From: Deltaproteobacteria bacterium
GTDB taxonomy: Bacteria > Myxococcota > Kuafuiibacteriia > Kuafuiibacteriales > Kuafuiibacteriaceae
DNA length: 64,000 bases
NCBI GenBank assembly: GCA_040218735.1
Contig: JAVJQW010000017.1
Span: 384,001-448,000, forward strand
Direction of reading: 5' to 3'
The position numbers and the translations under genes were made by a program. This document shows, piece after piece, positions 1-64,000 of this stretch (the stretch's first letter is position 1; each line of letters starts with the position of its first letter). The notes under the pieces are model-generated. The model saw nothing but the letters and a program-made list of their open reading frames with translations, was not told the origin of the DNA and ran no database searches.

Positions 1-694
1 TGAAGCTCTGCCACGCGTTCACGCGCGCCTGGTCGAAGAACATGTGCGTTGGCTGGTAGAACGCGCTGGGGATCGCGACCTCGGTGCGGAGCGCGATGCG
101 GTCCCCCGAGCTGCTCAGCGAGAACGCCGAACCCGACACCTGCACGTTCGACATGTCGAGCGAGTCGAGGATCGAGCTACCGCTCAGCCCCACGCACGCA
201 TTGATGTTCGGCGCGGGGACGTTCGGCGGTGCGCCCTGGAACGAGTCGACCTCGACGCACAGCTCGTCGTTGGCGAGCGTGACGTGCCCCTCGAGCGTCA
301 CCGGAACCGCGACCGTGGTGGAGCAGCCGGGGGTGTCCGCGCACTCCACGGTCTTGAGGTGGACCTGGAGCCCCTGCGTGAACAGGACCCGCTGCGAAGA
401 CAGCGTGAGCTCGTTGTTGATGACCTGCGCGTCCATCGCCGACCCGCGACTGAAGTTACCGGGGGTCGGGACGTCGTAGTGATCGACGTAGCACGTGTTC
501 GACGGGCTCCAACCGCACGGCACGGTGAACGGGCACTGACTCTGGTCCGAGTTGAGTCGCTTCTGCACGACGGTCGCGACGGAGCTCGAGCTGAATTGCA
601 GCTCGAGGAAGTGACTGGTCGACGCCAACGCCGTCGCGGGGGCGAGCGCGCCGAGGGCCAGCAGGCCCGCGGTGAGGTGAGTTCGAAGTTTCAT
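1..694 (-). CDS. Secreted Cys-containing hypothetical protein, 3' end truncated by the window edge (not in ORF track)
   Basis: Own translation from the ATG at 694: MKLRTHLTAGLLALGALAPATALASTSHFLELQF... Open to position 1, Sec-type signal peptide (ALA cleavage), GAGGAG RBS upstream. Confidence 0.8.
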   Translation of the reverse strand, partial: MKLRTHLTAGLLALGALAPATALASTSHFLELQFSSSSVATVVQKRLNSDQSQCPFTVPCGWSPSNTCYVDHYDVPTPGNFSRGSAMDAQVINNELTLSSQRVLFTQGLQVHLKTVECADTPGCSTTVAVPVTLEGHVTLANDELCVEVDSFQGAPPNVPAPNINACVGLSGSSILDSLDMSNVQVSGSAFSLSSSGDRIALRTEVAIPSAFYQPTHMFFDQARVNAWQSF

Positions 695-721
695 GATTTG
701 GTCTCCTCGTTTCGCCGATAC

Positions 722-1156
722 TCAGGGGAGCGTGACCTTGAAGGTCGCTGACTTGGACGAGCCGTTGTCACCCAGGTAGATGCCTTCGCGTTTGGTGCAC
801 AGCCCGTCCGGATCACTCGAGTCACACGAGCTGTTGAAGTCGATGACGACGGCGCGGACGAGGTGCTCGCCGTCGCCGATGTCCGCCGTGATGGCGTTCG
901 CCATCGCGTTGGATTCGTCGCACTTGCCGTTGCTGAGCTGGAACGTGCCGATCGACCCGTGCTCGCTCCAGGGCCCACCGCCGTTCGTCGCTTTGCGCGA
1001 GAAGACGTTGATGGCCTTGTCGGAACAGTTGACGACTTCGACGGTGTCGTAGCCCGTCGGCGTCGAGCCACCGCCGCCCCCGCCCGAGGACGTCGAAATG
1101 TTGCAGGCGAAACCCATCATCGCAGTCACGAGGACCGCGGCTTGGTACAGACGCAT
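722..1156 (-). CDS. Small Cys-containing lipoprotein
   Basis: Signal peptide with lipobox-like GFAC, Gly/Ser linker, GGGAGG RBS upstream; co-oriented with the 1-694 gene. Confidence 0.75.
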   Translation of the reverse strand: MRLYQAAVLVTAMMGFACNISTSSGGGGGGSTPTGYDTVEVVNCSDKAINVFSRKATNGGGPWSEHGSIGTFQLSNGKCDESNAMANAITADIGDGEHLVRAVVIDFNSSCDSSDPDGLCTKREGIYLGDNGSSKSATFKVTLP

Positions 1157-1180
1157 GTCTGCCTCCCTTTCGGATGTTGC

Positions 1181-1205
1181 CGACCGGCGCGACGTGCGCC
1201 GGTCG
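1181..1205. other. Perfect 10-bp inverted repeat upstream of the lipoprotein gene
   Basis: CGACCGGCGC-GACGT-GCGCCGGTCG, intergenic; no U-tract next to it. Confidence 0.4.
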
Positions 1206-1263
1206 TGGTTCGCCGTAGGACTAACGAGAAAGGGCGCGGACTTTTTTTACAACGTTCGCAACG

Positions 1264-2940
1264 TCAAACCGTCCGCAGTACGCGCTCCAGCGCGACACCC
1301 TCGAGCTCGGGCGCCGCACCGAAACGAATCCGCACCGTGCCGCCGTCTCGAACGACTCGCTTCAGCTCCGTGGTGAGCACGCGCAGCCGATCGTAGCGGA
1401 CCACGTCGAAGTCGCGCTGACGCACCGCCCGCGGGCGCGCGCTGAACGGCGGCTCCGGCAGGGGCCCCTCCCACGCCCCCCCAAGCGTGACCTCGGCCTT
1501 CGCGACCGAGAGTGCGTACGTCGATCCGCCGGGCTCGCAGTACGCGATCTCACAGTCCGACAGATGGCAGAGCCACCGCGCGCGAGAGACGAGCTGAGGC
1601 GCACGGGCGAGGGCCTCCTCGAAGTGCTCGACGACCCGGTCCACGTCCCAGACCAGCTCCTCCTCGTCGCGGCGCACGCGCGGCGTCACTTCGAGCTTCC
1701 GCGCGATCACCCGCGCCGCGCGCTCCAGCCGCGTCAGCGAGGTCCGCTCCGACAACCCGTATTGCGCACGAAACAAACCCCACGCCTCCCAGAAACACGC
1801 CGCGTCCGGCGCGCTCACCGGCATGATCCCGAGCGCACGCGACATCACCCACGCGGGCACGTTCGGCGTCGGCGTCGCGCGCAACAGCCTGAAGATCGTC
1901 TCCACCCCCGACAACGCCCACCGCGAAGGCAACGGACCGATCGGGTGCGCATCGTCCGGCACCTCCACGAACGACGCGAGGTCGCGCGAAGAAAACCCGA
2001 TCGCCCGGCCCTCCTCCACCAACGCGACGTTGTACGGCGGCGCGTGGGTCTTGATCGCGTCCGACTCCAGCAACGCCGCCTCCAACGCGGTGCGCGTCTC
2101 GACGAACGCGAGGTCCCGCGCCTGCGTCAGCATCTCCAACGTGCGCTCGGAGAGCTTCGATTTCTTCGAGAAGTGGCTGTTCACCCGCTTCTTCAGCGAC
2201 GTCGCCTTCCCGACGTAGAGCAGGTCACCGTTGCTGCGGAGGAAGCGATAGACGCCGGGCGCATCCGGCAACGCCAACCGCTTCTCGCGTGGCATCGGAT
2301 AACGGCGCCCCGGCCGCTTCGCGCGCGACTCGGCGAGCCACGTCGCGAGCTCCTCCCATGTGCACACGTCGTGCTCGCGCTCGAGGAGCTCGACGAGGTG
2401 CCGCCAGACAAAACACGTCGCCTCCACATGGTCGCGGCTCCGCCGCAGCTGCGCCGACGAGAACCCGAAGTACCCGGCGAGCGCCCGCAGGCTGCGCCGC
2501 GGGAGATCCGGGAGGAGCCGCTGCGCGATCGCGTGCGTGCAGACGATGTCGTAGCGAAACCAAGGCGCTTGGTCGTGACGGGAGTAGAGGTCCTCGAGGA
2601 ACTTCTCTTCGAACTGCTTGAAGTGAATGACCGTCGGCGTGAAGTCGAACGGGCTCTCGTGCCGCACCGCCGTCGCCGCACGATCCAACGCGCGCCACGC
2701 GGCCTCGACCGACACCCCCGCCTCCACGTCGCGCCGCCCGATCCCCGTGATGCGCGAGACCATCCGCGGCAACGACGCCCCCTCGGGGAGCGCGACGATG
2801 TGCCCCGCGACGTCGTAGTCCTCGACGTCACACGCGAACCGCGCCCACCCGAGCTCGATCAGGTGCCCGTGCTGCGGCGTGCTCCCGGTGCTCTGGCAGT
2901 CGACCACCAGCACCTGCGACGCCGTCAGCCGACTCGACAT
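1264..2940 (-). CDS. DEDDh-like exonuclease domain (degenerate) fused to a UvrC/Cho-type GIY-YIG endonuclease
   Basis: N-terminal VVDCQSTG..LIELG (DnaQ-like); PGVYRF...LLYVGKATSLKKRVNSHF...EAALLE...PPYN is the UvrC N-terminal GIY-YIG signature. Confidence 0.85.
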   Translation of the reverse strand: MSSRLTASQVLVVDCQSTGSTPQHGHLIELGWARFACDVEDYDVAGHIVALPEGASLPRMVSRITGIGRRDVEAGVSVEAAWRALDRAATAVRHESPFDFTPTVIHFKQFEEKFLEDLYSRHDQAPWFRYDIVCTHAIAQRLLPDLPRRSLRALAGYFGFSSAQLRRSRDHVEATCFVWRHLVELLEREHDVCTWEELATWLAESRAKRPGRRYPMPREKRLALPDAPGVYRFLRSNGDLLYVGKATSLKKRVNSHFSKKSKLSERTLEMLTQARDLAFVETRTALEAALLESDAIKTHAPPYNVALVEEGRAIGFSSRDLASFVEVPDDAHPIGPLPSRWALSGVETIFRLLRATPTPNVPAWVMSRALGIMPVSAPDAACFWEAWGLFRAQYGLSERTSLTRLERAARVIARKLEVTPRVRRDEEELVWDVDRVVEHFEEALARAPQLVSRARWLCHLSDCEIAYCEPGGSTYALSVAKAEVTLGGAWEGPLPEPPFSARPRAVRQRDFDVVRYDRLRVLTTELKRVVRDGGTVRIRFGAAPELEGVALERVLRTV

Positions 2941-2977
2941 GCGCTACAGGAAAACGAACTCGATCCGCGAGGGCAAG

Positions 2978-3748
2978 TCACACCCAGTACAGGCGCTCCG
3001 GGACCCCTAGACGCGCGAGCGGCACGCGAAGATCGTCCGGCATCGGCGCCACGATCTCCAACGCAGCGCCGGTCCGCGGGTGCACGAACCGAAGCGACCG
3101 CGCGTGCAGCGCGAGCCGATGCAGCCCGTAGTGCTCGCGAAAGAACCGGTTGTGATCGCCTTTGCCGTAGCGCACGTCGCCGATCAGCGGGTGGCCAAGG
3201 TGTTTCATGTGCCGCCGCACCTGATGCCGTCGCCCGGAGTGCGGCCGCACACGAACGAACGCGTACCGGCCGTGCACCCACAGGCGCTCCCAGCTGCTCG
3301 ACGCCGGCACCCGCGGACCGTCCTCACTCCGAGGGATCGCGTGATCGATCGTCCCGTTCGGCGGCGGCGCACCGCGCACCAGCGCGAGGTACGTCTTCTC
3401 GGCCCGCCCCTCCGCGAGCGCTCCATTCAGTAGACCGGCTGTCTCGCCGTCGAAGCCGAACAGGAGCACTCCGCTCGTCGCCCGGTCGAGGCGGTGCGCC
3501 GGATACACCCACCGGCCCAGCCGATCCCGGACCTCCGGGAGCAGCGCGGGCCCCGAGTCCGGGACCCTCCGAGGCGGCCAACGGCCACGCCGTTGGCCGT
3601 CCGAAGGAACGTGCCCTCGGCCCGAGCGAAGCGAGGTCCGAAAATGGGGTGAGCCCGGGTGGACGGAACAACCGCTCGGCTTGCCGACCGCCACGAGGTG
3701 GTCGTCGGCGTACAACACGTCGAATGGCGGGCACTTGGGGGCGGTCAC
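2978..3748 (-). CDS. RluA/TruC-family pseudouridine synthase with an internal insertion
   Basis: KPSG, HRLDRATSGV (catalytic Asp), KTYLALV, GRRHQVRRH, HPLIGDVRYG, LALHA motifs. Confidence 0.92.
   Translation of the reverse strand: MTAPKCPPFDVLYADDHLVAVGKPSGCSVHPGSPHFRTSLRSGRGHVPSDGQRRGRWPPRRVPDSGPALLPEVRDRLGRWVYPAHRLDRATSGVLLFGFDGETAGLLNGALAEGRAEKTYLALVRGAPPPNGTIDHAIPRSEDGPRVPASSSWERLWVHGRYAFVRVRPHSGRRHQVRRHMKHLGHPLIGDVRYGKGDHNRFFREHYGLHRLALHARSLRFVHPRTGAALEIVAPMPDDLRVPLARLGVPERLYWV
3560..3659. repeat. Palindromic REP/MITE-like insert, in frame inside the pseudouridine synthase
   Basis: Perfect 10-bp IR CGGCCAACGG/CCGTTGGCCG (3575-3599); second stem CCTCG..CGAGG around GAGCGAAGCGAG (3615-3636); matches about 25-32 extra codons. 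Confidence 0.45.
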
Positions 3749-3810
3749 GGTTTTTTTCGAACGCCTGTTACGGAAAGGATCCGAGTCGCCGAACCGCTCG
3801 GTCGGCTAGG

Positions 3811-4818
3811 ATGAACCCGTTGAAAGCGCTGTCCTTCGCCGACCTCGTCGAATCGCCCACCGCGTTCCGCAGGAAAGCCGGCTCCGTCATGGTGGAGGCC
3901 TTCTTTCGCGGGCTGTCGGGCGCGGGGCGGCTGCACCCACGTTCGCGTCCCGAAGCGCACGGCCTCGAGCTGCTCACCGACATCCCGTACCTGCCCACCG
4001 GCGAGAAACATCACCTCCTCGACGTGTACCGCCCGAAGCAGCGCTCGGGGAAGCTCCCCGTTTGCCTCTACGTCCACGGCGGCGGGTTCCGCATCCTCTC
4101 GAAGGAGACCCACTGGCTGATGGGCCTGATGTTCGCGCGCCGCGACATGGTGGTCTTCAGTATCAACTACCGCCTCGCGCCGAAGCATCCGTTCCCGGCG
4201 GCGCACGAGGACGCCTTCGCCGCGTTGCGGTGGGTGCTCGACAACGCCGAACAGTACGGCGGTGACACGAGTCGGCTCGTGCTCGCGGGTGAGTCGGCGG
4301 GTGGGAACATCGTGTCGTCGATGGCGATCGCGCTCAGCGCGGAGCGGCCCGAGCCGTGGGCGCAGTCGCTCTACGCGACGGGTGCGCGTCCGCTCGCGGT
4401 GCTGCCCGCGTGTGGGATCTTCGAAGTTTCGAATCCGGAGCGGTTCGCGGATCTGCGGATGCCGAAGCTGGTGCGGGATCGTCTGACCGAGGTTTCGCGC
4501 GGTTACCTGCCCGACGACATCCCCGCGGAGCGTCGCACCCTCGCGGACCCGCTGACCTGGTACGAGAGCGACGCCGCCACGACCCGCGACCTGCCTCCGT
4601 TCTTCCTCCCGGTGGGGACCGGCGACTTCCTCTACAAGGACACCGAGCGCATGACCAAGGCGCTCGAAAGGCGAGGTATTCCGGTAGAGGCCAAGTACTA
4701 CGACAAGGAGATTCACGCCTTCCACGCCCTGTACTGGCGGAAGGCGGCCAAGGCCTGTTGGCGTGACCACTACGCGTTCTTGGATCGCTACGTCCCGCGT
4801 GATAGCTCGGCAGCGTGA
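3811..4818 (+). CDS. Alpha/beta hydrolase, HSL-like esterase/lipase
   Basis: HGGGF oxyanion motif, YRLAP, GESAGG nucleophile elbow, Asp in GTGD and His in HAF; ATG at 3811 (upstream extension of the track ORF is a shadow). Confidence 0.92.
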   Translation: MNPLKALSFADLVESPTAFRRKAGSVMVEAFFRGLSGAGRLHPRSRPEAHGLELLTDIPYLPTGEKHHLLDVYRPKQRSGKLPVCLYVHGGGFRILSKETHWLMGLMFARRDMVVFSINYRLAPKHPFPAAHEDAFAALRWVLDNAEQYGGDTSRLVLAGESAGGNIVSSMAIALSAERPEPWAQSLYATGARPLAVLPACGIFEVSNPERFADLRMPKLVRDRLTEVSRGYLPDDIPAERRTLADPLTWYESDAATTRDLPPFFLPVGTGDFLYKDTERMTKALERRGIPVEAKYYDKEIHAFHALYWRKAAKACWRDHYAFLDRYVPRDSSAA

Positions 4819-5636
4819 CGGGACTTCAGGGCAAAACCATGTTCATAACCGGCGCGAGCCGGGGCATCGGACTCGCGATCGCGCTGCGCGCGGCGCGGGA
4901 CGGCGCCAACGTCGCGGTCGCCGCCAAGACGGTCGAACCGCACCCCAAACTTCCGGGGACGATCTTCACGGCGGCCGAAGCGATCGAGAAGGCGGGCGGA
5001 AAAGCGCTCCCGATCGTCGTCGACGTCCGTAACGAGGAGATGGTGGAGGAGGCCGTCGCGAAGACGGTCGAGACGTTCGGCGGGCTCGACATCCTGGTGA
5101 ACAACGCCAGCGCGATCATGTTGACCGGCACCGAGTACACGCCGATGAAGCGCTACGACCTGATGAACCAGGTCAACGCGCGCGGCACGTTCCTGTGCTC
5201 GCAGAAGTGCATCCCGCACCTGAAGAAGGCCGACAACCCGCACATCATCAACAACGCGCCGCCGCTCAACATGAAGGCGAAGTGGTTCAAGAACCACGTG
5301 GCCTACACGATGGCGAAGTACGGCATGAGCATGTGCACGCTCGGGATGGCGGCGGAGCTCGAGGACGACGGCATCGCGGTGAACTCGCTGTGGCCGGCGA
5401 CGGCGATCGCGACGTCCGCGGTCGAGATGCTCGGCGGCGATGCGATGATGAAGACGAGCCGCAAGCCGGAGATCATGGCGGACGCTGCGTACGCCATCCT
5501 CACCAAGAACAGCCGGGAGTGCACCGGCAACTTCTTCATCGACGAGGAGCTGTTGAAGAGCGAGGGCGTGACGGACCTCGACGCGTACGCGTACGCGCCC
5601 GGCACACCGCTGGCGCCCGACTTCTTCCTCGACTGA
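4815..5636 (+). CDS. Short-chain dehydrogenase/reductase, HSDL2-like
   Basis: TGASRGIG, NNASAI, YTMAK catalytic motif, PHPKLPGTI; GTGA overlap with the upstream gene. Confidence 0.93.
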   Translation: MTGLQGKTMFITGASRGIGLAIALRAARDGANVAVAAKTVEPHPKLPGTIFTAAEAIEKAGGKALPIVVDVRNEEMVEEAVAKTVETFGGLDILVNNASAIMLTGTEYTPMKRYDLMNQVNARGTFLCSQKCIPHLKKADNPHIINNAPPLNMKAKWFKNHVAYTMAKYGMSMCTLGMAAELEDDGIAVNSLWPATAIATSAVEMLGGDAMMKTSRKPEIMADAAYAILTKNSRECTGNFFIDEELLKSEGVTDLDAYAYAPGTPLAPDFFLD

Positions 5637-5646
5637 GGTACGAACC

Positions 5647-7251
5647 ATGCGCGTCGCCGTTTTCACGTTCCTCGCCTCGGTCCTGGCGTGCACGGCGGCG
5701 TGCCGTGACAACGAGCGGGTGCCGATCAACCGCCGCGACGCCGGCCCGGTCACACCCGACCGCGACGGCGGCGACGTCCAGACGCCCCGGGACGGCGGCC
5801 GCGACGGCGGTCAACGCCCCGCGTCCGCGCAGATCCAGATGGTGCTCGACGCGCCGACCGGCACGCTCGCGTCGCCGCAGCTCGTGGAAGGGGCAATCGT
5901 CACGGACGTCCGCCCGGCGCTCGGCGACGACCCGGAGGGCTTCTTCTGCCAAGCCGACGTCGCGGGGCCTGCGCTGTTCGTTTCGATCGCGAACCTCGTG
6001 CCCGCGGTCGGCGACATCATCACGTTCGAGGTGACTGAGACCGCGATGATCGGCGAGCAGCACGCGGTGACGGCGATCGGGACGTACCGCGTCGACAGCA
6101 GCGGCTACAACGTGACGCTCCTCCTCCAGGACATCAGCGGCGCGACCGACGTCGCCGACAACCCGAGCGCGTACGACGGCGAGCTGGTCTCGTTCTTCGG
6201 CACCGCGGGGCCGATGTTCACTCCACTGAATGGATCGCAGCAGCGCATCAGCGTCGGCACCACGGGTGTCCCGAACGACGCGCGCTTCTCGCTTCGCGTC
6301 GCAGACGCGGTCATCGACGCGGAGGGCCTCGCGCCCGGGTGCAGCGTGACGATCGGACCGGCGCCGTTGCTCGCGCGCTCCGGCGGTCCGGAGATCTTCC
6401 TGTGGTCGGGCGCGGACATCGTGGTGACGGACTGCGACGGACCGTTCCGGGTCGGCGCGGCGCGTTCGTCCGGGCCGGCGTCGGTGGTGATCGACTTCAA
6501 TCGCCCCGTGCTCGCGTCGAGTGTGATGGCGTCGGCGTTTACGTTCTCGCCGGCTCTCAATGTCACGGCGGCGGCCGCGAGCGAGCGCCGCGTCACGCTC
6601 ACCACGGACGCGCTCACCAACGACACGACCTACACGGTGACCGTCGACGGCACCGTGATGGACATCGACAACCAGTCGCTCGAAGCCGGGAGCAACATGG
6701 CCACGTTCACGACGGGCGGCGCGCCGGGGGGTGGCCTGGTGATCAACGAGGTCGACTACGACCAGCCGGGCAGCGACACGACGGAGTTCGTGGAGCTGTA
6801 CAACGGCACGGCCTCGGCGGTGTCCCTCGCGAACCTCGCGTTGGTCTTCGTGAACGGCAACACCGACGCCGAGTACCTGCGCGTGGATCTCTCGCAGGCA
6901 GGCTCCCTCGAAGCCGGCGGTTACCTCGTCCTCGGCAACGCGACGATCGCCTCGGCGAGCTTCGTGCTCGAAGACTCCACCGTACAGAACGGCGCCCCCG
7001 ACGGCATCGCGCTGGTGAACACCCAGACGCAGGAGATCATCGACGCCGTCAGCTACGAGGGCCGCATCGAGAGCGCCGCCCTCGACGGCTTCGGCCGCTC
7101 GGTCGACCTGACCAGCGGCACCACGCTCAGCGCCCGCGACAACGGCGACGGCAGCATCGCGCGCCTCCCGAACGGCGCCGACTCGGGCGACGACGACGTG
7201 GACTGGGGCGAGACGGCGACGCCCACCCCCGGCGGCCCGAACGTGCCGTAG
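5647..7251 (+). CDS. Lipoprotein with Ig-like (Big_5-type) and C-terminal lamin-tail domain
   Basis: Signal peptide with Cys (LAC/AAC); VINEVDYDQPGSDTTEFVELYN and QNGAPDGIAL lamin-tail motifs; ends PTPG. Confidence 0.8.
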   Translation: MRVAVFTFLASVLACTAACRDNERVPINRRDAGPVTPDRDGGDVQTPRDGGRDGGQRPASAQIQMVLDAPTGTLASPQLVEGAIVTDVRPALGDDPEGFFCQADVAGPALFVSIANLVPAVGDIITFEVTETAMIGEQHAVTAIGTYRVDSSGYNVTLLLQDISGATDVADNPSAYDGELVSFFGTAGPMFTPLNGSQQRISVGTTGVPNDARFSLRVADAVIDAEGLAPGCSVTIGPAPLLARSGGPEIFLWSGADIVVTDCDGPFRVGAARSSGPASVVIDFNRPVLASSVMASAFTFSPALNVTAAAASERRVTLTTDALTNDTTYTVTVDGTVMDIDNQSLEAGSNMATFTTGGAPGGGLVINEVDYDQPGSDTTEFVELYNGTASAVSLANLALVFVNGNTDAEYLRVDLSQAGSLEAGGYLVLGNATIASASFVLEDSTVQNGAPDGIALVNTQTQEIIDAVSYEGRIESAALDGFGRSVDLTSGTTLSARDNGDGSIARLPNGADSGDDDVDWGETATPTPGGPNVP

Positions 7252-7289
7252 GACAGCTCGCGGCTGTCATCGTCTTTCCGCGGGCGGAG

Positions 7290-9551
7290 CTACTGCCGCC
7301 AGCTCCCGACGCGGTAACCCACCGTCAGCCCGAAGCCGGCGAGCTCTTCGTCGACGTCCGGCGTGCTCCCCAGGCCGTAGAACCCGCCTTCGACGCGCAG
7401 CTCGCCGTGCGCGCCGACCGCGTACCCGAGGCCGCCGAACGCTGCGAACGCCGGGGCGGTGTCGGACGGTGACGCGAAGCGGACACCTCCGCCGACGCCC
7501 GCGAACAAGCGCGCGGCGCCGAACACGTAGCTGAGCGCCGCGCGGCCGAGGATCGGGAAGGCGTGCACGTCTTCGCTACGCGAGGTCCACCCGGCGGAGG
7601 CCAACAGATCAAGGTCACCCGACTCCGCGAGGCGCCACCGGGCGCCGGCTTCGAGCCACACCAGCGGCGACGGCGCATCGGCGTGGCCGAGCGTCGCGCC
7701 GCCCGACGCGCCGATGAACAGGCCATCGCGTCGGGGGGGCGGCGGCGCGACCGCGACCACCCGCGGCGGCGGGATCGGGACCTCCATGCCGACCGGCCCG
7801 CGCGGCTCGACGATGCGGAGGATCGTCTCGCTGCGACGCGACGTCGGGAGCGAAACCTCCGCGCGATACACACCGCGCCCCTCCTCCACCAACGCGAGCG
7901 CCCCCTCGGGCGCGCCGCAGACACACGCCGCGAGCGTCGACGTCGCGCCCATCGGGACCCGCAGCGACGCCGTCGGCGCGGCGACCGGCGCCGCGACGAA
8001 GCGCAGGCCCTCCACCGGCGTCCCCGCGGAGGACACTTCGAGGCGAACGACGTGTCGCTCGACCTTACCGACTGGCTGCGCCTCGGCCTGCAAGCTGACC
8101 TGCATCGGCGCGACGTCGAACGTGTACTTTCCCGTCGCGACGTCGCCAGCCGTCGCGGTGATCGTGTAGTGGAGCACGTGCCGTCCCGGACGGATCAGCA
8201 CACGCTCGACCGCCACCGACGAAGTCTCGGCGCCGACCTTCAGCGCAGCGCCCTTCGGCGCCACGAGGCGCACCCGCCGCGGACCCGACTTCGCACCGTC
8301 TCCGCTCAACGCATCCGCCCGAGGTCGCTCGAGGACGACGACTCGACGCGCCACGGACGGAGCGCCACGAACCCCGCGATCGTCGATCCCGGCGAGCCGC
8401 ACGTAATAGATACCGCTCCGCTGGAACTTGGTCTTCTTCCGGTCGCCGGTCACTTCGTCGAGCTGCACCGGTCGCGCGGCGTCCGGATCCCCTTGCAAGC
8501 CAACTTGCACCTCGGCCCCGGTCACACCCGACGCGTTGGTCCACGCCAGCTCGACCTCGTCACCCGCGAAGACCTCCAAGGGCGTCACCGCCGACCACTC
8601 GGGCGGGAGCGGCAACGGCCTCGGTGGCTCGGGCGGGCGCCCCTCCTCCACGCGTGTGCCGTAGCCCTCCTTCACGAGGACCGTGCGGCCGCTGTTCGTC
8701 ACGCTGGAGCGCCCCGCGAACACGGACACCGTGCTCGCCCGCTTCTTCTTCTTGCGCCGACGCACGTCGATGCGCGCCTTCTTGGACTGCACGGCGTAGC
8801 GTCCGGCGCCCGTCTCGACCCCGAGCGTTCGACCCTCACGCTCCGCGAGCGAGGCGAAGATCGACCCTCGCTTCACCTCGACGTCCTTCACGCTGCGCCG
8901 CGACCGTTGGGTCTTGGTCGGCGAGCCGAAGATCACCACGAGCGCCTCGGGCCCGAGCGCGATGTGGTCCCTTCGCTCGAAGCGAATCTCACTCGACGAC
9001 TGTTTCAACGTCCGCACCTGCGCCAGCCGCCTCAGCGGCATGTCGACGCGTGCGTCGCGCCACACGGGCGCGGCCGCCTCCTTGGACAACACCTTGCGCT
9101 CGACCTTCGAGACACGCGCCACCGCGCCCTGCGGCGTCACCCACACCTCGACGCGCCGGTTCGTACGCCGCGCCTCGTCCGTGCTTCCGGACACCAGCGG
9201 GTCGGCGCTCCCCAGTCCCTCCGTCAGCAGCCGCGTGCGACGAATCCCCAACCGCACGAGGTGCTCCCGCACCGAGTCGGCGCGCCGCTTCGACAGGACG
9301 ACGTTGGTCGCTTCCGCGCCTCGGTCGTCGGCGTGCCCGACGAGCAGCACCGGATCGAGCTCGGGCCGCTGCCGCAGCAGCGCGGACAACCGCTGGAGTG
9401 TGTCGACCGACTCCGGCGTGAGCTCGGCCGAGCCCGACAAGAAACGCACCGTCCCGTCGGGGAGCGCGCGACGCCCCGCGAGCTGCGGCGCGGCGAACGC
9501 GGTCCCACCGACCGCGGCGACCAGCGCTACGCTCGCGATCCACCGCGTCAC
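7290..9551 (-). CDS. OmpA-domain / FecR-like / probable C-terminal beta-barrel envelope protein (start revised to GTG 9551)
   Basis: Signal peptide TRWIASVALVAAVGGTAFA; OmpA motifs GHADDRG..N..LSKRRA..NRRVE; FecR-like beta region ending VSVFAG..V; amphipathic strands at the C-terminus. Confidence 0.75.
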   Translation of the reverse strand: MTRWIASVALVAAVGGTAFAAPQLAGRRALPDGTVRFLSGSAELTPESVDTLQRLSALLRQRPELDPVLLVGHADDRGAEATNVVLSKRRADSVREHLVRLGIRRTRLLTEGLGSADPLVSGSTDEARRTNRRVEVWVTPQGAVARVSKVERKVLSKEAAAPVWRDARVDMPLRRLAQVRTLKQSSSEIRFERRDHIALGPEALVVIFGSPTKTQRSRRSVKDVEVKRGSIFASLAEREGRTLGVETGAGRYAVQSKKARIDVRRRKKKKRASTVSVFAGRSSVTNSGRTVLVKEGYGTRVEEGRPPEPPRPLPLPPEWSAVTPLEVFAGDEVELAWTNASGVTGAEVQVGLQGDPDAARPVQLDEVTGDRKKTKFQRSGIYYVRLAGIDDRGVRGAPSVARRVVVLERPRADALSGDGAKSGPRRVRLVAPKGAALKVGAETSSVAVERVLIRPGRHVLHYTITATAGDVATGKYTFDVAPMQVSLQAEAQPVGKVERHVVRLEVSSAGTPVEGLRFVAAPVAAPTASLRVPMGATSTLAACVCGAPEGALALVEEGRGVYRAEVSLPTSRRSETILRIVEPRGPVGMEVPIPPPRVVAVAPPPPRRDGLFIGASGGATLGHADAPSPLVWLEAGARWRLAESGDLDLLASAGWTSRSEDVHAFPILGRAALSYVFGAARLFAGVGGGVRFASPSDTAPAFAAFGGLGYAVGAHGELRVEGGFYGLGSTPDVDEELAGFGLTVGYRVGSWRQ

Positions 9552-9792
9552 GGCCCCCAAAAGAGCAGGATCCGAGGATCGGGACAACGCGGCCGGCCCA
9601 ATCGGTGCGCAACCCGGTATCGAAGGGCACGCCGCCTTCATAAAAGGCGCGGCGGATCCCAACTCAGTCCCCGTCGATGCCCCCGTGACGTCCTTCGACC
9701 GCATACCGCTCTCGTGGCCGCGATCACGGGTTTCGCGGCCTCCTGGCCCCGCGTTGTCTCCTATCCGTGAACGTGCAATCTCGGGGGCCACG

Positions 9793-10593
9793 GTGAACCG
9801 CGCGGCGCAGCACGTGTTGCCCTGGGCCCTCGCGCTGCTCGTCTGCTCGAGCGGCTGCGTCGCGGTCTACCAGCCGCTGTCCGGGATGCACGACCCGGTC
9901 GTCGTCGACCCGACGCTCGGCAACCTCCACGACGTCCGGATCCTCGTCCACTGCGTTCCCCAGGAGATCCTCGACGGCGAGGCCGGCCTCCTGTGCCAGC
10001 GCATCAAGACGCTGTTCGAGAACCAGGGCGCCGAAGTCCGCACCGTCACCTCCATCGGACGTAGCGCCGAAGACGAGACGTTCGAAGCCCCCGTCGAGCT
10101 CGAGCCCGCGAAGCCGGAGCCGGCCGAGCCCGGGAGCGCGGCCAAGACGGAGGGCGCCAAGGAGGAGAAGGCGCCGCCGCCGCGCATACGCCCGCACCTG
10201 ATCGTCGAGCTCCGCGCCCGCCACCTCCACGAACACGTCGACTACCCGATGTGGACCCTCAGCTGGTTCACCGGGACGCTCGCCCCCGGGATCTCCGAGA
10301 ACACCTTCGTCCAGGAGGTCGTCATCCGCGGCCCGCGCGGATCGCTGCTCGGCCAGGGTGAGCTCAAGGGGCGCATCGTCCGCTACTTCGGCCTGGGCTA
10401 CTGGGCGGTGAACGGCCTCCTCGACCTCCTCTTCCGCGACGACGACGACGAGCTCTCCGACGCGAACCTCTCGGAGCAGCTGAGCACCGATCTCTACGGG
10501 CAGCTCAGCCAGATGGTCTTCAACGCCAACATGCGCCGGCGGGTCCTCGATCCCGAGCCGTCTCCCACGAAGAAGAAGGATGACGCCTCGTGA
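9793..10593 (+). CDS. Lipoprotein, gene 1 of the putative motor operon
   Basis: GTG at 9793, ALALLVCSSGC lipobox; stop overlaps the next start (GTGA). Confidence 0.75.
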   Translation: MNRAAQHVLPWALALLVCSSGCVAVYQPLSGMHDPVVVDPTLGNLHDVRILVHCVPQEILDGEAGLLCQRIKTLFENQGAEVRTVTSIGRSAEDETFEAPVELEPAKPEPAEPGSAAKTEGAKEEKAPPPRIRPHLIVELRARHLHEHVDYPMWTLSWFTGTLAPGISENTFVQEVVIRGPRGSLLGQGELKGRIVRYFGLGYWAVNGLLDLLFRDDDDELSDANLSEQLSTDLYGQLSQMVFNANMRRRVLDPEPSPTKKKDDAS

Positions 10594-11228
10594 TCATCTT
10601 CTTCTTCCTCGGGCTCCTCACGTTGCCGTCGATGATCACGCTGTGGAACGACCCAGCGCCGGGGCTCATCACGAGCTACGAATCGTCGCGGCGCTACAAC
10701 TGCGAACGCGCCACGTTGGAATCCGCCCGCCGCGCGTACCCGGGGCTCCTCGAAGATCAGTACCCGCGCGGTGACTTCATCGAGCGTTCGGCGGTCCTGT
10801 GTACCGAACCCATCGTCGGCGTGGATGTCCGCCACAAACGCGACGCCGCCATCCTCGGCGGGCTCACGCCGACCGTACGGAGCGTCGCTTCGCGGATCGC
10901 GGCCGAGCAGCCCGAGAAGACGTGGCTCGTCGAGGTGCACTACCCGAACGCCGCGGTCGTCGCGAAGGTCGCGTTCGCCGCGAAGGCCGCGCTCGTCGAG
11001 TCTGGCGTCCCCGTCACGGATCGCCTGCCGACGCTCGCGACGGGCGACGTCGACGTCCTCTCGCGCACCCCCGCCTTGAAAGCGCACGCGCTCGCGTGTC
11101 GGCGTTACTTCGCGACCGGCCGCCTCGAAGGCGACGACGCCGTCCTGAGCCTCCTCGTCCTCGACAGCCGCGAGACCGCGCTGCACGCGGGGATCTGCAT
11201 CAACGGAGCGTGGACGTGGCTGCAGTGA
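10590..11228 (+). CDS. Hypothetical protein with N-terminal hydrophobic anchor/signal (operon gene 2)
   Basis: MIIFFFLGLLTLPSMITL; GTGA coupling at both ends. Confidence 0.75.
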   Translation: MIIFFFLGLLTLPSMITLWNDPAPGLITSYESSRRYNCERATLESARRAYPGLLEDQYPRGDFIERSAVLCTEPIVGVDVRHKRDAAILGGLTPTVRSVASRIAAEQPEKTWLVEVHYPNAAVVAKVAFAAKAALVESGVPVTDRLPTLATGDVDVLSRTPALKAHALACRRYFATGRLEGDDAVLSLLVLDSRETALHAGICINGAWTWLQ

Positions 11229-12397
11229 GGCTCACCGCGCTCGTGATGGCGCTGCTGGTCCCCGGGGTCGCCGTCGCCGACGAGGTCGACGACGCGACGC
11301 TCGCCAAGTTGGACGAGCTCCGCAGAGCCAAGGCCAATGAGATCCAACTCAGCGCCTACAACCTGGTCGACGAGCTGGTGTACGGCTGGACGAAGACCCC
11401 AGTGTTCCAGCAGGAGACCGACGTCGTCCTTGCGGGCGTGACGGTCCCGGTGGGTTTGGGCACGGCGCTGTCGAGCCTCGTCGAAAATCATATCAACGAC
11501 GTACTCATCAAGAACCCATCCACGCGGATGACGTTGACCCACTGCCCGGCCTGCACCGCGATGATCGTGCACTCCGGGCGCGACGGTACGGTGATATCGC
11601 GCGGGGTCGACAACCCCGAAGCCTTCGACCGCCTACGGCGCGACACCAGCACGAAGTACGCGCTGTTCGTCGACATCGAAGCGGAGGGCACCTCGCTCGT
11701 CCTGCGCGCGCGCATCACCAAACTCGACACGAGCCTCTCCATCGTCTGGGCCCGAACGATCGCGAGCGCGAGTGACACCCGCTCGATGCTCCGCGAGGCC
11801 GACGACATCAAGTCGGTCGAGGAGGCTCGGCAAGAGCTCATGGCCGCGGTCGAGGACCGCTGGCCGCTCGTCGTCCCGGCGCGCATCTCCGTACGGTTCT
11901 TCTCCGACGGCGGCAGCACCGGCGTGAACCCACCGCCCTTCGTGTGGATCCAGTCCGGCGTGGAGCTCGCGCTCAGTCAGGAGCGCGCTTGGACCGCGAG
12001 TTTCCTCCTCGGCTACGGCTGGGTCCCGAGCTCCTACGACGGGTTCATGGCGCAAGTGCGCATCCACCGCCTCCTCACGGGTGAGTCGCGTTCGTACGTG
12101 CGGCCCGACGCCTACGCATTCCTCGGTGCATCGCTGTTCGCCGTGCAGGGGCCCTCGGCGCTGATCTTCCAGCGCGACCAACTCACGACCGAAGACATCC
12201 TCGCGATCGCGCAGGGCAACGACCAACCCATCCAGATCGTCAGCACCGTTCACGCCGGTCTCGAGCTGAGGATCGGCAACCGCATGGGCCTCAACGTTTT
12301 TGCCGAGCTGCTCCCGGCCCACATCGGCTCCAACAACCTCGGGCTCTTCCTGGATCTCTTCCACTCCTTGGGCACGGAGGTGAGCGTTTGGTTCTGA
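11225..12397 (+). CDS. Exported protein: CsgG/FlgO/TolB-N-like alpha/beta domain plus probable outer-membrane beta-barrel (gene 3)
   Basis: Signal peptide (AVA); CPAC motif; YALFVDIEAEGTSLVLRARITKL..IVWA pattern; ends VSVWF. Confidence 0.65.
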   Translation: MRLTALVMALLVPGVAVADEVDDATLAKLDELRRAKANEIQLSAYNLVDELVYGWTKTPVFQQETDVVLAGVTVPVGLGTALSSLVENHINDVLIKNPSTRMTLTHCPACTAMIVHSGRDGTVISRGVDNPEAFDRLRRDTSTKYALFVDIEAEGTSLVLRARITKLDTSLSIVWARTIASASDTRSMLREADDIKSVEEARQELMAAVEDRWPLVVPARISVRFFSDGGSTGVNPPPFVWIQSGVELALSQERAWTASFLLGYGWVPSSYDGFMAQVRIHRLLTGESRSYVRPDAYAFLGASLFAVQGPSALIFQRDQLTTEDILAIAQGNDQPIQIVSTVHAGLELRIGNRMGLNVFAELLPAHIGSNNLGLFLDLFHSLGTEVSVWF

Positions 12398-13383
12398 AGC
12401 GACACCTCGCGCTGACCGCCGCGCTCGTCGTCGGGTCGACCAGCCCGGCGTACGCCGATCGTTCCACGACACAGGACGCCCTCGACCGCATGGTGGAGGT
12501 GCTCCAGCTCCGTATCGACGACGGCACGTTGCGGAAGCCGGAGATGACGCCCGCGCTCGTGGTGCGGACGGAGACCCGGTACGAGGAGTCGAAGGATTGG
12601 TTCCCGAACGAAGCGCTCAATCGGTTGATCGAGGTCCTCGGCGCGAAGGACCTCCGGCTCTGCGAGGCGTGTATGACGCCGCGGGTGTTCACGGGTGACG
12701 GGCGCCTCGAGCACAGCTCCGGGCCGATCACTTTGGAGGAGATCGTTCGCCTCGACACGATGGCGCGCGGCGACGCCGAGGCCGCCAAGACCGCGATCTG
12801 GGTCGACGAGCAGGCGACCGGGGTGTCGGTCAAGATCGTCGAGCTCGCGACTGCGCGGGTGCTCTTCGCGCAGAACATCGACCCGATGCTGCGAGAGCAG
12901 GAGAACACCGAGGGCCTCATGCGCCTCAGCGCCGAGCTGGAGCGGCGTGCCCGCGGCGACAGCCTCACGCACGCCTTCGTGGATCTCGCGCTGCTTCCGA
13001 GCCAACACATCTCGTTCGACTGGACGGACCAGTGGGGCGAGGAGAACAAGAACTTCACGGGCATCACGATCTCCGCGTTCGATCCGGTCTTCGGCGTCGG
13101 CGTCGCGTACTACCGGGTGTTCGGCGTCTTCCACATCGCCGACATCCCCTTCGCTCCGCAGTTCGGCGGGAAGGTCGTGGTGAGTCTACCGACGGCCATC
13201 GTGAACGCCGTCGCGCCCGACGACGCGGGGGACCTCATCGACCCGATCCTCACGGGGGTCGGTGTCATACGCGTGCCTTTCGGCACGTCCAACTATGCGC
13301 TGGTCGCGACGCTCTCCACGAACGCGCGTTTTGCGATCGGCATCTCACTGCTGAACATCAGCTTCCTCCCGGTGATCCCATGA
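12388..13383 (+). CDS. Exported protein, probable distant paralogue of gene 3 (gene 4)
   Basis: Signal peptide (AYA); CEAC motif; AIWVDEQATGVSVKIVELATARVLFA; beta-strand-rich C-terminal half. Confidence 0.65.
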   Translation: MVLKRHLALTAALVVGSTSPAYADRSTTQDALDRMVEVLQLRIDDGTLRKPEMTPALVVRTETRYEESKDWFPNEALNRLIEVLGAKDLRLCEACMTPRVFTGDGRLEHSSGPITLEEIVRLDTMARGDAEAAKTAIWVDEQATGVSVKIVELATARVLFAQNIDPMLREQENTEGLMRLSAELERRARGDSLTHAFVDLALLPSQHISFDWTDQWGEENKNFTGITISAFDPVFGVGVAYYRVFGVFHIADIPFAPQFGGKVVVSLPTAIVNAVAPDDAGDLIDPILTGVGVIRVPFGTSNYALVATLSTNARFAIGISLLNISFLPVIP

Positions 13384-14012
13384 AAAGAACCGTACTCATC
13401 GTCGTCGGTCTCATGAGCTCCGCGTGCGCAGCGCGAAGTTATACCCACTACCTCGTAGCGCCCGCGCCCAAGAAGGCGCCGCCGATGGAGGAGGAAGGCA
13501 CCCTCGTACGTCCGCTCGCGTACGGCTCGACGACGGTGATGAAGGTGCGGTGGAACGACGGCAACACGATGACGGAGGTGCACGTCCCTCTTCTCGCGAG
13601 CGGACAGCGCATCGTCATCGAACACGAGAAGAAGCCCGAGGGCGTCGACACCATCCCTTCCACACGCCTCGTACCGCCGCGCCCGACGCCGGCGGACGAC
13701 TCACTCGTCGAGGCGTACCGCGAACGCGGCCTCGCGATCGACGAGGAGGCCCCGGAGGTCTCGATCTCCCGCGCACGCACCGCGATGAACGACGCCATCG
13801 CCCAGGGCAGCTATGCGATCGCGCTGGAGTGGGCCGAGATGGTCCTCGCTCGCTACAAGTCACATCCGGAGTTCCTTCGCGCGAAGGCATCCATCCTCTT
13901 GCTGATGGGTGAACGCGACAAGGCGATTCAAATCTACGAGAAGGCCGAGGAGATCGAGAGTGATCCCGCGGTCCGCAAGAAGTTGGAAGAGCTGCAGAAG
14001 CAGACGCAATAG
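13380..14012 (+). CDS. Lipoprotein with C-terminal TPR-like helices (gene 5)
   Basis: MKRTVLIVVGLMSSAC lipobox; ATGA overlap; AKASILLLMGERDKAIQIYEKA is TPR-like. Confidence 0.8.
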   Translation: MKRTVLIVVGLMSSACAARSYTHYLVAPAPKKAPPMEEEGTLVRPLAYGSTTVMKVRWNDGNTMTEVHVPLLASGQRIVIEHEKKPEGVDTIPSTRLVPPRPTPADDSLVEAYRERGLAIDEEAPEVSISRARTAMNDAIAQGSYAIALEWAEMVLARYKSHPEFLRAKASILLLMGERDKAIQIYEKAEEIESDPAVRKKLEELQKQTQ

Positions 14013-14024
14013 GAAAACGATCGA

Positions 14025-14744
14025 ATGCAACTCATTGGCCTGTCCCTCGTTGGTTTCGTCGTCTGGTACGGCTTCGCCGATCGCGACATGACGCGCATCT
14101 CCCCCTTCGATGCGCACGCGCTCGTGATGGTGTTGGTGGGCTCGCTCGCCGCCGTCCTGACTTCGTCCTCGCGCCTGACTACGGTGCGAACGTTCCTCTT
14201 CCTCCGGGAGCTCGTCCCCGGCCTCGCGCGGTTCTCGCCGGACACCGACTCACTCGAGGCGGAGCGCAAACAGGTCGGCGCGCTGTGGCGTGAAGGCAAC
14301 CGCGCTCAGGCCGTCGCCCTCGCGGAGCGAAGCAACTTCCCGGCAATCAAACGCATGCTCGAGCTCCTCCTGGGACGTGCACCGCGTGCCGCGACGGAGA
14401 CCGCGTTCACGGAGCTGAAACACGCCGAGCTGGGGAGCTGGCAGCCCGCGGTGTCGAACTGGGAGATGCTGGCGAAGCTCGGGCCGTCGTTCGGGATGGT
14501 CGGAACCATCACCGGCATGATCCAGCTGTTCCGCAACATGGGCGCCGACAACCTCAACATCGGCGCAGCGATGTCGCTCGCGTTGCTCGCCACGCTGTAC
14601 GGCGTCGCGTTCGGCGCAGGCATCGCAGGCCCCATCGGACACTACCTGCGCACCCTGTTGGACGAGCGCCTCGGCGCCATCGAACGCTGTGAGCAGAGTG
14701 TGTACGAGCTCGTCGCGCTCTCCGTGGGCGAGGCACGGAGGTAG
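14025..14744 (+). CDS. motA: Flagellar-stator-type MotA/PomA homologue (gene 6)
   Basis: Two N-terminal TM segments (FDAHALVMVLVGSLAAVL), cytoplasmic WREG segment, PSFGMVGTITGMIQLF and IGAAMSLALLATLYG match MotA TM3/TM4. Confidence 0.85.
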   Translation: MQLIGLSLVGFVVWYGFADRDMTRISPFDAHALVMVLVGSLAAVLTSSSRLTTVRTFLFLRELVPGLARFSPDTDSLEAERKQVGALWREGNRAQAVALAERSNFPAIKRMLELLLGRAPRAATETAFTELKHAELGSWQPAVSNWEMLAKLGPSFGMVGTITGMIQLFRNMGADNLNIGAAMSLALLATLYGVAFGAGIAGPIGHYLRTLLDERLGAIERCEQSVYELVALSVGEARR

Positions 14745-14747
14745 GTC

Positions 14748-15374
14748 GTGCAGCGGAGGGTCTTCGGAAGTGAGGAGGGGTGGCTACTCTCGTACGCCGA
14801 CCTCATCACGAACTTACTCATCTTCTTCGTGATGCTGCTCGCCGCCGCGAACATCAGCCGCACGAAGATGCAGCAGATCTCTCAGAGCCTCTCGGGGATC
14901 GAGAGCAAGCAGAGCCTCTCTTCGATCAAGCAGGAGATCGACGAGCGCATCCACAAAGAGGGGATGGAAGGTCTGGTTCAAACGAAACTCACCGACGACG
15001 GCCTGGAGCTGTCGCTGAACTCGGGGTTGGTGTTCGACTCCGGGCGCGCCGACATCCGAGCGGAGATGACGACGGCGCTCGGCGGCATGCTGAACACGCT
15101 CGTCCCGTACAGTGAGAAGTACGCGTTCGCGGTCGAAGGCCACACCGACTCCAAACCCATCATCAACGGCACGCTGTTCAAGTCGAACTGGGAGTTGTCG
15201 ACGGAGCGCGCCAACGCGGTGCGCGGGAAGCTCGAGGACGTGGGCGTGGACCGCACGCGGATTCGCGTCGAAGGTTACGCGGACACACGACCCCTGCCGG
15301 CGAAGGAGCTGGAAGGCCTCGACGAAGAGGAGCGACTCGCGCGCCACAGGCGTGTGATCGTGCGGGTGTACTGA
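14748..15374 (+). CDS. motB: MotB/PomB homologue with OmpA-like peptidoglycan-binding domain (gene 7)
   Basis: WLLSYADLITNLLIFFVML (MotB TM with the ion-binding Asp), plug-like KMQQISQSL, FDSG, VEGHTD, SNWELSTERA, GYADTRP, RRV. Confidence 0.9.
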   Translation: MQRRVFGSEEGWLLSYADLITNLLIFFVMLLAAANISRTKMQQISQSLSGIESKQSLSSIKQEIDERIHKEGMEGLVQTKLTDDGLELSLNSGLVFDSGRADIRAEMTTALGGMLNTLVPYSEKYAFAVEGHTDSKPIINGTLFKSNWELSTERANAVRGKLEDVGVDRTRIRVEGYADTRPLPAKELEGLDEEERLARHRRVIVRVY

Positions 15375-17167
15375 TGAAGCGCCTCGCAACGTTCCTCCTC
15401 GTGTCGCTGTCGGCGTCGACCGCGATCGCCCAGAACCCCTCGATTCCGGACCGGCGCATTCCGCCGTCCGTGCTCGCCGAGCTCCGCGTCCTGCAGGACC
15501 GGTTCGACGAGGCGCTCGCGCAGGACTGCGCTTCGGTGCGGTGTTTCTCGAAGGGTTGTACTTACCTCGATCACACGGTCTCGGATCGTCCGCGCGCGAC
15601 CGCCCTGCCCGGTCTCGCCGAGGATCAGGGCCCCGGCGCCGAGCCGGCTCAGGAGTACCTGACCCTCGCGCGCTGCGCCTTCGCCTATGAGCAGGACATG
15701 GAGGCGAAGGACGCGACGGCGTTGGCGCGTCGCCTGCGGACCAAGCTGTCGAACGGCTGGACGACGGTGGAGATCGGTCGGCAGCGCCTCCAACCCATCC
15801 CCGCGGAGCTCCGTGAGCCGCCGGCCCCTCCCGAGCCCGAAGAAGAGGTCGTCGAAGAACCGCCGGCCCCGGTGGTCACGCCTCCCAAGGAGCCCGAGTG
15901 GGGGTTCAACATCGCGGTGCGCGAGCTCTGGGTGAACCTTCTCCCGCATTTCGCCTGGATGATCGCGCTCGTGATGCTGACGTTTGCGGCGCTCATCCTC
16001 ATCTGGGGCTGGCGTCGCCTCGGGCGAATATCACCCGAGGAGCAGGCGCTGCTCGCGCAGATGGGTGCGTCCGACAAACCAGACGAGGCGGCGCTCGAGC
16101 CCGAGGTCGCGGACGAAGAACCCGAGGAGACCGAAGAGGTCTTCGTCGGCAAACAGAGCGCGTACTGGACGGAGCGGCTGTCGCAAAACGGCCACCCCGA
16201 CCCGGACGTGCAGGCGCTGATTGCGCAGTGGCTGAAGGAACGTGAGATGGGTTTGCTCGCGAAGGCCGTGTTGACGTTCCCCGAGGCGTTCCCGCGAGCG
16301 TTCCCGGACGGCGGTGAGTTCGCAGAGTCGAAGCTCCACTTCTCCGAGTACCTCCGCGAAGTGAAGCAGCCCGAGCTGCCGACGGACGAGGTCTTCTACA
16401 AGCAGCTCAAACAACACGCGCTGTCGGCCTCCCTCGCGCGGCAGGAAGACGTGACTTCGATGGCGACGCTGCGCGATGAGTTCGGTGCGTCCGGGCTGGT
16501 CCGCTTCATCCAGAAGCTCCCGCCTCGGTTCGGGGCGCTGTTGTTCGCGCACGCTTCCACGAGCGACCAGCTCGAGGCCGCGCGGCTGTTGTCCTCCGGA
16601 CAGGTCACGACGCTCGCAGAGCAGCTGCTCCAGTCCAACCGGATGAGTCGCGCGGAGAGTAGGTACGTCATGGAGCTGCTGTCGGCGAGCCGTACGGACC
16701 AGACGCTCCCGCCGCCGCCCGACGTCACCGAGGTGACGGACCTCGGGCGGACCTTCGACGCCGCCTCGGCGCTGTCGATCCTGCTGCCACGGGCCGAGCC
16801 GCACGATCGGAACCTGCTGCTGACCAACGCGAAGATCCGCTTCGGCGGTGGGTTTCCGAGTTGGTACGAGCAGATCCTCTTCCCGGAGATGGTGCTGGCG
16901 CTCGACGAGGAAACACGCGCGAACGTCTTGCTCGCCGTCGACGCCAACGCGCTCTCGGGTTGGATTTCGGTGCTCTCGGAGCAGAGCCGCGCGGCGCTCC
17001 TCGGAAGCATGTCGCCGACGCTCCGGGCGGCGGTGTCGTCCGGCGCGCGGTTCGAGTCGCGCGCCGAGCAGCTCGAGCGGTTCCGCGAAGGTCGGGAACA
17101 GACGGCGGCGGCGCTTCAGCAGCAGCTCGCGCGTACCGGCACGCCGTTCGAGAGTGTGATGGCCTGA
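15374..17167 (+). CDS. Single-pass membrane protein, putative FliF-RBM3-like / FliG(M+C)-like fusion (gene 8)
   Basis: Signal peptide, periplasmic domain with ALPGL, Pro linker, one TM (FAWMIALVMLTFAALILIWGW); cytoplasmic FIQKLPPRFGALL.. and ILFPEMVLALDEETRANVLLAVD..SEQSRAALLGSMS follow the FliG M/C pattern; TGATG coupling to motB. Confidence 0.6.
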   Translation: MKRLATFLLVSLSASTAIAQNPSIPDRRIPPSVLAELRVLQDRFDEALAQDCASVRCFSKGCTYLDHTVSDRPRATALPGLAEDQGPGAEPAQEYLTLARCAFAYEQDMEAKDATALARRLRTKLSNGWTTVEIGRQRLQPIPAELREPPAPPEPEEEVVEEPPAPVVTPPKEPEWGFNIAVRELWVNLLPHFAWMIALVMLTFAALILIWGWRRLGRISPEEQALLAQMGASDKPDEAALEPEVADEEPEETEEVFVGKQSAYWTERLSQNGHPDPDVQALIAQWLKEREMGLLAKAVLTFPEAFPRAFPDGGEFAESKLHFSEYLREVKQPELPTDEVFYKQLKQHALSASLARQEDVTSMATLRDEFGASGLVRFIQKLPPRFGALLFAHASTSDQLEAARLLSSGQVTTLAEQLLQSNRMSRAESRYVMELLSASRTDQTLPPPPDVTEVTDLGRTFDAASALSILLPRAEPHDRNLLLTNAKIRFGGGFPSWYEQILFPEMVLALDEETRANVLLAVDANALSGWISVLSEQSRAALLGSMSPTLRAAVSSGARFESRAEQLERFREGREQTAAALQQQLARTGTPFESVMA

Positions 17168-17170
17168 GTC

Positions 17171-19213
17171 ATGCGGCGCGTCCTCGCAATATCGATGTTG
17201 CTGACCGCGGCTTGTCTGAAGCTGCCGGTCTCCGACGTCAATGCGGGGTTCGATCTCGCGGATGCGTCCTGGTTCCAGGACGAGGAGACGCTGTTCTTCT
17301 TCTACGAGGTCTCCGCCGAGCAAGGTCTCAACGAGGCGAGTGTCATCGAAGTCACCTACCGGACCGACACCGAGACGGTGCCGTGGACGCGCATCGATCA
17401 GCTCGAGTACGTGCACCCTCACCTTCCGGTCGACTGTGGGTTCACGCGTCGCTGTGGGAGCCTGAGTTTGCACGTCCCCGATCGACCGCGCGAAGTCGGG
17501 ATCCGGTTGCGCTATCACGAGGACGGCGAGCTCGCGCTCACCACGGAGACGGTCTTCAACGCGATAGGGTCGGGCCCGGCGCACTCGAACCGCAGCTTCC
17601 TCGTGTACGGCGTGTTCACTGCGAACAATCAGCGCGTGCAGTGGCGCGGTCGCCACCGCTTCCCGACATTGCGCAACGAACAGGTCCAGGAGCTCGGCCT
17701 GCGACGACGCTTCCAGGTCGATGCGCACGCGTACGGCTCCGCCGACTTCCCGCGGTTCGCCAACCCATATGGCTACGGCGTGGCGTGTCCCTCGTCCTTC
17801 GTGCCGCTCGGCTTCTCGGCGATCAGTACCCAGGACCGCGCGGTGTTCGACACGCAGGACCTCCCGCAGGAGGCGGCGACGTCGGCGCAGGTTTGTGCGC
17901 GCGCGACGGTGCTCGAGCCGAGGGCGCCGTTTGTCACGTCGGCGCTCGCGCAGAAGAACCCCGAGGTGGAGCCGGCGTTCCCGGTGCTGCGGACGCCGAT
18001 TCACGAGGCGACGCCGATCAAGTTCTTCCTCGCGCCGTGTGACCGCACGATCGACGCGGACCACGAGGAGATGCAGCGGCAGCGCATCCTCTACGACGGC
18101 CCGGCCACGTGTGTGGAGGATTGGCGGGCGCCGGACTTCGTGGACCGGCTGGTGGGACGGCTCGAGGAAGCGATCGAAGCGACGCGTCCCGCGGGTGAGG
18201 ACATGGTGCTCGTGATGGCGCTGCACCGCGAGAACTCGGAGGACGAGCTCGCGGACCAGCTCGAGGAGGTGCTCTCTCAGATCCTCCCGTCCGAGCGAGA
18301 CCGCGCGACGCCGCGGGTCGTGGGTGCGTTTGTCTTCGACAGTGAGATTCGCGACGTCCGCGACCCCGTGCTCAACCGGCTGATCCTGTGGTGCCCGGCG
18401 AGCATCGTCGACGACGAAGAGGTGGAGCCCGGTCCGTCGAACGCGAACTGCGCGATCACGCCGGACAACGTGAACCTATCGCTCGGACCGTTCTCACTGT
18501 CGTTCCTCCCGATCCTGCCGTCGCGCAACCGGTACCTGGACTTCATCGACCGGTACTCCAAAGCGCAGGCCGGCGAAGTGAAGGAGCTGACGTTCCTTGT
18601 CCCGGAGTTCACGCCGACCACGGACAACACGCAGGTCGGTGGGTTGGTCGCGACGTTCTTCAATCAGGAGATCATTTCGGCACAACCCGAGGACGCGTTT
18701 TCGTTCTGCCCGTCGGAGGAGCCGCAGCCGTTTGTCTTCCGCACGGAGATCTCCAAGTCGGACGACCTCGATTGTCCACCCGGCCAAGAACCCACCGAGG
18801 ACGACTTCTGCCTCCCGCCGCCTCAGGACTTCCTGCCAATCGAATTCCTTCCGATGTGGCACGACGTCCTGCAGGAGCAGACCTACGAGCTGGGGCTCCT
18901 GTGGGACTTCCCGTGGCTGATGCGTGCGACCTACGAGGTCGTCGCCGCGGCGAGCGCGAGTGCCTTCGGGCTCAGCGTCCCGTTCGGCTTCGGAGCGGAG
19001 CAGATGGAACAGCTCGGCGCGCCGCAGTGGCTTCGCGGTGAGTTCCCGCTCGCGGAGCGCCTCGCGCACTGCAAGCGGTTCTGCGACCACCCGACGTTCG
19101 ACTCCGCTGGGATCTACAACGTGACGCGTTCCTTCCGGTCGACGTACCTCGACGGTTGTTACCGCCCCTCGTACCCGGCGCTGGGAGATTCGAGCTTCCC
19201 ACGTGATCCCTAG
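17171..19213 (+). CDS. Large Cys-rich lipoprotein (gene 9)
   Basis: MRRVLAISMLLTAAC lipobox, many Cys, 3 bp after the gene 8 stop. Confidence 0.8.
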   Translation: MRRVLAISMLLTAACLKLPVSDVNAGFDLADASWFQDEETLFFFYEVSAEQGLNEASVIEVTYRTDTETVPWTRIDQLEYVHPHLPVDCGFTRRCGSLSLHVPDRPREVGIRLRYHEDGELALTTETVFNAIGSGPAHSNRSFLVYGVFTANNQRVQWRGRHRFPTLRNEQVQELGLRRRFQVDAHAYGSADFPRFANPYGYGVACPSSFVPLGFSAISTQDRAVFDTQDLPQEAATSAQVCARATVLEPRAPFVTSALAQKNPEVEPAFPVLRTPIHEATPIKFFLAPCDRTIDADHEEMQRQRILYDGPATCVEDWRAPDFVDRLVGRLEEAIEATRPAGEDMVLVMALHRENSEDELADQLEEVLSQILPSERDRATPRVVGAFVFDSEIRDVRDPVLNRLILWCPASIVDDEEVEPGPSNANCAITPDNVNLSLGPFSLSFLPILPSRNRYLDFIDRYSKAQAGEVKELTFLVPEFTPTTDNTQVGGLVATFFNQEIISAQPEDAFSFCPSEEPQPFVFRTEISKSDDLDCPPGQEPTEDDFCLPPPQDFLPIEFLPMWHDVLQEQTYELGLLWDFPWLMRATYEVVAAASASAFGLSVPFGFGAEQMEQLGAPQWLRGEFPLAERLAHCKRFCDHPTFDSAGIYNVTRSFRSTYLDGCYRPSYPALGDSSFPRDP

Positions 19214-19976
19214 CGTCCTCGCTGCGCTCGTGCTCATGAGCCCGGGCGCGACAACGACGTCCTCCGACGCCCCGACCCTCTCGCGGTTCAAGCTGCCGTG
19301 GGAGATCTTGGTCGACAAGACGGTGGGGACGACCACGAAACCCGTGCGGTTCGACTGGCGGCGCACGAGCGTGCACGTCGGCGCATTTGCCGCGCAGCCG
19401 GCCGAGTTCAACAACTACAACTCGTTTCGCTCCGGCGTGCTCGCGCGGATCCCATCCGACGCCCTGATGTACGAGCTGGGCCTGAGCTACGTCTGGGTGT
19501 TCGAGACGGAAGCGAGCAAACGGCTCGCGCTCACGCCGTACCGTCAGCCGGGTCGACCGCAGCGCTTCGAGATCGACTTCTCGGTGGGTGTGCCCCTGGC
19601 GGAGGGTGTCGTGACCGTGTGGCCTTCGTGGTTCCCGGCGGCCGAGCTGGTGTTCAGCGCGTACTTCAACCTCCGCTATTTGATCTATCCGAGTGGGTTC
19701 GAAGGGCTGAGCTTCCGGAATATCCTCGGCTCTTCGTTGTCACCGAAGATCAGCGACGACGAAATCGAGAACCTCGACGACAACCGCCTCCCCGGGATGG
19801 AGGTCGACCGCACCCGGTACTCGCTCTACGCGGGGCTGGGGACGGACATCTACTTCGACTTCGGGCTCTTCGTCGCGCCGCGCATCATGCTCGCGGTGCC
19901 GCTGCTCGCGGGGATCGCGGAGTCCGAGATGGGCTTCTCGATGGAGTTCTCCCTCGCGTTGGGAGCAGCGTTTTGA
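19203..19976 (+). CDS. Probable outer-membrane beta-barrel protein (gene 10)
   Basis: Signal peptide, alternating hydrophobic strands, C-terminal FSLALGAAF. Confidence 0.7.
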   Translation: MIPSVLAALVLMSPGATTTSSDAPTLSRFKLPWEILVDKTVGTTTKPVRFDWRRTSVHVGAFAAQPAEFNNYNSFRSGVLARIPSDALMYELGLSYVWVFETEASKRLALTPYRQPGRPQRFEIDFSVGVPLAEGVVTVWPSWFPAAELVFSAYFNLRYLIYPSGFEGLSFRNILGSSLSPKISDDEIENLDDNRLPGMEVDRTRYSLYAGLGTDIYFDFGLFVAPRIMLAVPLLAGIAESEMGFSMEFSLALGAAF

Positions 19977-21817
19977 TCGGCGTCGTCGCCGCGCTCCTGA
20001 TCGCGGGCGTCGAGCCCGACCCGGCGACGCTCGTCTACTACAACGCAAGGATGCAGCTGAGGGAGCGCCGCTCCGAGGACGTGCTGCGCCTGTGGCTCCT
20101 GCGAAATTCCTTGGAGAGCCAAGAGCGTGCGCTGTCCGCGTACGACGAAGACTTCAAGAGCCTCGTGTGGGTCGCGCTCGGCGACCTCGGCTACTGCCAA
20201 GACGGCATCAGCTTCGACGACGACGGCGCCGGTTTATGGCCCCTCGCGCTCCACAACTGGTTCCTCCGCAACATGCGACGCGGCGAGGCGCCGGACCAGC
20301 CGGCGCCGTTCGACGCCTTCGACATCCCGCAGCAAGCGCGGTTCGTCACGCTCCAGGACGTGCTGAGCGTCGACGAGCTGAATTCCGTTCGGTTCTACCG
20401 GACCGATTGCTACCGCATGAAGGAGGTCCTCTCGGCGGGCGGCGTGAAAGGCGAGCCCAACGAGCGCAAGGTGCAGGTCGCCGTGTTGCGCTTCCTGCTG
20501 GAGGCCGCACGACACACCACGCAGCGTCCGCAGGTCCGCGGTCAGGCGACGATCGAAGCGCGGCTCCTCGACCTCCGCCTGAAGAAACTCGACCTCGTGG
20601 ACCGAGAGCAACGGAGCGCGGAGCGAGAACGTAAACGCCGCGTACGGGATCTCGGCGGCACGTTCGTCGAGGCCCCGAGCATCGCGCAGTCGGAAGAAGT
20701 CGCGGAGCTTCTGTCGGTCACCGACGGGTGGGTTGCGGACGACTGGCTCGCGCTAGAGCCGGGGCGACGCCTGTACCTCTACGACTGGGTTCTCAGGGCG
20801 AAGCGCGAGAACCCAGAAGTCACGCGCTCGATGATCGACCGGTTGATGACCAGCGAGGACACGTCGGAGGTCGGTGCGTGGATCGCGTTCACCGGTGACA
20901 GTGACACCGCGAAGGCGAGCATCTGGTCCGGCGAGCGCGGACGGCGGCTCCTCGCGCTCGATCCGAAGACCGGCTTCAGGGAGCGCGCGGCGATCGCATT
21001 GCACCGTGGCGTCGATGCCGTCGGCAAAGGTGACCTCCCCGAGGCGCTCCGATCTCTGGCCTACACGCTGAAGTACGCCGACGAGTCCACGCAGTCGGAG
21101 GCGGTGCGTCGCCTCGGCCTGCGGTGGATGTCGTTCGTCGCTGGTCGCTTCGCCGTTTCGGAGGCGCTGATGACGATGCTCGTCGAGCTCGTCCCGCGCG
21201 GTGACCTGTCGCAGGTCCTGGAGGGGCTGATCTGGGACGCCGCGATGTCGTCGGACCTCGAGTCGTTCGACCGGACCGTCAAAGCGCACCGCGGACGTGG
21301 CGCCCTCGCGCTGCGCATCGAACGGCTGCGCCCGCTCGCGGAAGGTGACGTCGGCGCGTTCCTGACGCGCATCCGTTCGGAGCTCCCCGAGTCCCCCCAC
21401 GCGACGCTCCGATTCCTCCGCCGGTTCCTGGAGCGGCTCGAAACCCAGGACGGCGACGTGCGCGCGATGCACCGCGCGACCCTGGAGGCGATCGATCGGG
21501 AGCTCGCCAAGGCCACGGAGATCCTGGAAGGCGGCCTGGGCCGAAACGCCCGTGAGTTGGAGCAGGTGACGAACGCGATGCTCGAAGGACTCGATGTGAT
21601 CGGTGACTCGGAGCGCGAGCGCGCCCGAGCGTTGTCACCGACGAGTGAGGTGTTCGCGGGGAGCATTCGCCTCGCGCCGACGGACGCGCTCCCGTGGCCG
21701 TTCGTGGTGCCGACGATTCGTCCGCCGTCGGTGTTCAGTCCGTTGAAGATCACGCCGGTCGAGTGGCCGGACGCGTCGGGCGAAGGGTTGGTGATGGGGT
21801 GGAAGCTCGGTCGCTGA
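19973..21817 (+). CDS. Exported alpha-helical (TPR-like) protein (gene 11)
   Basis: TTG start overlapping the previous stop (TTGA), short hydrophobic N-terminus, helical-repeat character. Confidence 0.7.
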   Translation: MIGVVAALLIAGVEPDPATLVYYNARMQLRERRSEDVLRLWLLRNSLESQERALSAYDEDFKSLVWVALGDLGYCQDGISFDDDGAGLWPLALHNWFLRNMRRGEAPDQPAPFDAFDIPQQARFVTLQDVLSVDELNSVRFYRTDCYRMKEVLSAGGVKGEPNERKVQVAVLRFLLEAARHTTQRPQVRGQATIEARLLDLRLKKLDLVDREQRSAERERKRRVRDLGGTFVEAPSIAQSEEVAELLSVTDGWVADDWLALEPGRRLYLYDWVLRAKRENPEVTRSMIDRLMTSEDTSEVGAWIAFTGDSDTAKASIWSGERGRRLLALDPKTGFRERAAIALHRGVDAVGKGDLPEALRSLAYTLKYADESTQSEAVRRLGLRWMSFVAGRFAVSEALMTMLVELVPRGDLSQVLEGLIWDAAMSSDLESFDRTVKAHRGRGALALRIERLRPLAEGDVGAFLTRIRSELPESPHATLRFLRRFLERLETQDGDVRAMHRATLEAIDRELAKATEILEGGLGRNARELEQVTNAMLEGLDVIGDSERERARALSPTSEVFAGSIRLAPTDALPWPFVVPTIRPPSVFSPLKITPVEWPDASGEGLVMGWKLGR

Positions 21818-21828
21818 AGCGTCGCGCG

Positions 21829-22452
21829 ATGCGGCGCGAGCTGAGCGAGCGGCGACGCGCCATGCGCGCGGCGCTGAAGGCGCGGCGCCGGGCCCTGCAG
21901 GCGGAGCTGCGCGCGCGGCGCGGAAAGCTTCCGAAGACCTCGTCGTCGAAGTGGCGACGTCGGGTCGTCATGGCCCTGATCATCATCCTCTTGCTCCTGC
22001 TGCACCTGTGCACCGAAGAGCCGCCGCCCCAGGTCGGCAAACCCACGCCCCCCGCGCCGCTGGTGTTCGGCCCACCAGCCCCCCCGCCGACGCCGGAGCC
22101 ACCACCGATTCGTCGTCGGCTGAAGAAGCGCGAGCGCCCCGACTACACGAGCGCTCCGCCGCGAAAGAAGCCGTGGCTCGACGCCTACCGCCTGCAGGTC
22201 GCGGGACGCAGCGTCGTGCTCGCCACGTGTTTCGAGGGGGTCGAGCGCCCGGGCGCGGTGCGGTGGGTGGCGTCCGTCGACGTGAAGACCGGTCAGGTCG
22301 CCGAGCACGAGCTGGAGCCCGTCGCCAACGGTGTCGTGCTCAGCCAGGCGCACAAGAAGTGTCTGATCGCCGCGCTCTCGAAGCCGTATCGCCTGGAGGC
22401 GACTGAACCGAGCAGCACCCCCGAGCGCGTCGCGATGGTGCTCGAGTTCTAG
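21829..22452 (+). CDS. TonB/GltG-like energy transducer: basic N-terminus, TM, Pro-rich linker, TonB-C-like domain (gene 12)
   Basis: Arg-rich helix, TM VVMALIIILLLLL, poly-Pro linker, C-terminal CF..GAVRWVASVD..GQV....CLIAAL resembling myxobacterial AgmX/GltG-type TonB-C domains. Confidence 0.6.
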   Translation: MRRELSERRRAMRAALKARRRALQAELRARRGKLPKTSSSKWRRRVVMALIIILLLLLHLCTEEPPPQVGKPTPPAPLVFGPPAPPPTPEPPPIRRRLKKRERPDYTSAPPRKKPWLDAYRLQVAGRSVVLATCFEGVERPGAVRWVASVDVKTGQVAEHELEPVANGVVLSQAHKKCLIAALSKPYRLEATEPSSTPERVAMVLEF

Positions 22453-24587
22453 GAGGCCTGGCGCTCTTGCCGAATCGCCGCGTAGCGCTCGCGGTACCGC
22501 TCGTAGAACGGCCGGTACGCGTGTTTGTACTTGCAGTCCGCGAAGAGGTAGCGCCCGGAGATCGGCGGTTTGTGAAACTGCCGGAAGAGGAATGCGATGA
22601 ACGCCCACGACGCGAACAGCGCGGGGCACAGCGCCCACTGACCCGTCATCGCGATGTAGACCATTGCGATGGGTACGGTCGTCGCTTTCAACCCGAACAA
22701 CGGCACCGTCAGGCTGTACGTCGACAACATGATGAGTCGACGGTTCTTGTGGAACAACACGGCGAGCCCCGCGCATAACGTCGTCCACGCGACCATTCCG
22801 GCGATCTCTCCCGGCTGGAACCCACCCGCCGGGATGTTCAGGAGCGGCTCGACCACGAAGTCGAACATGAGGAGGACGACGAAGAGGTAGCCGAGCAACA
22901 CGTCCCACAGACACGACGCGAGCAGGAACATCAGGATGCTCCAGTGTTCGTTGTGCGCCGCGATCTTGCGACCGAGCGCCTCCGCACCTTCGACCGCGTA
23001 CTCACCCTCCATGCGGAACTTGAGCGCGTTGTTCGGATGAAGGAGCTCGAACCGCAGGTTGCGGAACGCCTTCAGCGGGTTCCAGGACAGACCCGACCAG
23101 AACTTACGCCCGATCCCCACGAACTCGGCCACGTCGGCCGTGTACAACCCATAGTTGACGAGGTGATCGGTGGGGGTCCGCGAAGAACCCACTGGATAGT
23201 AGTAGTCGTTGTAGTCCTCGATACGCTGGTGGATGTCTTCGTACAGTCCGGACCTTCGATCTTCGTCGGTCAGCAGCTTGTGGATCATCACCGCCTGCAT
23301 CTCGGTCATGTTCGCGAGACCCCCGGTGAACGGGCGGGTATAGCCGAGGAAGAAGACGTTGCGCAGATCCTCGGGGACCACGCCCAGGTACGTTCCGCGG
23401 TACGCGTAGGCGTACTGGTGTCGCGTGCCGTCCTCGCTGACGAAGTGAATTGGTGGGAGGCGTGGCTCCTCGGAGCCTCCGTCGATGAAGTGATCGAAGT
23501 GTTCGATGCGACCGTCGCAGCGGATGGTGCAGGTCTCCATGTCGACCGTCGTCCGATCCTTCGACCACGTCTCCACGAGCCCTTCCGTGTGGAAGAAGAT
23601 GAGGTCGTTCATCAGCACGCCGTTTCGAATGCGGTCGTCGACGTCGTCGCCGAAGCGCTGCTCGTACATGTCGATCGGCCAGTACTTGATGCCGCTCATC
23701 CCGTTCGCGTGACCGGCGCGCGCCTGCGCGTTCGCGCGAACGCGCCCGCGGCGGTAGGTCTCCGGACGCAGCACGTGGAACTTGTGGGGGAGCAGCGTCC
23801 TGGAGACGATCGACTCCGGCTCCGGCGGCCCGAGCGGGATCGCGAACAGGTCCTTGTAGAACCGCGGCCAGAACCGACCGACGTTGTGGAACTCGAGCTG
23901 CGCGAGATCCAGCGCGTAGCGCTTGCCCGTTCGAACGCCGAAGATGGGTAGGTACCACTGTGACTTCGGCCCCGGCGTCTCGAAGGTGACGTACTTGTCG
24001 AGGTTCACGAAGCCATCGTTGAGGAGGATGACTTTGTTCCCCTGGGGCACGGCCTTCGCCACCATCATGTTCGCGGTGTCGCCGATCGTGTTGAAGACCA
24101 AGGTCTGCCCTTCGATCTTCTGGATATCGAGCTCCTTGATCGTCTCGTTCTGCGGGCGCCCGAGCCCCGTCGCGAAGACGAGGTTCTTGGTCTCGTAGAC
24201 CTTCCCGCTCTCGGTACGGACGACGCTGCGGTCGCTGTAATTGTCGACCGCGACCACCCGGTCTTCGATCACCTTGTCGCGGTACGGCGCGAAGATGCGT
24301 TCGTGATACTCGAAGAACTCACGCGCCGTCGGGTAGTAGTTGTCGATGACGTTCGCCTCGACCTGATCCTCGACGTAGAACGACGCGTGAAACGAGCTGA
24401 CGAGGTCGAAGTCGAGGCGGTCGTTCGCTGCGAGCTGCTGCCAGATCGGCGTCCCGTGCGAGAGCACCGTGTACGCCTGCCCGCGGGCATCGAGCTCGCG
24501 TAGCAGCGGGATCGCCGAGAAGCCGAATCCGACGATCAGGATCTCGACACGTTCTGCAATGGGAGCGGAGTCCGGAGCGGCGTCCAT
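22449..24587 (-). CDS. FMO-like flavoprotein with C-terminal transmembrane segments
   Basis: ILIVGFGFSAI FAD-binding motif, VFATG, FFLGYTRP..G, several hydrophobic helices at the C-terminus; ATG 24587. Confidence 0.7.
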   Translation of the reverse strand: MDAAPDSAPIAERVEILIVGFGFSAIPLLRELDARGQAYTVLSHGTPIWQQLAANDRLDFDLVSSFHASFYVEDQVEANVIDNYYPTAREFFEYHERIFAPYRDKVIEDRVVAVDNYSDRSVVRTESGKVYETKNLVFATGLGRPQNETIKELDIQKIEGQTLVFNTIGDTANMMVAKAVPQGNKVILLNDGFVNLDKYVTFETPGPKSQWYLPIFGVRTGKRYALDLAQLEFHNVGRFWPRFYKDLFAIPLGPPEPESIVSRTLLPHKFHVLRPETYRRGRVRANAQARAGHANGMSGIKYWPIDMYEQRFGDDVDDRIRNGVLMNDLIFFHTEGLVETWSKDRTTVDMETCTIRCDGRIEHFDHFIDGGSEEPRLPPIHFVSEDGTRHQYAYAYRGTYLGVVPEDLRNVFFLGYTRPFTGGLANMTEMQAVMIHKLLTDEDRRSGLYEDIHQRIEDYNDYYYPVGSSRTPTDHLVNYGLYTADVAEFVGIGRKFWSGLSWNPLKAFRNLRFELLHPNNALKFRMEGEYAVEGAEALGRKIAAHNEHWSILMFLLASCLWDVLLGYLFVVLLMFDFVVEPLLNIPAGGFQPGEIAGMVAWTTLCAGLAVLFHKNRRLIMLSTYSLTVPLFGLKATTVPIAMVYIAMTGQWALCPALFASWAFIAFLFRQFHKPPISGRYLFADCKYKHAYRPFYERYRERYAAIRQERQAS

Positions 24588-24621
24588 GAAACGCCGGCAC
24601 TCTACCAACGTCGGCGCCGCC

Positions 24622-25947
24622 TCAGTACTGCTCGGACTCCGCGAACAGCGCGCCGAACAGCGCGTCCGCCTCCGGCGAATCGTCGGAGTCCCACCACCAA
24701 TCCGCGTTCGCGACGAGCAACACCCCGGCGCCGTCCGTCGGATCGAAGAACATGTACGACGCCGCGCCGTCGTCGCTGCCGTCGTGACCGACGACGTTCG
24801 GTCGCCCGGGGAATGCCTGATAGAACCAGACGAGGCCCTGCACGTCGTCCATCTGTGCGTCCTGAATACGCAGCATCTCGTCGACCGACGCCTGGCTCAC
24901 GATGCGCACGCCGTCGAGCATGCCGCCTTGCATGATCATCGCGAGGAACCGCGCGAGCTCCGGGACGCTGCTCCGCAACCCGCCGTCCGGGTACGTCGGC
25001 CACCCCGGCTGCCCGATCGAGCGGAAGCCCCCACCCGACGGGACGTGGGAATCCGCCACGCGACTCAGGTCGAGGTTCGCGATGCGCATCGACGTGTTCG
25101 ACATGCCGAGCGGGCCGAAGATCCGCGCGCGACAGAACGCGTCGAAGTCCTCGCCCGCCACGACCTCGACGATGTACGCGCCGAGCGCGACGGCGATGTT
25201 CGAATACTCCGCGTACTCACCGGGGCACTCGTAGTCGAAGTTTCCGTCCGCGTCGTAATAACGCCCGCCCGCGACGAGGTACTCACGCATGAACTCACCG
25301 AGCGGCACCGGTGAATCGCCCATCGAGTACGACGCTCCGTACGTGTCCTCTTCGTCGATGATCGACGACACGTGCGTGAGCAGCTGGCGAACCGTGATCG
25401 CCTCTCCTGAGCACTCGGGGTTGGTCACGTTGAACGGGAGGTGCTGATTGACGCGGTCGTCCAGCCGCAACGCGCCCGACTCGACCAACATCATGATCGC
25501 CGTCGCCACCACCGTCTTCGAGACCGACGCCCACAGAAAACCCGTGTCCGGTACGACGGGGGTCTGCGCCGTATAGTTCGCGTGGCCCGCCACCGCGGTG
25601 CACACCAGCCGACCGTTCTTCACGATCCCGGCCGACAACCCAGGGACTCCGAGCGGCGCGAGGTGCGCCGACAGATCCGTGGCACACGTCGGCACCTCGG
25701 CGGTCATCGATCCCGCGTCCCGCTTCGCGCCCGCGCCCGCGCCCGCGTCGTGCACCCCCGCATCGGCGACGCCTGCGTCCGCGAACGTCGGCGGCTGACG
25801 CCCCTCCTCCCCGCCGTCCCGTGTAGCCACCGGCGTGTCCTGCGCCGGAATGATCTTGGTCTCCGAGCACCCTGCGACGAGGGCGAAGGTGACCATCAGC
25901 GTGCGTCCTGCACTCGTGGTCTTCATCCTGAACGACCAGTCGTGCAA
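24622..25947 (-). CDS. Serine hydrolase, beta-lactamase class C/PBP-like family lipoprotein
   Basis: SVSK (SxxK), LLTHVS, YSN, GHDG motifs; LVAGC lipobox; start may be the downstream ATG. Confidence 0.9.
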   Translation of the reverse strand: MHDWSFRMKTTSAGRTLMVTFALVAGCSETKIIPAQDTPVATRDGGEEGRQPPTFADAGVADAGVHDAGAGAGAKRDAGSMTAEVPTCATDLSAHLAPLGVPGLSAGIVKNGRLVCTAVAGHANYTAQTPVVPDTGFLWASVSKTVVATAIMMLVESGALRLDDRVNQHLPFNVTNPECSGEAITVRQLLTHVSSIIDEEDTYGASYSMGDSPVPLGEFMREYLVAGGRYYDADGNFDYECPGEYAEYSNIAVALGAYIVEVVAGEDFDAFCRARIFGPLGMSNTSMRIANLDLSRVADSHVPSGGGFRSIGQPGWPTYPDGGLRSSVPELARFLAMIMQGGMLDGVRIVSQASVDEMLRIQDAQMDDVQGLVWFYQAFPGRPNVVGHDGSDDGAASYMFFDPTDGAGVLLVANADWWWDSDDSPEADALFGALFAESEQY

Positions 25948-26006
25948 ACACCGGACCTACCCGTACCGTCGCGCGGTGAAGGCCGTCCGACTGTGGCGCC
26001 CGGCCC

Positions 26007-26939
26007 TCAATGCGGGGACGACGCCCCGCCCGCCTTGCGGATCCAGATGGAGCTGCCGTCGGCGCTGACCTCCGGCACGGCGTCGATCCAGTCGCGGTGG
26101 CAGCGGTACAGGTACGACGCCCAGAACTGAAGGCTCCACACCGCGTTGTTCGCGAGGAAGGCGCGGAGCACGTACGCCTCGTTCCACGCGCGCCCCTCCT
26201 CGACCCAGCGAAGCGGGTACTCGAACGGGTACAGCACGTCGTGGAAGTGCACGTAGACCCCCGCCGCGAGCGCCGGGAGGATCTCGAAGAACAGCGCGCA
26301 CAGATCGTTGCCCGTCTTGATCACGTGGCTGCTGTCGACGAACAGGATGTCGCCGTCCTCGAGCGCTTCGAACGGCGCGCGCGGCGCGAGCTCGAGTGGC
26401 TTCTCCACGATCGCGCACGCGTCCGACGCGCGCAGCAGGCCCCGTAGCCGATCGGGATACGGTTCGACGAACGTGAGGTCGTAGTCGGCGTCGAAGTGCT
26501 CGCGCGTATCGAGCATCACCGCGCTGCTGAACCCAGAACCCACCTCGACGATTCGGCGCGGACGCAACACCCGTAGCATCAGGTGCAAGGCGTTCGCGCT
26601 CTTCTGACCGAACATGTTGTTGCTGGAGTGATACCGAACGTCGCGGGCGTCCTCGCCGCGGTACAGGCGGTCGGCCCGGTACGGCTCGAACGCGGCGAGG
26701 AACCCACGCTGAGTTTCGGGCGCGAGATCGACGTCCAGCAGTGATGGCGGGCTCTGGTCGAACAACACGTCCGCCCGCGGCGCGAGCTCCTCCCACTTCG
26801 GAAGTGGTGAGTAGAAGTGCCCGGGCGCAACCCATGTCGTCTTGGCGACGGGTGCGGGCGGGTCGAGCCGACGCGCGACTTTCGAGAGCACACGTCCGGC
26901 GCGGCGGCCGATCTGGCGGCCGGTATCACGAAGGACCAC
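26007..26939 (-). CDS. Class I SAM-dependent methyltransferase (Methyltransf_24-like)
   Basis: IVEVGSGFSS, ILFVDSSH, VHFHDV, WNEAY; start revised to avoid overlap with the divergent kinase. Confidence 0.85.
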   Translation of the reverse strand: MVLRDTGRQIGRRAGRVLSKVARRLDPPAPVAKTTWVAPGHFYSPLPKWEELAPRADVLFDQSPPSLLDVDLAPETQRGFLAAFEPYRADRLYRGEDARDVRYHSSNNMFGQKSANALHLMLRVLRPRRIVEVGSGFSSAVMLDTREHFDADYDLTFVEPYPDRLRGLLRASDACAIVEKPLELAPRAPFEALEDGDILFVDSSHVIKTGNDLCALFFEILPALAAGVYVHFHDVLYPFEYPLRWVEEGRAWNEAYVLRAFLANNAVWSLQFWASYLYRCHRDWIDAVPEVSADGSSIWIRKAGGASSPH

Positions 26940-27006
26940 GGTCGCGTCGAACCATCGCGGGCCGCAAAAGGTCAACGCGGAGTCTCCCCCGTGGTAAATC
27001 GTCGGC

Positions 27007-28119
27007 GTGGACACGATCCCCGGGTTCGAGATCGACGACGTCCTCGGCAAGGGCGGCACCGGGACGGTCTACCGCGCCAAACGCACCGAGGACGGTCAGG
27101 TCGTCGCGCTCAAGGTGCTCCCGCTCGACGAAGATCCGACGCGCCGGGCGCGCTTCGAGGTCGAAGCCAAGCTCGGCGCGGTCCTCGAGCACCCCGACAT
27201 CATCCACATCTACGGGACCGGCTCCCGAGACAACGTCGGGTGGATCGCGATGGAGCTCCTCGACGGCTTCGAGCTCGCGCTCGCGATGCGGGACGATGCG
27301 TTCGGCGTCGACGATCGGATCCGCGTGTTGATGCGCGTCGCGCTCGCGCTTCACACCGCGCACGAGCAGGACGTCGTCCATCGCGACGTCAAACCTTCGA
27401 ACATCTTCCTCACCCGCGACGGCGGCGTGCGGCTCCTCGACTTCGGCATCGCGCGCCTCGCTGCCAACAAGATCACGAAGACCGGATTCATCGTGGGTAC
27501 GCCGCAGTTCATGTCACCCGAGCAGATCTCCGCGCTCGCGGTCGACGCGCGCACCGACGTGTTCTCACTCGGCGTCGTCGCGTACGAGCTGCTCTCGGGG
27601 AAGCTCCCGTGGCACGGCGAGAACCACACGCAGATCATGATGGCGGTCTGTTCGAAGCCACCGATCCCGCTGCGGAGTGTCTTCGACGGATCACGATTCG
27701 AGCTCGACGAAGCGCAGGTCGATCACCTCGTTCGCATCGTGCACCACGCGATTCGCCAGGAACCACAACACCGCTACGCGTCGGCGCTGGAGCTCGCCAA
27801 CGCGCTGGAAGCTTACCTGGAGCGCACCGAGGGCGCGCTGGACGGCGACGCGCCCCTCCCGTCGATCGACGTCGACCCCGACGAGTTCATGAAGCGGCGC
27901 ATCGACTGGGCCGTCGCGCGCGCGGCGCGACTGAAGGTGGAAGAAGCGATCCCGGCGCCGCGCTCGAACGCCAGCGCCCCGCTACCCCGCGCGGCGACGC
28001 GCGAGCTGGACATCGACGAGCAGGACGAAGCGACCCGCTCCAACGCGCTCTGGTTCGTCTTGCTCACCGTGTTCCTGGTCGGGCTCGGCGCGGCGTTGTT
28101 CCTGCTGAAGACGGCCTGA
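27007..28119 (+). CDS. Ser/Thr protein kinase with C-terminal TM
   Basis: LGKGGTG, VALK, HRDVKPSN, DFG, GTPQFMSPE, DVFSLG. Confidence 0.95.
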   Translation: MDTIPGFEIDDVLGKGGTGTVYRAKRTEDGQVVALKVLPLDEDPTRRARFEVEAKLGAVLEHPDIIHIYGTGSRDNVGWIAMELLDGFELALAMRDDAFGVDDRIRVLMRVALALHTAHEQDVVHRDVKPSNIFLTRDGGVRLLDFGIARLAANKITKTGFIVGTPQFMSPEQISALAVDARTDVFSLGVVAYELLSGKLPWHGENHTQIMMAVCSKPPIPLRSVFDGSRFELDEAQVDHLVRIVHHAIRQEPQHRYASALELANALEAYLERTEGALDGDAPLPSIDVDPDEFMKRRIDWAVARAARLKVEEAIPAPRSNASAPLPRAATRELDIDEQDEATRSNALWFVLLTVFLVGLGAALFLLKTA

Positions 28120-28128
28120 CCCGTCGGC

Positions 28129-28446
28129 TCAGGCGACCTCTTCGGCCTCGGGCTCCGGCTCGGCCTTCGCGCGCTTGGGGAGGAACCGCGCGACCACCGG
28201 CGTCGCCGCGAGGACCACGACGATACGCACCGGCTTCGTCAGCTGCAGGATCGCGTAGGCGCCCGCACCCGTACCGAGGCCGCCGGCGACACCGTCGATC
28301 TCGAACCCGAGCTTCAGCGCGACGAACGCACCGCCGAACACGACCGCGGCCAACCCGAACCACATCGCGACCGCGACCATCCCGTATTCGGCCAGCAGCG
28401 CCTTGAGTCGCTCTCCGAGGGGCTTCTTTTCGGCCTCGTTCGCCAT
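28129..28446 (-). CDS. Small membrane protein, DUF1279/FAM210-like
   Basis: RLKALLAEYG..A...AYAI..LTKPVRI....AATP pattern. Confidence 0.7.
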   Translation of the reverse strand: MANEAEKKPLGERLKALLAEYGMVAVAMWFGLAAVVFGGAFVALKLGFEIDGVAGGLGTGAGAYAILQLTKPVRIVVVLAATPVVARFLPKRAKAEPEPEAEEVA

Positions 28447-28533
28447 TCACCTCCATGGTCGCGAGCGGGGCGAGAAAAAGCCAGCGGCAAGCGGGTGGCC
28501 GGCGTCACGGATTCACCGTAGGGATCAGGGGCG

Positions 28534-30219
28534 ATGGCGTTTCTCGGACGACTCCTGAACCGCGCGATCCTGAGCCACCTGGTCGTGGCCGTGCCGCCGG
28601 CCGTGGCGCTGGGGTGGATGGTCATCGACATCAACGAGGACGCCATCGAGCTCGAGACCCAGCTCTTGAACCTCTCGCTCGCCACGCAGCTCCGCGACCG
28701 CATCTCGGCGCGGGTCGAGAGGTCCGCGGGCGCCCTCACCCACGCGGAGTCCGTGCTCGACCTCGAAGCGATCTCGATCGAAGCGCGGCAAGACATCTTG
28801 CGCGGCCTCGTCGCGGAAGGCGCGATCGACCACCTCACCATCCATGCTCCGAGCGGCGCGTTCGACACGTCGATCCAGATTCGCGAGGCCACGATCGACG
28901 AGTCGCCGCTCGCGGTGCCCACGGAGCGCCGGCTGGAGAAGGAGCGGTTCGCCGTCGAGACGCTGACGAACGGAGACGCACGTGTCGTCGTCGCGTGGCG
29001 CCGTGACGACGAGCTCCTCGGATTCCTCGCGACCACGTTGAGCGCGAAGCGAATCTCCGACGACGCGGAGCAGCTCGCACGAAGTTACCTGCCCGGAGGC
29101 GGCGAGGTGGAGGTCGTCGACTCGGAGCGCAACTACGTCGCTTCGTCGCGCCGCGAACGCGTCGGCAAACTCGCGGGGAGCGACTCTGCCTTTCAGGCCG
29201 TGCGCCTCGAGGGCGGCAGCCTGACGCAGATCGAGGCCGGCCTCTCCACGCGGTTCACGGAGAGCGGCGACACGTGGCTCGCGTCGATCATGTCGGCGCC
29301 GAAGCTCGGGTGGGTCGTCGGTGTGTCACGACCGGAGAAGGTCGCGTTCATTTCCATCGAACGCGTCAAAACGCGCACGATACTCATGGCGCTGATCGCC
29401 GCGCTCACCGCGGGCGTGGTGGGTTTGTTGATGGCGCGGCAGGTGACCGAACCCATCAGCCGCCTCGTCACGCAGGTCAAACGCGCCGCGCGACGCGGGT
29501 TCTCGGAGGACGCCAAGGTGCACGCGAAGGGTGAGCTCGGTCAGCTCGCGTCGGCGTTCAACGGTGCGCTCGACGAGCTTCAGGACCACCGCAAACAGCT
29601 CCGCCAGACCACGCAGATGCGCCTACGGCTGGGGCGGTTCGTCTCGAAGGGTGCGATGCACGGCCTCCTCGCGTCGTCCGAAACGCTGGAGACCGAGGGC
29701 CCCCCGCGACCGATCACGCTGTTGTACGCCGACGTCGTCCACGAACGACACGCGGACGGGAGCGGCGACGAAGGCAACGAACACCTCGTCACTCTGCTCG
29801 GTGAGTTCTTCTCCGCCGCGCACGAAGTACTCACCTCCAAGGGCGGGCGCATCGACCGCTACTCCGGGGACGCGGTCATCGGCATCTTCAACGACGAAGG
29901 CGCCGCCGCCCACGCGATCGAGGCGGCCCTCGCGTTGATCTCGGACGCCAACGCGATCGCCGATCGGTGGTCGGCGCTCGCGCACGTCGATCTGTCGGCG
30001 TCGGTGGGCGTGGTGTCGGGTGTCGCCGTGGTCGCGCGCGCCGAGGCGACCGGCAACGAGATCACGGTGTCGGGGGAGATCGTGGATCGCGCCGCCGCGT
30101 TCCAGCACGCAGCCCCTCCCGGCACGGTGTGGATCGACACGTCGACGAAGGACGCCGCGAACGCTTCACCGACCGGTGAGGCGCAGGTCGACGACGAAGC
30201 CGCGTTCGTCCTCGGCTGA
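28534..30219 (+). CDS. Cache-HAMP-class III adenylate/guanylate cyclase-like protein (degenerate catalytic half)
   Basis: Two TMs, extracytoplasmic sensor, HAMP (PISRL..ELGQLASAFN), LLYADV, DRYSGDAV, but GEIVDRAAAFQ in place of GDxVNxAARL. Confidence 0.8.
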   Translation: MAFLGRLLNRAILSHLVVAVPPAVALGWMVIDINEDAIELETQLLNLSLATQLRDRISARVERSAGALTHAESVLDLEAISIEARQDILRGLVAEGAIDHLTIHAPSGAFDTSIQIREATIDESPLAVPTERRLEKERFAVETLTNGDARVVVAWRRDDELLGFLATTLSAKRISDDAEQLARSYLPGGGEVEVVDSERNYVASSRRERVGKLAGSDSAFQAVRLEGGSLTQIEAGLSTRFTESGDTWLASIMSAPKLGWVVGVSRPEKVAFISIERVKTRTILMALIAALTAGVVGLLMARQVTEPISRLVTQVKRAARRGFSEDAKVHAKGELGQLASAFNGALDELQDHRKQLRQTTQMRLRLGRFVSKGAMHGLLASSETLETEGPPRPITLLYADVVHERHADGSGDEGNEHLVTLLGEFFSAAHEVLTSKGGRIDRYSGDAVIGIFNDEGAAAHAIEAALALISDANAIADRWSALAHVDLSASVGVVSGVAVVARAEATGNEITVSGEIVDRAAAFQHAAPPGTVWIDTSTKDAANASPTGEAQVDDEAAFVLG

Positions 30220-30648
30220 TCAGGTCAACGCGAGGACGGCGACCACCGCCGCGACGACGACGGCGGCGCCCACCAGCATCCACGGGAACGGCTTCGCCTC
30301 GTCGGAAGCGTCGGGGCGCTCGATGACTTCTGACGACAGCGACGCCGCGGGGATCTCGCGCTCCGTCGGCACGTTGCTCACGCGATCCGTGAAACCGGGC
30401 AGCGGCTCCATCCGCTCCGTCGGCGCGGTCTCCTCGTCGACGCTCTCGTCGATGTTCAACTCGATGGTCCGCGCGGACGGCGCGAGGTAGTCCGGCAGCT
30501 CCATATTCGGCTTTTGGCTGTCCTCGACGGTCGGCGTGGACTCGACGGCCTCGGCGACCTCCAGCTTGCTGGGGAGGCGAATCTTCTGCGGATCCTCGTC
30601 GGTGTCGTCTTCGTTCGGGTCCGTCGGATTGCTGTCGTCGCGGCTCAT
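30220..30648 (-). CDS. Acidic low-complexity protein with C-terminal TM anchor
   Basis: Fills the gap; ends FPWMLVGAAVVVAAVVAVLALT. Confidence 0.65.
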   Translation of the reverse strand: MSRDDSNPTDPNEDDTDEDPQKIRLPSKLEVAEAVESTPTVEDSQKPNMELPDYLAPSARTIELNIDESVDEETAPTERMEPLPGFTDRVSNVPTEREIPAASLSSEVIERPDASDEAKPFPWMLVGAAVVVAAVVAVLALT

Positions 30649-30721
30649 CGCACCGCTTTGGAGCATTAGCCCGAGGGTCAGGATGTGTCGAGGACCCCGG
30701 GTTCGGTGTTAGGAAGGGGGG

Positions 30722-32488
30722 GTGCGACGCGCCGCGATCATCGCGCTGCTCTCGGCATATCCCAGCCTGGCCGGCGCGCAGGTCGTGGAGCCGCGCGGCT
30801 TCTCGGCGGAGCGGTTTGCGCTGTCGTTCGACCGCTCGGGCCTGCTGAACGTCGAGTGGGCGGACATCCCGAGCGCGCCGATGGCGTTCGACGTGTCGCT
30901 GTGGTTCGGCGTCGCCGACGATCCGCTGACGTTCCAACGACGCGCACCGGACGGCACCACCCGCGTCGGTAGCCTCGTCGGCACGCGCGTCGGCGGCGGC
31001 TTGGCGCTCGCGCTCGCGTTCGACGACCGCGTGCAGCTCGGGCTCGAAGTCCCGCTCGTGTTCTACCAATCGCGACAGCGCGACGTCGCCGGGCTCGCCG
31101 GGCCCCTCGAGGACCTCACCGCCGGCGGCGTGGGCACGCCCCGCCTCGCGGCCAAGCTGCACCTCGTCCACCAACGCGACCTCGGCGTGCACGTCACCTT
31201 GATGCCGGCGTTCACGATCCCCGCGGGTCAGCGCGGCGCGTACCTCGGACAGGACGGTCTGGTGTTCGAGCCGGCGCTGCTCGTCGCGCGAACCCAAGGG
31301 CGCGCGCGCGTCGGGCTCAACGCGGGGGTGCGCGTTCGCCAGGAGGTGACGTACCTGGATCTCGAAGTCGATGACGAGATCTTCGCCGGCCTCGGCGCGG
31401 GGTATCGGCTGGAAGGAGCGCCGGTCGAGCTCGACGCCACGCTCGCGTTCGCCGTGTCCGCCGAAGCCCCCTTCGAGCGCTCCAACCAGGGGTACCTGGA
31501 GCTGATGGGCGGCGCGTCGCTCGAGCTCGGCGGACCGGTCCTCGCGTTCGCGGGCGCGGGGATCGGATTGAACGATGGGTTCGGCTCCCCGGACTGGCGC
31601 GTGCTGGGTGGTCTGCGCCTCACGGGCGGCGACACGGATCGGGACGGCGACGGACGCCCCGACGACGACGACCTCTGCCCCGACGAACCCGAGGATCTCG
31701 ACGGCGTCGACGACCTCGACGGCTGCCCCGACGGCGACGAAGCCCCCGCCGCCGATCCCGACGCGGACGACGACGGTGTGTTCGACTGGGACGACGCGTG
31801 TCCGAAGACCCCGGGTCCACGCGCGGCCGGCGGCTGCCCCGAACAGGATCAAGACGGCGACGGCATCGCGGACCACGCCGACCTCTGCCCGACGGACGCG
31901 GAGGACGCCGACCAGTTCGAGGACGACGACGGCTGCCCCGACCCCGACGACGACGGCGACGGAACCCTCGACGCGCAGGACCGGTGCCCGCGGTCGTCGG
32001 GGCCGAGCACGAACGAGGGCTGCCCCGAGCCAAAGAAGCCCATCGCCACGGCGCCTGCGACGCCGGAGGCTGCGACGCCGGAGCCTGCAACGCCGGAGGC
32101 TGCGAAGCCGGAGGCCCCGAAGGTCCGCGTCGGCACGGACAAGCTGGAGATCAACGGCACCGTCTACTTCGACACCGGGAGCGCACGCATCCAGCCGCGC
32201 TCGTTCCCGCTGCTCGACGAGGTCGCGCAGGTGATCGTCGCGCACCCCGAGCTGCGGCGCATCAGCGTCGAAGGCCACACCGACAGCCAGGGCGCGGACA
32301 CCACCAACCTGACGCTCTCCGACCGGCGCGCGGCCTCGGTGAAGGCGTACCTCGTCGAACGCGGGGTGGACGCGGCGCGGTTGTCCTCCGTCGGTTACGG
32401 CGAGACACGACCGGTGGCGGACAACGCGACCCGCGAGGGCCGCGCCGCCAACCGTCGCGTGGAGTTCGTCATCGATCCAAACCCGTAA
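30722..32488 (+). CDS. Beta-barrel + thrombospondin type 3 repeats + OmpA outer-membrane protein (TraB-like architecture)
   Basis: Signal peptide; DxDxDG..D.CP repeats; OmpA motifs VEGHTD, LSDRRA, GYGE, NRRVEF. Confidence 0.9.
   Translation: MRRAAIIALLSAYPSLAGAQVVEPRGFSAERFALSFDRSGLLNVEWADIPSAPMAFDVSLWFGVADDPLTFQRRAPDGTTRVGSLVGTRVGGGLALALAFDDRVQLGLEVPLVFYQSRQRDVAGLAGPLEDLTAGGVGTPRLAAKLHLVHQRDLGVHVTLMPAFTIPAGQRGAYLGQDGLVFEPALLVARTQGRARVGLNAGVRVRQEVTYLDLEVDDEIFAGLGAGYRLEGAPVELDATLAFAVSAEAPFERSNQGYLELMGGASLELGGPVLAFAGAGIGLNDGFGSPDWRVLGGLRLTGGDTDRDGDGRPDDDDLCPDEPEDLDGVDDLDGCPDGDEAPAADPDADDDGVFDWDDACPKTPGPRAAGGCPEQDQDGDGIADHADLCPTDAEDADQFEDDDGCPDPDDDGDGTLDAQDRCPRSSGPSTNEGCPEPKKPIATAPATPEAATPEPATPEAAKPEAPKVRVGTDKLEINGTVYFDTGSARIQPRSFPLLDEVAQVIVAHPELRRISVEGHTDSQGADTTNLTLSDRRAASVKAYLVERGVDAARLSSVGYGETRPVADNATREGRAANRRVEFVIDPNP
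32054..32113 (+). repeat. 4 x 15-bp coding tandem repeat (PATPE/AATPE linker)
   Basis: CCTGCGACGCCGGAG GCTGCGACGCCGGAG CCTGCAACGCCGGAG GCTGCGAAGCCGGAG. Confidence 0.85.
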
Positions 32489-33902
32489 CGAGGTCGGCGC
32501 CGATCGCGCGCCGCAACAGCTCACGCGCGATCTCCACGTCGAGGCGCGCGTTGATCGCGGAGACCTGCGCCGCCGTGTACTTGAGCTCCGCGTCACGCAG
32601 CGTGATCAGCGTGGCCTTGCCATCCTTGTAGCGACCCCGCACCGACTCCACCGCGACCGTCGCGGGCCGCAACGAATCCAGCGCGAGCGCGTAGATCTGA
32701 AGCTGCAGCTCGAGGTTCTCGACGCGATCCTCGACCTCGCTCATCACCTGGCGCTCCACCTCCGCGTAGTCCGCACGCGCCTTGACGACGTTGAGCTCCG
32801 CCTCTTGGATGAGCTGCTCGTCGATGCCACCGCGGTAGAGGTTCCAGCGAACCGTGACGTCGAACCCCGCGTAGAAGTTTCTATTGAGTGGATCGGTGAA
32901 TACACGATCGGCGCGCCGGCTGAACTTGCGGTAGCTGCCGCCGACCGTCAGCTCCGGGAACAGCTCCGCGCGACGGGTATCGACGAACTTCATCAGCTGG
33001 TCGACGTTCGCGCGCTGGATCTCGAGCGCAGCGCGGTGCCGCCGCGCGGCCTCCAACGCGTCGTCCAACGTCGGCACCGCGAGCTTGGGCGCGGAGGCCG
33101 ACGAGGTCGACACGTGGGCCGGCAGAACGATCGCAACATCGGTACGCGCGGGCCGCGCGAGCGCGAGGTTCAGAGCCCGGCGACTGCGGGACGCCGAGAA
33201 CCGCGCGCGCGCAAACGCGAGCCGGTCCTCCGCGAGGTTACGTTCCGCGGACGCGACGTCGAACGCACGCGCCTCGCCCTTCTCCATCAGCGCCCGCGCG
33301 CTATCGAGCTGCTTCTCACCGAGACGCATCCGGAGCTCGAAGCGCTCCTGGCTCTGTAGCGCGCGCTCGAGCCCGTAGAACGCCTGCACCACGCGCAGCC
33401 GAACGTTGTTGAGCACCTCCTGCAGCGTCGCGCGACGGAGGCGCTGCAGATCCTCGAAGCGCCCGATCTCCGTCCACCACCGCCCGCCGTCGTAGATCGT
33501 CTGCCGCACCGTGATCCCCGCGCTGAAGTTCGCGAGGAACAGGTCGTTGAGGATGAACTGATCCCGCACCTCGTCGACCGCCGCGTTCTGGTCGAAGCCC
33601 TCCCGCGGCGGGAAGTACGGGACGTCGTCACACGCCTCGGCCCGCAGCGAGCTCTCGCAGTTCAGGTAGAGGGGCGCCTCGACGACGATCGAGTCCTGGT
33701 GCGTGCCCGCCCCGCGCAGCGAGAGATCCACGCGCGGGAGCACCGCACCGATCGCCCTCAGGCGCTGCGCGTCGACGATCAGGACGTCGTTCTGCGCGCG
33801 CACCGCGTCGCGCGCTTGGACCTGCGCGATCTCGATCGCTTCGTCGAGCGTCAGCGGACCGGACGCCGCCACCAACGCCATCGCGAGCGCCCCGAAGCTC
33901 AC
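32469..33902 (-). CDS. TolC-family outer-membrane efflux protein
   Basis: LTLDEAIEIA, LPRVDL, QTIYDGG, two OEP-like halves, RYKDGKAT..LRDAE. Confidence 0.85.
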   Translation of the reverse strand: MSFGALAMALVAASGPLTLDEAIEIAQVQARDAVRAQNDVLIVDAQRLRAIGAVLPRVDLSLRGAGTHQDSIVVEAPLYLNCESSLRAEACDDVPYFPPREGFDQNAAVDEVRDQFILNDLFLANFSAGITVRQTIYDGGRWWTEIGRFEDLQRLRRATLQEVLNNVRLRVVQAFYGLERALQSQERFELRMRLGEKQLDSARALMEKGEARAFDVASAERNLAEDRLAFARARFSASRSRRALNLALARPARTDVAIVLPAHVSTSSASAPKLAVPTLDDALEAARRHRAALEIQRANVDQLMKFVDTRRAELFPELTVGGSYRKFSRRADRVFTDPLNRNFYAGFDVTVRWNLYRGGIDEQLIQEAELNVVKARADYAEVERQVMSEVEDRVENLELQLQIYALALDSLRPATVAVESVRGRYKDGKATLITLRDAELKYTAAQVSAINARLDVEIARELLRRAIGADLVTGLDR

Positions 33903-33956
33903 GCGGCCCCTTCTACCACCCTCGCCCCGGGGCGCGCGTCATTGCATGATCGCGGG

Positions 33957-34694
33957 GTGCGTGAACCCGGACGGACGGAGCGGGCGCTCGACGACCTGTG
34001 GCGCCCGTACCAAAGCGGCTGGCGCAGGCTGCTGTCCAAACACATGTTCGAGGAGCTCGCGCTCCGCGCGGACTTCGACACGGAGCTCCTCGTAGAGTCC
34101 AAGGTCGCGAACCACGTCGCCGCCGGGCTCGTCCCCGACTGCCCGCGCTGCGAGAACACGTGCTGCGCCGGGTATGAGAACGTCGTATCGCTGCGCCTCA
34201 AGGACGTCGCCGTACTCATGGACGTCGAGCGCACCGATCTCATCAACAAGAACAAACCTCGGTTTCCTCCACAAACCCTCGCGGAGCGCCCGGGCCTCGC
34301 CGACCTGACGAAGTCCGTCCTGTGGCGCACCCTCCCCGTGCTCGAACAGGTCGGCCCCCTGAGGCGGTGCGCCGCCCTCGACGACGACCTGCGGTGTTCG
34401 ATCCACCCCGCGTGGCCGACGTCGTGCGAGCGCTTCCCATACAGCCTGTCGGCTGTACGTCGCGAGGTCGTGTGGGGCACGCGCTGCCAGTCACGCATCC
34501 TCCGCCCCGAACACCGCGCACGGAGCCGACAGCTCTTCGCGTCGGCGGTCGCCGCCTACAACGAACGCATCCGCGACGCCGTCCTCCTGCACTACCAACG
34601 CCCTGCCCTCGACGCGCTCGGGATCGGCGCGTTCCTCTCCGACCCCGACGGCGACCCGTTCGAGCCGCCGCCGAAGCTACCGGTCGTCTCCTGA
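33957..34694 (+). CDS. YkgJ-family Cys-cluster (CxxCxxxCC) protein
   Basis: CPRCENTCC, CAAL...CSIHPAWPTSCERFPY; start approximate. Confidence 0.75.
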   Translation: MREPGRTERALDDLWRPYQSGWRRLLSKHMFEELALRADFDTELLVESKVANHVAAGLVPDCPRCENTCCAGYENVVSLRLKDVAVLMDVERTDLINKNKPRFPPQTLAERPGLADLTKSVLWRTLPVLEQVGPLRRCAALDDDLRCSIHPAWPTSCERFPYSLSAVRREVVWGTRCQSRILRPEHRARSRQLFASAVAAYNERIRDAVLLHYQRPALDALGIGAFLSDPDGDPFEPPPKLPVVS

Positions 34695-34695
34695 G

Positions 34696-36201
34696 TCACC
34701 AGTCCGGACGCTCGGTGCTGTCCGGGTCCACGCGCTTCTTCTTCGTCGGCGGCGGAGGCGGACGTTTCTTCGTCCGGGCGGACCTCACCTTCTCCTCGGT
34801 CATGACCACCGTGACCGTCGCGTTCGCGGTGAGCGCGACCGACTGCACGGCGTCCTCGTAACCCTCCGCCTGGAACTTGAGCGTGACGGGCTCCTCGGAT
34901 CGCGGGACGGCGGTCGGGCCCGGCGCCGTCCCGATCAGCTCGTCGTCCAGGAACACGCGCGCGCCCGCCGGGGCCCCGTCGAACCACAGCATCACCGACT
35001 TCGGGGCCTCGGGCTCCGTGTCGATCGGCGGGGTCTCCAGGACCGGCGGCGGCGCCGGTGGCGGCAGCTCCGCCGTCGCACGCGGCTTGGAGTCGAGGAC
35101 GAACGGTAACGTCACGACGACCAGCATCGCGAGACCGACGACGATCGCGATCAACCGCGCACGCCCCGGCGCCGTGGGTGCGATGGCCTCGGCGGAGACG
35201 GCCGAAGGGATCGTCTCGGCGAACGCCGGCTGCATCGACGGCGGCGTCACCGAGCCGCTCGACAGCGCGACCGGCCCGCTCACCTCACCCGACTGATGCG
35301 TGGGGACATCGTACCCGGCCTCGCGCGCGGCCTCCTCGAACTGCGCCATCGCGGCGGCGAGCGACGGCGGGCGCTCGTCCGGCGCCTTCGCGAGCATCGC
35401 GAGGACGGGCGCGTCGAGCGCGACGTCGAGGTCCGGCGCGACCTCGGAGGGCTTCGGCGCCGGCGCGGTCATGTGTTTCATCAACAGCTCGACGACGCTC
35501 GCCCCCTTGAACGGAAGGTGGCCCGTCATCAGCTGGAAGAGCATCACGCCGAACGAGTACACGTCCGTGCGGTGGTCGACGTTCGGCCCCTGGCACTGCT
35601 CGGGCGACATGTAATCCGGCGTCCCGACCGCCGCGCCGGTCGCCGTGGAGTGCTGCTTCGGGAGGTCGTCGGTGAGGAGCTTCGCGATGCCGAAGTCGAG
35701 GAGCTTGGGGAACGCGCGCCCCTCTTCGTCGTGCCCGAGGAAGACGTTGGCCGGCTTGAGATCGCGGTGTGCGATCCCCGACGCGTGCGCAGCGTCGAGC
35801 GCGCGCCCGAGCCCCCGCATGATCGGGATGAGGTCCGTGATTCCGACGCGCCCCCCCTGCCGGCGCACGTAGACGTCGAGGGTCTCACCCTCGAGTAGCT
35901 CCATCACGTGGTAGTGGCGGCCGTCCTCGATCTGTCCGAACGAGAAGATGTCGATGATGTTCTTGTGGCGGATCTGATTCACCGCCCGCGCCTCGGCGAT
36001 GAATCGCGATACGACGCTCGGGTCCGCCGAGTACTTACGCGACAGGACCTTCACCGCGACCTGTTTCCCGATCAGCGGTTGGATGGCGCCGTAGACCGCG
36101 CCGAACGTCCCGGCCCCGAGCTTTCGCTCGATGACGTACTCCCCGACTTTCGTCCCGACACTTAGGTCGGGGTCGGTGGTGGTGAGCTCGTCCGTGCTCA
36201 T
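34696..36201 (-). CDS. Ser/Thr protein kinase with TM and PEGA-like domain
   Basis: LGAGTFG, VAVK, HRDLKPAN, DFG, GTPDYMSPE; PAGARVFLD..IGTAP..GY is PEGA-like; ATG 36201. Confidence 0.95.
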   Translation of the reverse strand: MSTDELTTTDPDLSVGTKVGEYVIERKLGAGTFGAVYGAIQPLIGKQVAVKVLSRKYSADPSVVSRFIAEARAVNQIRHKNIIDIFSFGQIEDGRHYHVMELLEGETLDVYVRRQGGRVGITDLIPIMRGLGRALDAAHASGIAHRDLKPANVFLGHDEEGRAFPKLLDFGIAKLLTDDLPKQHSTATGAAVGTPDYMSPEQCQGPNVDHRTDVYSFGVMLFQLMTGHLPFKGASVVELLMKHMTAPAPKPSEVAPDLDVALDAPVLAMLAKAPDERPPSLAAAMAQFEEAAREAGYDVPTHQSGEVSGPVALSSGSVTPPSMQPAFAETIPSAVSAEAIAPTAPGRARLIAIVVGLAMLVVVTLPFVLDSKPRATAELPPPAPPPVLETPPIDTEPEAPKSVMLWFDGAPAGARVFLDDELIGTAPGPTAVPRSEEPVTLKFQAEGYEDAVQSVALTANATVTVVMTEEKVRSARTKKRPPPPPTKKKRVDPDSTERPDW

Positions 36202-36267
36202 GGGTGGCTCGTTCTGCTTTAGCACGCCTTGACGTGATCCGTACCGCCCAGCACGCTGGTCTGTGCC

Positions 36268-37581
36268 ATGCGTCGGGGGATAGTGAGCGCGATCGCAGTC
36301 GGCCTCCTCGGCGGCTGCGTGGCGGAGACCGTCCCCCTCGGCGCCCTCGATCGCGTCGAGATCGAACCCACCCGCATCGACTTCGACGCGCCGGGCGTCC
36401 CGTGCGGCGCGTATACCCAGCCGATCACGATCACCAACGCGACGCGCGCGACCCTGTCGATCGACCGGGTCTACGTGGAAGGCGGCGCCGCCTCCGAGTT
36501 CACGGTCGAGGCTGGGTTCGAACCCACCGAGGTCCCGCCGGGGGCGTCCATCTCCTTTTTGATCTCCTTCGACGCACCCGAGGACGGCATCTACGCCGAC
36601 CGCGTCTTCATCGAGGGTGAGCTGGCGATGATGAACTTCCGCCGCATCATCCCGGTGCGGGGGTTGATCAGCTCCGACAACCGGCACGAGGACGACTACG
36701 TCCAGTCGACGACCGGCGACGCCGACATCCTCTTCGTCATCGACAACTCCTGCTCGATGGCGCCCGAGCAGGCGGCGATCGGGCGTGGGTTCTCGTCGTT
36801 CATCCAGATCGCGAACAGCGGCCTGCTCGCCTACAACATCGCGATCACCACCACGGACGTCAGCACCGGCGACGGCTCAACCGAGGGGCGCTTCGTCCCG
36901 CTCGATCCCAGGCGGCGCAACGAACGCATCGTCTCCCGAATGACCCTCCCGACGCCGTTGGATCAGTTCGAGGAGAACGCGGAGGTCGGTGTGAAAGGCT
37001 CGGGCGAGGAGCGGGGAATCCACGCCGCGTACCTCGCGCTGCGACCCCGGCTCCTCGAGGACCACAACGCGAACTTCCTCCGCGACCACGCGCTGCTATC
37101 GCTGATCTTCATCTCGGACGAGGAGGACCAGTCGCCGGAGTCGCTGGAGTTCTACGCGGATCACTTCGCGTCGTTGAAGGGAGGCGATCGTTCGCGTGTG
37201 AAGATCGCCGGTGCGATCGGTGGCGTCGCCGGGTGCAACGGGCCGACGGGTCAGGCCTCACCCGCCACGCGATACGCGGAGCTGATCGACACCTTCGGCG
37301 GTGTCGTGGAGTCGATCTGCACCTCGAATTGGCCCGACACCCTCGGCAAGCTCTCGGCGGTGGCGTTCGGTCTGCGCGCGAGCTTCAGGCTTTCGGCGCG
37401 CGCCGACCCCGGGACCGTCGAGGTCACGGTGGACGGGGTTCCGGTGCCGCCGAGGAACGCGCTGCAGCGCACGAACTGGCGGTACGTGTCGCGCTCGAAC
37501 GCCGTCGAGTTCGAGCCGCGCGCGATCCCCGAGCCGGGGGCCGCGATTCACATCGCGTACGGGACGCTCTGCATCGACTGA
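36268..37581 (+). CDS. Lipoprotein with Ig-like domain and vWA domain (myxobacterial CglB-like family)
   Basis: LLGGC lipobox; DILFVIDNSCSM MIDAS motif; ISDEEDQS. Confidence 0.8.
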   Translation: MRRGIVSAIAVGLLGGCVAETVPLGALDRVEIEPTRIDFDAPGVPCGAYTQPITITNATRATLSIDRVYVEGGAASEFTVEAGFEPTEVPPGASISFLISFDAPEDGIYADRVFIEGELAMMNFRRIIPVRGLISSDNRHEDDYVQSTTGDADILFVIDNSCSMAPEQAAIGRGFSSFIQIANSGLLAYNIAITTTDVSTGDGSTEGRFVPLDPRRRNERIVSRMTLPTPLDQFEENAEVGVKGSGEERGIHAAYLALRPRLLEDHNANFLRDHALLSLIFISDEEDQSPESLEFYADHFASLKGGDRSRVKIAGAIGGVAGCNGPTGQASPATRYAELIDTFGGVVESICTSNWPDTLGKLSAVAFGLRASFRLSARADPGTVEVTVDGVPVPPRNALQRTNWRYVSRSNAVEFEPRAIPEPGAAIHIAYGTLCID

Positions 37582-38075
37582 GGGCGCGGGTAGCGCACGG
37601 TGGCGATCGCGACGTTCCCCGCCGCGTTCGTCTCGAACGAGCTCGCGAGGCCGCGGACGAGCTCGAGTCCTCGACCGAACGCGTCCTCGGACGAGGTCGG
37701 AGCGAGCTTCGCGGCGTCGTAGCCGGGGCCGGAGTCCGCGACCGCGACCGTGATCTCCCACTCCGCGTCGAACGCGCGGAGCTCGACGGTGACCTTCACC
37801 CGTCCCTTGCGTCGAGTGATCGCGGCGCTTCGAATCCCGGTGAAGGTCTCGAACTGCGCGGCGCTCCGAAGCTCGGAGTCGAGTCCGAGGACGCCGTGGT
37901 CGAGCGCGTTGATGAACAGCTCGGACACGATCGTCGCGATGACGAAGTGTTCGTCGCGGACGTCGGGCCAGCGCCCGACGATCCCCGCGAACAACGGCGC
38001 GGGCTGCGCGTGCTCGAACTCGTGCTCACGAAACGTCAGCGCGACGCGACGTGACGGCTCGACGGGGGCCTCCAT
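37548..38075 (-). CDS. RsbW-like anti-sigma factor / HATPase_c protein
   Basis: SELFINALDHG N-box, VADSGPG, GRGLELV. Confidence 0.8.
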   Translation of the reverse strand: MEAPVEPSRRVALTFREHEFEHAQPAPLFAGIVGRWPDVRDEHFVIATIVSELFINALDHGVLGLDSELRSAAQFETFTGIRSAAITRRKGRVKVTVELRAFDAEWEITVAVADSGPGYDAAKLAPTSSEDAFGRGLELVRGLASSFETNAAGNVAIATVRYPRPQSMQSVPYAM

Positions 38076-38079
38076 TCGC

Positions 38080-38370
38080 TCAATCGAAGTCGAAGATCGC
38101 CTCGAAGCCGGCGATGTCGAACACCCGCTTCGCGTAGCCGGTGCAGTTCGAGATCTGCACGCGCTCCACGTGGTCGCGCAGGACCAGCAGCATCCCGAGC
38201 GCCGAGCTGTCGACGTACGAGGTCGTCTCGAGGTCGACGACGCAGCGCTCCACGCCTTCGAGCTTCTTGAGCGCGAGGCGGAAGTCTCCGCTGACGCTGT
38301 AGTCGAACGCACCGTGAATGGTGATGCGCGCGGGCGAGTCTTCTTGGGCAGCAACGACTTGAATCGGCAT
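38080..38370 (-). CDS. STAS anti-anti-sigma factor
   Basis: VVDL..TSYVDSSALGMLL with the phosphorylatable Ser; adjacent to the RsbW-like gene. Confidence 0.9.
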   Translation of the reverse strand: MPIQVVAAQEDSPARITIHGAFDYSVSGDFRLALKKLEGVERCVVDLETTSYVDSSALGMLLVLRDHVERVQISNCTGYAKRVFDIAGFEAIFDFD

Positions 38371-38433
38371 GTTGGAATGGGCTCCAGCAGACACGATCGG
38401 CGGACGGGCCCGATGTTTGAGCGGGGAGAGTAT

Positions 38434-39231
38434 TCAGAAGCGAAACGCGGCCCCCATGCGCCACAAGAAACCGTCGAGACGGAGTGATCCGGCGTCGATC
38501 GTGCTCGTGGCGATCCGCGCTGGATCACTGTCGCTGGGGAGGTCGCGCTGCATCTCGTCGAAGCGAAACGCGGACGCCAGCGCGTATCCCACCTCGAAGT
38601 GAAAGCTGAGCCACTGGTCCGCGCGCTCCAGGCTGCCCGACTGCGTGTAGCCGACCGGAACGAGGAGCTCGGCGCCGAGCGCACCGGCCGCGGAGTACGC
38701 GACGGCGACGTCGTCGATCTCGAAGTCGCCGAGCCGCTCCGACACCGCGAGGTGCCCGATGTCCAGGCCTCCCGTCGCACGCGCGTAGGCGCCGAAGTAG
38801 CTCCACACCGGACGACGGTAGACCGCGGACACCTGCAGGCTCGTCACGGCGAGCTTGGCGTCGGCGGTCTCGAGGATGCGTCGGGTCTGCAGCCCCGTGG
38901 AGAGCCCCGCCTCGAACGACACCCCCTGCACGGGGGACCACGGCGCATACTCCGCGCCGGCTTCGAAGCGCACCAACGCGCCGAGCCCCGAGACCGTCGC
39001 GAAGCCCGACTCCGCGCGAGGGATCTGCGAGCTGGCGCGCGTGTAGACACCCCACGCGGCGCCCGCGTCCTCGACCCGACGATCGAAGGACAACGTCGGG
39101 CTCGGGGACGCGGGCGCCTCACGCACGCCAGCCGTAGGGAGAGCGGGCGACGACTCGACGGACGTCGAAGACGTCGAGACCGTGCCCGCCGTGGAGGTCA
39201 CGACCAGGAGGCCGAAGATCATCGAGCTCAT
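38434..39231 (-). CDS. Probable outer-membrane beta-barrel protein
   Basis: Signal peptide, amphipathic strands, C-terminal MGAAFRF. Confidence 0.7.
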   Translation of the reverse strand: MSSMIFGLLVVTSTAGTVSTSSTSVESSPALPTAGVREAPASPSPTLSFDRRVEDAGAAWGVYTRASSQIPRAESGFATVSGLGALVRFEAGAEYAPWSPVQGVSFEAGLSTGLQTRRILETADAKLAVTSLQVSAVYRRPVWSYFGAYARATGGLDIGHLAVSERLGDFEIDDVAVAYSAAGALGAELLVPVGYTQSGSLERADQWLSFHFEVGYALASAFRFDEMQRDLPSDSDPARIATSTIDAGSLRLDGFLWRMGAAFRF

Positions 39232-40784
39232 CGCGCACCTCCCGTGCGGTCGAGGAGGCCAGACAGGAGGACACCGTCGACGCGGCGCGCCGCGCCCCGT
39301 TCGATCGACGCGCGCGGTACGAACGTGACGTCGCCGAACGCGCCCGGGTGGACGGCGTAGAGGTGGTCGCCGAGGACGCCGACGACCACGATCGGATCGT
39401 CGAGGACGACCGATTCGATGGCGAGCGTCTCGGCGTCCACGACGGCCAGCGCTCCGGTGGTGTCGTTCGGCTCGCCGTACGGTCGCGCCGGGAGCGGCGC
39501 GGCGCCGCTGTCTTCGCGGAGGATGTCGACGCCGACGACGACGCGCTCGTCCGCCGACGAGAACGCGTAGTCACGAACGTTGCCGCCCAGGACGAGCGGG
39601 CGGAGGGCGACGGAGAGGCGGACGTCTTCGCGGCGGAGCGCGAGCGCGGTGAGTGCGGTGGCGCTGCCGCCTTCGGCGGCGTGGACGAAGAAGGCGGTAC
39701 CCGCACCGACGGCGGCGGGTCCCATCGTGGGGCCGGCGAGCGCGTCCTGTTCGACGAGGTCGTCTTCGAGATCCCACCCGCCGACGAACGCGTTCCCGCT
39801 GCTGCCGATGCGGTCGGGGCTCCCGTGCAGGAGCACGGTTCGGTTCTCGAGCAGCGCGATGCGCGTGGCCTGGCCGGCGAGCTCGACGGTTCGCGTCTCG
39901 GAGACATCGCCGTCCGCGGCGAGCCGGGCGGCGATCGTGCGGCCCTCGGGCGCGCGGAACGCGGCGAGCACGTAGGCGGGGTCGTCGGCGACGGCGAGAT
40001 CGAGGAGGCGCTCGGCGCCGGGGACCGCGAGGAAGTTGAGCACACCGGAGGTGGTGCTGCCCTCGCCGAGGAGCTCGAGCGCGACGACGTCGGCCGTGCC
40101 CGAGGTGCGGAGGAACAGGTAGTTCGCGTCCGCGTTGAACACGACCTGCTCGGGCGCGAGGCGATCGCCGTTCGGGAGCTTCAGCGGCACACGCACGATG
40201 CCGTCGGCCGCGAGATCGACGACGACCACGTCGGCGTCGAGGACGATCGCGGCGCGGGACTCGTCGGCGGAGAAGACGACGTCGCGCGGAGCCGTCGACT
40301 CGGTGTCGAGCGCGACCCGGCGCGCGCTTTGGGAGTCGAGATCGACGATGGCGATCTCGTTGTTGTTGATCGCCACGACGGGCGAGCTGCGAGCGAAGCG
40401 CGCGTCGTGAATCGCGACGAGGTAGCGGCCGGACGCAGAGAGGAACGCGCGGTCGAAGGTCGACGACAACGGGACGACGTCGACCTCACCTCCCGGGATC
40501 GCGACCCGAACCGCGGCGGGTTCGTCACCGCCCGCGAGCAGCGTGACGTGCTCGGGGCCGAAGACCGCCGAACGCACGTCGTCGCGGTCGATCTCCGTCG
40601 ACTCGACAACGGTGTCACTCGCGACCCAGGCGACGCGGGCGGTGGTCTGGTCGACCCACACGAGGTGATCGGCGACGACCCGAGGGCCGACGACGACGAG
40701 CGCCTCGGTGAGCGCTTCGTCCTCGCCGCTGCACGCGGCAAAGACGAGGGTGCAGAGCACTGCGATGGACACGGGACGGGGCAT
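39228..40784 (-). CDS. Beta-propeller-like lipoprotein
   Basis: VFAAC lipobox, repeated short beta strands with xxFSxD/IVDL; coupled to its neighbours. Confidence 0.7.
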   Translation of the reverse strand: MPRPVSIAVLCTLVFAACSGEDEALTEALVVVGPRVVADHLVWVDQTTARVAWVASDTVVESTEIDRDDVRSAVFGPEHVTLLAGGDEPAAVRVAIPGGEVDVVPLSSTFDRAFLSASGRYLVAIHDARFARSSPVVAINNNEIAIVDLDSQSARRVALDTESTAPRDVVFSADESRAAIVLDADVVVVDLAADGIVRVPLKLPNGDRLAPEQVVFNADANYLFLRTSGTADVVALELLGEGSTTSGVLNFLAVPGAERLLDLAVADDPAYVLAAFRAPEGRTIAARLAADGDVSETRTVELAGQATRIALLENRTVLLHGSPDRIGSSGNAFVGGWDLEDDLVEQDALAGPTMGPAAVGAGTAFFVHAAEGGSATALTALALRREDVRLSVALRPLVLGGNVRDYAFSSADERVVVGVDILREDSGAAPLPARPYGEPNDTTGALAVVDAETLAIESVVLDDPIVVVGVLGDHLYAVHPGAFGDVTFVPRASIERGAARRVDGVLLSGLLDRTGGAR

Positions 40785-42406
40785 CACTGCGTACCTCCTT
40801 CGATGCGCGCGTTGAGTTGGTAGCCAGTCAGGGTGCGGAGGCGCTCGGCCTCGACGTCGAGGATGCTGATGCGTCCGGCGACGTGCTCCTGGGTGACCCA
40901 CACCCGCGAGTCCTCGCCGGCGAACGCGCCGGTGTACTCGGGCGCGGAGCCGAGCGCGAAGGTCGTGACGACGAGTCGGTCGAGGTCGATCGTCTCGACG
41001 CGGTGGGCGAGATCGTCCGGGTCGCGGAGCGTGACCGAGGCGTGGCGGTTGGAGAACACCAGCGACGCGGGCGCGATGCGGCCCGTGCGTTTGAGCTGCA
41101 CGTCGCCGGTGTCGAGGTCGACGATCGAATAACCTTCGTCCTGGTCGACCGCGCGCTCGTAGGGATCCGCGGCGGTCGAGTCGGGCTCGGCCTCGTGCAG
41201 GACGATCGCCGTCGCGCCGTCGGGGGACACCGTGACCTGGCGGAGCTTCTTCTCGAGGCGATCGAAGACCCGCACCGAGGCATCCTCGAGATCGAGGAGG
41301 CCGAAACGCTCGACCTCGTCGAAGCGGCTGTAGATCGCGGCGCGGCGTCCATTGGCGTCCAGCTCGATCTGGCCGGCGCGAACGCCGTCGACGTCGACGA
41401 CGCGCACTGCGGCGGAGGAGGTCAGCGCGTCGGGGAGTGACAGGAGCGCGACCTGGTTCGTGGCGCGGAGCGCACCGACGGCGAAGCTCCCGTCCGTGAG
41501 CAGATCGAGGTCCGTCGCGGAGGTCGACAGCGGGATGTCGGTGAGCTCGACGAGGTCGAGATCGAGGACCGCGATGCCGGGGTGGCCGAGCGCACGCAGC
41601 AACACGTAGGGCGACGCTTCACTCGCGACGGCCTCGCGCCCGATGACCTCCGCGAGGGAGTCCGGGAACGCGATGCGGCCGGGCCGGTAACCCGGCTCCG
41701 CGAGGCGAGCGAGCTCGATGATCGTGGCGTCGTTCTTACCGACGACGACCGCGAGCGTGGCGAGCCCGCGTTCGACGCGGAAGAACACGTTGGTGTGCCG
41801 GTAACCGGCGGCGACCTCGGCCGGCGCGACGTCGTCGCCGCGCGCGAGCGCTTCGAGGTCGACGACGGCGACGAGGCCTTCCGCGCCTTCGTCGGGCTCC
41901 AGCCCGTCCGGCGTGTAGGCGACGGCGTAGCGACCATCGGGGGAGACGACGACGTGGGCGTACGCGCGACCGAGCGCGACGGACTCTCGCGACAGCGCGT
42001 CGGGCGTCGCGCCGACGACGGAGAGGCTCTTCCCGGCGCGCGACACGACGGCGACCGACTCGGTGTCGGCGATGCGCGTAAGCGCGACCGGTTCGCGCGG
42101 GACGAGTACGGCACGCACCGCGAGATCGATCGGATCGATCACCAGCACCGTGCTCGACCCGGTCGACAGCGCGAAGAGGTTCTCGCCGGTGGCGATCGGT
42201 CGCGAGATCGTCGCGTCGATCTCGAACTCGACGGGGAGACCGTCGTCGGGGCTCACGCAGATCGCTTCGCGACAGAGGAGACCCGACGGGCAGTCGGCGT
42301 CGACCGCGCAGTTGTCGAGCGTGGGTGTCGGCACCGGAATCGCGGCGTCGGAGGCACACCCGACGCCTAGAGCGGCAAAGAACGAGGCATAGAGTTGCAG
42401 ACGCAT
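40784..42406 (-). CDS. Beta-propeller (YncE-like) lipoprotein with a short Cys-rich N-terminal motif
   Basis: LGVGC lipobox, CAVDADCPSGLLCREAIC, repeated VSPDG blades. Confidence 0.75.
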   Translation of the reverse strand: MRLQLYASFFAALGVGCASDAAIPVPTPTLDNCAVDADCPSGLLCREAICVSPDDGLPVEFEIDATISRPIATGENLFALSTGSSTVLVIDPIDLAVRAVLVPREPVALTRIADTESVAVVSRAGKSLSVVGATPDALSRESVALGRAYAHVVVSPDGRYAVAYTPDGLEPDEGAEGLVAVVDLEALARGDDVAPAEVAAGYRHTNVFFRVERGLATLAVVVGKNDATIIELARLAEPGYRPGRIAFPDSLAEVIGREAVASEASPYVLLRALGHPGIAVLDLDLVELTDIPLSTSATDLDLLTDGSFAVGALRATNQVALLSLPDALTSSAAVRVVDVDGVRAGQIELDANGRRAAIYSRFDEVERFGLLDLEDASVRVFDRLEKKLRQVTVSPDGATAIVLHEAEPDSTAADPYERAVDQDEGYSIVDLDTGDVQLKRTGRIAPASLVFSNRHASVTLRDPDDLAHRVETIDLDRLVVTTFALGSAPEYTGAFAGEDSRVWVTQEHVAGRISILDVEAERLRTLTGYQLNARIEGGTQ

Positions 42407-42423
42407 GGACGGCCCACGACAAA

Positions 42424-42439
42424 AGCAAACGCCACGCCA
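42424..42439 (-). promoter_or_regulatory. Candidate sigma54 -24/-12 promoter for the lipoprotein operon
   Basis: Minus strand TGGCGTG-GCGT-TTGCT (GG-N10-GC) just upstream of the 42406 ATG; the implied leader is very short. Confidence 0.35.
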
Positions 42440-42598
42440 GCCGCGCGACGCCGTTCGTTGTGTGTCGTCCCCCCGGGGGTTGGCGCCCCCGCCTTTGCAG
42501 TCGGTGACTTGAACCGCGACAGCGATGTCGCGTCGACCGAATCCTCGACAGGATACGGACCACGCGACGCACTTCGCCTGGTAGGATCGGCTTCGGTT

Positions 42599-44188
42599 TT
42601 GGTCGCCGACGCGAGCTCACGTCTGGTCTGCCCGCAGTGCGGAGCGATCTACCGGACCGACTTCGAAGCGTGCGCGCTCGACGGTCACGCACTCGAAGTC
42701 CTCACCGACGACCCACTGGTGGGGAAGGTCATCGCCGACCGCTACTGCATCGAAGCGTGCATCAGCGAAGGCGCGATGGGCCGCGTCTACCGCGCGACGC
42801 ACACGCGGATGAGCAAACGCTTCGCGGTGAAAGTGCTCTTCGGCGAGCACGCGTCCCAAACCCGCATGCGTGCGCGCTTCTCGCGCGAAGCCGAAGCCGC
42901 GAGCCGCCTCGAACATCCCAACCTCGTCTCCGTCGTCGACTTCGGCGAAACACCCGAGCGCCTCCTCTACCTCGTCATGGACTTCATCGACGGGCGCACC
43001 TGCGGCGGCCTCATCGCGGAGGAAGGCCCCCTCGACGAGCTCCGCGCGCTACGCCTCGTCCGGGAGATCGCGCGCGGGCTCCGCCACCTCCACGCACGTG
43101 AGATGGTCCACCGCGACCTCAAGCTCGACAACGTCATCGTCACCTCCGACGGCGACGTCGAAGTCCCGAAGATCGTCGACCTCGGTGTGGCCGTCCTCCC
43201 GTCCGACGGCACGGTGCAAGAGAAGTTGACGAAGCAGGGGACGATCGTCGGCACCCCCGCATTCATGGCGCCCGAGCAGGCGTTCGGCGACGGCGTCGAT
43301 CCGCGCTCCGACGTCTTCAGCCTGGGGATGGTGCTCTACCACCTCCTCGCCGGACGCGGCCCATTCGACGGGTCGGCGGTCGAGGTCATCCAGCAGAACG
43401 TCACCGTGCCCTTCCCGCCGGTCGCGGAGCGCGCCCCGGGTCGAAACGTGTCGCGCGACGTGCAGCGGATCCTCGATCGGATGATCGAGAAACACGCGGA
43501 GGATCGCTTCGACTCGGCGCAGGCGGTCATCGATGCGATCGACCGCGTCCGCCCACCCTCGGTGCCCGTCGGGCGCTCCGCCCTCGTGAGCCACGCCGAG
43601 CTCACCGCGGACCTCTCGGAGCCCGCGCTCGCGAAGCCGCGACGCTCCAGTGCACCGAAACGTAGCTTGCGCGCGGTGTACGTCGCGGCCGCGTGTGGTC
43701 TCGTCGCGGCCCTCGCCGTGGGGGGCTGGGCGATCGCGAGCCGCACCCCCGAGCCCGTACCCGTTGCGGAGCTGACGGCGGAGGCGGTGTTCGAGGCGCC
43801 CTTCGAGGACGAGGACGAGGCCGCGGAAGTCGTCGAGGAGGTCGAGGAGGCCGAGGACGAGGTCGCGCCCAAGAAGAAGACGCGGCGCAAACGCCGCGCG
43901 CGGCGGAAACGTCGCCGTACCGTTCGCCGCACCAAGCTGGCGCCGCTCGAAAAAGAGGACGGCCCGAAGACCCGCACCGCGCCGACGGTGGCGGAGCTCT
44001 CCGCTCTGACGAAGGAGTGCTCGACGCTCATCCAGCGCATCGAGGATCGCTCCGGCCCGGTCGAGGCGGGGCCGCTGCGGGTGAAGCTCATGGGCCTCGC
44101 GGCGACCGAGAGCACGCCGCCGGATCAGCGGCACCAGATCGAGCGCGGGCTGCGGCGCCTGCGCCGGGATCTTCGGCGAAGGTTGTAG
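42599..44188 (+). CDS. Ser/Thr protein kinase with N-terminal Cys motif and TM
   Basis: CPQC..C..DG, EGAMG, FAVK, HRDLKLDN, DLG, GTPAFMAPE; start approximate (TTG 42599). Confidence 0.92.
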   Translation: MVADASSRLVCPQCGAIYRTDFEACALDGHALEVLTDDPLVGKVIADRYCIEACISEGAMGRVYRATHTRMSKRFAVKVLFGEHASQTRMRARFSREAEAASRLEHPNLVSVVDFGETPERLLYLVMDFIDGRTCGGLIAEEGPLDELRALRLVREIARGLRHLHAREMVHRDLKLDNVIVTSDGDVEVPKIVDLGVAVLPSDGTVQEKLTKQGTIVGTPAFMAPEQAFGDGVDPRSDVFSLGMVLYHLLAGRGPFDGSAVEVIQQNVTVPFPPVAERAPGRNVSRDVQRILDRMIEKHAEDRFDSAQAVIDAIDRVRPPSVPVGRSALVSHAELTADLSEPALAKPRRSSAPKRSLRAVYVAAACGLVAALAVGGWAIASRTPEPVPVAELTAEAVFEAPFEDEDEAAEVVEEVEEAEDEVAPKKKTRRKRRARRKRRRTVRRTKLAPLEKEDGPKTRTAPTVAELSALTKECSTLIQRIEDRSGPVEAGPLRVKLMGLAATESTPPDQRHQIERGLRRLRRDLRRRL

Positions 44189-45388
44189 CTACTCGATCGT
44201 GCCGTCGCGCACGACGTACGAGCGCGACGGATCGATTTGTTCCGGGATCTTCGCGAGCACACGCCCGGGCGCGGGGTAGAGCTTCAGGCCGTTCGGCAGC
44301 TCGCGGCCCGGAGCGACGAAGACGTCGGGGCCGATGAAGGTGTCGTGGCCGAAACACGACCCGAGGACGTCGTGGGGGACCTCGACGAACTCGTCGCCGA
44401 CGCGCACCTTGATCTTCGATCCGCCGAGCGTGTCGGTCGGCGTCGCGCGCGGAGTGAGCGCAGCGCGGCGGCCAGCGAGGCACATCTGCATGCTCATGCC
44501 GGCGTTGGTGCCGTCCATGACCGCCGAGTTGTAGATGAGCGTGTACTTGCTGACGAAGCAGTCCGCGCCGATCGTGGAGTAGGCGACGTTCGCGCGATCT
44601 TCGATCACCGTCCCGGCGCCGACGATCGAGCCGCGCACCAACGCCTGCGCGCCGACGCGGACGCCGTCACCGAGGAACGCGCCCTCGACGCGAGCGGTGG
44701 GGTGCACGTCCACGTCCCGGCCGAACCGGTTCGCCGCCGACATGACGCGCCACAACATCCGGCCGCGGCGGAAGAGGAGCGCCTTCACCAACACCCACGC
44801 GCCCCACCACGGCGCGCCGACGATCTGGTCGACCCACTTCACCTGCACGGCGAGGCGCGAGGCGTCGAGCACGTGCACCCAGTGCCGCACGTGCAGACAG
44901 ACGCTCGACGTCAGCGGGTGAACCCAGATCCCCTGCTCGTTGACGAAGTGCGGGACCCGCACCTCGATTCGACGCTCCTCGTAGATCACGCCGAGCGGCG
45001 CGGCGGCGTCGAGGCCCTGCCCGCGCGGCGCGCCGTAGAACCGATACATCGCGAGGCCGTCCGCGATGTCGACGTCCTGGTGCCACGAGAACTGTGCGAA
45101 GAACGTGGAGTCGATCGGGAGCGCGAGGCGCACGGTGCGGTCGCGTTTCCATCGCTTCAGGAAGTCCTTGAGCACCCGGCGCGTGAAGTAGACGTCGTCC
45201 CACGTGACGATGCGGTCCTCGTCCTGCGGGATGTCGTCGGCGCTGTCGACGCGCACGACCTGTAACCCGAGCTTCGCGAACAGCCGGTCCTGTGTTTCGC
45301 GGAGCGTGGCGTCGCCGATGGGAATGTCGGCGACGGGATCACCGAACGGCGCGATGTGCGTTCCGCTCGCGATGACGTACGCGCGCAT
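44189..45388 (-). CDS. Left-handed beta-helix (hexapeptide repeat) protein with a nucleotidyltransferase-like N-terminus
   Basis: VHPTARVEGAFLGDGVRVG..IVGAGTVIED repeats. Confidence 0.7.
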   Translation of the reverse strand: MRAYVIASGTHIAPFGDPVADIPIGDATLRETQDRLFAKLGLQVVRVDSADDIPQDEDRIVTWDDVYFTRRVLKDFLKRWKRDRTVRLALPIDSTFFAQFSWHQDVDIADGLAMYRFYGAPRGQGLDAAAPLGVIYEERRIEVRVPHFVNEQGIWVHPLTSSVCLHVRHWVHVLDASRLAVQVKWVDQIVGAPWWGAWVLVKALLFRRGRMLWRVMSAANRFGRDVDVHPTARVEGAFLGDGVRVGAQALVRGSIVGAGTVIEDRANVAYSTIGADCFVSKYTLIYNSAVMDGTNAGMSMQMCLAGRRAALTPRATPTDTLGGSKIKVRVGDEFVEVPHDVLGSCFGHDTFIGPDVFVAPGRELPNGLKLYPAPGRVLAKIPEQIDPSRSYVVRDGTIE

Positions 45389-48300
45389 CTACTGAAGCCT
45401 GCGCAGCATCTCGTGGTACTCGCGCGTGATCGCGTAGCGGATCAACGGCGCGTGCCAGTGCCGCTCGACGCGACCCCCGGCGAGCGACGACAGCACGTCC
45501 ACCGAAGTCTTCAGCGATCCACTCACCACCAACCCGAAGCGCTCCGCGGTGCGGAAGACACCCGCGCGCTCTTCGCCGAGTGAGCGTCGGTCGTCACTCT
45601 CGAGCCAAGTACGGACCTCGCCCTGCAGCGCCGCGCGATCGTTGGCGGGCAACGCACGCTCCAGCGCACGACCGCGTTTCTTCGCCATCTTCGGGTCGAC
45701 GTCGTGCTCCGACGGGTCGTCGAACTTCGCGAACCCGACCAGCGCCTCGCGCAGGACGGTGAGCGGGATGAGCTCGAACATCAGCGCACGCGGGCGGAGC
45801 ATCGCGAAGCACCGCCCGAACATGAACCGCAGCTCGTCGATCGAGTGTTGCTCCGCCTTCGACAACGAAACGACCAACGCCGGTCCGTCGCCGACGAACG
45901 CGGCGTTCACCGCGGCGGGTGCGTCCTCGCGCACGTACACCGGCGGTGTCTCTTGTCCGAGGACCCGCGCGGTGTAGCCGATCGGCCGGCTCACGTGGAT
46001 ACCGAGCCCGGCGGCGCCCGCGAGGTCGCGCTTCTTGGGGCGCGGCTCGGGCAGCACGTCGGCCATCGCCTTGAGCGGCGCGTAACCGAGCGCTTCGAAC
46101 AGCTCGGTGAGATCGGACGTCTCGCCGGGGTGGAACGGGACCTCCACCGGGCGAAGCGCGTTGATGACGCGGGTGTCGAGGCTCCGCTCGACCTTCGCCG
46201 CGCCGTTCTTCGGCTCGGGTGGCGGCGTCTCGCCGAGCGCCTCGAGGATCTCCGCGGTCACGCGCGCCTGCTGCGTGTCGCCCACGCGACGACGCAGCAC
46301 CGTCAGCCGCTCGAGGCCCTCGACGTCCCCCGCGCGCTGCTCCACCAGGTACGACCAAGCGACGATCGCTTCACGCGAGAGCGTCATCGCGGTCGGGCCG
46401 CCCTTCGCGGCGACGATGTCGAGGAGACGCGCGTACTGCTCGCGGAGCCCAGGGGTCTCCGGCGCGATCTTCATGACCTTCTTGCACACCGCGAGCGCCT
46501 GCTCGTGCAGCTCCAAGTGGAACCGCAGGATCGACATCGCGTGCAGGTAGAGGCGCGTCGCCGTCGCGACCCGGTCGTCGCCGTCGGCGTCCGCGTCGGT
46601 CGAGAGATCCTCGACGAACTGATCCGCCGCACGAAGCTGCGTGCGCACGAGCTCGTCGACGTCCCCGTCGAACTCCAGCACCACCGACAGATCCGCGCGC
46701 GCGCCGGCGTGCGTCGGCACCAGCTCCAATGCTTCGCGCAGCAGCTCTCGCGCGCGCCCGCGCTCCTTCCCCGCCGCGAGCAACACCCGCGCGGCGCGCA
46801 CCAGCAGGTCCGCGCGCTCACGACCGTCACGTCGCATCGCCGGGAGCACGAGCGCCTCGGCGCCGCCCAAGGCGTCTCCGAGCTGCACGCGATACGACGA
46901 GAGCCGGTCCGCGAGCTCCACGTCCTCCGGCCCGTAGGTCTGCGCCTCGGTGAGCATCGCGGAGGCGCGCGCGAGGTCGCCGTCCAGATCACCGAGCAGC
47001 CGACCCGCGTGGACGAGCGCGTCCTTCTTCGCGCTCTCGTCCTCGAGCAGCCCCGCCAGACGCTTCAGGCACTCGGCCGCCTCGAAGGCGTCCCCCGCGT
47101 GCTCCAACATCTCGGCGTACAGCCGCAGCGGGCCGACCTCGCGCTCCGCGAGGTGATGCGCCTTCTTGGCGAGGCGCGCCGCGGCCTCGAAGTCCTCGTC
47201 GGCGCACTTGGCCTTCGCCATTCGGAAGTACACCGCCGAGCGCTGCGGCGCGGCGAGCGACGCTTCGTGGTGGAGCACGAGGCTCGCCCCCAGCTCGTAC
47301 ACCCGCGACCAATCCTGGTCGTCCGCGAGCAACGCACCGAGGCGGTCGAGCGCTTCGGCGTGCGTCGGTTCGTTGTTCAGGACGGCGTCGTACGACGCGC
47401 GCGCGATCTCGTGCTCAGGCAGCTCGTCCGCGGCGCGGGCGGCGGCGATCGCGAGCTGCGCGGATCGCTCCGGATCCGACAGCCCCTGCGCCGCGTTCCA
47501 CAGGTGCGGCAACGCCTGCACCAGCTCTCCGCGCGACGCGAGCAGCTCACCGAAGGTGGCCTCCGTCGACAGGTCGTCCGGGTCCGCGGCGAGCGCGGCC
47601 TCGTAGTACTCGAGCGCCTTGAGGTCGTCGCCGACGCGCTGCTGCGCGAGGAGCCCGGCGCGAACGAAGAGCGCGTTGGCGTCGCGCTCGTCCTGGGACA
47701 GACGCGCCGCCTGGGCGGCGAGCTCGTGCGCGCGAATGAAGTCGTCCTCCGCCTCCGCGAAGTCCAGCAGCGCGAGGATCGCCTCACGACACTCGTAGTC
47801 GGCCTGGTAGGCGTGTTCGTACTCGGCGTGCGCGGCCTCGCGATCGCCGAACTGCGATTCGAGCATCCGCCCGATCCGCACGTGCACATTCGCGCTCTCG
47901 GCCGCCGGCGCGACCTCCGCGAGGCGACGCAAGATCGCGATGCCCTGTTCGTCCTCCCCGCGGCGCATCGCGAGCCCCGCCATTGCGTCGAGGACCTCCG
48001 TGTGGTCCGGCGCAACCTGGATTGCACGATCGAGCGCCGCCTGCGCCGCACCGAGATCGTCGAAGACCTGCACTTGGATCTCGGACGCCTCCAGCAGCAA
48101 CGCCACCTGGGCCGCGGCGTCCTGGCTGCCGTCGACCCGCGCGAGCAGCGCCTGGATGACGCCGTCCCAGTCTTCACGCGCGCGGCGAAGACGTTCGATG
48201 TGGCTCCACGCCTCGTCGTCCGTCGCGTCGTCGGCGACGACGCCCTGGTACATGTCGAGCGCGATGTCCGGCGAAGCGAGCTGCTCCTCCGAGATACGGG

Positions 48301-51300
48301 CGATGCGCTTGCGGAGCGCGTTCTTCGTCGCCGCGCTGTGCAGGACTTCGAGGCGCCGCATCCCGACGTCGACGGCCTCACCCCACTTCTCCCGGTCGAG
48401 CAGCGCTTGTTCGAGCGCTTCGAGGAGCTGCGGATCCCGCGCGCGCTCTTCGAGGCCACGCCGCAGCTCGGCTTCGGAGGCGTCCGGGTCGGCTTTGTGC
48501 TCGAGGTGGAGACGCGCGAGATCGAGGCGGAGCTGGGAGAGCTTCTCACCCTCGGTGCGCAGCGCCTGCTTCTCGTACAGCGCGATCAGATCGTCGTAGC
48601 GCTCGGTGCTCGTCAGCAGCGCCGCGGCTTGCGCGATCACTTCCTCTTCGTCCGCGAAGTCGTCGTGGTGTTCGAGGATGACGTCCGCCGCGCGCGCGCT
48701 GTCGCCGAGCTTCCCGTCGTAGACACTCACGGCGCGGAGCAAGAACCCACGTTTGTCCTTCTGGTCCTCGGTGGCCTCGGCACGCGCCAGCAACACCTGC
48801 GCGACCTCTTCGTGCCGCCCGGCGGCGTCGAGCACGGAGAGGTGTCGACCGAGCACGGCTTCGTCGGTCGGCGACTTGGCGCCGAGCCGTTCGAAGCGCT
48901 CGAGCGCACGTGACAGATCCCCGAGATCGTCGGCCTCGATCTCCGCGAGCTTCAGCTCGAAGCGGAGCTGCTGCTCGGGCGACACGTGTTCGAGCACCCC
49001 CTGCACGGTGTCGATGAGCAACGTGTACCCCTGCGCGCGACGTCCGAGGCGAATCGTCTGCTCGATGCGATCCACGTTCGGATCGATCTGCGCGAGCCGC
49101 ACCATCGAGAAGAACGCACGCTCCGACTGTTCGAGGCGCTCGTTGGTGGAGACGATCTCCTCGAGCAGCTCGATCATCTTCGGGCGATCGTCCTGCTCGG
49201 TCGCCTCCGCGAGCTCCTTCTGGATCTGCGCGAGCCGGCCGGCGACGTCCTCCGACGCCCCGTCCTCGTCGACCGTCGCGGCGAGCGCTTCTTCGTCCAA
49301 CGGCTCTTCGGCCTCGTCGTCCCCGTCGGCGGCGCGGCGATCCCGGATCTGCTCCGTGACGACCTGCGCCGCGCCGGCGCGCTCGGGTTGCGCTTCTTCG
49401 GCCGCGTCGATGTGCGAGTCCCAGCTGTCGAGCTCCGCGGCGGCGATTTGACGCGAGAGCGCGTCGCGCTCGACGAGCTGCAGGCCGTCGATCTTCGCGT
49501 CGAGCTCCTCCGCGTCGTCGACGGAGACGGGGATCTTCGCGTCGAGATCCTCCGCGTCGTCGGGCGGCGGCGGAGGCGGAGTGGGTTTGTCGAGGCGCGC
49601 GGCTTCGATCTTCGCCTCCAGATCCTCCGCGTCGTCGGGCGGCGGAGGCGGGGGGGTCGGCGTCGCGAGGCGCGCGGCTTCGATCTTCGCCTCCAGGTCG
49701 TCGGCGTCCTCGGGCGGCGGCGGCGGAGGTGTCGGCGTCGAGCGACGCGCGGCTTCGATCTTCGCCTCCAGATCGTCGGCGTCCTCGGGCGGGGGCGGCG
49801 GCGCGGTGGGCGTCGAGCGGCGCGCGGCTTCGATTTTGGACGCGAGGGCCTCGGCCTCCGCGGGATCCGCGCCGACCGACGGCTCGTCGTCCGGGTCCAT
49901 CACCTCCACACGCGCGACGCCCGTGATCGGTACGGAGGGATCGCGCACCGCCGACTCACCGCGCGGCGGCGGCGGCGGCGGACGACGGCGCTCGACCGGG
50001 ACGATCGCCGCCTCCTGCGGGACGTCGGCCAGTACCAAGCCCGCCGCGGGCGCCTCGTCGAGGGCGACGGTCTCGTCCTCGTCCTCCATCGGCGCGTCGG
50101 GCGTCATCAACCGGACGCCGTCATCCTCGAGGACGAGGTCGTGCGTCGACGGCACGCGCGGCGCCGGTGCCCGCGGTGCAGGGGAAGGTGCGTCCGGCGA
50201 CCAGTGGGTCTCACTCTCCGGGCCGTAACCTTCGCCGTCGAACTCGGTCGGCGCCTCCGTAGCGTCGGTCGCCACCGCGGACACACCGACGGCGTCGAGG
50301 TCCAGCACCGGACGCGCCGGCGCTTCGTCGGCTTCGTCCTCGTCGCTGACCCGCTTCGCGAGCTCGTGCTGGGGGTCGATCTCCAAAATGCGGCGACATG
50401 CTTCCACGCCCCGTTCGGGGTCGTCGACCCGCTTTTCGTCGCACAGCGTCACGATTCGGGCGTAGATCGCCACCGCCGTGGCGTCGTCCGGGGCCTCCTC
50501 GGCGTCCATCTGGAGCAGGTGGGCGACATCGTCCCAGTCCCCCCGCCGCTCGTGCAGCTTCATCAGGCGCCGGCGCGCCTCCCGGTGCTGCGGTTCGGTC
50601 TCCAAAATGGCCCAGTACACGCGGATCGCGTCCTCGGCCCGGTCCAGGACGTTTCCGTAGATGTGCCCGAGCTTCAGGCGCATATAAGTACGGAGCAGCG
50701 CGTTGTCGGTCGCCTCGCAGACGTCTTCGTACGTGTCGGACACCGTGACGAGGTCGCCGCTCATCAGGCCGAGGCGCATGACCTCGTCGAGCAGCTCCCG
50801 GTCGTCCGTCGCGTGCTGGACGGCGCGGGTGATCGCGGCGAGGGCCCGCGGGAGGTCGCCGAGCTCCAGCTCGTAGATCCGCGCGAGCTCGCGTTCGAGG
50901 CGGACCCGGTGCGGACCGACGCGCCGATCCTTCGCGGTGACCTCCAGGATCTCCGCGAGCTCGTCGAAGCGCTCGCGCTCACGGAAGACGTCTTCGATCT
51001 GTTCGAGGACCTCCGGGTTGCCGCCGTCGTCCCAGAGCGCGGCCTTGAGGTAGGCGAGCGCACGCTGCTGGTTGCCCAAGGGGCCGAGGTGCAGCTCGGC
51101 GAGGCGCAGCGAGAGCGCGGCGCGGACGCGGGGGTCCTCCTGGTGGAGGATGATGTCCCCGATCGCCACGGCTACCTCGTCGACGCGGTCCGTCTTCTGC
51201 CCGAGCTGTTCGAGGCGCGTGACGATGCGGATGTTGGTGGGGGTGAGGCGGACGGCGCGGAGGACCTCGGTGAAGGCGGCGTCGGCGTCGTCCTTCCGTT

Positions 51301-51739
51301 CGGCGAGGAGCTCCGCAATGTAGAGGTGGAGCGTGGTGCGTTCGCCGCCGTCGGTGCTGGTCGCGAGGCGGCGCCGGTACAGGGCGATGAGGTCGTCCCA
51401 GCGTTTGAGGTCGTGGAGGATCAGCCCGAGCGCGAACAGCGCGCGGCGGTGGTCGGGCTGCAGCTCGAGGACGGCCTCGTAGGCTTCGGCGGCTTTCTCG
51501 AGGTCGTCGACCTCCTCTTCGAACACGAGCGCCGCCTCGACGAGGGAGTCGGTGGCGAGGTCCATGTCCTCGTCCCACAGCGCTACGCCGCGTTCGAAGA
51601 ACGCCTCCGCGTAGGCCGAGAAATCGCCGTCCTCGCGCGCCGCGGCGCGGACGGATTCGGCGGCCTCCTGCGAAGCGGGATCGCTCCGCAGGGCCTCGAG
51701 AAAATCGGACAGACTGCCCAAGCGTGCCGAAAGGTACAC
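45389..51739 (-). CDS. Giant TPR protein (2116 aa) with an acidic/Pro insert and a C-terminal M48-like domain lacking HExxH
   Basis: Many A..AY..VL...P.H..A TPR units; C-terminal PPVYV..NA..LVVS..ELRFMFGRCFAM. Confidence 0.85.
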   Translation of the reverse strand: MYLSARLGSLSDFLEALRSDPASQEAAESVRAAAREDGDFSAYAEAFFERGVALWDEDMDLATDSLVEAALVFEEEVDDLEKAAEAYEAVLELQPDHRRALFALGLILHDLKRWDDLIALYRRRLATSTDGGERTTLHLYIAELLAERKDDADAAFTEVLRAVRLTPTNIRIVTRLEQLGQKTDRVDEVAVAIGDIILHQEDPRVRAALSLRLAELHLGPLGNQQRALAYLKAALWDDGGNPEVLEQIEDVFRERERFDELAEILEVTAKDRRVGPHRVRLERELARIYELELGDLPRALAAITRAVQHATDDRELLDEVMRLGLMSGDLVTVSDTYEDVCEATDNALLRTYMRLKLGHIYGNVLDRAEDAIRVYWAILETEPQHREARRRLMKLHERRGDWDDVAHLLQMDAEEAPDDATAVAIYARIVTLCDEKRVDDPERGVEACRRILEIDPQHELAKRVSDEDEADEAPARPVLDLDAVGVSAVATDATEAPTEFDGEGYGPESETHWSPDAPSPAPRAPAPRVPSTHDLVLEDDGVRLMTPDAPMEDEDETVALDEAPAAGLVLADVPQEAAIVPVERRRPPPPPPRGESAVRDPSVPITGVARVEVMDPDDEPSVGADPAEAEALASKIEAARRSTPTAPPPPPEDADDLEAKIEAARRSTPTPPPPPPEDADDLEAKIEAARLATPTPPPPPPDDAEDLEAKIEAARLDKPTPPPPPPDDAEDLDAKIPVSVDDAEELDAKIDGLQLVERDALSRQIAAAELDSWDSHIDAAEEAQPERAGAAQVVTEQIRDRRAADGDDEAEEPLDEEALAATVDEDGASEDVAGRLAQIQKELAEATEQDDRPKMIELLEEIVSTNERLEQSERAFFSMVRLAQIDPNVDRIEQTIRLGRRAQGYTLLIDTVQGVLEHVSPEQQLRFELKLAEIEADDLGDLSRALERFERLGAKSPTDEAVLGRHLSVLDAAGRHEEVAQVLLARAEATEDQKDKRGFLLRAVSVYDGKLGDSARAADVILEHHDDFADEEEVIAQAAALLTSTERYDDLIALYEKQALRTEGEKLSQLRLDLARLHLEHKADPDASEAELRRGLEERARDPQLLEALEQALLDREKWGEAVDVGMRRLEVLHSAATKNALRKRIARISEEQLASPDIALDMYQGVVADDATDDEAWSHIERLRRAREDWDGVIQALLARVDGSQDAAAQVALLLEASEIQVQVFDDLGAAQAALDRAIQVAPDHTEVLDAMAGLAMRRGEDEQGIAILRRLAEVAPAAESANVHVRIGRMLESQFGDREAAHAEYEHAYQADYECREAILALLDFAEAEDDFIRAHELAAQAARLSQDERDANALFVRAGLLAQQRVGDDLKALEYYEAALAADPDDLSTEATFGELLASRGELVQALPHLWNAAQGLSDPERSAQLAIAAARAADELPEHEIARASYDAVLNNEPTHAEALDRLGALLADDQDWSRVYELGASLVLHHEASLAAPQRSAVYFRMAKAKCADEDFEAAARLAKKAHHLAEREVGPLRLYAEMLEHAGDAFEAAECLKRLAGLLEDESAKKDALVHAGRLLGDLDGDLARASAMLTEAQTYGPEDVELADRLSSYRVQLGDALGGAEALVLPAMRRDGRERADLLVRAARVLLAAGKERGRARELLREALELVPTHAGARADLSVVLEFDGDVDELVRTQLRAADQFVEDLSTDADADGDDRVATATRLYLHAMSILRFHLELHEQALAVCKKVMKIAPETPGLREQYARLLDIVAAKGGPTAMTLSREAIVAWSYLVEQRAGDVEGLERLTVLRRRVGDTQQARVTAEILEALGETPPPEPKNGAAKVERSLDTRVINALRPVEVPFHPGETSDLTELFEALGYAPLKAMADVLPEPRPKKRDLAGAAGLGIHVSRPIGYTARVLGQETPPVYVREDAPAAVNAAFVGDGPALVVSLSKAEQHSIDELRFMFGRCFAMLRPRALMFELIPLTVLREALVGFAKFDDPSEHDVDPKMAKKRGRALERALPANDRAALQGEVRTWLESDDRRSLGEERAGVFRTAERFGLVVSGSLKTSVDVLSSLAGGRVERHWHAPLIRYAITREYHEMLRRLQ
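49532..49836 (-). repeat. About 4 x 75-bp coding tandem repeat (KIEAARxxTPTPPPPPPxDAxDLEA)
   Basis: GATCTTCGC recurs at 49532, 49607, 49682 and 49757, with a degenerate copy at 49832. Confidence 0.9.
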
Positions 51740-51766
51740 GAGGACCGAGGTGGCTTGAAGGCGGCC

Positions 51767-53761
51767 TCAGTAGTTGAGTCGAAGCTCGGTGTAGAGGCTC
51801 GTGAGCTGGCGGAAGAAGGTGCCCTTGGTGCCGTCGCGCGCGGTGCCGAGGCGCCCGCCGATCGCGAACGTGTAGTGCTGGAACCACCGCTCGTTGTACT
51901 CGAGCGTGATGAGGTGATCCGTCGGGTTTCTCAGGTCGAACAGATCCGTGAAGGTGATCTGCGAGCCCACCCCGTTGTTGAAGTCCCAGCGGAACCCGTA
52001 CACGAGGTGGTTCTCGAAGAAGCGCACGATGTCGTCCGGCGGGCGGTCCCCGCCGAAGAGCTGACTGTCGGAGTCGCCGATGACCTCCGCGAGCGGGATG
52101 AACGTGCTGCCGCCGACGAAGTTGTCGAACGTGTGCTCCACCCCCGCCACCACCATCACGCGCGGGCCGGGCATCGGGATCTCCGCGGCGGGTCGCCCGT
52201 TGTCGAGCGTGAGCGGCGGGTTCCGCGTGCGGTCCGTCGGCGTGTGGATCACGTACGCGCCTTCGAGCTTGAGCGAGGTGTTGCCGAACAGGATCGAGGC
52301 GTCGCTGCTGATGTGGTGGAGCAGCGGGTACACGAGTGTGTCGGTCGGCAGGTGTACGAACGGGAAGCGGTTGTAGCCGTAGAAGTAGCCGGCGTGCACG
52401 TCGAAGCCCGAGAAGACGAGGTCGAGGCGCGTGGCGACCTGCGGGTGCCACTGTTCGAGTGACGACGCGTAGAGCGGGGCGTCGCCGTAGTCGAAGGTCT
52501 GGGGGTCTTGCCCCGACGGCGCCTGGATCACGGAGAACGGCGTGTCGAACCTCGGGAGCGCGGGCGGGATGAACGGCGTGAGGTAGAGCAGCGACAGCGA
52601 GTGGTTGCCGAGGAGGATCTTCGCGGACGCCATGGGCTGTCCGACCTTCGGTGCGTCGACGATCCCCTCCGCGAAGTTACGCGCGTTGATCACGTCGACG
52701 ACGTGCAGCGCGCTCGCCGATCCCCAGGTGAGCGTGTTCCAGCCGATGCGAACGTCGGCGTGGCGGAAGCCGTACTCGAAGAACGCCTCTTCGACGATCA
52801 GGCGGTGCAGGCGTTGGTTGGTGGCGTCGACCTCGACGAGGGGGAGGAGGCGCACGCGCGCGGAGTCGCCGAACTTGCCGGTGACGGTGGAGCGGAAGCC
52901 GGCCTTGAGGATCTGGCGGCTCTTGCCGTCGAGGAGATCGGGGCTGACGAAGGCCCAGTACTTGGAGCCGACCCAACCGCGCACGCTCCAGACCCAGCCG
53001 TCCTCTTCGCCGAACCCGTCGAACTCCGCCTCGGCGGTGACCTCGGTGTCGCCGCTGAACTCGGCGTTGAACTCGGCGTCGAAGTCGGTGTCGCCCGAGC
53101 CGAAGTCGGTGTCGGTGTCGACCTCGTCGAGGATGCTCGTCGACTCGGCGACGGTGGTCGTCTCCGTGGTGTCGGTCGGCGGTGGGGGCTCGGGCGGCTT
53201 CGTGACGTTCGCGAGCTGCGCGCGGCGGCCCGGCCAGAGGGTCTCGAGCTTTTGGTTGGTCTTGCGCCCGATCCGGTAGCCGCGATCGCGCGTCTCGGCG
53301 TCCGGCTTGTAGTAGTCGGAGCGGAAGTCCATCTCGATCTGTCCGGACTCCGCGTTCACGAGGAGGGCGCGCGCCGTGTAGAGCCAGCCGCGTTTGGTGA
53401 CGGTGACGCGGAGGACCCAGTGGGCGTCGATCTTCTTGCCGATGGCGGCGAGGGCCTTCGGGTTCCAGCGCACCTTGGGGTCGATGCGGAGGGTGTCGCC
53501 GGCCTCGGCGAAGGCGTCCTCTTGAAGGACCGTGTAGCCGCCGGTCTCAAGCTCTTGGACGATGCCGCGGGTGAGGTTGGCGGTGCCCCAGCGCGCTTGG
53601 CCGCGGACGTCGGGGACGAGGAGCCTCAAGCCCTGGAGATCTTCGGCGCGAGCGGCGTTGGGCGCGGCCAGCCCGAAGAGGAGCGCGACCGTCAGACCCG
53701 GGAGGACGGCGGCCTGTTTTACTCCGCGTGCGATTTGAAGGACCCTCTGGGGCCGGAGCAT
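51767..53761 (-). CDS. Outer-membrane protein: N-terminal alpha/beta domain, acidic linker, large beta-barrel (start uncertain)
   Basis: Signal-like LLFGLAAPNAARA; RIGWNTLTWG..DVIN pattern; ends LYTELRLNY. Confidence 0.7.
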   Translation of the reverse strand: MLRPQRVLQIARGVKQAAVLPGLTVALLFGLAAPNAARAEDLQGLRLLVPDVRGQARWGTANLTRGIVQELETGGYTVLQEDAFAEAGDTLRIDPKVRWNPKALAAIGKKIDAHWVLRVTVTKRGWLYTARALLVNAESGQIEMDFRSDYYKPDAETRDRGYRIGRKTNQKLETLWPGRRAQLANVTKPPEPPPPTDTTETTTVAESTSILDEVDTDTDFGSGDTDFDAEFNAEFSGDTEVTAEAEFDGFGEEDGWVWSVRGWVGSKYWAFVSPDLLDGKSRQILKAGFRSTVTGKFGDSARVRLLPLVEVDATNQRLHRLIVEEAFFEYGFRHADVRIGWNTLTWGSASALHVVDVINARNFAEGIVDAPKVGQPMASAKILLGNHSLSLLYLTPFIPPALPRFDTPFSVIQAPSGQDPQTFDYGDAPLYASSLEQWHPQVATRLDLVFSGFDVHAGYFYGYNRFPFVHLPTDTLVYPLLHHISSDASILFGNTSLKLEGAYVIHTPTDRTRNPPLTLDNGRPAAEIPMPGPRVMVVAGVEHTFDNFVGGSTFIPLAEVIGDSDSQLFGGDRPPDDIVRFFENHLVYGFRWDFNNGVGSQITFTDLFDLRNPTDHLITLEYNERWFQHYTFAIGGRLGTARDGTKGTFFRQLTSLYTELRLNY

Positions 53762-54293
53762 GCTGAGTCTCAAGACGCACGACAAGGAGCCCTTCGATCT
53801 CGCGGCGGCGGTGGCCTCGAAGCCCGCCACGGTGCTGATCGTCTTCCGCGGACCCTGGTGTCCGTACTGCCAGGAGTACTGGGAGGACCTCGCGGACTAC
53901 GCCGAGAAGTTCGAAGCCGCGGGCGCGCAGGTGATCGGCCTGTCCGCCGACAAGCCGAAGGCGCTGCGTCGCTTCCGCCGCCACCACCGCCTGAGCTTCC
54001 TGATGCTGAGCGACCCGAACCTCACGTCGAAGAAGGTGCTCGGCGTGAAGAAGGAGTCGCTGCACCCCGCCGCGATGTCCTACAAGAAGGAGGCGTTCCT
54101 GCAGCCCGGCGCGTTCGTCTGGACGCAGGACGGCAAGCTCCACTACGAGTGGACGCAGGACCCGAAGCTCTCGAACGTGTACGGCGCCGCGAAGCGCCCC
54201 AGCCCGAAGAAGCTGTTGAAGCGCGTGATGGCGGCGCTGCACCCCGAGCCGAAGGAAGACGGGCCCAAGGTCGAGGCCCCGGCGACGGCGTAG
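53760..54293 (+). CDS. Peroxiredoxin-like AhpC/TSA redoxin
   Basis: FRGPWCPYC, VIGLSAD, LSDP. Confidence 0.85.
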   Translation: MLSLKTHDKEPFDLAAAVASKPATVLIVFRGPWCPYCQEYWEDLADYAEKFEAAGAQVIGLSADKPKALRRFRRHHRLSFLMLSDPNLTSKKVLGVKKESLHPAAMSYKKEAFLQPGAFVWTQDGKLHYEWTQDPKLSNVYGAAKRPSPKKLLKRVMAALHPEPKEDGPKVEAPATA

Positions 54294-54508
54294 CGTGGCT
54301 GGGCGGGAGAAGGACGCGGACGACGACGCGTGGGTCGCGGAGATCGAGCGCCGAATTGGAGCGGTAGAATCCGGCGAGTCAAAGGGCGAGGCGTGGGAAG
54401 ACGTCTACGCCGAGGCGCTCACGCGTAGCAAGTAGACCACCTGAGTCGAAATCTTCGAACGCTGGCACCTGCTGGAGCCCAGCTCCGACAGAGTTCGTGT
54501 CGAGACAG

Positions 54509-55705
54509 CTAGGTTCCGTCAGCAGCTTCGACCAAGGATCCTACCATCAGCTGAAGTTGCGCCATCGCCGGGTGAGGTCTACGCGAAAAGAACTCCGCAG
54601 CTCCAAAGCAAACAGCGATGTTCGCGACGGTTTCATTGAAGAACTGGATTGCGAGTACGCCCTGGGACGAATGCAGGACGTCCGGTGTCATGCGGTAGCC
54701 GGACACGAAGTTCAAGTGCTCCGTCCACGCCGCTTGCGAGTTCATCGGTGCTGGCTGCATGAACTCAATCAGGCTCGAAGGTCCAAATATCTGGCCGCCC
54801 GATCGGCGGCCTCCAAAGAACATGAAACTCTGCTCCCTCCTAAGCACAACGGCTGACAGTTCCCCTACTCCGTCTGCTTCCACAGCCTCAACACCGCAGA
54901 AGCTCCACCCACGCGGAACATCTACCTGCCCATACGCTAGGGCGGGGTTCAATGTCTGACTCAATTTGTTCCTGAGTGCTGACGGAACAGTGATCCGTTC
55001 GAGGAAGGGTCGCTCGATAGACAGATTCTGAAAAGCCGGCCCGACCCAGCTGAAAGAGAACACGCCCGACTGATGAACCAGTGCCACCAGACACGCGATT
55101 GCGCAAAAAGACGACTGCCTCTTTGCGTTCAACATCTTCGTCACCTGCGCCTCATCGCCGACCGACATGAAGAATTGGAGTGGATAGTCGCCAAGAACCC
55201 CCTTCATCAGTGGCCCCTCCGATGACTCTCTGACGACGAATGCAGGGAACTGAATCGTCCGCCGCGGCTGCGTACCCAATACGATGCTCCGTAGCGCGTC
55301 CGGCTCGAGCGGAGTATTCCGACTCCCGTATCTAATGAGGTATCGGCCGCTGGGAGTACAATGCGGTTTGGTCGAAGACTCTGGGATATCGACGACGAGG
55401 ATTGCTCGACCTCGGCTGTCGCGTTCCATGTTGAGTCGATGATCGACCGGCGGCGAACAATCGCTCGCCTTATTGGAGACTTCGAGCTGAGCACTGTCGG
55501 TTACGGAAGTGCCGACGATTCGCCCTCGCGTCACCTGACCTGGAATCTCATCGACTCCGAGATAGACTCTCCCGCCTTGCGAGTTTGCAAACGAGACGAA
55601 GTCTTCCGGCTTGATGTGGGAGTATCCCCGCTTGAAGTCGACGTGGCGTCCTTCGCCCGCAGCAAGATCGGCCCGCGTACGACTTGAAACCGTCGACCGC
55701 GCCAC
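54509..55705 (-). CDS. Schlafen/AlbA_2-domain protein with an unknown C-terminal domain, on lower-GC DNA
   Basis: GEGRHVDFKR, SFANSQGGRVYLGVDE, KPH..GRYLIRYGS; sampled 60-nt lines are 50-60% GC. Confidence 0.8.
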   Translation of the reverse strand: MARSTVSSRTRADLAAGEGRHVDFKRGYSHIKPEDFVSFANSQGGRVYLGVDEIPGQVTRGRIVGTSVTDSAQLEVSNKASDCSPPVDHRLNMERDSRGRAILVVDIPESSTKPHCTPSGRYLIRYGSRNTPLEPDALRSIVLGTQPRRTIQFPAFVVRESSEGPLMKGVLGDYPLQFFMSVGDEAQVTKMLNAKRQSSFCAIACLVALVHQSGVFSFSWVGPAFQNLSIERPFLERITVPSALRNKLSQTLNPALAYGQVDVPRGWSFCGVEAVEADGVGELSAVVLRREQSFMFFGGRRSGGQIFGPSSLIEFMQPAPMNSQAAWTEHLNFVSGYRMTPDVLHSSQGVLAIQFFNETVANIAVCFGAAEFFSRRPHPAMAQLQLMVGSLVEAADGT

Positions 55706-55708
55706 CCC

Positions 55709-55939
55709 TCAAATCCCCAGCAACCCGATCCGCCGCTTCCGCTTCTTCGGGCGCTCCTCGTACAGGATGATCACCGGGATCACCTGGTCGCGATCCACAT
55801 CCGTCGCGCCCGCGATGGCGTCGCTGATCGCGTCGCCGACGACGTCCGCGAGGTCGCCCTCGCCGCGGGCGAGCGCCTTCAGTTCTCTCTTCTTGCGTCG
55901 CCCCGCGCGGACGAGGACGCGGTCGATCGCGTCGTGCAT
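55709..55939 (-). CDS. Small basic protein, paralogue of 56339-56575
   Basis: GRRKKRELKALARGEG....VIPVIILYEE.PKKRK; GTGATG coupling to the upstream gene. Confidence 0.7.
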   Translation of the reverse strand: MHDAIDRVLVRAGRRKKRELKALARGEGDLADVVGDAISDAIAGATDVDRDQVIPVIILYEERPKKRKRRIGLLGI

Positions 55940-56316
55940 CACAGGCGGAAGAGGTCTTCGAGGATGCGGTCGCCGTCGTACGGGTACATGCCGTTCGTCA
56001 GCTTGCTCATGCGCTTCGCGTACGCGGCGTAGGCCTTGGCCGAGTTCTTCGCCGCGTCCATCAGGCCGCCGTCGCGCTTCTTCTTCGACGACTTGTTCGA
56101 GCCCTTCTCCCACTCGCGCACGCCGTCGAGCACGGCGTTCAGGATGCGGCGGTCCAGCTCGGTCATCGCGCGGTCGTAGCGCTGCGCCTCTTCGAGGCCC
56201 ATCGAGTACTTCCGCTTCTTGTTCTTCTTCTTCTTCTTCTTGCCCTTCTTGGCCTTGCCGCCTTCGGGCAGCTCCAGTCCGGAAAGCTCCGCCGCTTCGT
56301 TCGTCTCTTCGACCAT
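55939..56316 (-). CDS. Small Lys-rich protein
   Basis: Poly-Lys tract, KSSKKKRDGGLMD motif, GGAG RBS upstream. Confidence 0.75.
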   Translation of the reverse strand: MVEETNEAAELSGLELPEGGKAKKGKKKKKKNKKRKYSMGLEEAQRYDRAMTELDRRILNAVLDGVREWEKGSNKSSKKKRDGGLMDAAKNSAKAYAAYAKRMSKLTNGMYPYDGDRILEDLFRL

Positions 56317-56338
56317 CGTCCGTACTCCCTCTCTTCGT

Positions 56339-56575
56339 TCAACCGCCCAGCAGGATCCGGATCGGATCGTCCCGCTTCCGCCGCTTCCTCTTGTACACCA
56401 CCACCACGGGCACGAGCGTCTTGCCCTCGGCCTCCGCGCCGAGCTGCGCGCGCACCTGCTCCACCGTGGCGTCGATCTCGCCGACCAACGGCCCCGCGTG
56501 ACGCTCCAACGAGCGCAGCCGCTTCCGCTTGCGCTTCCCGAGATCCACCAGGATCGGCGGTAGAAATGACGACAT
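56339..56575 (-). CDS. Small basic protein (resembles DUF6200-type proteins)
   Basis: PILVDLGKRKRKRLRSL...LVPVVVVYKRK. Confidence 0.7.
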   Translation of the reverse strand: MSSFLPPILVDLGKRKRKRLRSLERHAGPLVGEIDATVEQVRAQLGAEAEGKTLVPVVVVYKRKRRKRDDPIRILLGG

Positions 56576-56662
56576 CCGCACGCGCTCAGGGCCCCCGCGC
56601 GCCGAAAAAACGCGCGTCGGCGACTGTACGAGCGCCCCTAAACCGCGTCAACTCGACGCCCC

Positions 56663-57853
56663 GTGCGCATCTGCATCATCGGCGCCGGCATCGCCGGCCT
56701 CGTCGCCGCCCGCCAGCTGAAACGCCGCGGCGCCGACGTCACCGTCCTCGAAGCCGCCGACACCGCCGGCGGCAAGTGCCACAGCCTCCGCCGCTTCGGA
56801 CGCATCTACGAGCTCGGGGCGCTCGGCGTCTTCGGGACGTACCACCGCACCCGCGCCTACCTCGACGAGCTCGGCATCGAGCTCACCCCCTGCGACACCC
56901 TCGTCGACGCCCGCGGCGCCCCGGTCCGCCGCGTCCGCCACGGCCCCGAGGACCAAACCTGGTTGCTCGCGCTCGCCGACGAGCTCGGCGATGCCGACCT
57001 CGTGACCGACCACAGCCAGGTCGCCCCCCTCGAGCTGCACCTCCCCATACAGAGCTGGCTCGAACGACGCGGTCTCTGGCCCATCCCGCCGCTCCTCACC
57101 TGGGGCTACCAGGCCTGCGGCTACGGCTTCGTCACCGAGGACATCGCCGCGCTCTACCACCTTCGCATCATGTCGCTGTGTCGGGGCGTCATCGACACCG
57201 TGCGCGGCGGTTACCAAGAGCTCTGCACCCGCCTCGCGGAGACACTCCCGGTTCGAACGTCGTGCGCGGTCCGCCGCATCACCCGCGGCGACACGATCCG
57301 TATCACGACCGACGAAGGCACGACCGAAGCCGACGCCCTCGTCGTCACACCCGCGCCCGGCACCGCGCTCGAGCTTGTGGACGTCGACGACGAAGAACGT
57401 GCCGTCCTCGAAGCCTTCCGGAGCCAGGACTACGTTAGCGCCCTCGTCGAAGCGGAGAACCTCTCCGACGACGTGGGTCTCACCTTCGTCTCCGATCGCC
57501 AGACCTCGGCCGACCGGGGTCATGTCGTGATCTACCTGAAACCCGGAGCCGACCGCCCGCTGTACTCTGTATGGCAGTACAGCACCGGCAACGACGAGGC
57601 CGACGCCGCGTGCCTCGAAGCCGACGTCCGCGATCTCGGTGCGACCTCTGTGCGTACTCTCGCGCGCCGCCGCTGGACGGACTACTTCCCCTACCTCCCC
57701 CCCGCCGCGCTCGCCGCCGGGTTCGGCGTCCGCCTCGACGCTCTCCAGGGCCACCGACGTACGTTCTGGGTCGGCGGCGCCTACTCGATGGAGATCGTCG
57801 AGGCCGCAATCCGTCACGCCGAGGCCGTCGCCAACACCCACGACTTGGGTTGA
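56663..57853 (+). CDS. FAD-dependent oxidoreductase resembling polyunsaturated fatty acid isomerase (PAI)
   Basis: IIGAGIAG, GGKCHS..GRIYELGA, W.DYFP, LQG.RRTFWVG. Confidence 0.8.
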   Translation: MRICIIGAGIAGLVAARQLKRRGADVTVLEAADTAGGKCHSLRRFGRIYELGALGVFGTYHRTRAYLDELGIELTPCDTLVDARGAPVRRVRHGPEDQTWLLALADELGDADLVTDHSQVAPLELHLPIQSWLERRGLWPIPPLLTWGYQACGYGFVTEDIAALYHLRIMSLCRGVIDTVRGGYQELCTRLAETLPVRTSCAVRRITRGDTIRITTDEGTTEADALVVTPAPGTALELVDVDDEERAVLEAFRSQDYVSALVEAENLSDDVGLTFVSDRQTSADRGHVVIYLKPGADRPLYSVWQYSTGNDEADAACLEADVRDLGATSVRTLARRRWTDYFPYLPPAALAAGFGVRLDALQGHRRTFWVGGAYSMEIVEAAIRHAEAVANTHDLG

Positions 57854-57889
57854 GCGCGACCTGTGACGGTGCGAGGAGTGTCGAGTTCG

Positions 57890-60800
57890 ATGAAGCCCAG
57901 CGTACGTTCTCTCGTCGACCACCTCGTCAGCAACCGCGAGCTGCGTCCTGACCAGCAAGTCTTCCGCTTCCTCGACAACGGTGACGCGGAGGGCCCCGCC
58001 ACCTGCTGGACCCACGGCGAGCTGTACGACAAAGCCGCCGCCGTCGCGCAATACATCGAAGACGAAGGCCTCGTCGGCGAGCGCATCCTGCTGCTCTACC
58101 TCCCGTGCGTCGATTACGTCGCCGGCTTTGTCGGCTGCCTCGCCGCGGGTGCCGTCGCGGTTCCCGCCTACCCGCCCGACCCCATGCGCCTGTCGCGCAC
58201 CGTGCCTCGACTCCAAGCGATCGCCGACGACGCGCAGGTCGCCGCGATGTTCACCACCGCACCGCTGAAGATGATGCTCCCGATGCTCGCGGAGCACGCC
58301 CCGAAGCTCGCTTCGATGAAGTGCGTCGCGACCGACGAGCTCGACCTTGCGCGCGCTCGCGTTTGGACGCCGAAGCCGGTCGACGGTGACGCCCTCGCGT
58401 TCCTCCAGTACACCTCCGGCTCCACCGGCTCGCCGAAGGGCGTGATGATCACGCAGCGGAACCTCATCGAGCAGACCCGCATCGGCTGCGAGCGCACCGG
58501 GGGTACCCACGATAGTCACGTCGTGAACTGGCTCCCGCAGTACCACGACCTCGGCCTCGTCACCGGCTTCCTCATCCCCATCTACCTCGGCATCCAGTCC
58601 ACCGTGCTGTCGCCGATCGACTTCCTCAAGAAACCGATCCGCTGGATGGATGCGATCTCCAAGTTCGGCGGCACCCACGCGGGCGGCCCCGACTTTGCGT
58701 TCGCTCTCTGCGCACGCAAGGCCACTCCGGAGGATCTGGAGCGCCTCGACCTGTCGACCTGGCAGTGCGCGTTCAACGCCGCCGAGCCACTACGCGCGAG
58801 CACCATCGATCTCTTCAATGGAACGTTCGCCCCCACCGGCCTCCGCCCCGAGGCGATGATGCCCGGCTACGGCCTCGCCGAAGCGACGATGGGCGTCACG
58901 TGGGCGCCGCTGCGCACCGAGCCCACTCGCGTCACGGTCGATCCCGACGCCCTCGCCGACGGCCGCGTCGTACGTGCGAACGAAGGCGTCACGCTGTTCG
59001 GACACGGCCCGGCCGGGGACTTCGACGTCGCGATCGTCAACCCGCAGTCCCTCGAACGCGTCGGGCCGGACGCGATCGGCGAGATCTGGGTGCGCGGCCC
59101 GAGCGTCGGGCTCGGCTACTACGGCCGCCCCGAACAGAGCGAAGCCACCTTCGGCGCACGCATCGCCGGCACCGGCGAAGGCCCGTACATGCGCTCGGGC
59201 GACCTCGGCACGGTGCTGAACGGCGAGCTCTACATCACCGGCCGCATCAGCGACCTCATCATCCTGCGCGGCAAGAACTACTACCCGCAGGACATCGAGT
59301 ACGCGGCCGAGCTGTCGCACTCCGCCGTGCGCCCCGGGTGCGGCGCGGCGTTCTCACTCGACGTGGACGACGAGGAGCGCCTCTTCGTCGCCTTCGAGAC
59401 CAAACCCGGCGTCGACCCGGACGAAGTCGTCACCGCGATACGCGAGCGCATCGTCGCCGACCACGACATCGCGCCCTACTCGATCCTCCTCCTCGCCCCG
59501 CGCTCCGCACCCAAGACCTCCTCGGGAAAGATCCAGCGCCGCCGCCTCGCCCGCCAGTACGAAGCCGGCGAGCTCGACGTCGTGCACGTGTGGACGCGCC
59601 CCGCCTCCGCCGCGCCGCGCGTCACCGCGGCGAACCTTCGTGCGTGGCTCGTCGACAAGGTGACCGCGCTGTCCGGCGTGCGCCCCGACGAACACGCGAC
59701 GTTCGCGAGCTTCGGGATCGACTCCGCGGAAGGTGTTCGGCTCGTCGCCGAGCTCGAACGCGAAGCCGGCCGAACGCTCAGCCCGAGCGTCATCTACGAC
59801 CACCCCACGATCGACGCGCTCGTCCGCCACCTCGGCGCAAACGGCCACGCGCCGGCGGCCGCGGTCGAAGCGAAGAACGAGCCGATCGCGATCGTCGGCA
59901 TCGGCTGCCGCATGCCCTCCGCCGACGGCCCGGACGCCTTCTGGCGCCTCCTCGAGGACGGCGTCGACGCCGTGCGCGAGGTCCCGAAGGACCGCTTCGA
60001 CGCCGACGCGATCTACGACCCGGACGCCACCGCCGCGGGCCGCCTGTCGACGAAGTGGGGCGCGTTCCTCGACGACGTCGATCGCTTCGACGCCGCCTAC
60101 TTCGGCGTCGCGCCGCGCGAAGCCGAGACGATCGACCCGCAGCAGCGCCTCCTCCTCGAAGTCACGGTAGACGCGCTCGAGGACGCCGGCATTCCGCCGT
60201 CGTCACTCGCCGAGACCCACACCGGGACGTTCGTCGGGATCAGCAGCGCCGAGTACGGGATGTTCCAGTTCTCGGATCCGGAGCGCATCGGACCGCACAC
60301 CGGCACCGGCAGCGCGATGAGCATCGCCGCGAACCGGATCGCGTACGCGTTCGATCTGCGCGGGCCGAGCTTCGCAGTCGACACCGCGTGCTCCTCGTCG
60401 CTCGCCGCGGTGCACCTCGCGGTGCAGAGCCTCCGCAACGGCGAGTCGACGCTCGCGATCGCGGGCGGCGTCTCGTTGATCCTCACCCCCGCGATCACGA
60501 TGAGCTTCTCGCGCGCCTCCGCGATGGCGGCCGACGGGCGATGTAAGACGTTCGACGCACGCGCGGACGGCTACGTGCGCAGCGAAGGCGTCGGCGTCGT
60601 GGTGCTCAAACCGCTGTCGCGCGCGAAGGCCGACGGCGACCGCATCCACGCCGTCATCCGCGGCTCCGCCGTCGCGCAAGACGGACGCACGAACGGCCTG
60701 ATGGCCCCCAGCCGGCGCGCGCAGGAACGCGCGCTCCGCGCCGCGTGCGCCGACGCCGCGGTTCGCCCCGAGGACGTCACCTACGTCGAAGCGCACGGCA

Positions 60801-63800
60801 CTGGCACCGCGCTCGGCGACGTCATCGAAGCGGAGGCGATCTCCGCCGCGATGCGCCCGAAGGGCGGCGACGTGTGCCTCGTAGGCTCCGTGAAGAGCAA
60901 CCTCGGTCACCTCGAAGCCGCCGCTGGCGTCGCCGGGTTGATCAAGACCGCGCTCGCGCTGGAGCACGGATCGCTCCCCGCGAGTCTGCACTTCGACACG
61001 CCCAACCCGAAGATCGACTTCGACGCGCTCTCGCTTCGCGTCGTCGCCGAACGAACGTCCTGGCCCGAAGCGCGTCCGCGCATCGCGGGCGTGAGCAGCT
61101 TCGGGTTCGGCGGGACGAACGTACACGCGATCCTCGAAGCCGCTCCAGCGCCCGAGGTGTCGGACCGCGCCGGCCCCTACGTCCTCCCCGTCTCCGCGAA
61201 GACCCCCGAAGCGCTCGCCGCGCGGGTGGAGCGTTTGCAAGGTGAGTTGACGAAGCGCTCCGACGTCGCAGCGCTCTGCGACACCGCCGCCGTTCGACGC
61301 GACCACCTCCCCTACCGCGCCGCGTTCTACGGTGCCGACCGCGACGCCCTGCTCGGGGACCTCGCGACGTTCCGCCCGAGCGCCCCCGCGATGTCGCCGC
61401 CGCCCGTGGTGTTCGTGTTCGCGGGTCAGGGCGGACAGTGGGCGACGATGGGGAAGCGCCTCCTCGAAACCTCGCCGGTGTTCGCCGAGACCATCGCGTC
61501 CGTGGCCGACGTCTTCGGACCAGAGGTGGAGTGGTCGATCGAGGCGGTCCTCCGCGGTGAGGTCGAGCTCGACGCGATCGACGTCGTGCAGCCCGCGATC
61601 TTCGCCGTCGAAGTCGGCGTCGCGTCCGTGCTGCGCGCATGGGGCGTACACCCCGCGCAGGTGATCGGTCACAGCATGGGCGAAGTCGCCGCGGCCTACG
61701 TCGCGGGTGCCTTGTCGCTCGCCGACGCCGCCGCGGTGATCTGCCGCCGCAGCAAGCTGATGAAGACGCTCTCCGGACAGGGCGCGATGTTGTTCGCGGA
61801 GCTGACGAGAGAAGAGGCATCCGAACATGCCGCCGCGCACGACGCCGTCTCCCTCGCCACCTCCAACGGACCACGCGCGAGTGTCCTCGCCGGCGACCGC
61901 GACGCGCTCGAGGAGATTCGAACCAAGCTCGACGACGCGGAGATCTACACACGCTGGGTCGACGTCGACGTCGCCTCGCACAGCCCGATGGTCGACCCGC
62001 TGACGACGCCGCTCACGGAGGCGCTCGCCGGCCTGCGACCGCGCGTACCTGCGCTCCCGTTCTGGTCGACCGTGAAGAACGCACCGATCGAGGACGCCGC
62101 GCTCGACGCGAAGTACTGGGTCGACAACCTCCGGCAGCCGGTGCTCTTCCACGACGCCGTGCTCGCGGCCCCGGAGGGCGCGGTGTTCGTGGAGATCGGT
62201 CCGCACCCGACGCTCCTCCCCTCGGTCGGGACCACGCGCGACGCCCCCGCGATCGCGACGCTGCGTCGAAACGAAGACGACGAGCTCGCGCTCGCGCGTG
62301 CGACGGCGGAGCTGTACGCAGCCGGCGTCGACTTCGACTGGGAGGCGCGCGGCGCGCGCACGGACGTCGTCGCTCCGCTTCCGCGGTACCCGTGGCAACG
62401 CGAGAGGTTCTGGTCGCCGTCCGCCACCGGGACGATCGTGCGCGGCGCGACGGGCGCGACGCTTCAGCACCCGTGGCTCCACACGGAGGTGGTCGTCGCC
62501 GGCACGGCGGAGCGTGTGTTCGAAGGGACGTTGGATCGCCAACGCCACCGATGGCTCGAAGACCACCGCGTCGGCGGGCGCGTCGTCGTACCGGGGACGG
62601 CGCTCATCGAGGCCGTGTCGTTCGCGTCGGACCGCGCGATCCTCGAGATCGACTTCGAGCTCCCCATCGAAGCGGACGACGCCGTTCGGATCCAGCTCGC
62701 GATCGACGGAGACCAGTTCGAGGTCTTCGCGGATCAGGACGGCTGGGTGCGCCACGCGAGCGGTCGCCTGGGCGGTGTCGAGGTCCCCGCAGCGCCGACG
62801 ATCGCGACGACCAAAGAGGTGGAGCCGTCGGTCTACCGAGAGCGCCTCGCACAAGCCGGCATCACGTACGGCGACGCGTTCCTCTGCGTCTCGGATCTGA
62901 AGATCGGCGTGTTCTCTACCGCGACGATCACCGCGCCTTCGATCGACGAAGCCGGTGTCTGCACCGCGACGCTCGACGCGCTCCTCCAGCTCGCCGCCGT
63001 GACGAACAAACTCGGCGTGCTCGCGCGTGCGAAGGACGTCGTCGTGCTCCGCCGCCCCGAGCGCGGCGCAAAGTACGAAGCCCGCGCGGGAGCTGAAGGG
63101 GCCTGGCTCCTCGACGGCGACGAGGTGATCGCGTTCGTCCGACGCGTCGTCGCGCAGCCGTACGAACGCGGCGTCGTGGGTTACACGGTGGAGTGGCGCA
63201 GGACCGAGACCTCCGGGACGGCGCACCGTCGCGTCCTTGTGCTGGGCGACGCGGCGCCCTTCACCGCAAACGGGCACGCGGCTCGCGCGACATCCCTCGA
63301 CGATCTGAGCGCGGCGCTCCGTGAAGGCGCCGACGCCATCGTCGCGTTCGTCCCCGAAGACCGCGAACGACGCGACGCCGACTTCGCGCTCGACGTCGTC
63401 CACACCATCGCCAAGGCGGGCCTGCGTGACGCACCGCGACTCTTCGTGGTCACGGAAGGCGCCGCCCACGTCCCCGCGCACAAACGGCCCATCGCGCTGC
63501 ACCACGCCGCGACGGTCGGCTTCGTGCAGACGCTCGCAAACGAACACCCGGAGCTCGCGCCGGTGTGGTTCGACCGCGATCCCGACCGCCGCGGCCCGAG
63601 CCTCGAATCACTGGCCCGGCTCGTCGGCTCGGACTCGAAGGAGAGCCGCGTCGCGTTCCGCGACGACGCGCTGTTCGCCGCCCGCCTCGCGCCGACCCGA
63701 CACCTGGAGGGCCCGCCCGTCGTATCGCCGAACGCTGAGTTCAGACTCGAGAGCTCCGAGCCCGGAATCGATCGGCTCGCCTACGCGAAACACACGCCGA

Positions 63801-64000
63801 GGGTGGATCGCGGCGAGGTCTTGGTCCGCGTGAAAGCGGCGGGCGTCGCGTTCTCCGACGTGATGAAGGCGCTCGGCATCTACCCCGGCGACGGCGCGGA
63901 CGTCCTCGGCGGCGAGTGCGCCGGGACGGTCGAAGCGATCGGCCCCGGCGTCACGAACGTCGCGGTCGGCGACGAGGTCGTCGCCGTCGGTCCGCACGCC
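57890..64000 (+). CDS. Type I PKS FAAL-ACP-KS-AT-DH-(KR structural)-ER, truncated at the window end (not in ORF track)
   Basis: ATG 57890 with GAGGAG upstream; FLQYTSGSTGSPKG, GYGLAE, PKTSSGKIQR; GIDS ACP; EPIAIVG, DTACSSS, HGTGT, NLGH; GQG, GHSMG, VASH; HRVGGRVVVP; LGGECAG. KS (59879) and ER (63830) checked in frame. Confidence 0.93.
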   Translation, partial: MKPSVRSLVDHLVSNRELRPDQQVFRFLDNGDAEGPATCWTHGELYDKAAAVAQYIEDEGLVGERILLLYLPCVDYVAGFVGCLAAGAVAVPAYPPDPMRLSRTVPRLQAIADDAQVAAMFTTAPLKMMLPMLAEHAPKLASMKCVATDELDLARARVWTPKPVDGDALAFLQYTSGSTGSPKGVMITQRNLIEQTRIGCERTGGTHDSHVVNWLPQYHDLGLVTGFLIPIYLGIQSTVLSPIDFLKKPIRWMDAISKFGGTHAGGPDFAFALCARKATPEDLERLDLSTWQCAFNAAEPLRASTIDLFNGTFAPTGLRPEAMMPGYGLAEATMGVTWAPLRTEPTRVTVDPDALADGRVVRANEGVTLFGHGPAGDFDVAIVNPQSLERVGPDAIGEIWVRGPSVGLGYYGRPEQSEATFGARIAGTGEGPYMRSGDLGTVLNGELYITGRISDLIILRGKNYYPQDIEYAAELSHSAVRPGCGAAFSLDVDDEERLFVAFETKPGVDPDEVVTAIRERIVADHDIAPYSILLLAPRSAPKTSSGKIQRRRLARQYEAGELDVVHVWTRPASAAPRVTAANLRAWLVDKVTALSGVRPDEHATFASFGIDSAEGVRLVAELEREAGRTLSPSVIYDHPTIDALVRHLGANGHAPAAAVEAKNEPIAIVGIGCRMPSADGPDAFWRLLEDGVDAVREVPKDRFDADAIYDPDATAAGRLSTKWGAFLDDVDRFDAAYFGVAPREAETIDPQQRLLLEVTVDALEDAGIPPSSLAETHTGTFVGISSAEYGMFQFSDPERIGPHTGTGSAMSIAANRIAYAFDLRGPSFAVDTACSSSLAAVHLAVQSLRNGESTLAIAGGVSLILTPAITMSFSRASAMAADGRCKTFDARADGYVRSEGVGVVVLKPLSRAKADGDRIHAVIRGSAVAQDGRTNGLMAPSRRAQERALRAACADAAVRPEDVTYVEAHGTGTALGDVIEAEAISAAMRPKGGDVCLVGSVKSNLGHLEAAAGVAGLIKTALALEHGSLPASLHFDTPNPKIDFDALSLRVVAERTSWPEARPRIAGVSSFGFGGTNVHAILEAAPAPEVSDRAGPYVLPVSAKTPEALAARVERLQGELTKRSDVAALCDTAAVRRDHLPYRAAFYGADRDALLGDLATFRPSAPAMSPPPVVFVFAGQGGQWATMGKRLLETSPVFAETIASVADVFGPEVEWSIEAVLRGEVELDAIDVVQPAIFAVEVGVASVLRAWGVHPAQVIGHSMGEVAAAYVAGALSLADAAAVICRRSKLMKTLSGQGAMLFAELTREEASEHAAAHDAVSLATSNGPRASVLAGDRDALEEIRTKLDDAEIYTRWVDVDVASHSPMVDPLTTPLTEALAGLRPRVPALPFWSTVKNAPIEDAALDAKYWVDNLRQPVLFHDAVLAAPEGAVFVEIGPHPTLLPSVGTTRDAPAIATLRRNEDDELALARATAELYAAGVDFDWEARGARTDVVAPLPRYPWQRERFWSPSATGTIVRGATGATLQHPWLHTEVVVAGTAERVFEGTLDRQRHRWLEDHRVGGRVVVPGTALIEAVSFASDRAILEIDFELPIEADDAVRIQLAIDGDQFEVFADQDGWVRHASGRLGGVEVPAAPTIATTKEVEPSVYRERLAQAGITYGDAFLCVSDLKIGVFSTATITAPSIDEAGVCTATLDALLQLAAVTNKLGVLARAKDVVVLRRPERGAKYEARAGAEGAWLLDGDEVIAFVRRVVAQPYERGVVGYTVEWRRTETSGTAHRRVLVLGDAAPFTANGHAARATSLDDLSAALREGADAIVAFVPEDRERRDADFALDVVHTIAKAGLRDAPRLFVVTEGAAHVPAHKRPIALHHAATVGFVQTLANEHPELAPVWFDRDPDRRGPSLESLARLVGSDSKESRVAFRDDALFAARLAPTRHLEGPPVVSPNAEFRLESSEPGIDRLAYAKHTPRVDRGEVLVRVKAAGVAFSDVMKALGIYPGDGADVLGGECAGTVEAIGPGVTNVAVGDEVVAVGPHA

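Follow-up and report, generated by a model that had tools for sequence, protein, structure and literature searches.

The window analysed here, the whole 64,000-nucleotide stretch at C23:384001-448000, contains a run of genes in which a flagellar-type stator pair and a protein resembling a fusion of FliF and FliG are embedded among genes for envelope proteins, and this raises the question of whether the locus serves a flagellum or encodes a machine of its own. GC3 phase and start-codon scanning place 12 co-oriented genes on the + strand between window positions 9793 and 22452, as follows.

g1, 9793-10593, + strand: lipoprotein of 266 aa, no known family
g2, 10590-11228, + strand: small exported or N-terminally anchored protein of 212 aa with conserved Cys residues
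g3, 11225-12397, + strand: probable outer-membrane protein of 390 aa, core component
g4, 12388-13383, + strand: exported protein of 331 aa with a C-x-x-C region in common with g3
g5, 13380-14012, + strand: TPR lipoprotein of 210 aa, core component
g6, 14025-14744, + strand: MotA, flagellar-type stator A subunit, 239 aa
g7, 14748-15374, + strand: MotB, stator B subunit, 208 aa
g8, 15374-17167, + strand: predicted ring-building-motif-like domain, membrane helix and FliG-like domain
g9, 17171-19213, + strand: large Cys-rich lipoprotein of 680 aa
g10, 19203-19976, + strand: probable small outer-membrane beta-barrel of 257 aa
g11, 19973-21817, + strand: exported helical protein of 614 aa
g12, 21829-22452, + strand: bitopic inner-membrane protein of 207 aa with TonB-like architecture

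The junctions are tight, with overlaps of 4 bases (g1/g2, g2/g3, g4/g5 and g10/g11), 10 bases (g3/g4), 1 base (g7/g8) and 11 bases (g9/g10), and gaps of 12 (g5/g6), 3 (g6/g7 and g8/g9) and 11 bases (g11/g12); the gene calls bear out the original prediction of 12 co-oriented genes with overlapping or ≤12-bp junctions. No internal promoter-like sites were found within the cluster, and terminator-like sites are no more frequent there than expected by chance. Among Myxococcota genomes the genes are colinear on one strand in all 80 related loci, 45 of which carry the full set of 12. Where genes are missing, their positions coincide with contig ends, with the sole exception of L043, which lacks g1-g4 though the DNA is present there. 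The flanks vary; of four flank proteins, two match a single locus each among the 80 and two match none. The claim of a self-contained block whose order is conserved across genomes is therefore sustained by this colinearity and by flanks that the loci do not share. The seven genes tested against L010 (g6-g12) have dN/dS values of 0.07-0.26. Such an arrangement is far beyond chance, and on these sequence comparisons the 12 genes are one unit under selection.

The stator assignment was examined with Pfam and with solved structures. The g6 product matches MotA_ExbB (1.8e-15), and all ten significant solved-chain matches of its profile are flagellar MotA/PomA, with the alignment to 9luc_C covering positions 3-223 of 239; no ExbB, TolQ, ZorA or GldL chain is among these ten. 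Pro154 and Pro203 of this MotA are invariant, and the dN/dS of g6 is 0.07. The g7 product matches MotB_plug (1.7e-14) and OmpA (2e-13), its Asp18, within SYADLITNLL, is invariant in 33 sequences, and its dN/dS is 0.11. These matches make g6 and g7 a flagellar-type MotA and MotB, the latter with a domain that binds peptidoglycan, and the cluster shares with the flagellar motor core a MotA/PomA-type stator, the MotB plug, the channel Asp and an OmpA-like anchor. Both the motA and motB calls of the original prediction and the flagellar type that it gave the stator stand.

The third flagellum-related product, g8, consists of a signal peptide, a periplasmic domain (residues 31-138), a membrane helix (approximately 178-215), an acidic linker and a FliG-like region (approximately 254-597). 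In the AF2 model (pLDDT 86) the periplasmic domain has an alpha-beta-beta-alpha-beta order, the order of the ring-building motifs in FliF and SctJ. A Foldseek search of the PDB returned FliG in all 12 best rows (E from 2.7e-4, with approximately 305 aligned columns to chains of 315-331 residues), and PrgK and FliF rings in lower rows (E 0.26-0.47, probability 0.69-0.96). Using hhalign against 15 canonical FliG sequences, g8 residues 276-580 align to FliG 19-323 over 286 colinear columns (probability 82%, E 1.1e-5). None of 58 g8 orthologues reaches the Pfam FliG_C model and 37 of the 58 match MgtE_N; g8 does not match YscJ_FliF, and its profile found no solved FliG by sequence. The FliG_C cut-off of 23.3 bits is exceeded by P0281 (32.5 bits), a distant family member tied to g8 at E 9e-24, and by P0117 (30.7 bits), the genome's own paralogue. 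By the alignments and the model, the cytoplasmic part is a full-length FliG-like domain that follows the flagellar rotor protein in order through its N, M and C domains, and the periplasmic domain is predicted to be ring-building-motif-like from its secondary-structure order and the weak Foldseek rows. When residues 26-150 are modelled in four copies, the chains are predicted to pair through helix-on-sheet contacts, with an ipSAE of 0.60 versus 0.11 for the best of three controls (contact agreement at least 82%, pLDDT at least 76); in the calibration of the tool, 20 of 30 solved homomers passed the mark used for self-association, as did 1 of 23 single chains. A four-copy prediction is not a ring, and the pass may reflect likeness to solved ring-building domains.

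Unlike the flagellar motor core, g8 would combine rotor and ring in a single chain that has a cleavable signal peptide and crosses the membrane once. FliG's EHPQ motif is replaced in g8, the acidic pair of the torque helix is absent, and only one basic position at that site is retained in part (R in 33 of 58 orthologues), so that the charge interface typical of MotA and FliG cannot be recognised. The FliF/FliG-like fusion that had been proposed from the sequence is recovered by the AF2 model, Foldseek and hhalign together, and the overall interpretation offered with it is supported in part: the stator, g8 and the self-contained block hold up, but the FliG EHPQ motif and acidic torque-helix pair are not conserved.

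Passages of Bergeron (2016, PeerJ, PMC4768692) describe a natural FliF-FliG fusion in the Chlamydiaceae, organisms thought to be non-flagellated, in which a shortened FliF-type ring protein is joined to FliG sequence, as in g8. Engineered Salmonella FliF-FliG fusions are reported there (PMC4768692) to remain capable of assembly and rotation, which means that fusing the two proteins need not disable a rotor. The chlamydial protein differs in being about 330 aa long with two membrane helices and only the M region of FliG, and it lies among type III secretion genes; unlike g8, it has in those passages no MotAB, lipoprotein or outer-membrane partners of its own (PMC4768692).

The nine remaining products are exported or membrane-anchored and have no match to a known family. 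Lipoboxes are present in g1, g5 and g9, in agreement with the three lipoproteins expected. Orthologues of g1, a gene that 59 of the 80 loci contain, keep the lipobox Cys and a GC-V-x-V-Y-Q-P motif and have no match in Pfam, NCBIfam or PADLOC. The g5 lipobox is likewise conserved, as is the motif GCA-x-R-x-YTHYL; identity across loci is 60-74%, and the TPR_14 value (3.5e-5) is above the cut-off. In g9, whose lipobox reads C-x-KVPI, Cys15 and many further Cys residues are invariant, and its AF2 model (pLDDT 87, pTM 0.76) has beta-sandwich domains and an alpha/beta domain for which Foldseek returned only generic Ig-like or macroglobulin-like sandwiches (TM approximately 0.1); Pfam and solved structures gave no match. 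Up to three outer-membrane beta-barrels had been suggested; two of these candidates have a matching C-terminal signal and the third does not. The g3 product has a signal peptide, a periplasmic C-P-x-C domain and, in its orthologues, the ending GTEV-x-x-x-F, an aromatic beta-signal, with neither a Pfam match nor a solved relative; g10 is 13% aromatic, its orthologues end in G-x-A-F/L, again an aromatic beta-signal, and no solved relative was found. From these C-terminal motifs g3 and g10 are probably in the outer membrane, g10 probably as a small, putative beta-barrel. The g4 product has a signal peptide but ends in LLPVIP and has no beta-signal; it resembles g3 only weakly (hhalign E 0.067). 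The anchored unknown corresponds to g2, anchored or exported and present in 63 of 80 loci, with a hydrophobic N-terminus followed by DPAPG, conserved Cys residues and a C-terminal G-x-C-x-x-G-x-W-x-W-L, and no family match in profile searches. The exported helical protein is g11, whose orthologues have a signal-peptide-like N-terminus and then a conserved YYNAR motif, with invariant Trp and Cys residues and nothing matched in Pfam, NCBIfam or the PDB.

A diverged cluster on another contig of the same genome, C61, has homologues of g3, g5, g6, g7 and g8, ordered as they are in the window. The g3 homologue lies at C61:27260-28693 (E 4.4e-5 genome-wide and 2.8e-8 in a targeted search), and that of g5 is directly upstream of motA (E 9.5e-6); the g4 profile also matches the g3-like ORF weakly (E 0.0044). 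These homologies suggest a recurring core of a g3-like outer-membrane protein, a TPR lipoprotein, MotA, MotB and a g8-like protein, and g1, g2, g4 and g9-g12 are an elaboration specific to the family of the window.

The reading that we prefer, with a probability of roughly 60%, is that the 12 genes encode one flagellum-independent, ion-driven machine spanning the cell envelope, and we infer that this machine is probably rotary. In outline, g8 would form a ring in the inner membrane, equivalent to a minimal MS-ring that carries FliG as a fused part; peptidoglycan-anchored MotA5B2 units, using proton or sodium flux, would push its FliG-like domains and turn or displace the ring; its periplasmic part would pass the movement to g9, g11, g2 and g12, from which it would arrive at the outer-membrane parts g3, g10, g1 and g5. 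Our preferred guess for the output is a moving surface or outer-membrane component, which would serve surface translocation or else export or remodel a polymer of the envelope. Literature searches gave no account of such a cluster, whose parts indicate an ion-powered, probably rotary envelope machine that has yet to be described.

The Agl-Glt machinery of Myxococcus xanthus combines an ion-driven 5:2-type motor with TonB-like bitopic proteins, TPR lipoproteins, periplasmic helical proteins and outer-membrane barrels, its motor being the TolQR-like AglRQS. Compared by description, it belongs to the same phylum and its parts list is similar in kind; the motor of the cluster is, in contrast, a flagellar-type MotAB with a peptidoglycan-binding MotB. 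We know of no FliG-like protein in Glt.

An alternative, unlikely in our estimate, is linear force of the Ton or Tol kind, in which MotAB would energise the TonB-like g12, and perhaps g8, by a pull on individual membrane helices or by turning them; g12 would then extend through the periplasm to gate or unplug g3 and g10, and g8 would be a static scaffold that docks or activates the stator. As in Ton (ExbBD-TonB) and Tol-Pal, an inner-membrane ion motor is accompanied by a bitopic protein rich in proline and by partners in the outer membrane, and the majority of the parts lie in the periplasm or the outer membrane. The architecture of g12 is indeed TonB-like, with an Arg-rich cytoplasmic N-terminus (alternative starts are GTG 21799 or 21694), a membrane helix, a C-x-C, a Pro-rich linker and a conserved C-terminal domain, and a language-model feature search of the Atlas listed TonB clusters at rank 10 (score 0.90) and rank 26 (score 0.87), a weak lead only. 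The missing torque-helix charges of g8, and a ring that is prediction and not observation, would also suit this reading. However, none of 33 g12 orthologues matches TonB_C in that C-terminal domain, so that of the TonB/GltG-like protein of the original prediction the bitopic, proline-rich architecture stands and the TonB family domain does not. Profile searches detected no TonB-dependent receptor, Pal or TolB family among the cluster products, and the stator, with its peptidoglycan-anchored MotB, is of the flagellar MotA type and not ExbBD or TolQR, no ExbB or TolQ chain having been matched. Moreover, the detectable core common to the C61 cluster does not include g12, whereas it always includes g8, which retains both the whole FliG-like N-M-C arrangement and a ring-type domain predicted to self-associate.

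It is very unlikely that the locus supplies a spare or specialised stator set, with accessory proteins, for the host's own flagellum. The flagellar type of g6 and g7 would fit this, and the host does have FliF, FliG, FliM, FlhA and flagellins on other contigs (C59 and C41), which is half of what the original prediction had named as refuting its own reading, a full flagellar system that uses this motAB as a spare stator, but the distribution argues against a spare-stator role. Canonical FliG occurs in 17 of 19 other genomes of the host's family but g8 in just one of the 19. Among 401 Myxococcota genomes there are 56 carriers, some without a strong FliM or FliG match: in 35 of the 56, tallied by hand, a FliM match is absent or no better than 1e-8 to 1e-17, the complete genome of Archangium minus has no FliG_C match, and in A. 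gephyra, A. lansingense and Hyalangium versicolor such matches occur only in ORFs of 570-689 aa elsewhere. With 35 carriers lacking strong FliM and A. minus lacking FliG_C, the cluster is, judged from gene content, independent of a flagellum. It also encodes its own FliG-like partner, and the genome has a further motAB pair at C66:130954-132609. Unlike the flagellar motor core, the cluster has no genes for an export gate, ATPase, FliM/FliN, rod, hook or filament, and nine unrelated envelope proteins are co-inherited with it. The predicted dearth of flagellar genes besides MotAB is confirmed within the families named and the ORFs scanned: none of the genome's matches to FHIPEP, FliG_C, FliM, Flagellin_N or YscJ_FliF falls inside the window, in a search by name that left out flhB, fliPQR, fliI and the rod and hook families, and no other flagellar Pfam match occurs in 37 window ORFs (the 3'-open ORF from 57863 being left out).

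An anti-phage system like Zorya, or another conflict system with a MotAB-type sensor motor, is more doubtful still. The occurrence in 56 of 401 genomes is patchy, the genomic neighbourhood is variable and ZorB models match g7, though these are generic MotB models; against this, there is no match to ZorA (g6 included), ZorC or ZorD, g6 at 239 aa is without the long tail, none of the 12 products has a nuclease, ATPase or other effector domain, and nine are exported envelope proteins. The cluster was predicted to be neither Zorya, Ton nor Agl-Glt, and it indeed fails the tested features of each. Least probable of all is a decaying, functionless relic of a lost flagellar system, which would account for just three flagellum-related parts and for the FliG motifs lost from g8, but not for intact colinear ORFs in 80 of 80 loci, dN/dS of 0.07-0.26, nine conserved non-flagellar partners and functional MotA and MotB residues that are still invariant.

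The g8 family as a whole comprises 176 clusters at 50% identity among 1.84 billion proteins. Patchy distribution and varying flanks would also fit a mobile accessory module.

Because the G+C content of the window is 65–72%, raw ORF lists are noisy, and genes were called from third-position G+C (GC3) phase followed by a start-codon scan. The phase shows 12 clean changes on the forward strand between 9.8 and 22.5 kb, and the genes called there, g1 to g12, are listed below with the signals seen in their products.

Genes of the 12-gene block, each called by GC3 phase and start scan (window positions, strand, product)
9793–10593, +, g1, lipobox
10590–11228, +, g2, probable signal peptide
11225–12397, +, g3, signal peptide and C-terminal aromatic beta-signal
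12388–13383, +, g4, signal peptide
13380–14012, +, g5, lipobox and a TPR match in Pfam
14025–14744, +, g6, predicted MotA
14748–15374, +, g7, predicted MotB
15374–17167, +, g8, predicted fusion of a ring-type and a FliG-like domain
17171–19213, +, g9, lipobox
19203–19976, +, g10, probable signal peptide and C-terminal aromatic beta-signal
19973–21817, +, g11, signal peptide
21829–22452, +, g12, membrane helix and proline-rich spacer

Neighbouring genes of the block overlap by as much as 11 bases or stand as far as 12 bases apart. Inside the block there is no sigma-70-like site, and four terminator-like sites were observed where 6.7 are expected. The original prediction is thus correct in its coordinates and in its list of parts.

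The products of g6 and g7 resemble flagellar stator subunits. Pfam assigns MotA_ExbB to g6 (1.8e-15) and both MotB_plug (1.7e-14) and OmpA (2e-13) to g7. When a profile of 33 g6 orthologues was compared with solved chains, all ten significant PDB matches were flagellar MotA or PomA, with 9luc_C aligned full-length (residues 3–223 of 239), and there was no ExbB, TolQ, ZorA or GldL among them. The hydrophobic segments of g6 and a loop of about 95 aa agree with the four membrane helices and large cytoplasmic loop of flagellar-type A subunits, and Pro154 and Pro203 are invariant among orthologues. In g7 the plug, the channel aspartate (Asp18, invariant among orthologues) and the OmpA-like peptidoglycan-binding domain of flagellar-type B subunits are all present. 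The nearest NCBIfam models are flagellar stators with scores far under the equivalog cut-offs, which neither protein reaches (53.5 bits against 237 for g6, 119.4 against 283 for g7). Together, g6 and g7 are predicted to be a stator of the flagellar type.

The g8 protein begins with a signal peptide and a periplasmic stretch of about 150 residues; a single membrane helix and an acidic linker then lead to a cytoplasmic part of about 340 residues. Its AF2 model has a pLDDT of 86 (58 homologues). In a Foldseek search of the PDB, FliG chains of 315–331 residues fill the 12 best rows, each with about 305 columns aligned, and among the weaker rows are the ring proteins PrgK and FliF (E 0.26–0.47, probability 0.69–0.96). 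By hhalign, residues 276–580 are colinear with FliG 19–323 (probability 82%, E 1.1e-5), the FliG side being 15 canonical proteins from the host's own family; both searches place the three-part N-M-C helical architecture of the FliG fold in g8. The family models behave differently, and none of 58 g8 orthologues reaches the Pfam FliG_C gathering score. MgtE_N, a fold relative of FliG, matches 37 of the 58 and is sub-threshold on g8 itself, and the g8 profile finds nothing significant by sequence among solved structures. There is nonetheless a tie to FliG_C, because the g8 profile finds a distant family member, P0281, at 9e-24, and P0281 passes the FliG_C cut-off (32.5 bits). Of the ten distant family members scanned, the host paralogue P0117 (30.7 bits) is the only other one to pass, and six have no Pfam match.

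FliG has an EHPQR motif for FliM binding and charged residues in its torque helix, with names and numbering in part after a MotAB phylogeny paper (PMC12505986). The motif is not kept in g8, where the aligned stretch reads LPPR-GALLFA; at the place of the torque helix 33 of 58 sequences have an arginine, the acidic pair is missing, and other charges are conserved instead (D/E505, E513, R515, D517, D523 and R574). A further difference is that FliG is soluble and docks on the C-terminus of FliF, whereas g8 is membrane-anchored with its FliG-like part directly after the membrane helix. The likeness of g8 to FliG, and its probable likeness to FliF, are at the level of fold and do not extend to family models and motifs.

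Pfam YscJ_FliF does not match the periplasmic part of g8, and the sole match in the host genome is the flagellar FliF at C59:383904. In the AF2 model this part contains a helix (31–51), two strands (57–70 and 93–105), a helix (111–125) and a strand (130–138), an alpha-beta-beta-alpha-beta order that fits the ring-building motif. Four copies of residues 26–150 are predicted to associate, with helices of one copy packed on the sheet of the next. The ipSAE is 0.60, where the highest of three controls has 0.11, at a contact agreement of at least 82% and a pLDDT of at least 76. Among solved homomers 20 of 30 reach the tool's mark for self-association, and among single chains 1 of 23 does. This prediction supports lateral packing of the domain, short of a ring, and the score may reflect likeness to solved ring proteins.

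All nine other products (g1–g5, g9–g12) carry export or anchoring signals. Apart from the TPR match of g5, no relative of these was found in Pfam, NCBIfam or solved structures; there is no named NCBIfam or Pfam match for g1–g4 and g9–g12, and NCBIfam returned nothing for g1–g5 and g8–g12. Pfam searches of 33 orthologues each of g9, g11 and g12 also gave nothing, and family profiles of g9, g11, g12, g3 and g10 found nothing significant among solved structures. The g9 model is confident (pLDDT 87), with beta-sandwich domains and an alpha/beta domain, and no function follows from it because its fold matches are generic beta-sandwiches (TM about 0.1); the ESM Atlas gave no usable match for g9. Retention of g9 in the inner membrane by a lysine at +2 was considered and dropped, as orthologues vary at that position. 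When ten cluster families were aligned all against all by hhalign, no pair exceeded 30% probability, and paralogy of g3 and g4 is suggestive only, because their E value is 0.067. The g12 protein begins with an Arg-rich cytoplasmic N-terminus; its membrane helix is followed by a C-x-C motif and a proline-rich spacer, and its C-terminal domain is conserved. The earlier description of g12 as TonB-like holds for this architecture (N-terminal anchor, proline-rich spacer, C-terminal domain) and fails for the family, as none of 33 orthologues matches TonB_C at E up to 0.05. No PDB relative of g12 was found, and TonB clusters at ranks 10 and 26 of an ESM Atlas language-model search are a weak lead only.

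There are 116 close homologues of g8, all unnamed or 'hypothetical' and, where the source is named, from Myxococcota. The g8 family is small: a search of 1.84 billion representatives with its profile gave just 176 clusters with E values up to 0.001. From 104 relatives in a scan of species-representative genomes 80 loci were retained, and the predicted gene order proved to be conserved: in all 80, whichever genes are present lie colinear on a single strand, and 45 have all 12. By gene, the counts are 80 for g8 and g9, 79 for g7, 76 for g6, 71 for g5, 69 for g10, 68 for g11, 67 for g4, 65 for g3, 63 for g2 and 59 each for g1 and g12. Gaps sit at contig ends, except for two borderline cases and L043, a MAG contig (L043:1–4486) that has g5–g9 and no recognisable g1–g4 in 4.4 kb upstream, and which is a genuine short form of the block or else the product of a mis-join. 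None of the window's four flanking proteins is conserved beside the block in the 80 loci, so the conserved unit is exactly g1–g12. Ratios of dN/dS against the closest locus (L010) for g6–g12 are 0.07 (g6), 0.11, 0.15, 0.15, 0.15, 0.19 and 0.26 (g12). As judged from these comparisons, the stator and g8 are co-inherited and selected together with the nine envelope proteins.

Five carriers are cultured (Archangium lansingense, A. minus, A. violaceum, A. gephyra and Hyalangium versicolor), and others are MAGs labelled Polyangia and Bradymonadia. Eleven carrier MAGs (L012, L018, L019, L024, L030, L034, L040, L044, L052, L065 and L078) are labelled Enterobacterales, Enterobacteriaceae or Bifidobacterium breve, and these labels are evidently wrong. 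Divergent from g1 lies a gene for an 833-aa protein with OmpA and FecR domains (7290–9791, −). It is beside the cluster in only 1 of the 80 loci and is therefore not a conserved neighbour; its longest-ORF start directly adjoins that of g1, leaving no bases between them, and for this reason one of these starts probably lies deeper inside its gene.

The original prediction allowed that a full flagellar system in the host might use this motAB as a spare stator. Flagellar genes are indeed present in the host genome, which comprises 11.6 Mb in 70 contigs, and contig C66 has an additional motAB pair.

Flagellar genes of the host genome (contig positions)
C59:381940–397619, flagellar gene region
C59:381940, FliG
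C59:383904, FliF
C59:390868, FliM
C59:395676, FlhA
C41:352764–356754, two flagellins

Canonical FliG is present in 17 of 19 other genomes of the host's family and g8 in 1 of 19; because of the host genes and this count of FliG, the host's myxobacterial lineage appears to be flagellated. Among 401 sampled Myxococcota genomes, 56 carry g8. A hand tally against the FliM search divides these into 21 with a strong FliM match (E at most 1e-25, ORFs of about 340 aa), 33 with weak matches only (1e-8 to 1e-17; ORFs of about 430–560 aa where listed) and 2 with none. The weak matches are probably to another FliM-fold protein, and such matches in 430–560-aa ORFs occur in most sampled Myxococcota. In a survey of FliG_C in five named carriers, the complete A. 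minus genome has no match, A. gephyra, A. lansingense and H. versicolor have matches only in 570–689-aa ORFs elsewhere, and one MAG has canonical FliG. The block is in all appearance independent of the flagellum, and a spare stator unlikely, because many carriers lack a strong FliM match and A. minus lacks FliG_C. The host genome also has FHIPEP (FlhA/SctV) matches at seven places, six of them full length; two matches (C23:303504–304010 and C23:323241–325271) lie 60–80 kb upstream of the window, and a weak FliM-family match in a 565-aa ORF lies near one FHIPEP match.

A diverged second cluster is present in the same genome at C61:27260–35892, of which locus L002 covers 30606–33902.

Shared genes of the second cluster (contig positions)
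C61:27260–28693, g3-like protein
C61, ending at 29316, g5-like TPR protein
C61:29320–30117, motA, 30% identity
C61:30032–30781, motB, 38% identity
C61:30765–32453, g8-like protein, 562 aa

These five genes are in the same order as in the window, and are followed by genes for two lipoproteins and then a proline-rich membrane protein. The 562-aa g8-like protein passes the Pfam FliG_C cut-off, and its family has 50 homologues, many with precomputed FliG_C and some annotated as FliG at source. Because only these five families are detectably common to both clusters, we take the putative core to be an outer-membrane protein, a TPR lipoprotein, MotA, MotB and the ring-FliG fusion, to which the window block adds seven genes. 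Judging from the seven extra genes, and from two paralogous clusters being present in one genome, the module seems to have diversified to serve different outputs.

The closest known system to the block is the core of the flagellar motor. Zorya has a ZorA with a long cytoplasmic tail, together with ZorC/ZorD or other effectors, which the block does not have: the PADLOC ZorA model does not match g6, no PADLOC model matches g8, g9, g11, g12, g1 or g3, and g7 is matched by generic ZorB (MotB) models only. The Agl-Glt motor is of TolQR type and lacks a peptidoglycan-binding domain, whereas g7 has an OmpA domain and the g6 profile matches flagellar MotA chains only. The claim that the block is not Agl-Glt, Ton or Zorya holds, in that it appears to lack the tested defining features of all three (from TonB_C, the g6 profile and PADLOC), the comparison with Agl-Glt being one of the motors. 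A natural FliF-FliG fusion in Chlamydiaceae and engineered fusions that rotate in Salmonella are described in print (PMC4768692). Unlike g8, those fusions are without a dedicated stator or envelope partners. We found no description of a non-flagellar operon of MotAB with a FliG-like protein in a full-text literature that takes in few subscription journals. The MotAB phylogeny paper has no mention of 'Myxococc' in its main text (PMC12505986), and its 'generic' or 'flagellar' clades may include these stators. We regard the system as made of known parts but of a kind that has yet to be described, the evidence for it being computational throughout. To our knowledge, all known non-flagellar 5:2 ion motors (Ton, Tol, Agl-Glt, GldLM and Zorya) work without a FliG ring, and we know of FliG-driven rotation from flagella only; on that ground, a conserved operon in which a flagellar-type stator is joined by a ring-FliG fusion and by nine envelope proteins of new kinds would represent an ion-powered envelope machine of a new class.

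The block is predicted to encode a flagellar-type, peptidoglycan-anchored ion channel complex next to the membrane protein g8, which combines a FliG-like part in the cytoplasm with a periplasmic part probably of ring-building type. A plausible mechanism is that g8 would form an inner-membrane ring and that MotA pentamers, rotating around anchored MotB, would push its FliG-like domains; motion of the ring would then pass to the periplasmic partners g9, g11, g2 and g12, and onward to the outer-membrane parts g3, g10, g1 and g5. We give such a rotor-stator envelope machine a probability of roughly 0.6. Its composition and its independence of the flagellum, taken jointly, are highly probable, and actual rotation is evenly balanced; against a rotor are the EHPQ motif and acidic torque-helix pair not kept in g8, and the lack of FliM/FliN in the cluster.

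The main rival is Ton-like pulling through g12, with g8 as a scaffold. The architecture of g12 fits this reading, the TonB_C domain of TonB is not found in it and g6 has no ExbB match, and we regard such pulling as unlikely. A spare flagellar stator, which the host's flagellar genes would allow and which is at odds with carriers lacking a strong FliM or FliG_C match, a dead relic of a flagellar system, and Zorya were each rejected as very improbable.

Returning to the rotor-stator machine, a bolder form of it can be put forward tentatively, and we would sooner bet against it: a second kind of bacterial rotary organelle, in which a FliG-type rotor ring turned by MotAB drives periplasmic and outer-membrane machinery instead of a filament, with its own 12-part myxobacterial envelope apparatus and with a core of five parts that is older than the flagellar motor or runs parallel to it. 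In that case the rotor-stator pair would be an ancient stand-alone module and the flagellum only one device built on it. The cluster occurs in cultivable, non-flagellated soil myxobacteria (Archangium, Hyalangium) and would offer a tractable, minimal rotor-stator pair for the study of torque generation; with it, the old question whether the flagellar motor came from a simpler rotary module becomes testable.

Elsewhere in the window we noted three genes for Ser/Thr protein kinases, of which one includes a PEGA domain, and several genes for large or envelope proteins.

Other genes (window positions, strand)
27007–28119, +, Ser/Thr protein kinase
34696–36687, −, Ser/Thr protein kinase
42395–44188, +, Ser/Thr protein kinase
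45389–51739, −, 2116-aa TPR protein
57863–64000, +, ORF of more than 2046 aa, open at the window end
30722–32488, +, 588-aa OmpA-domain protein with a thrombospondin type 3 repeat
32469–33902, −, TolC-like outer-membrane efflux protein, adjoining the 588-aa protein
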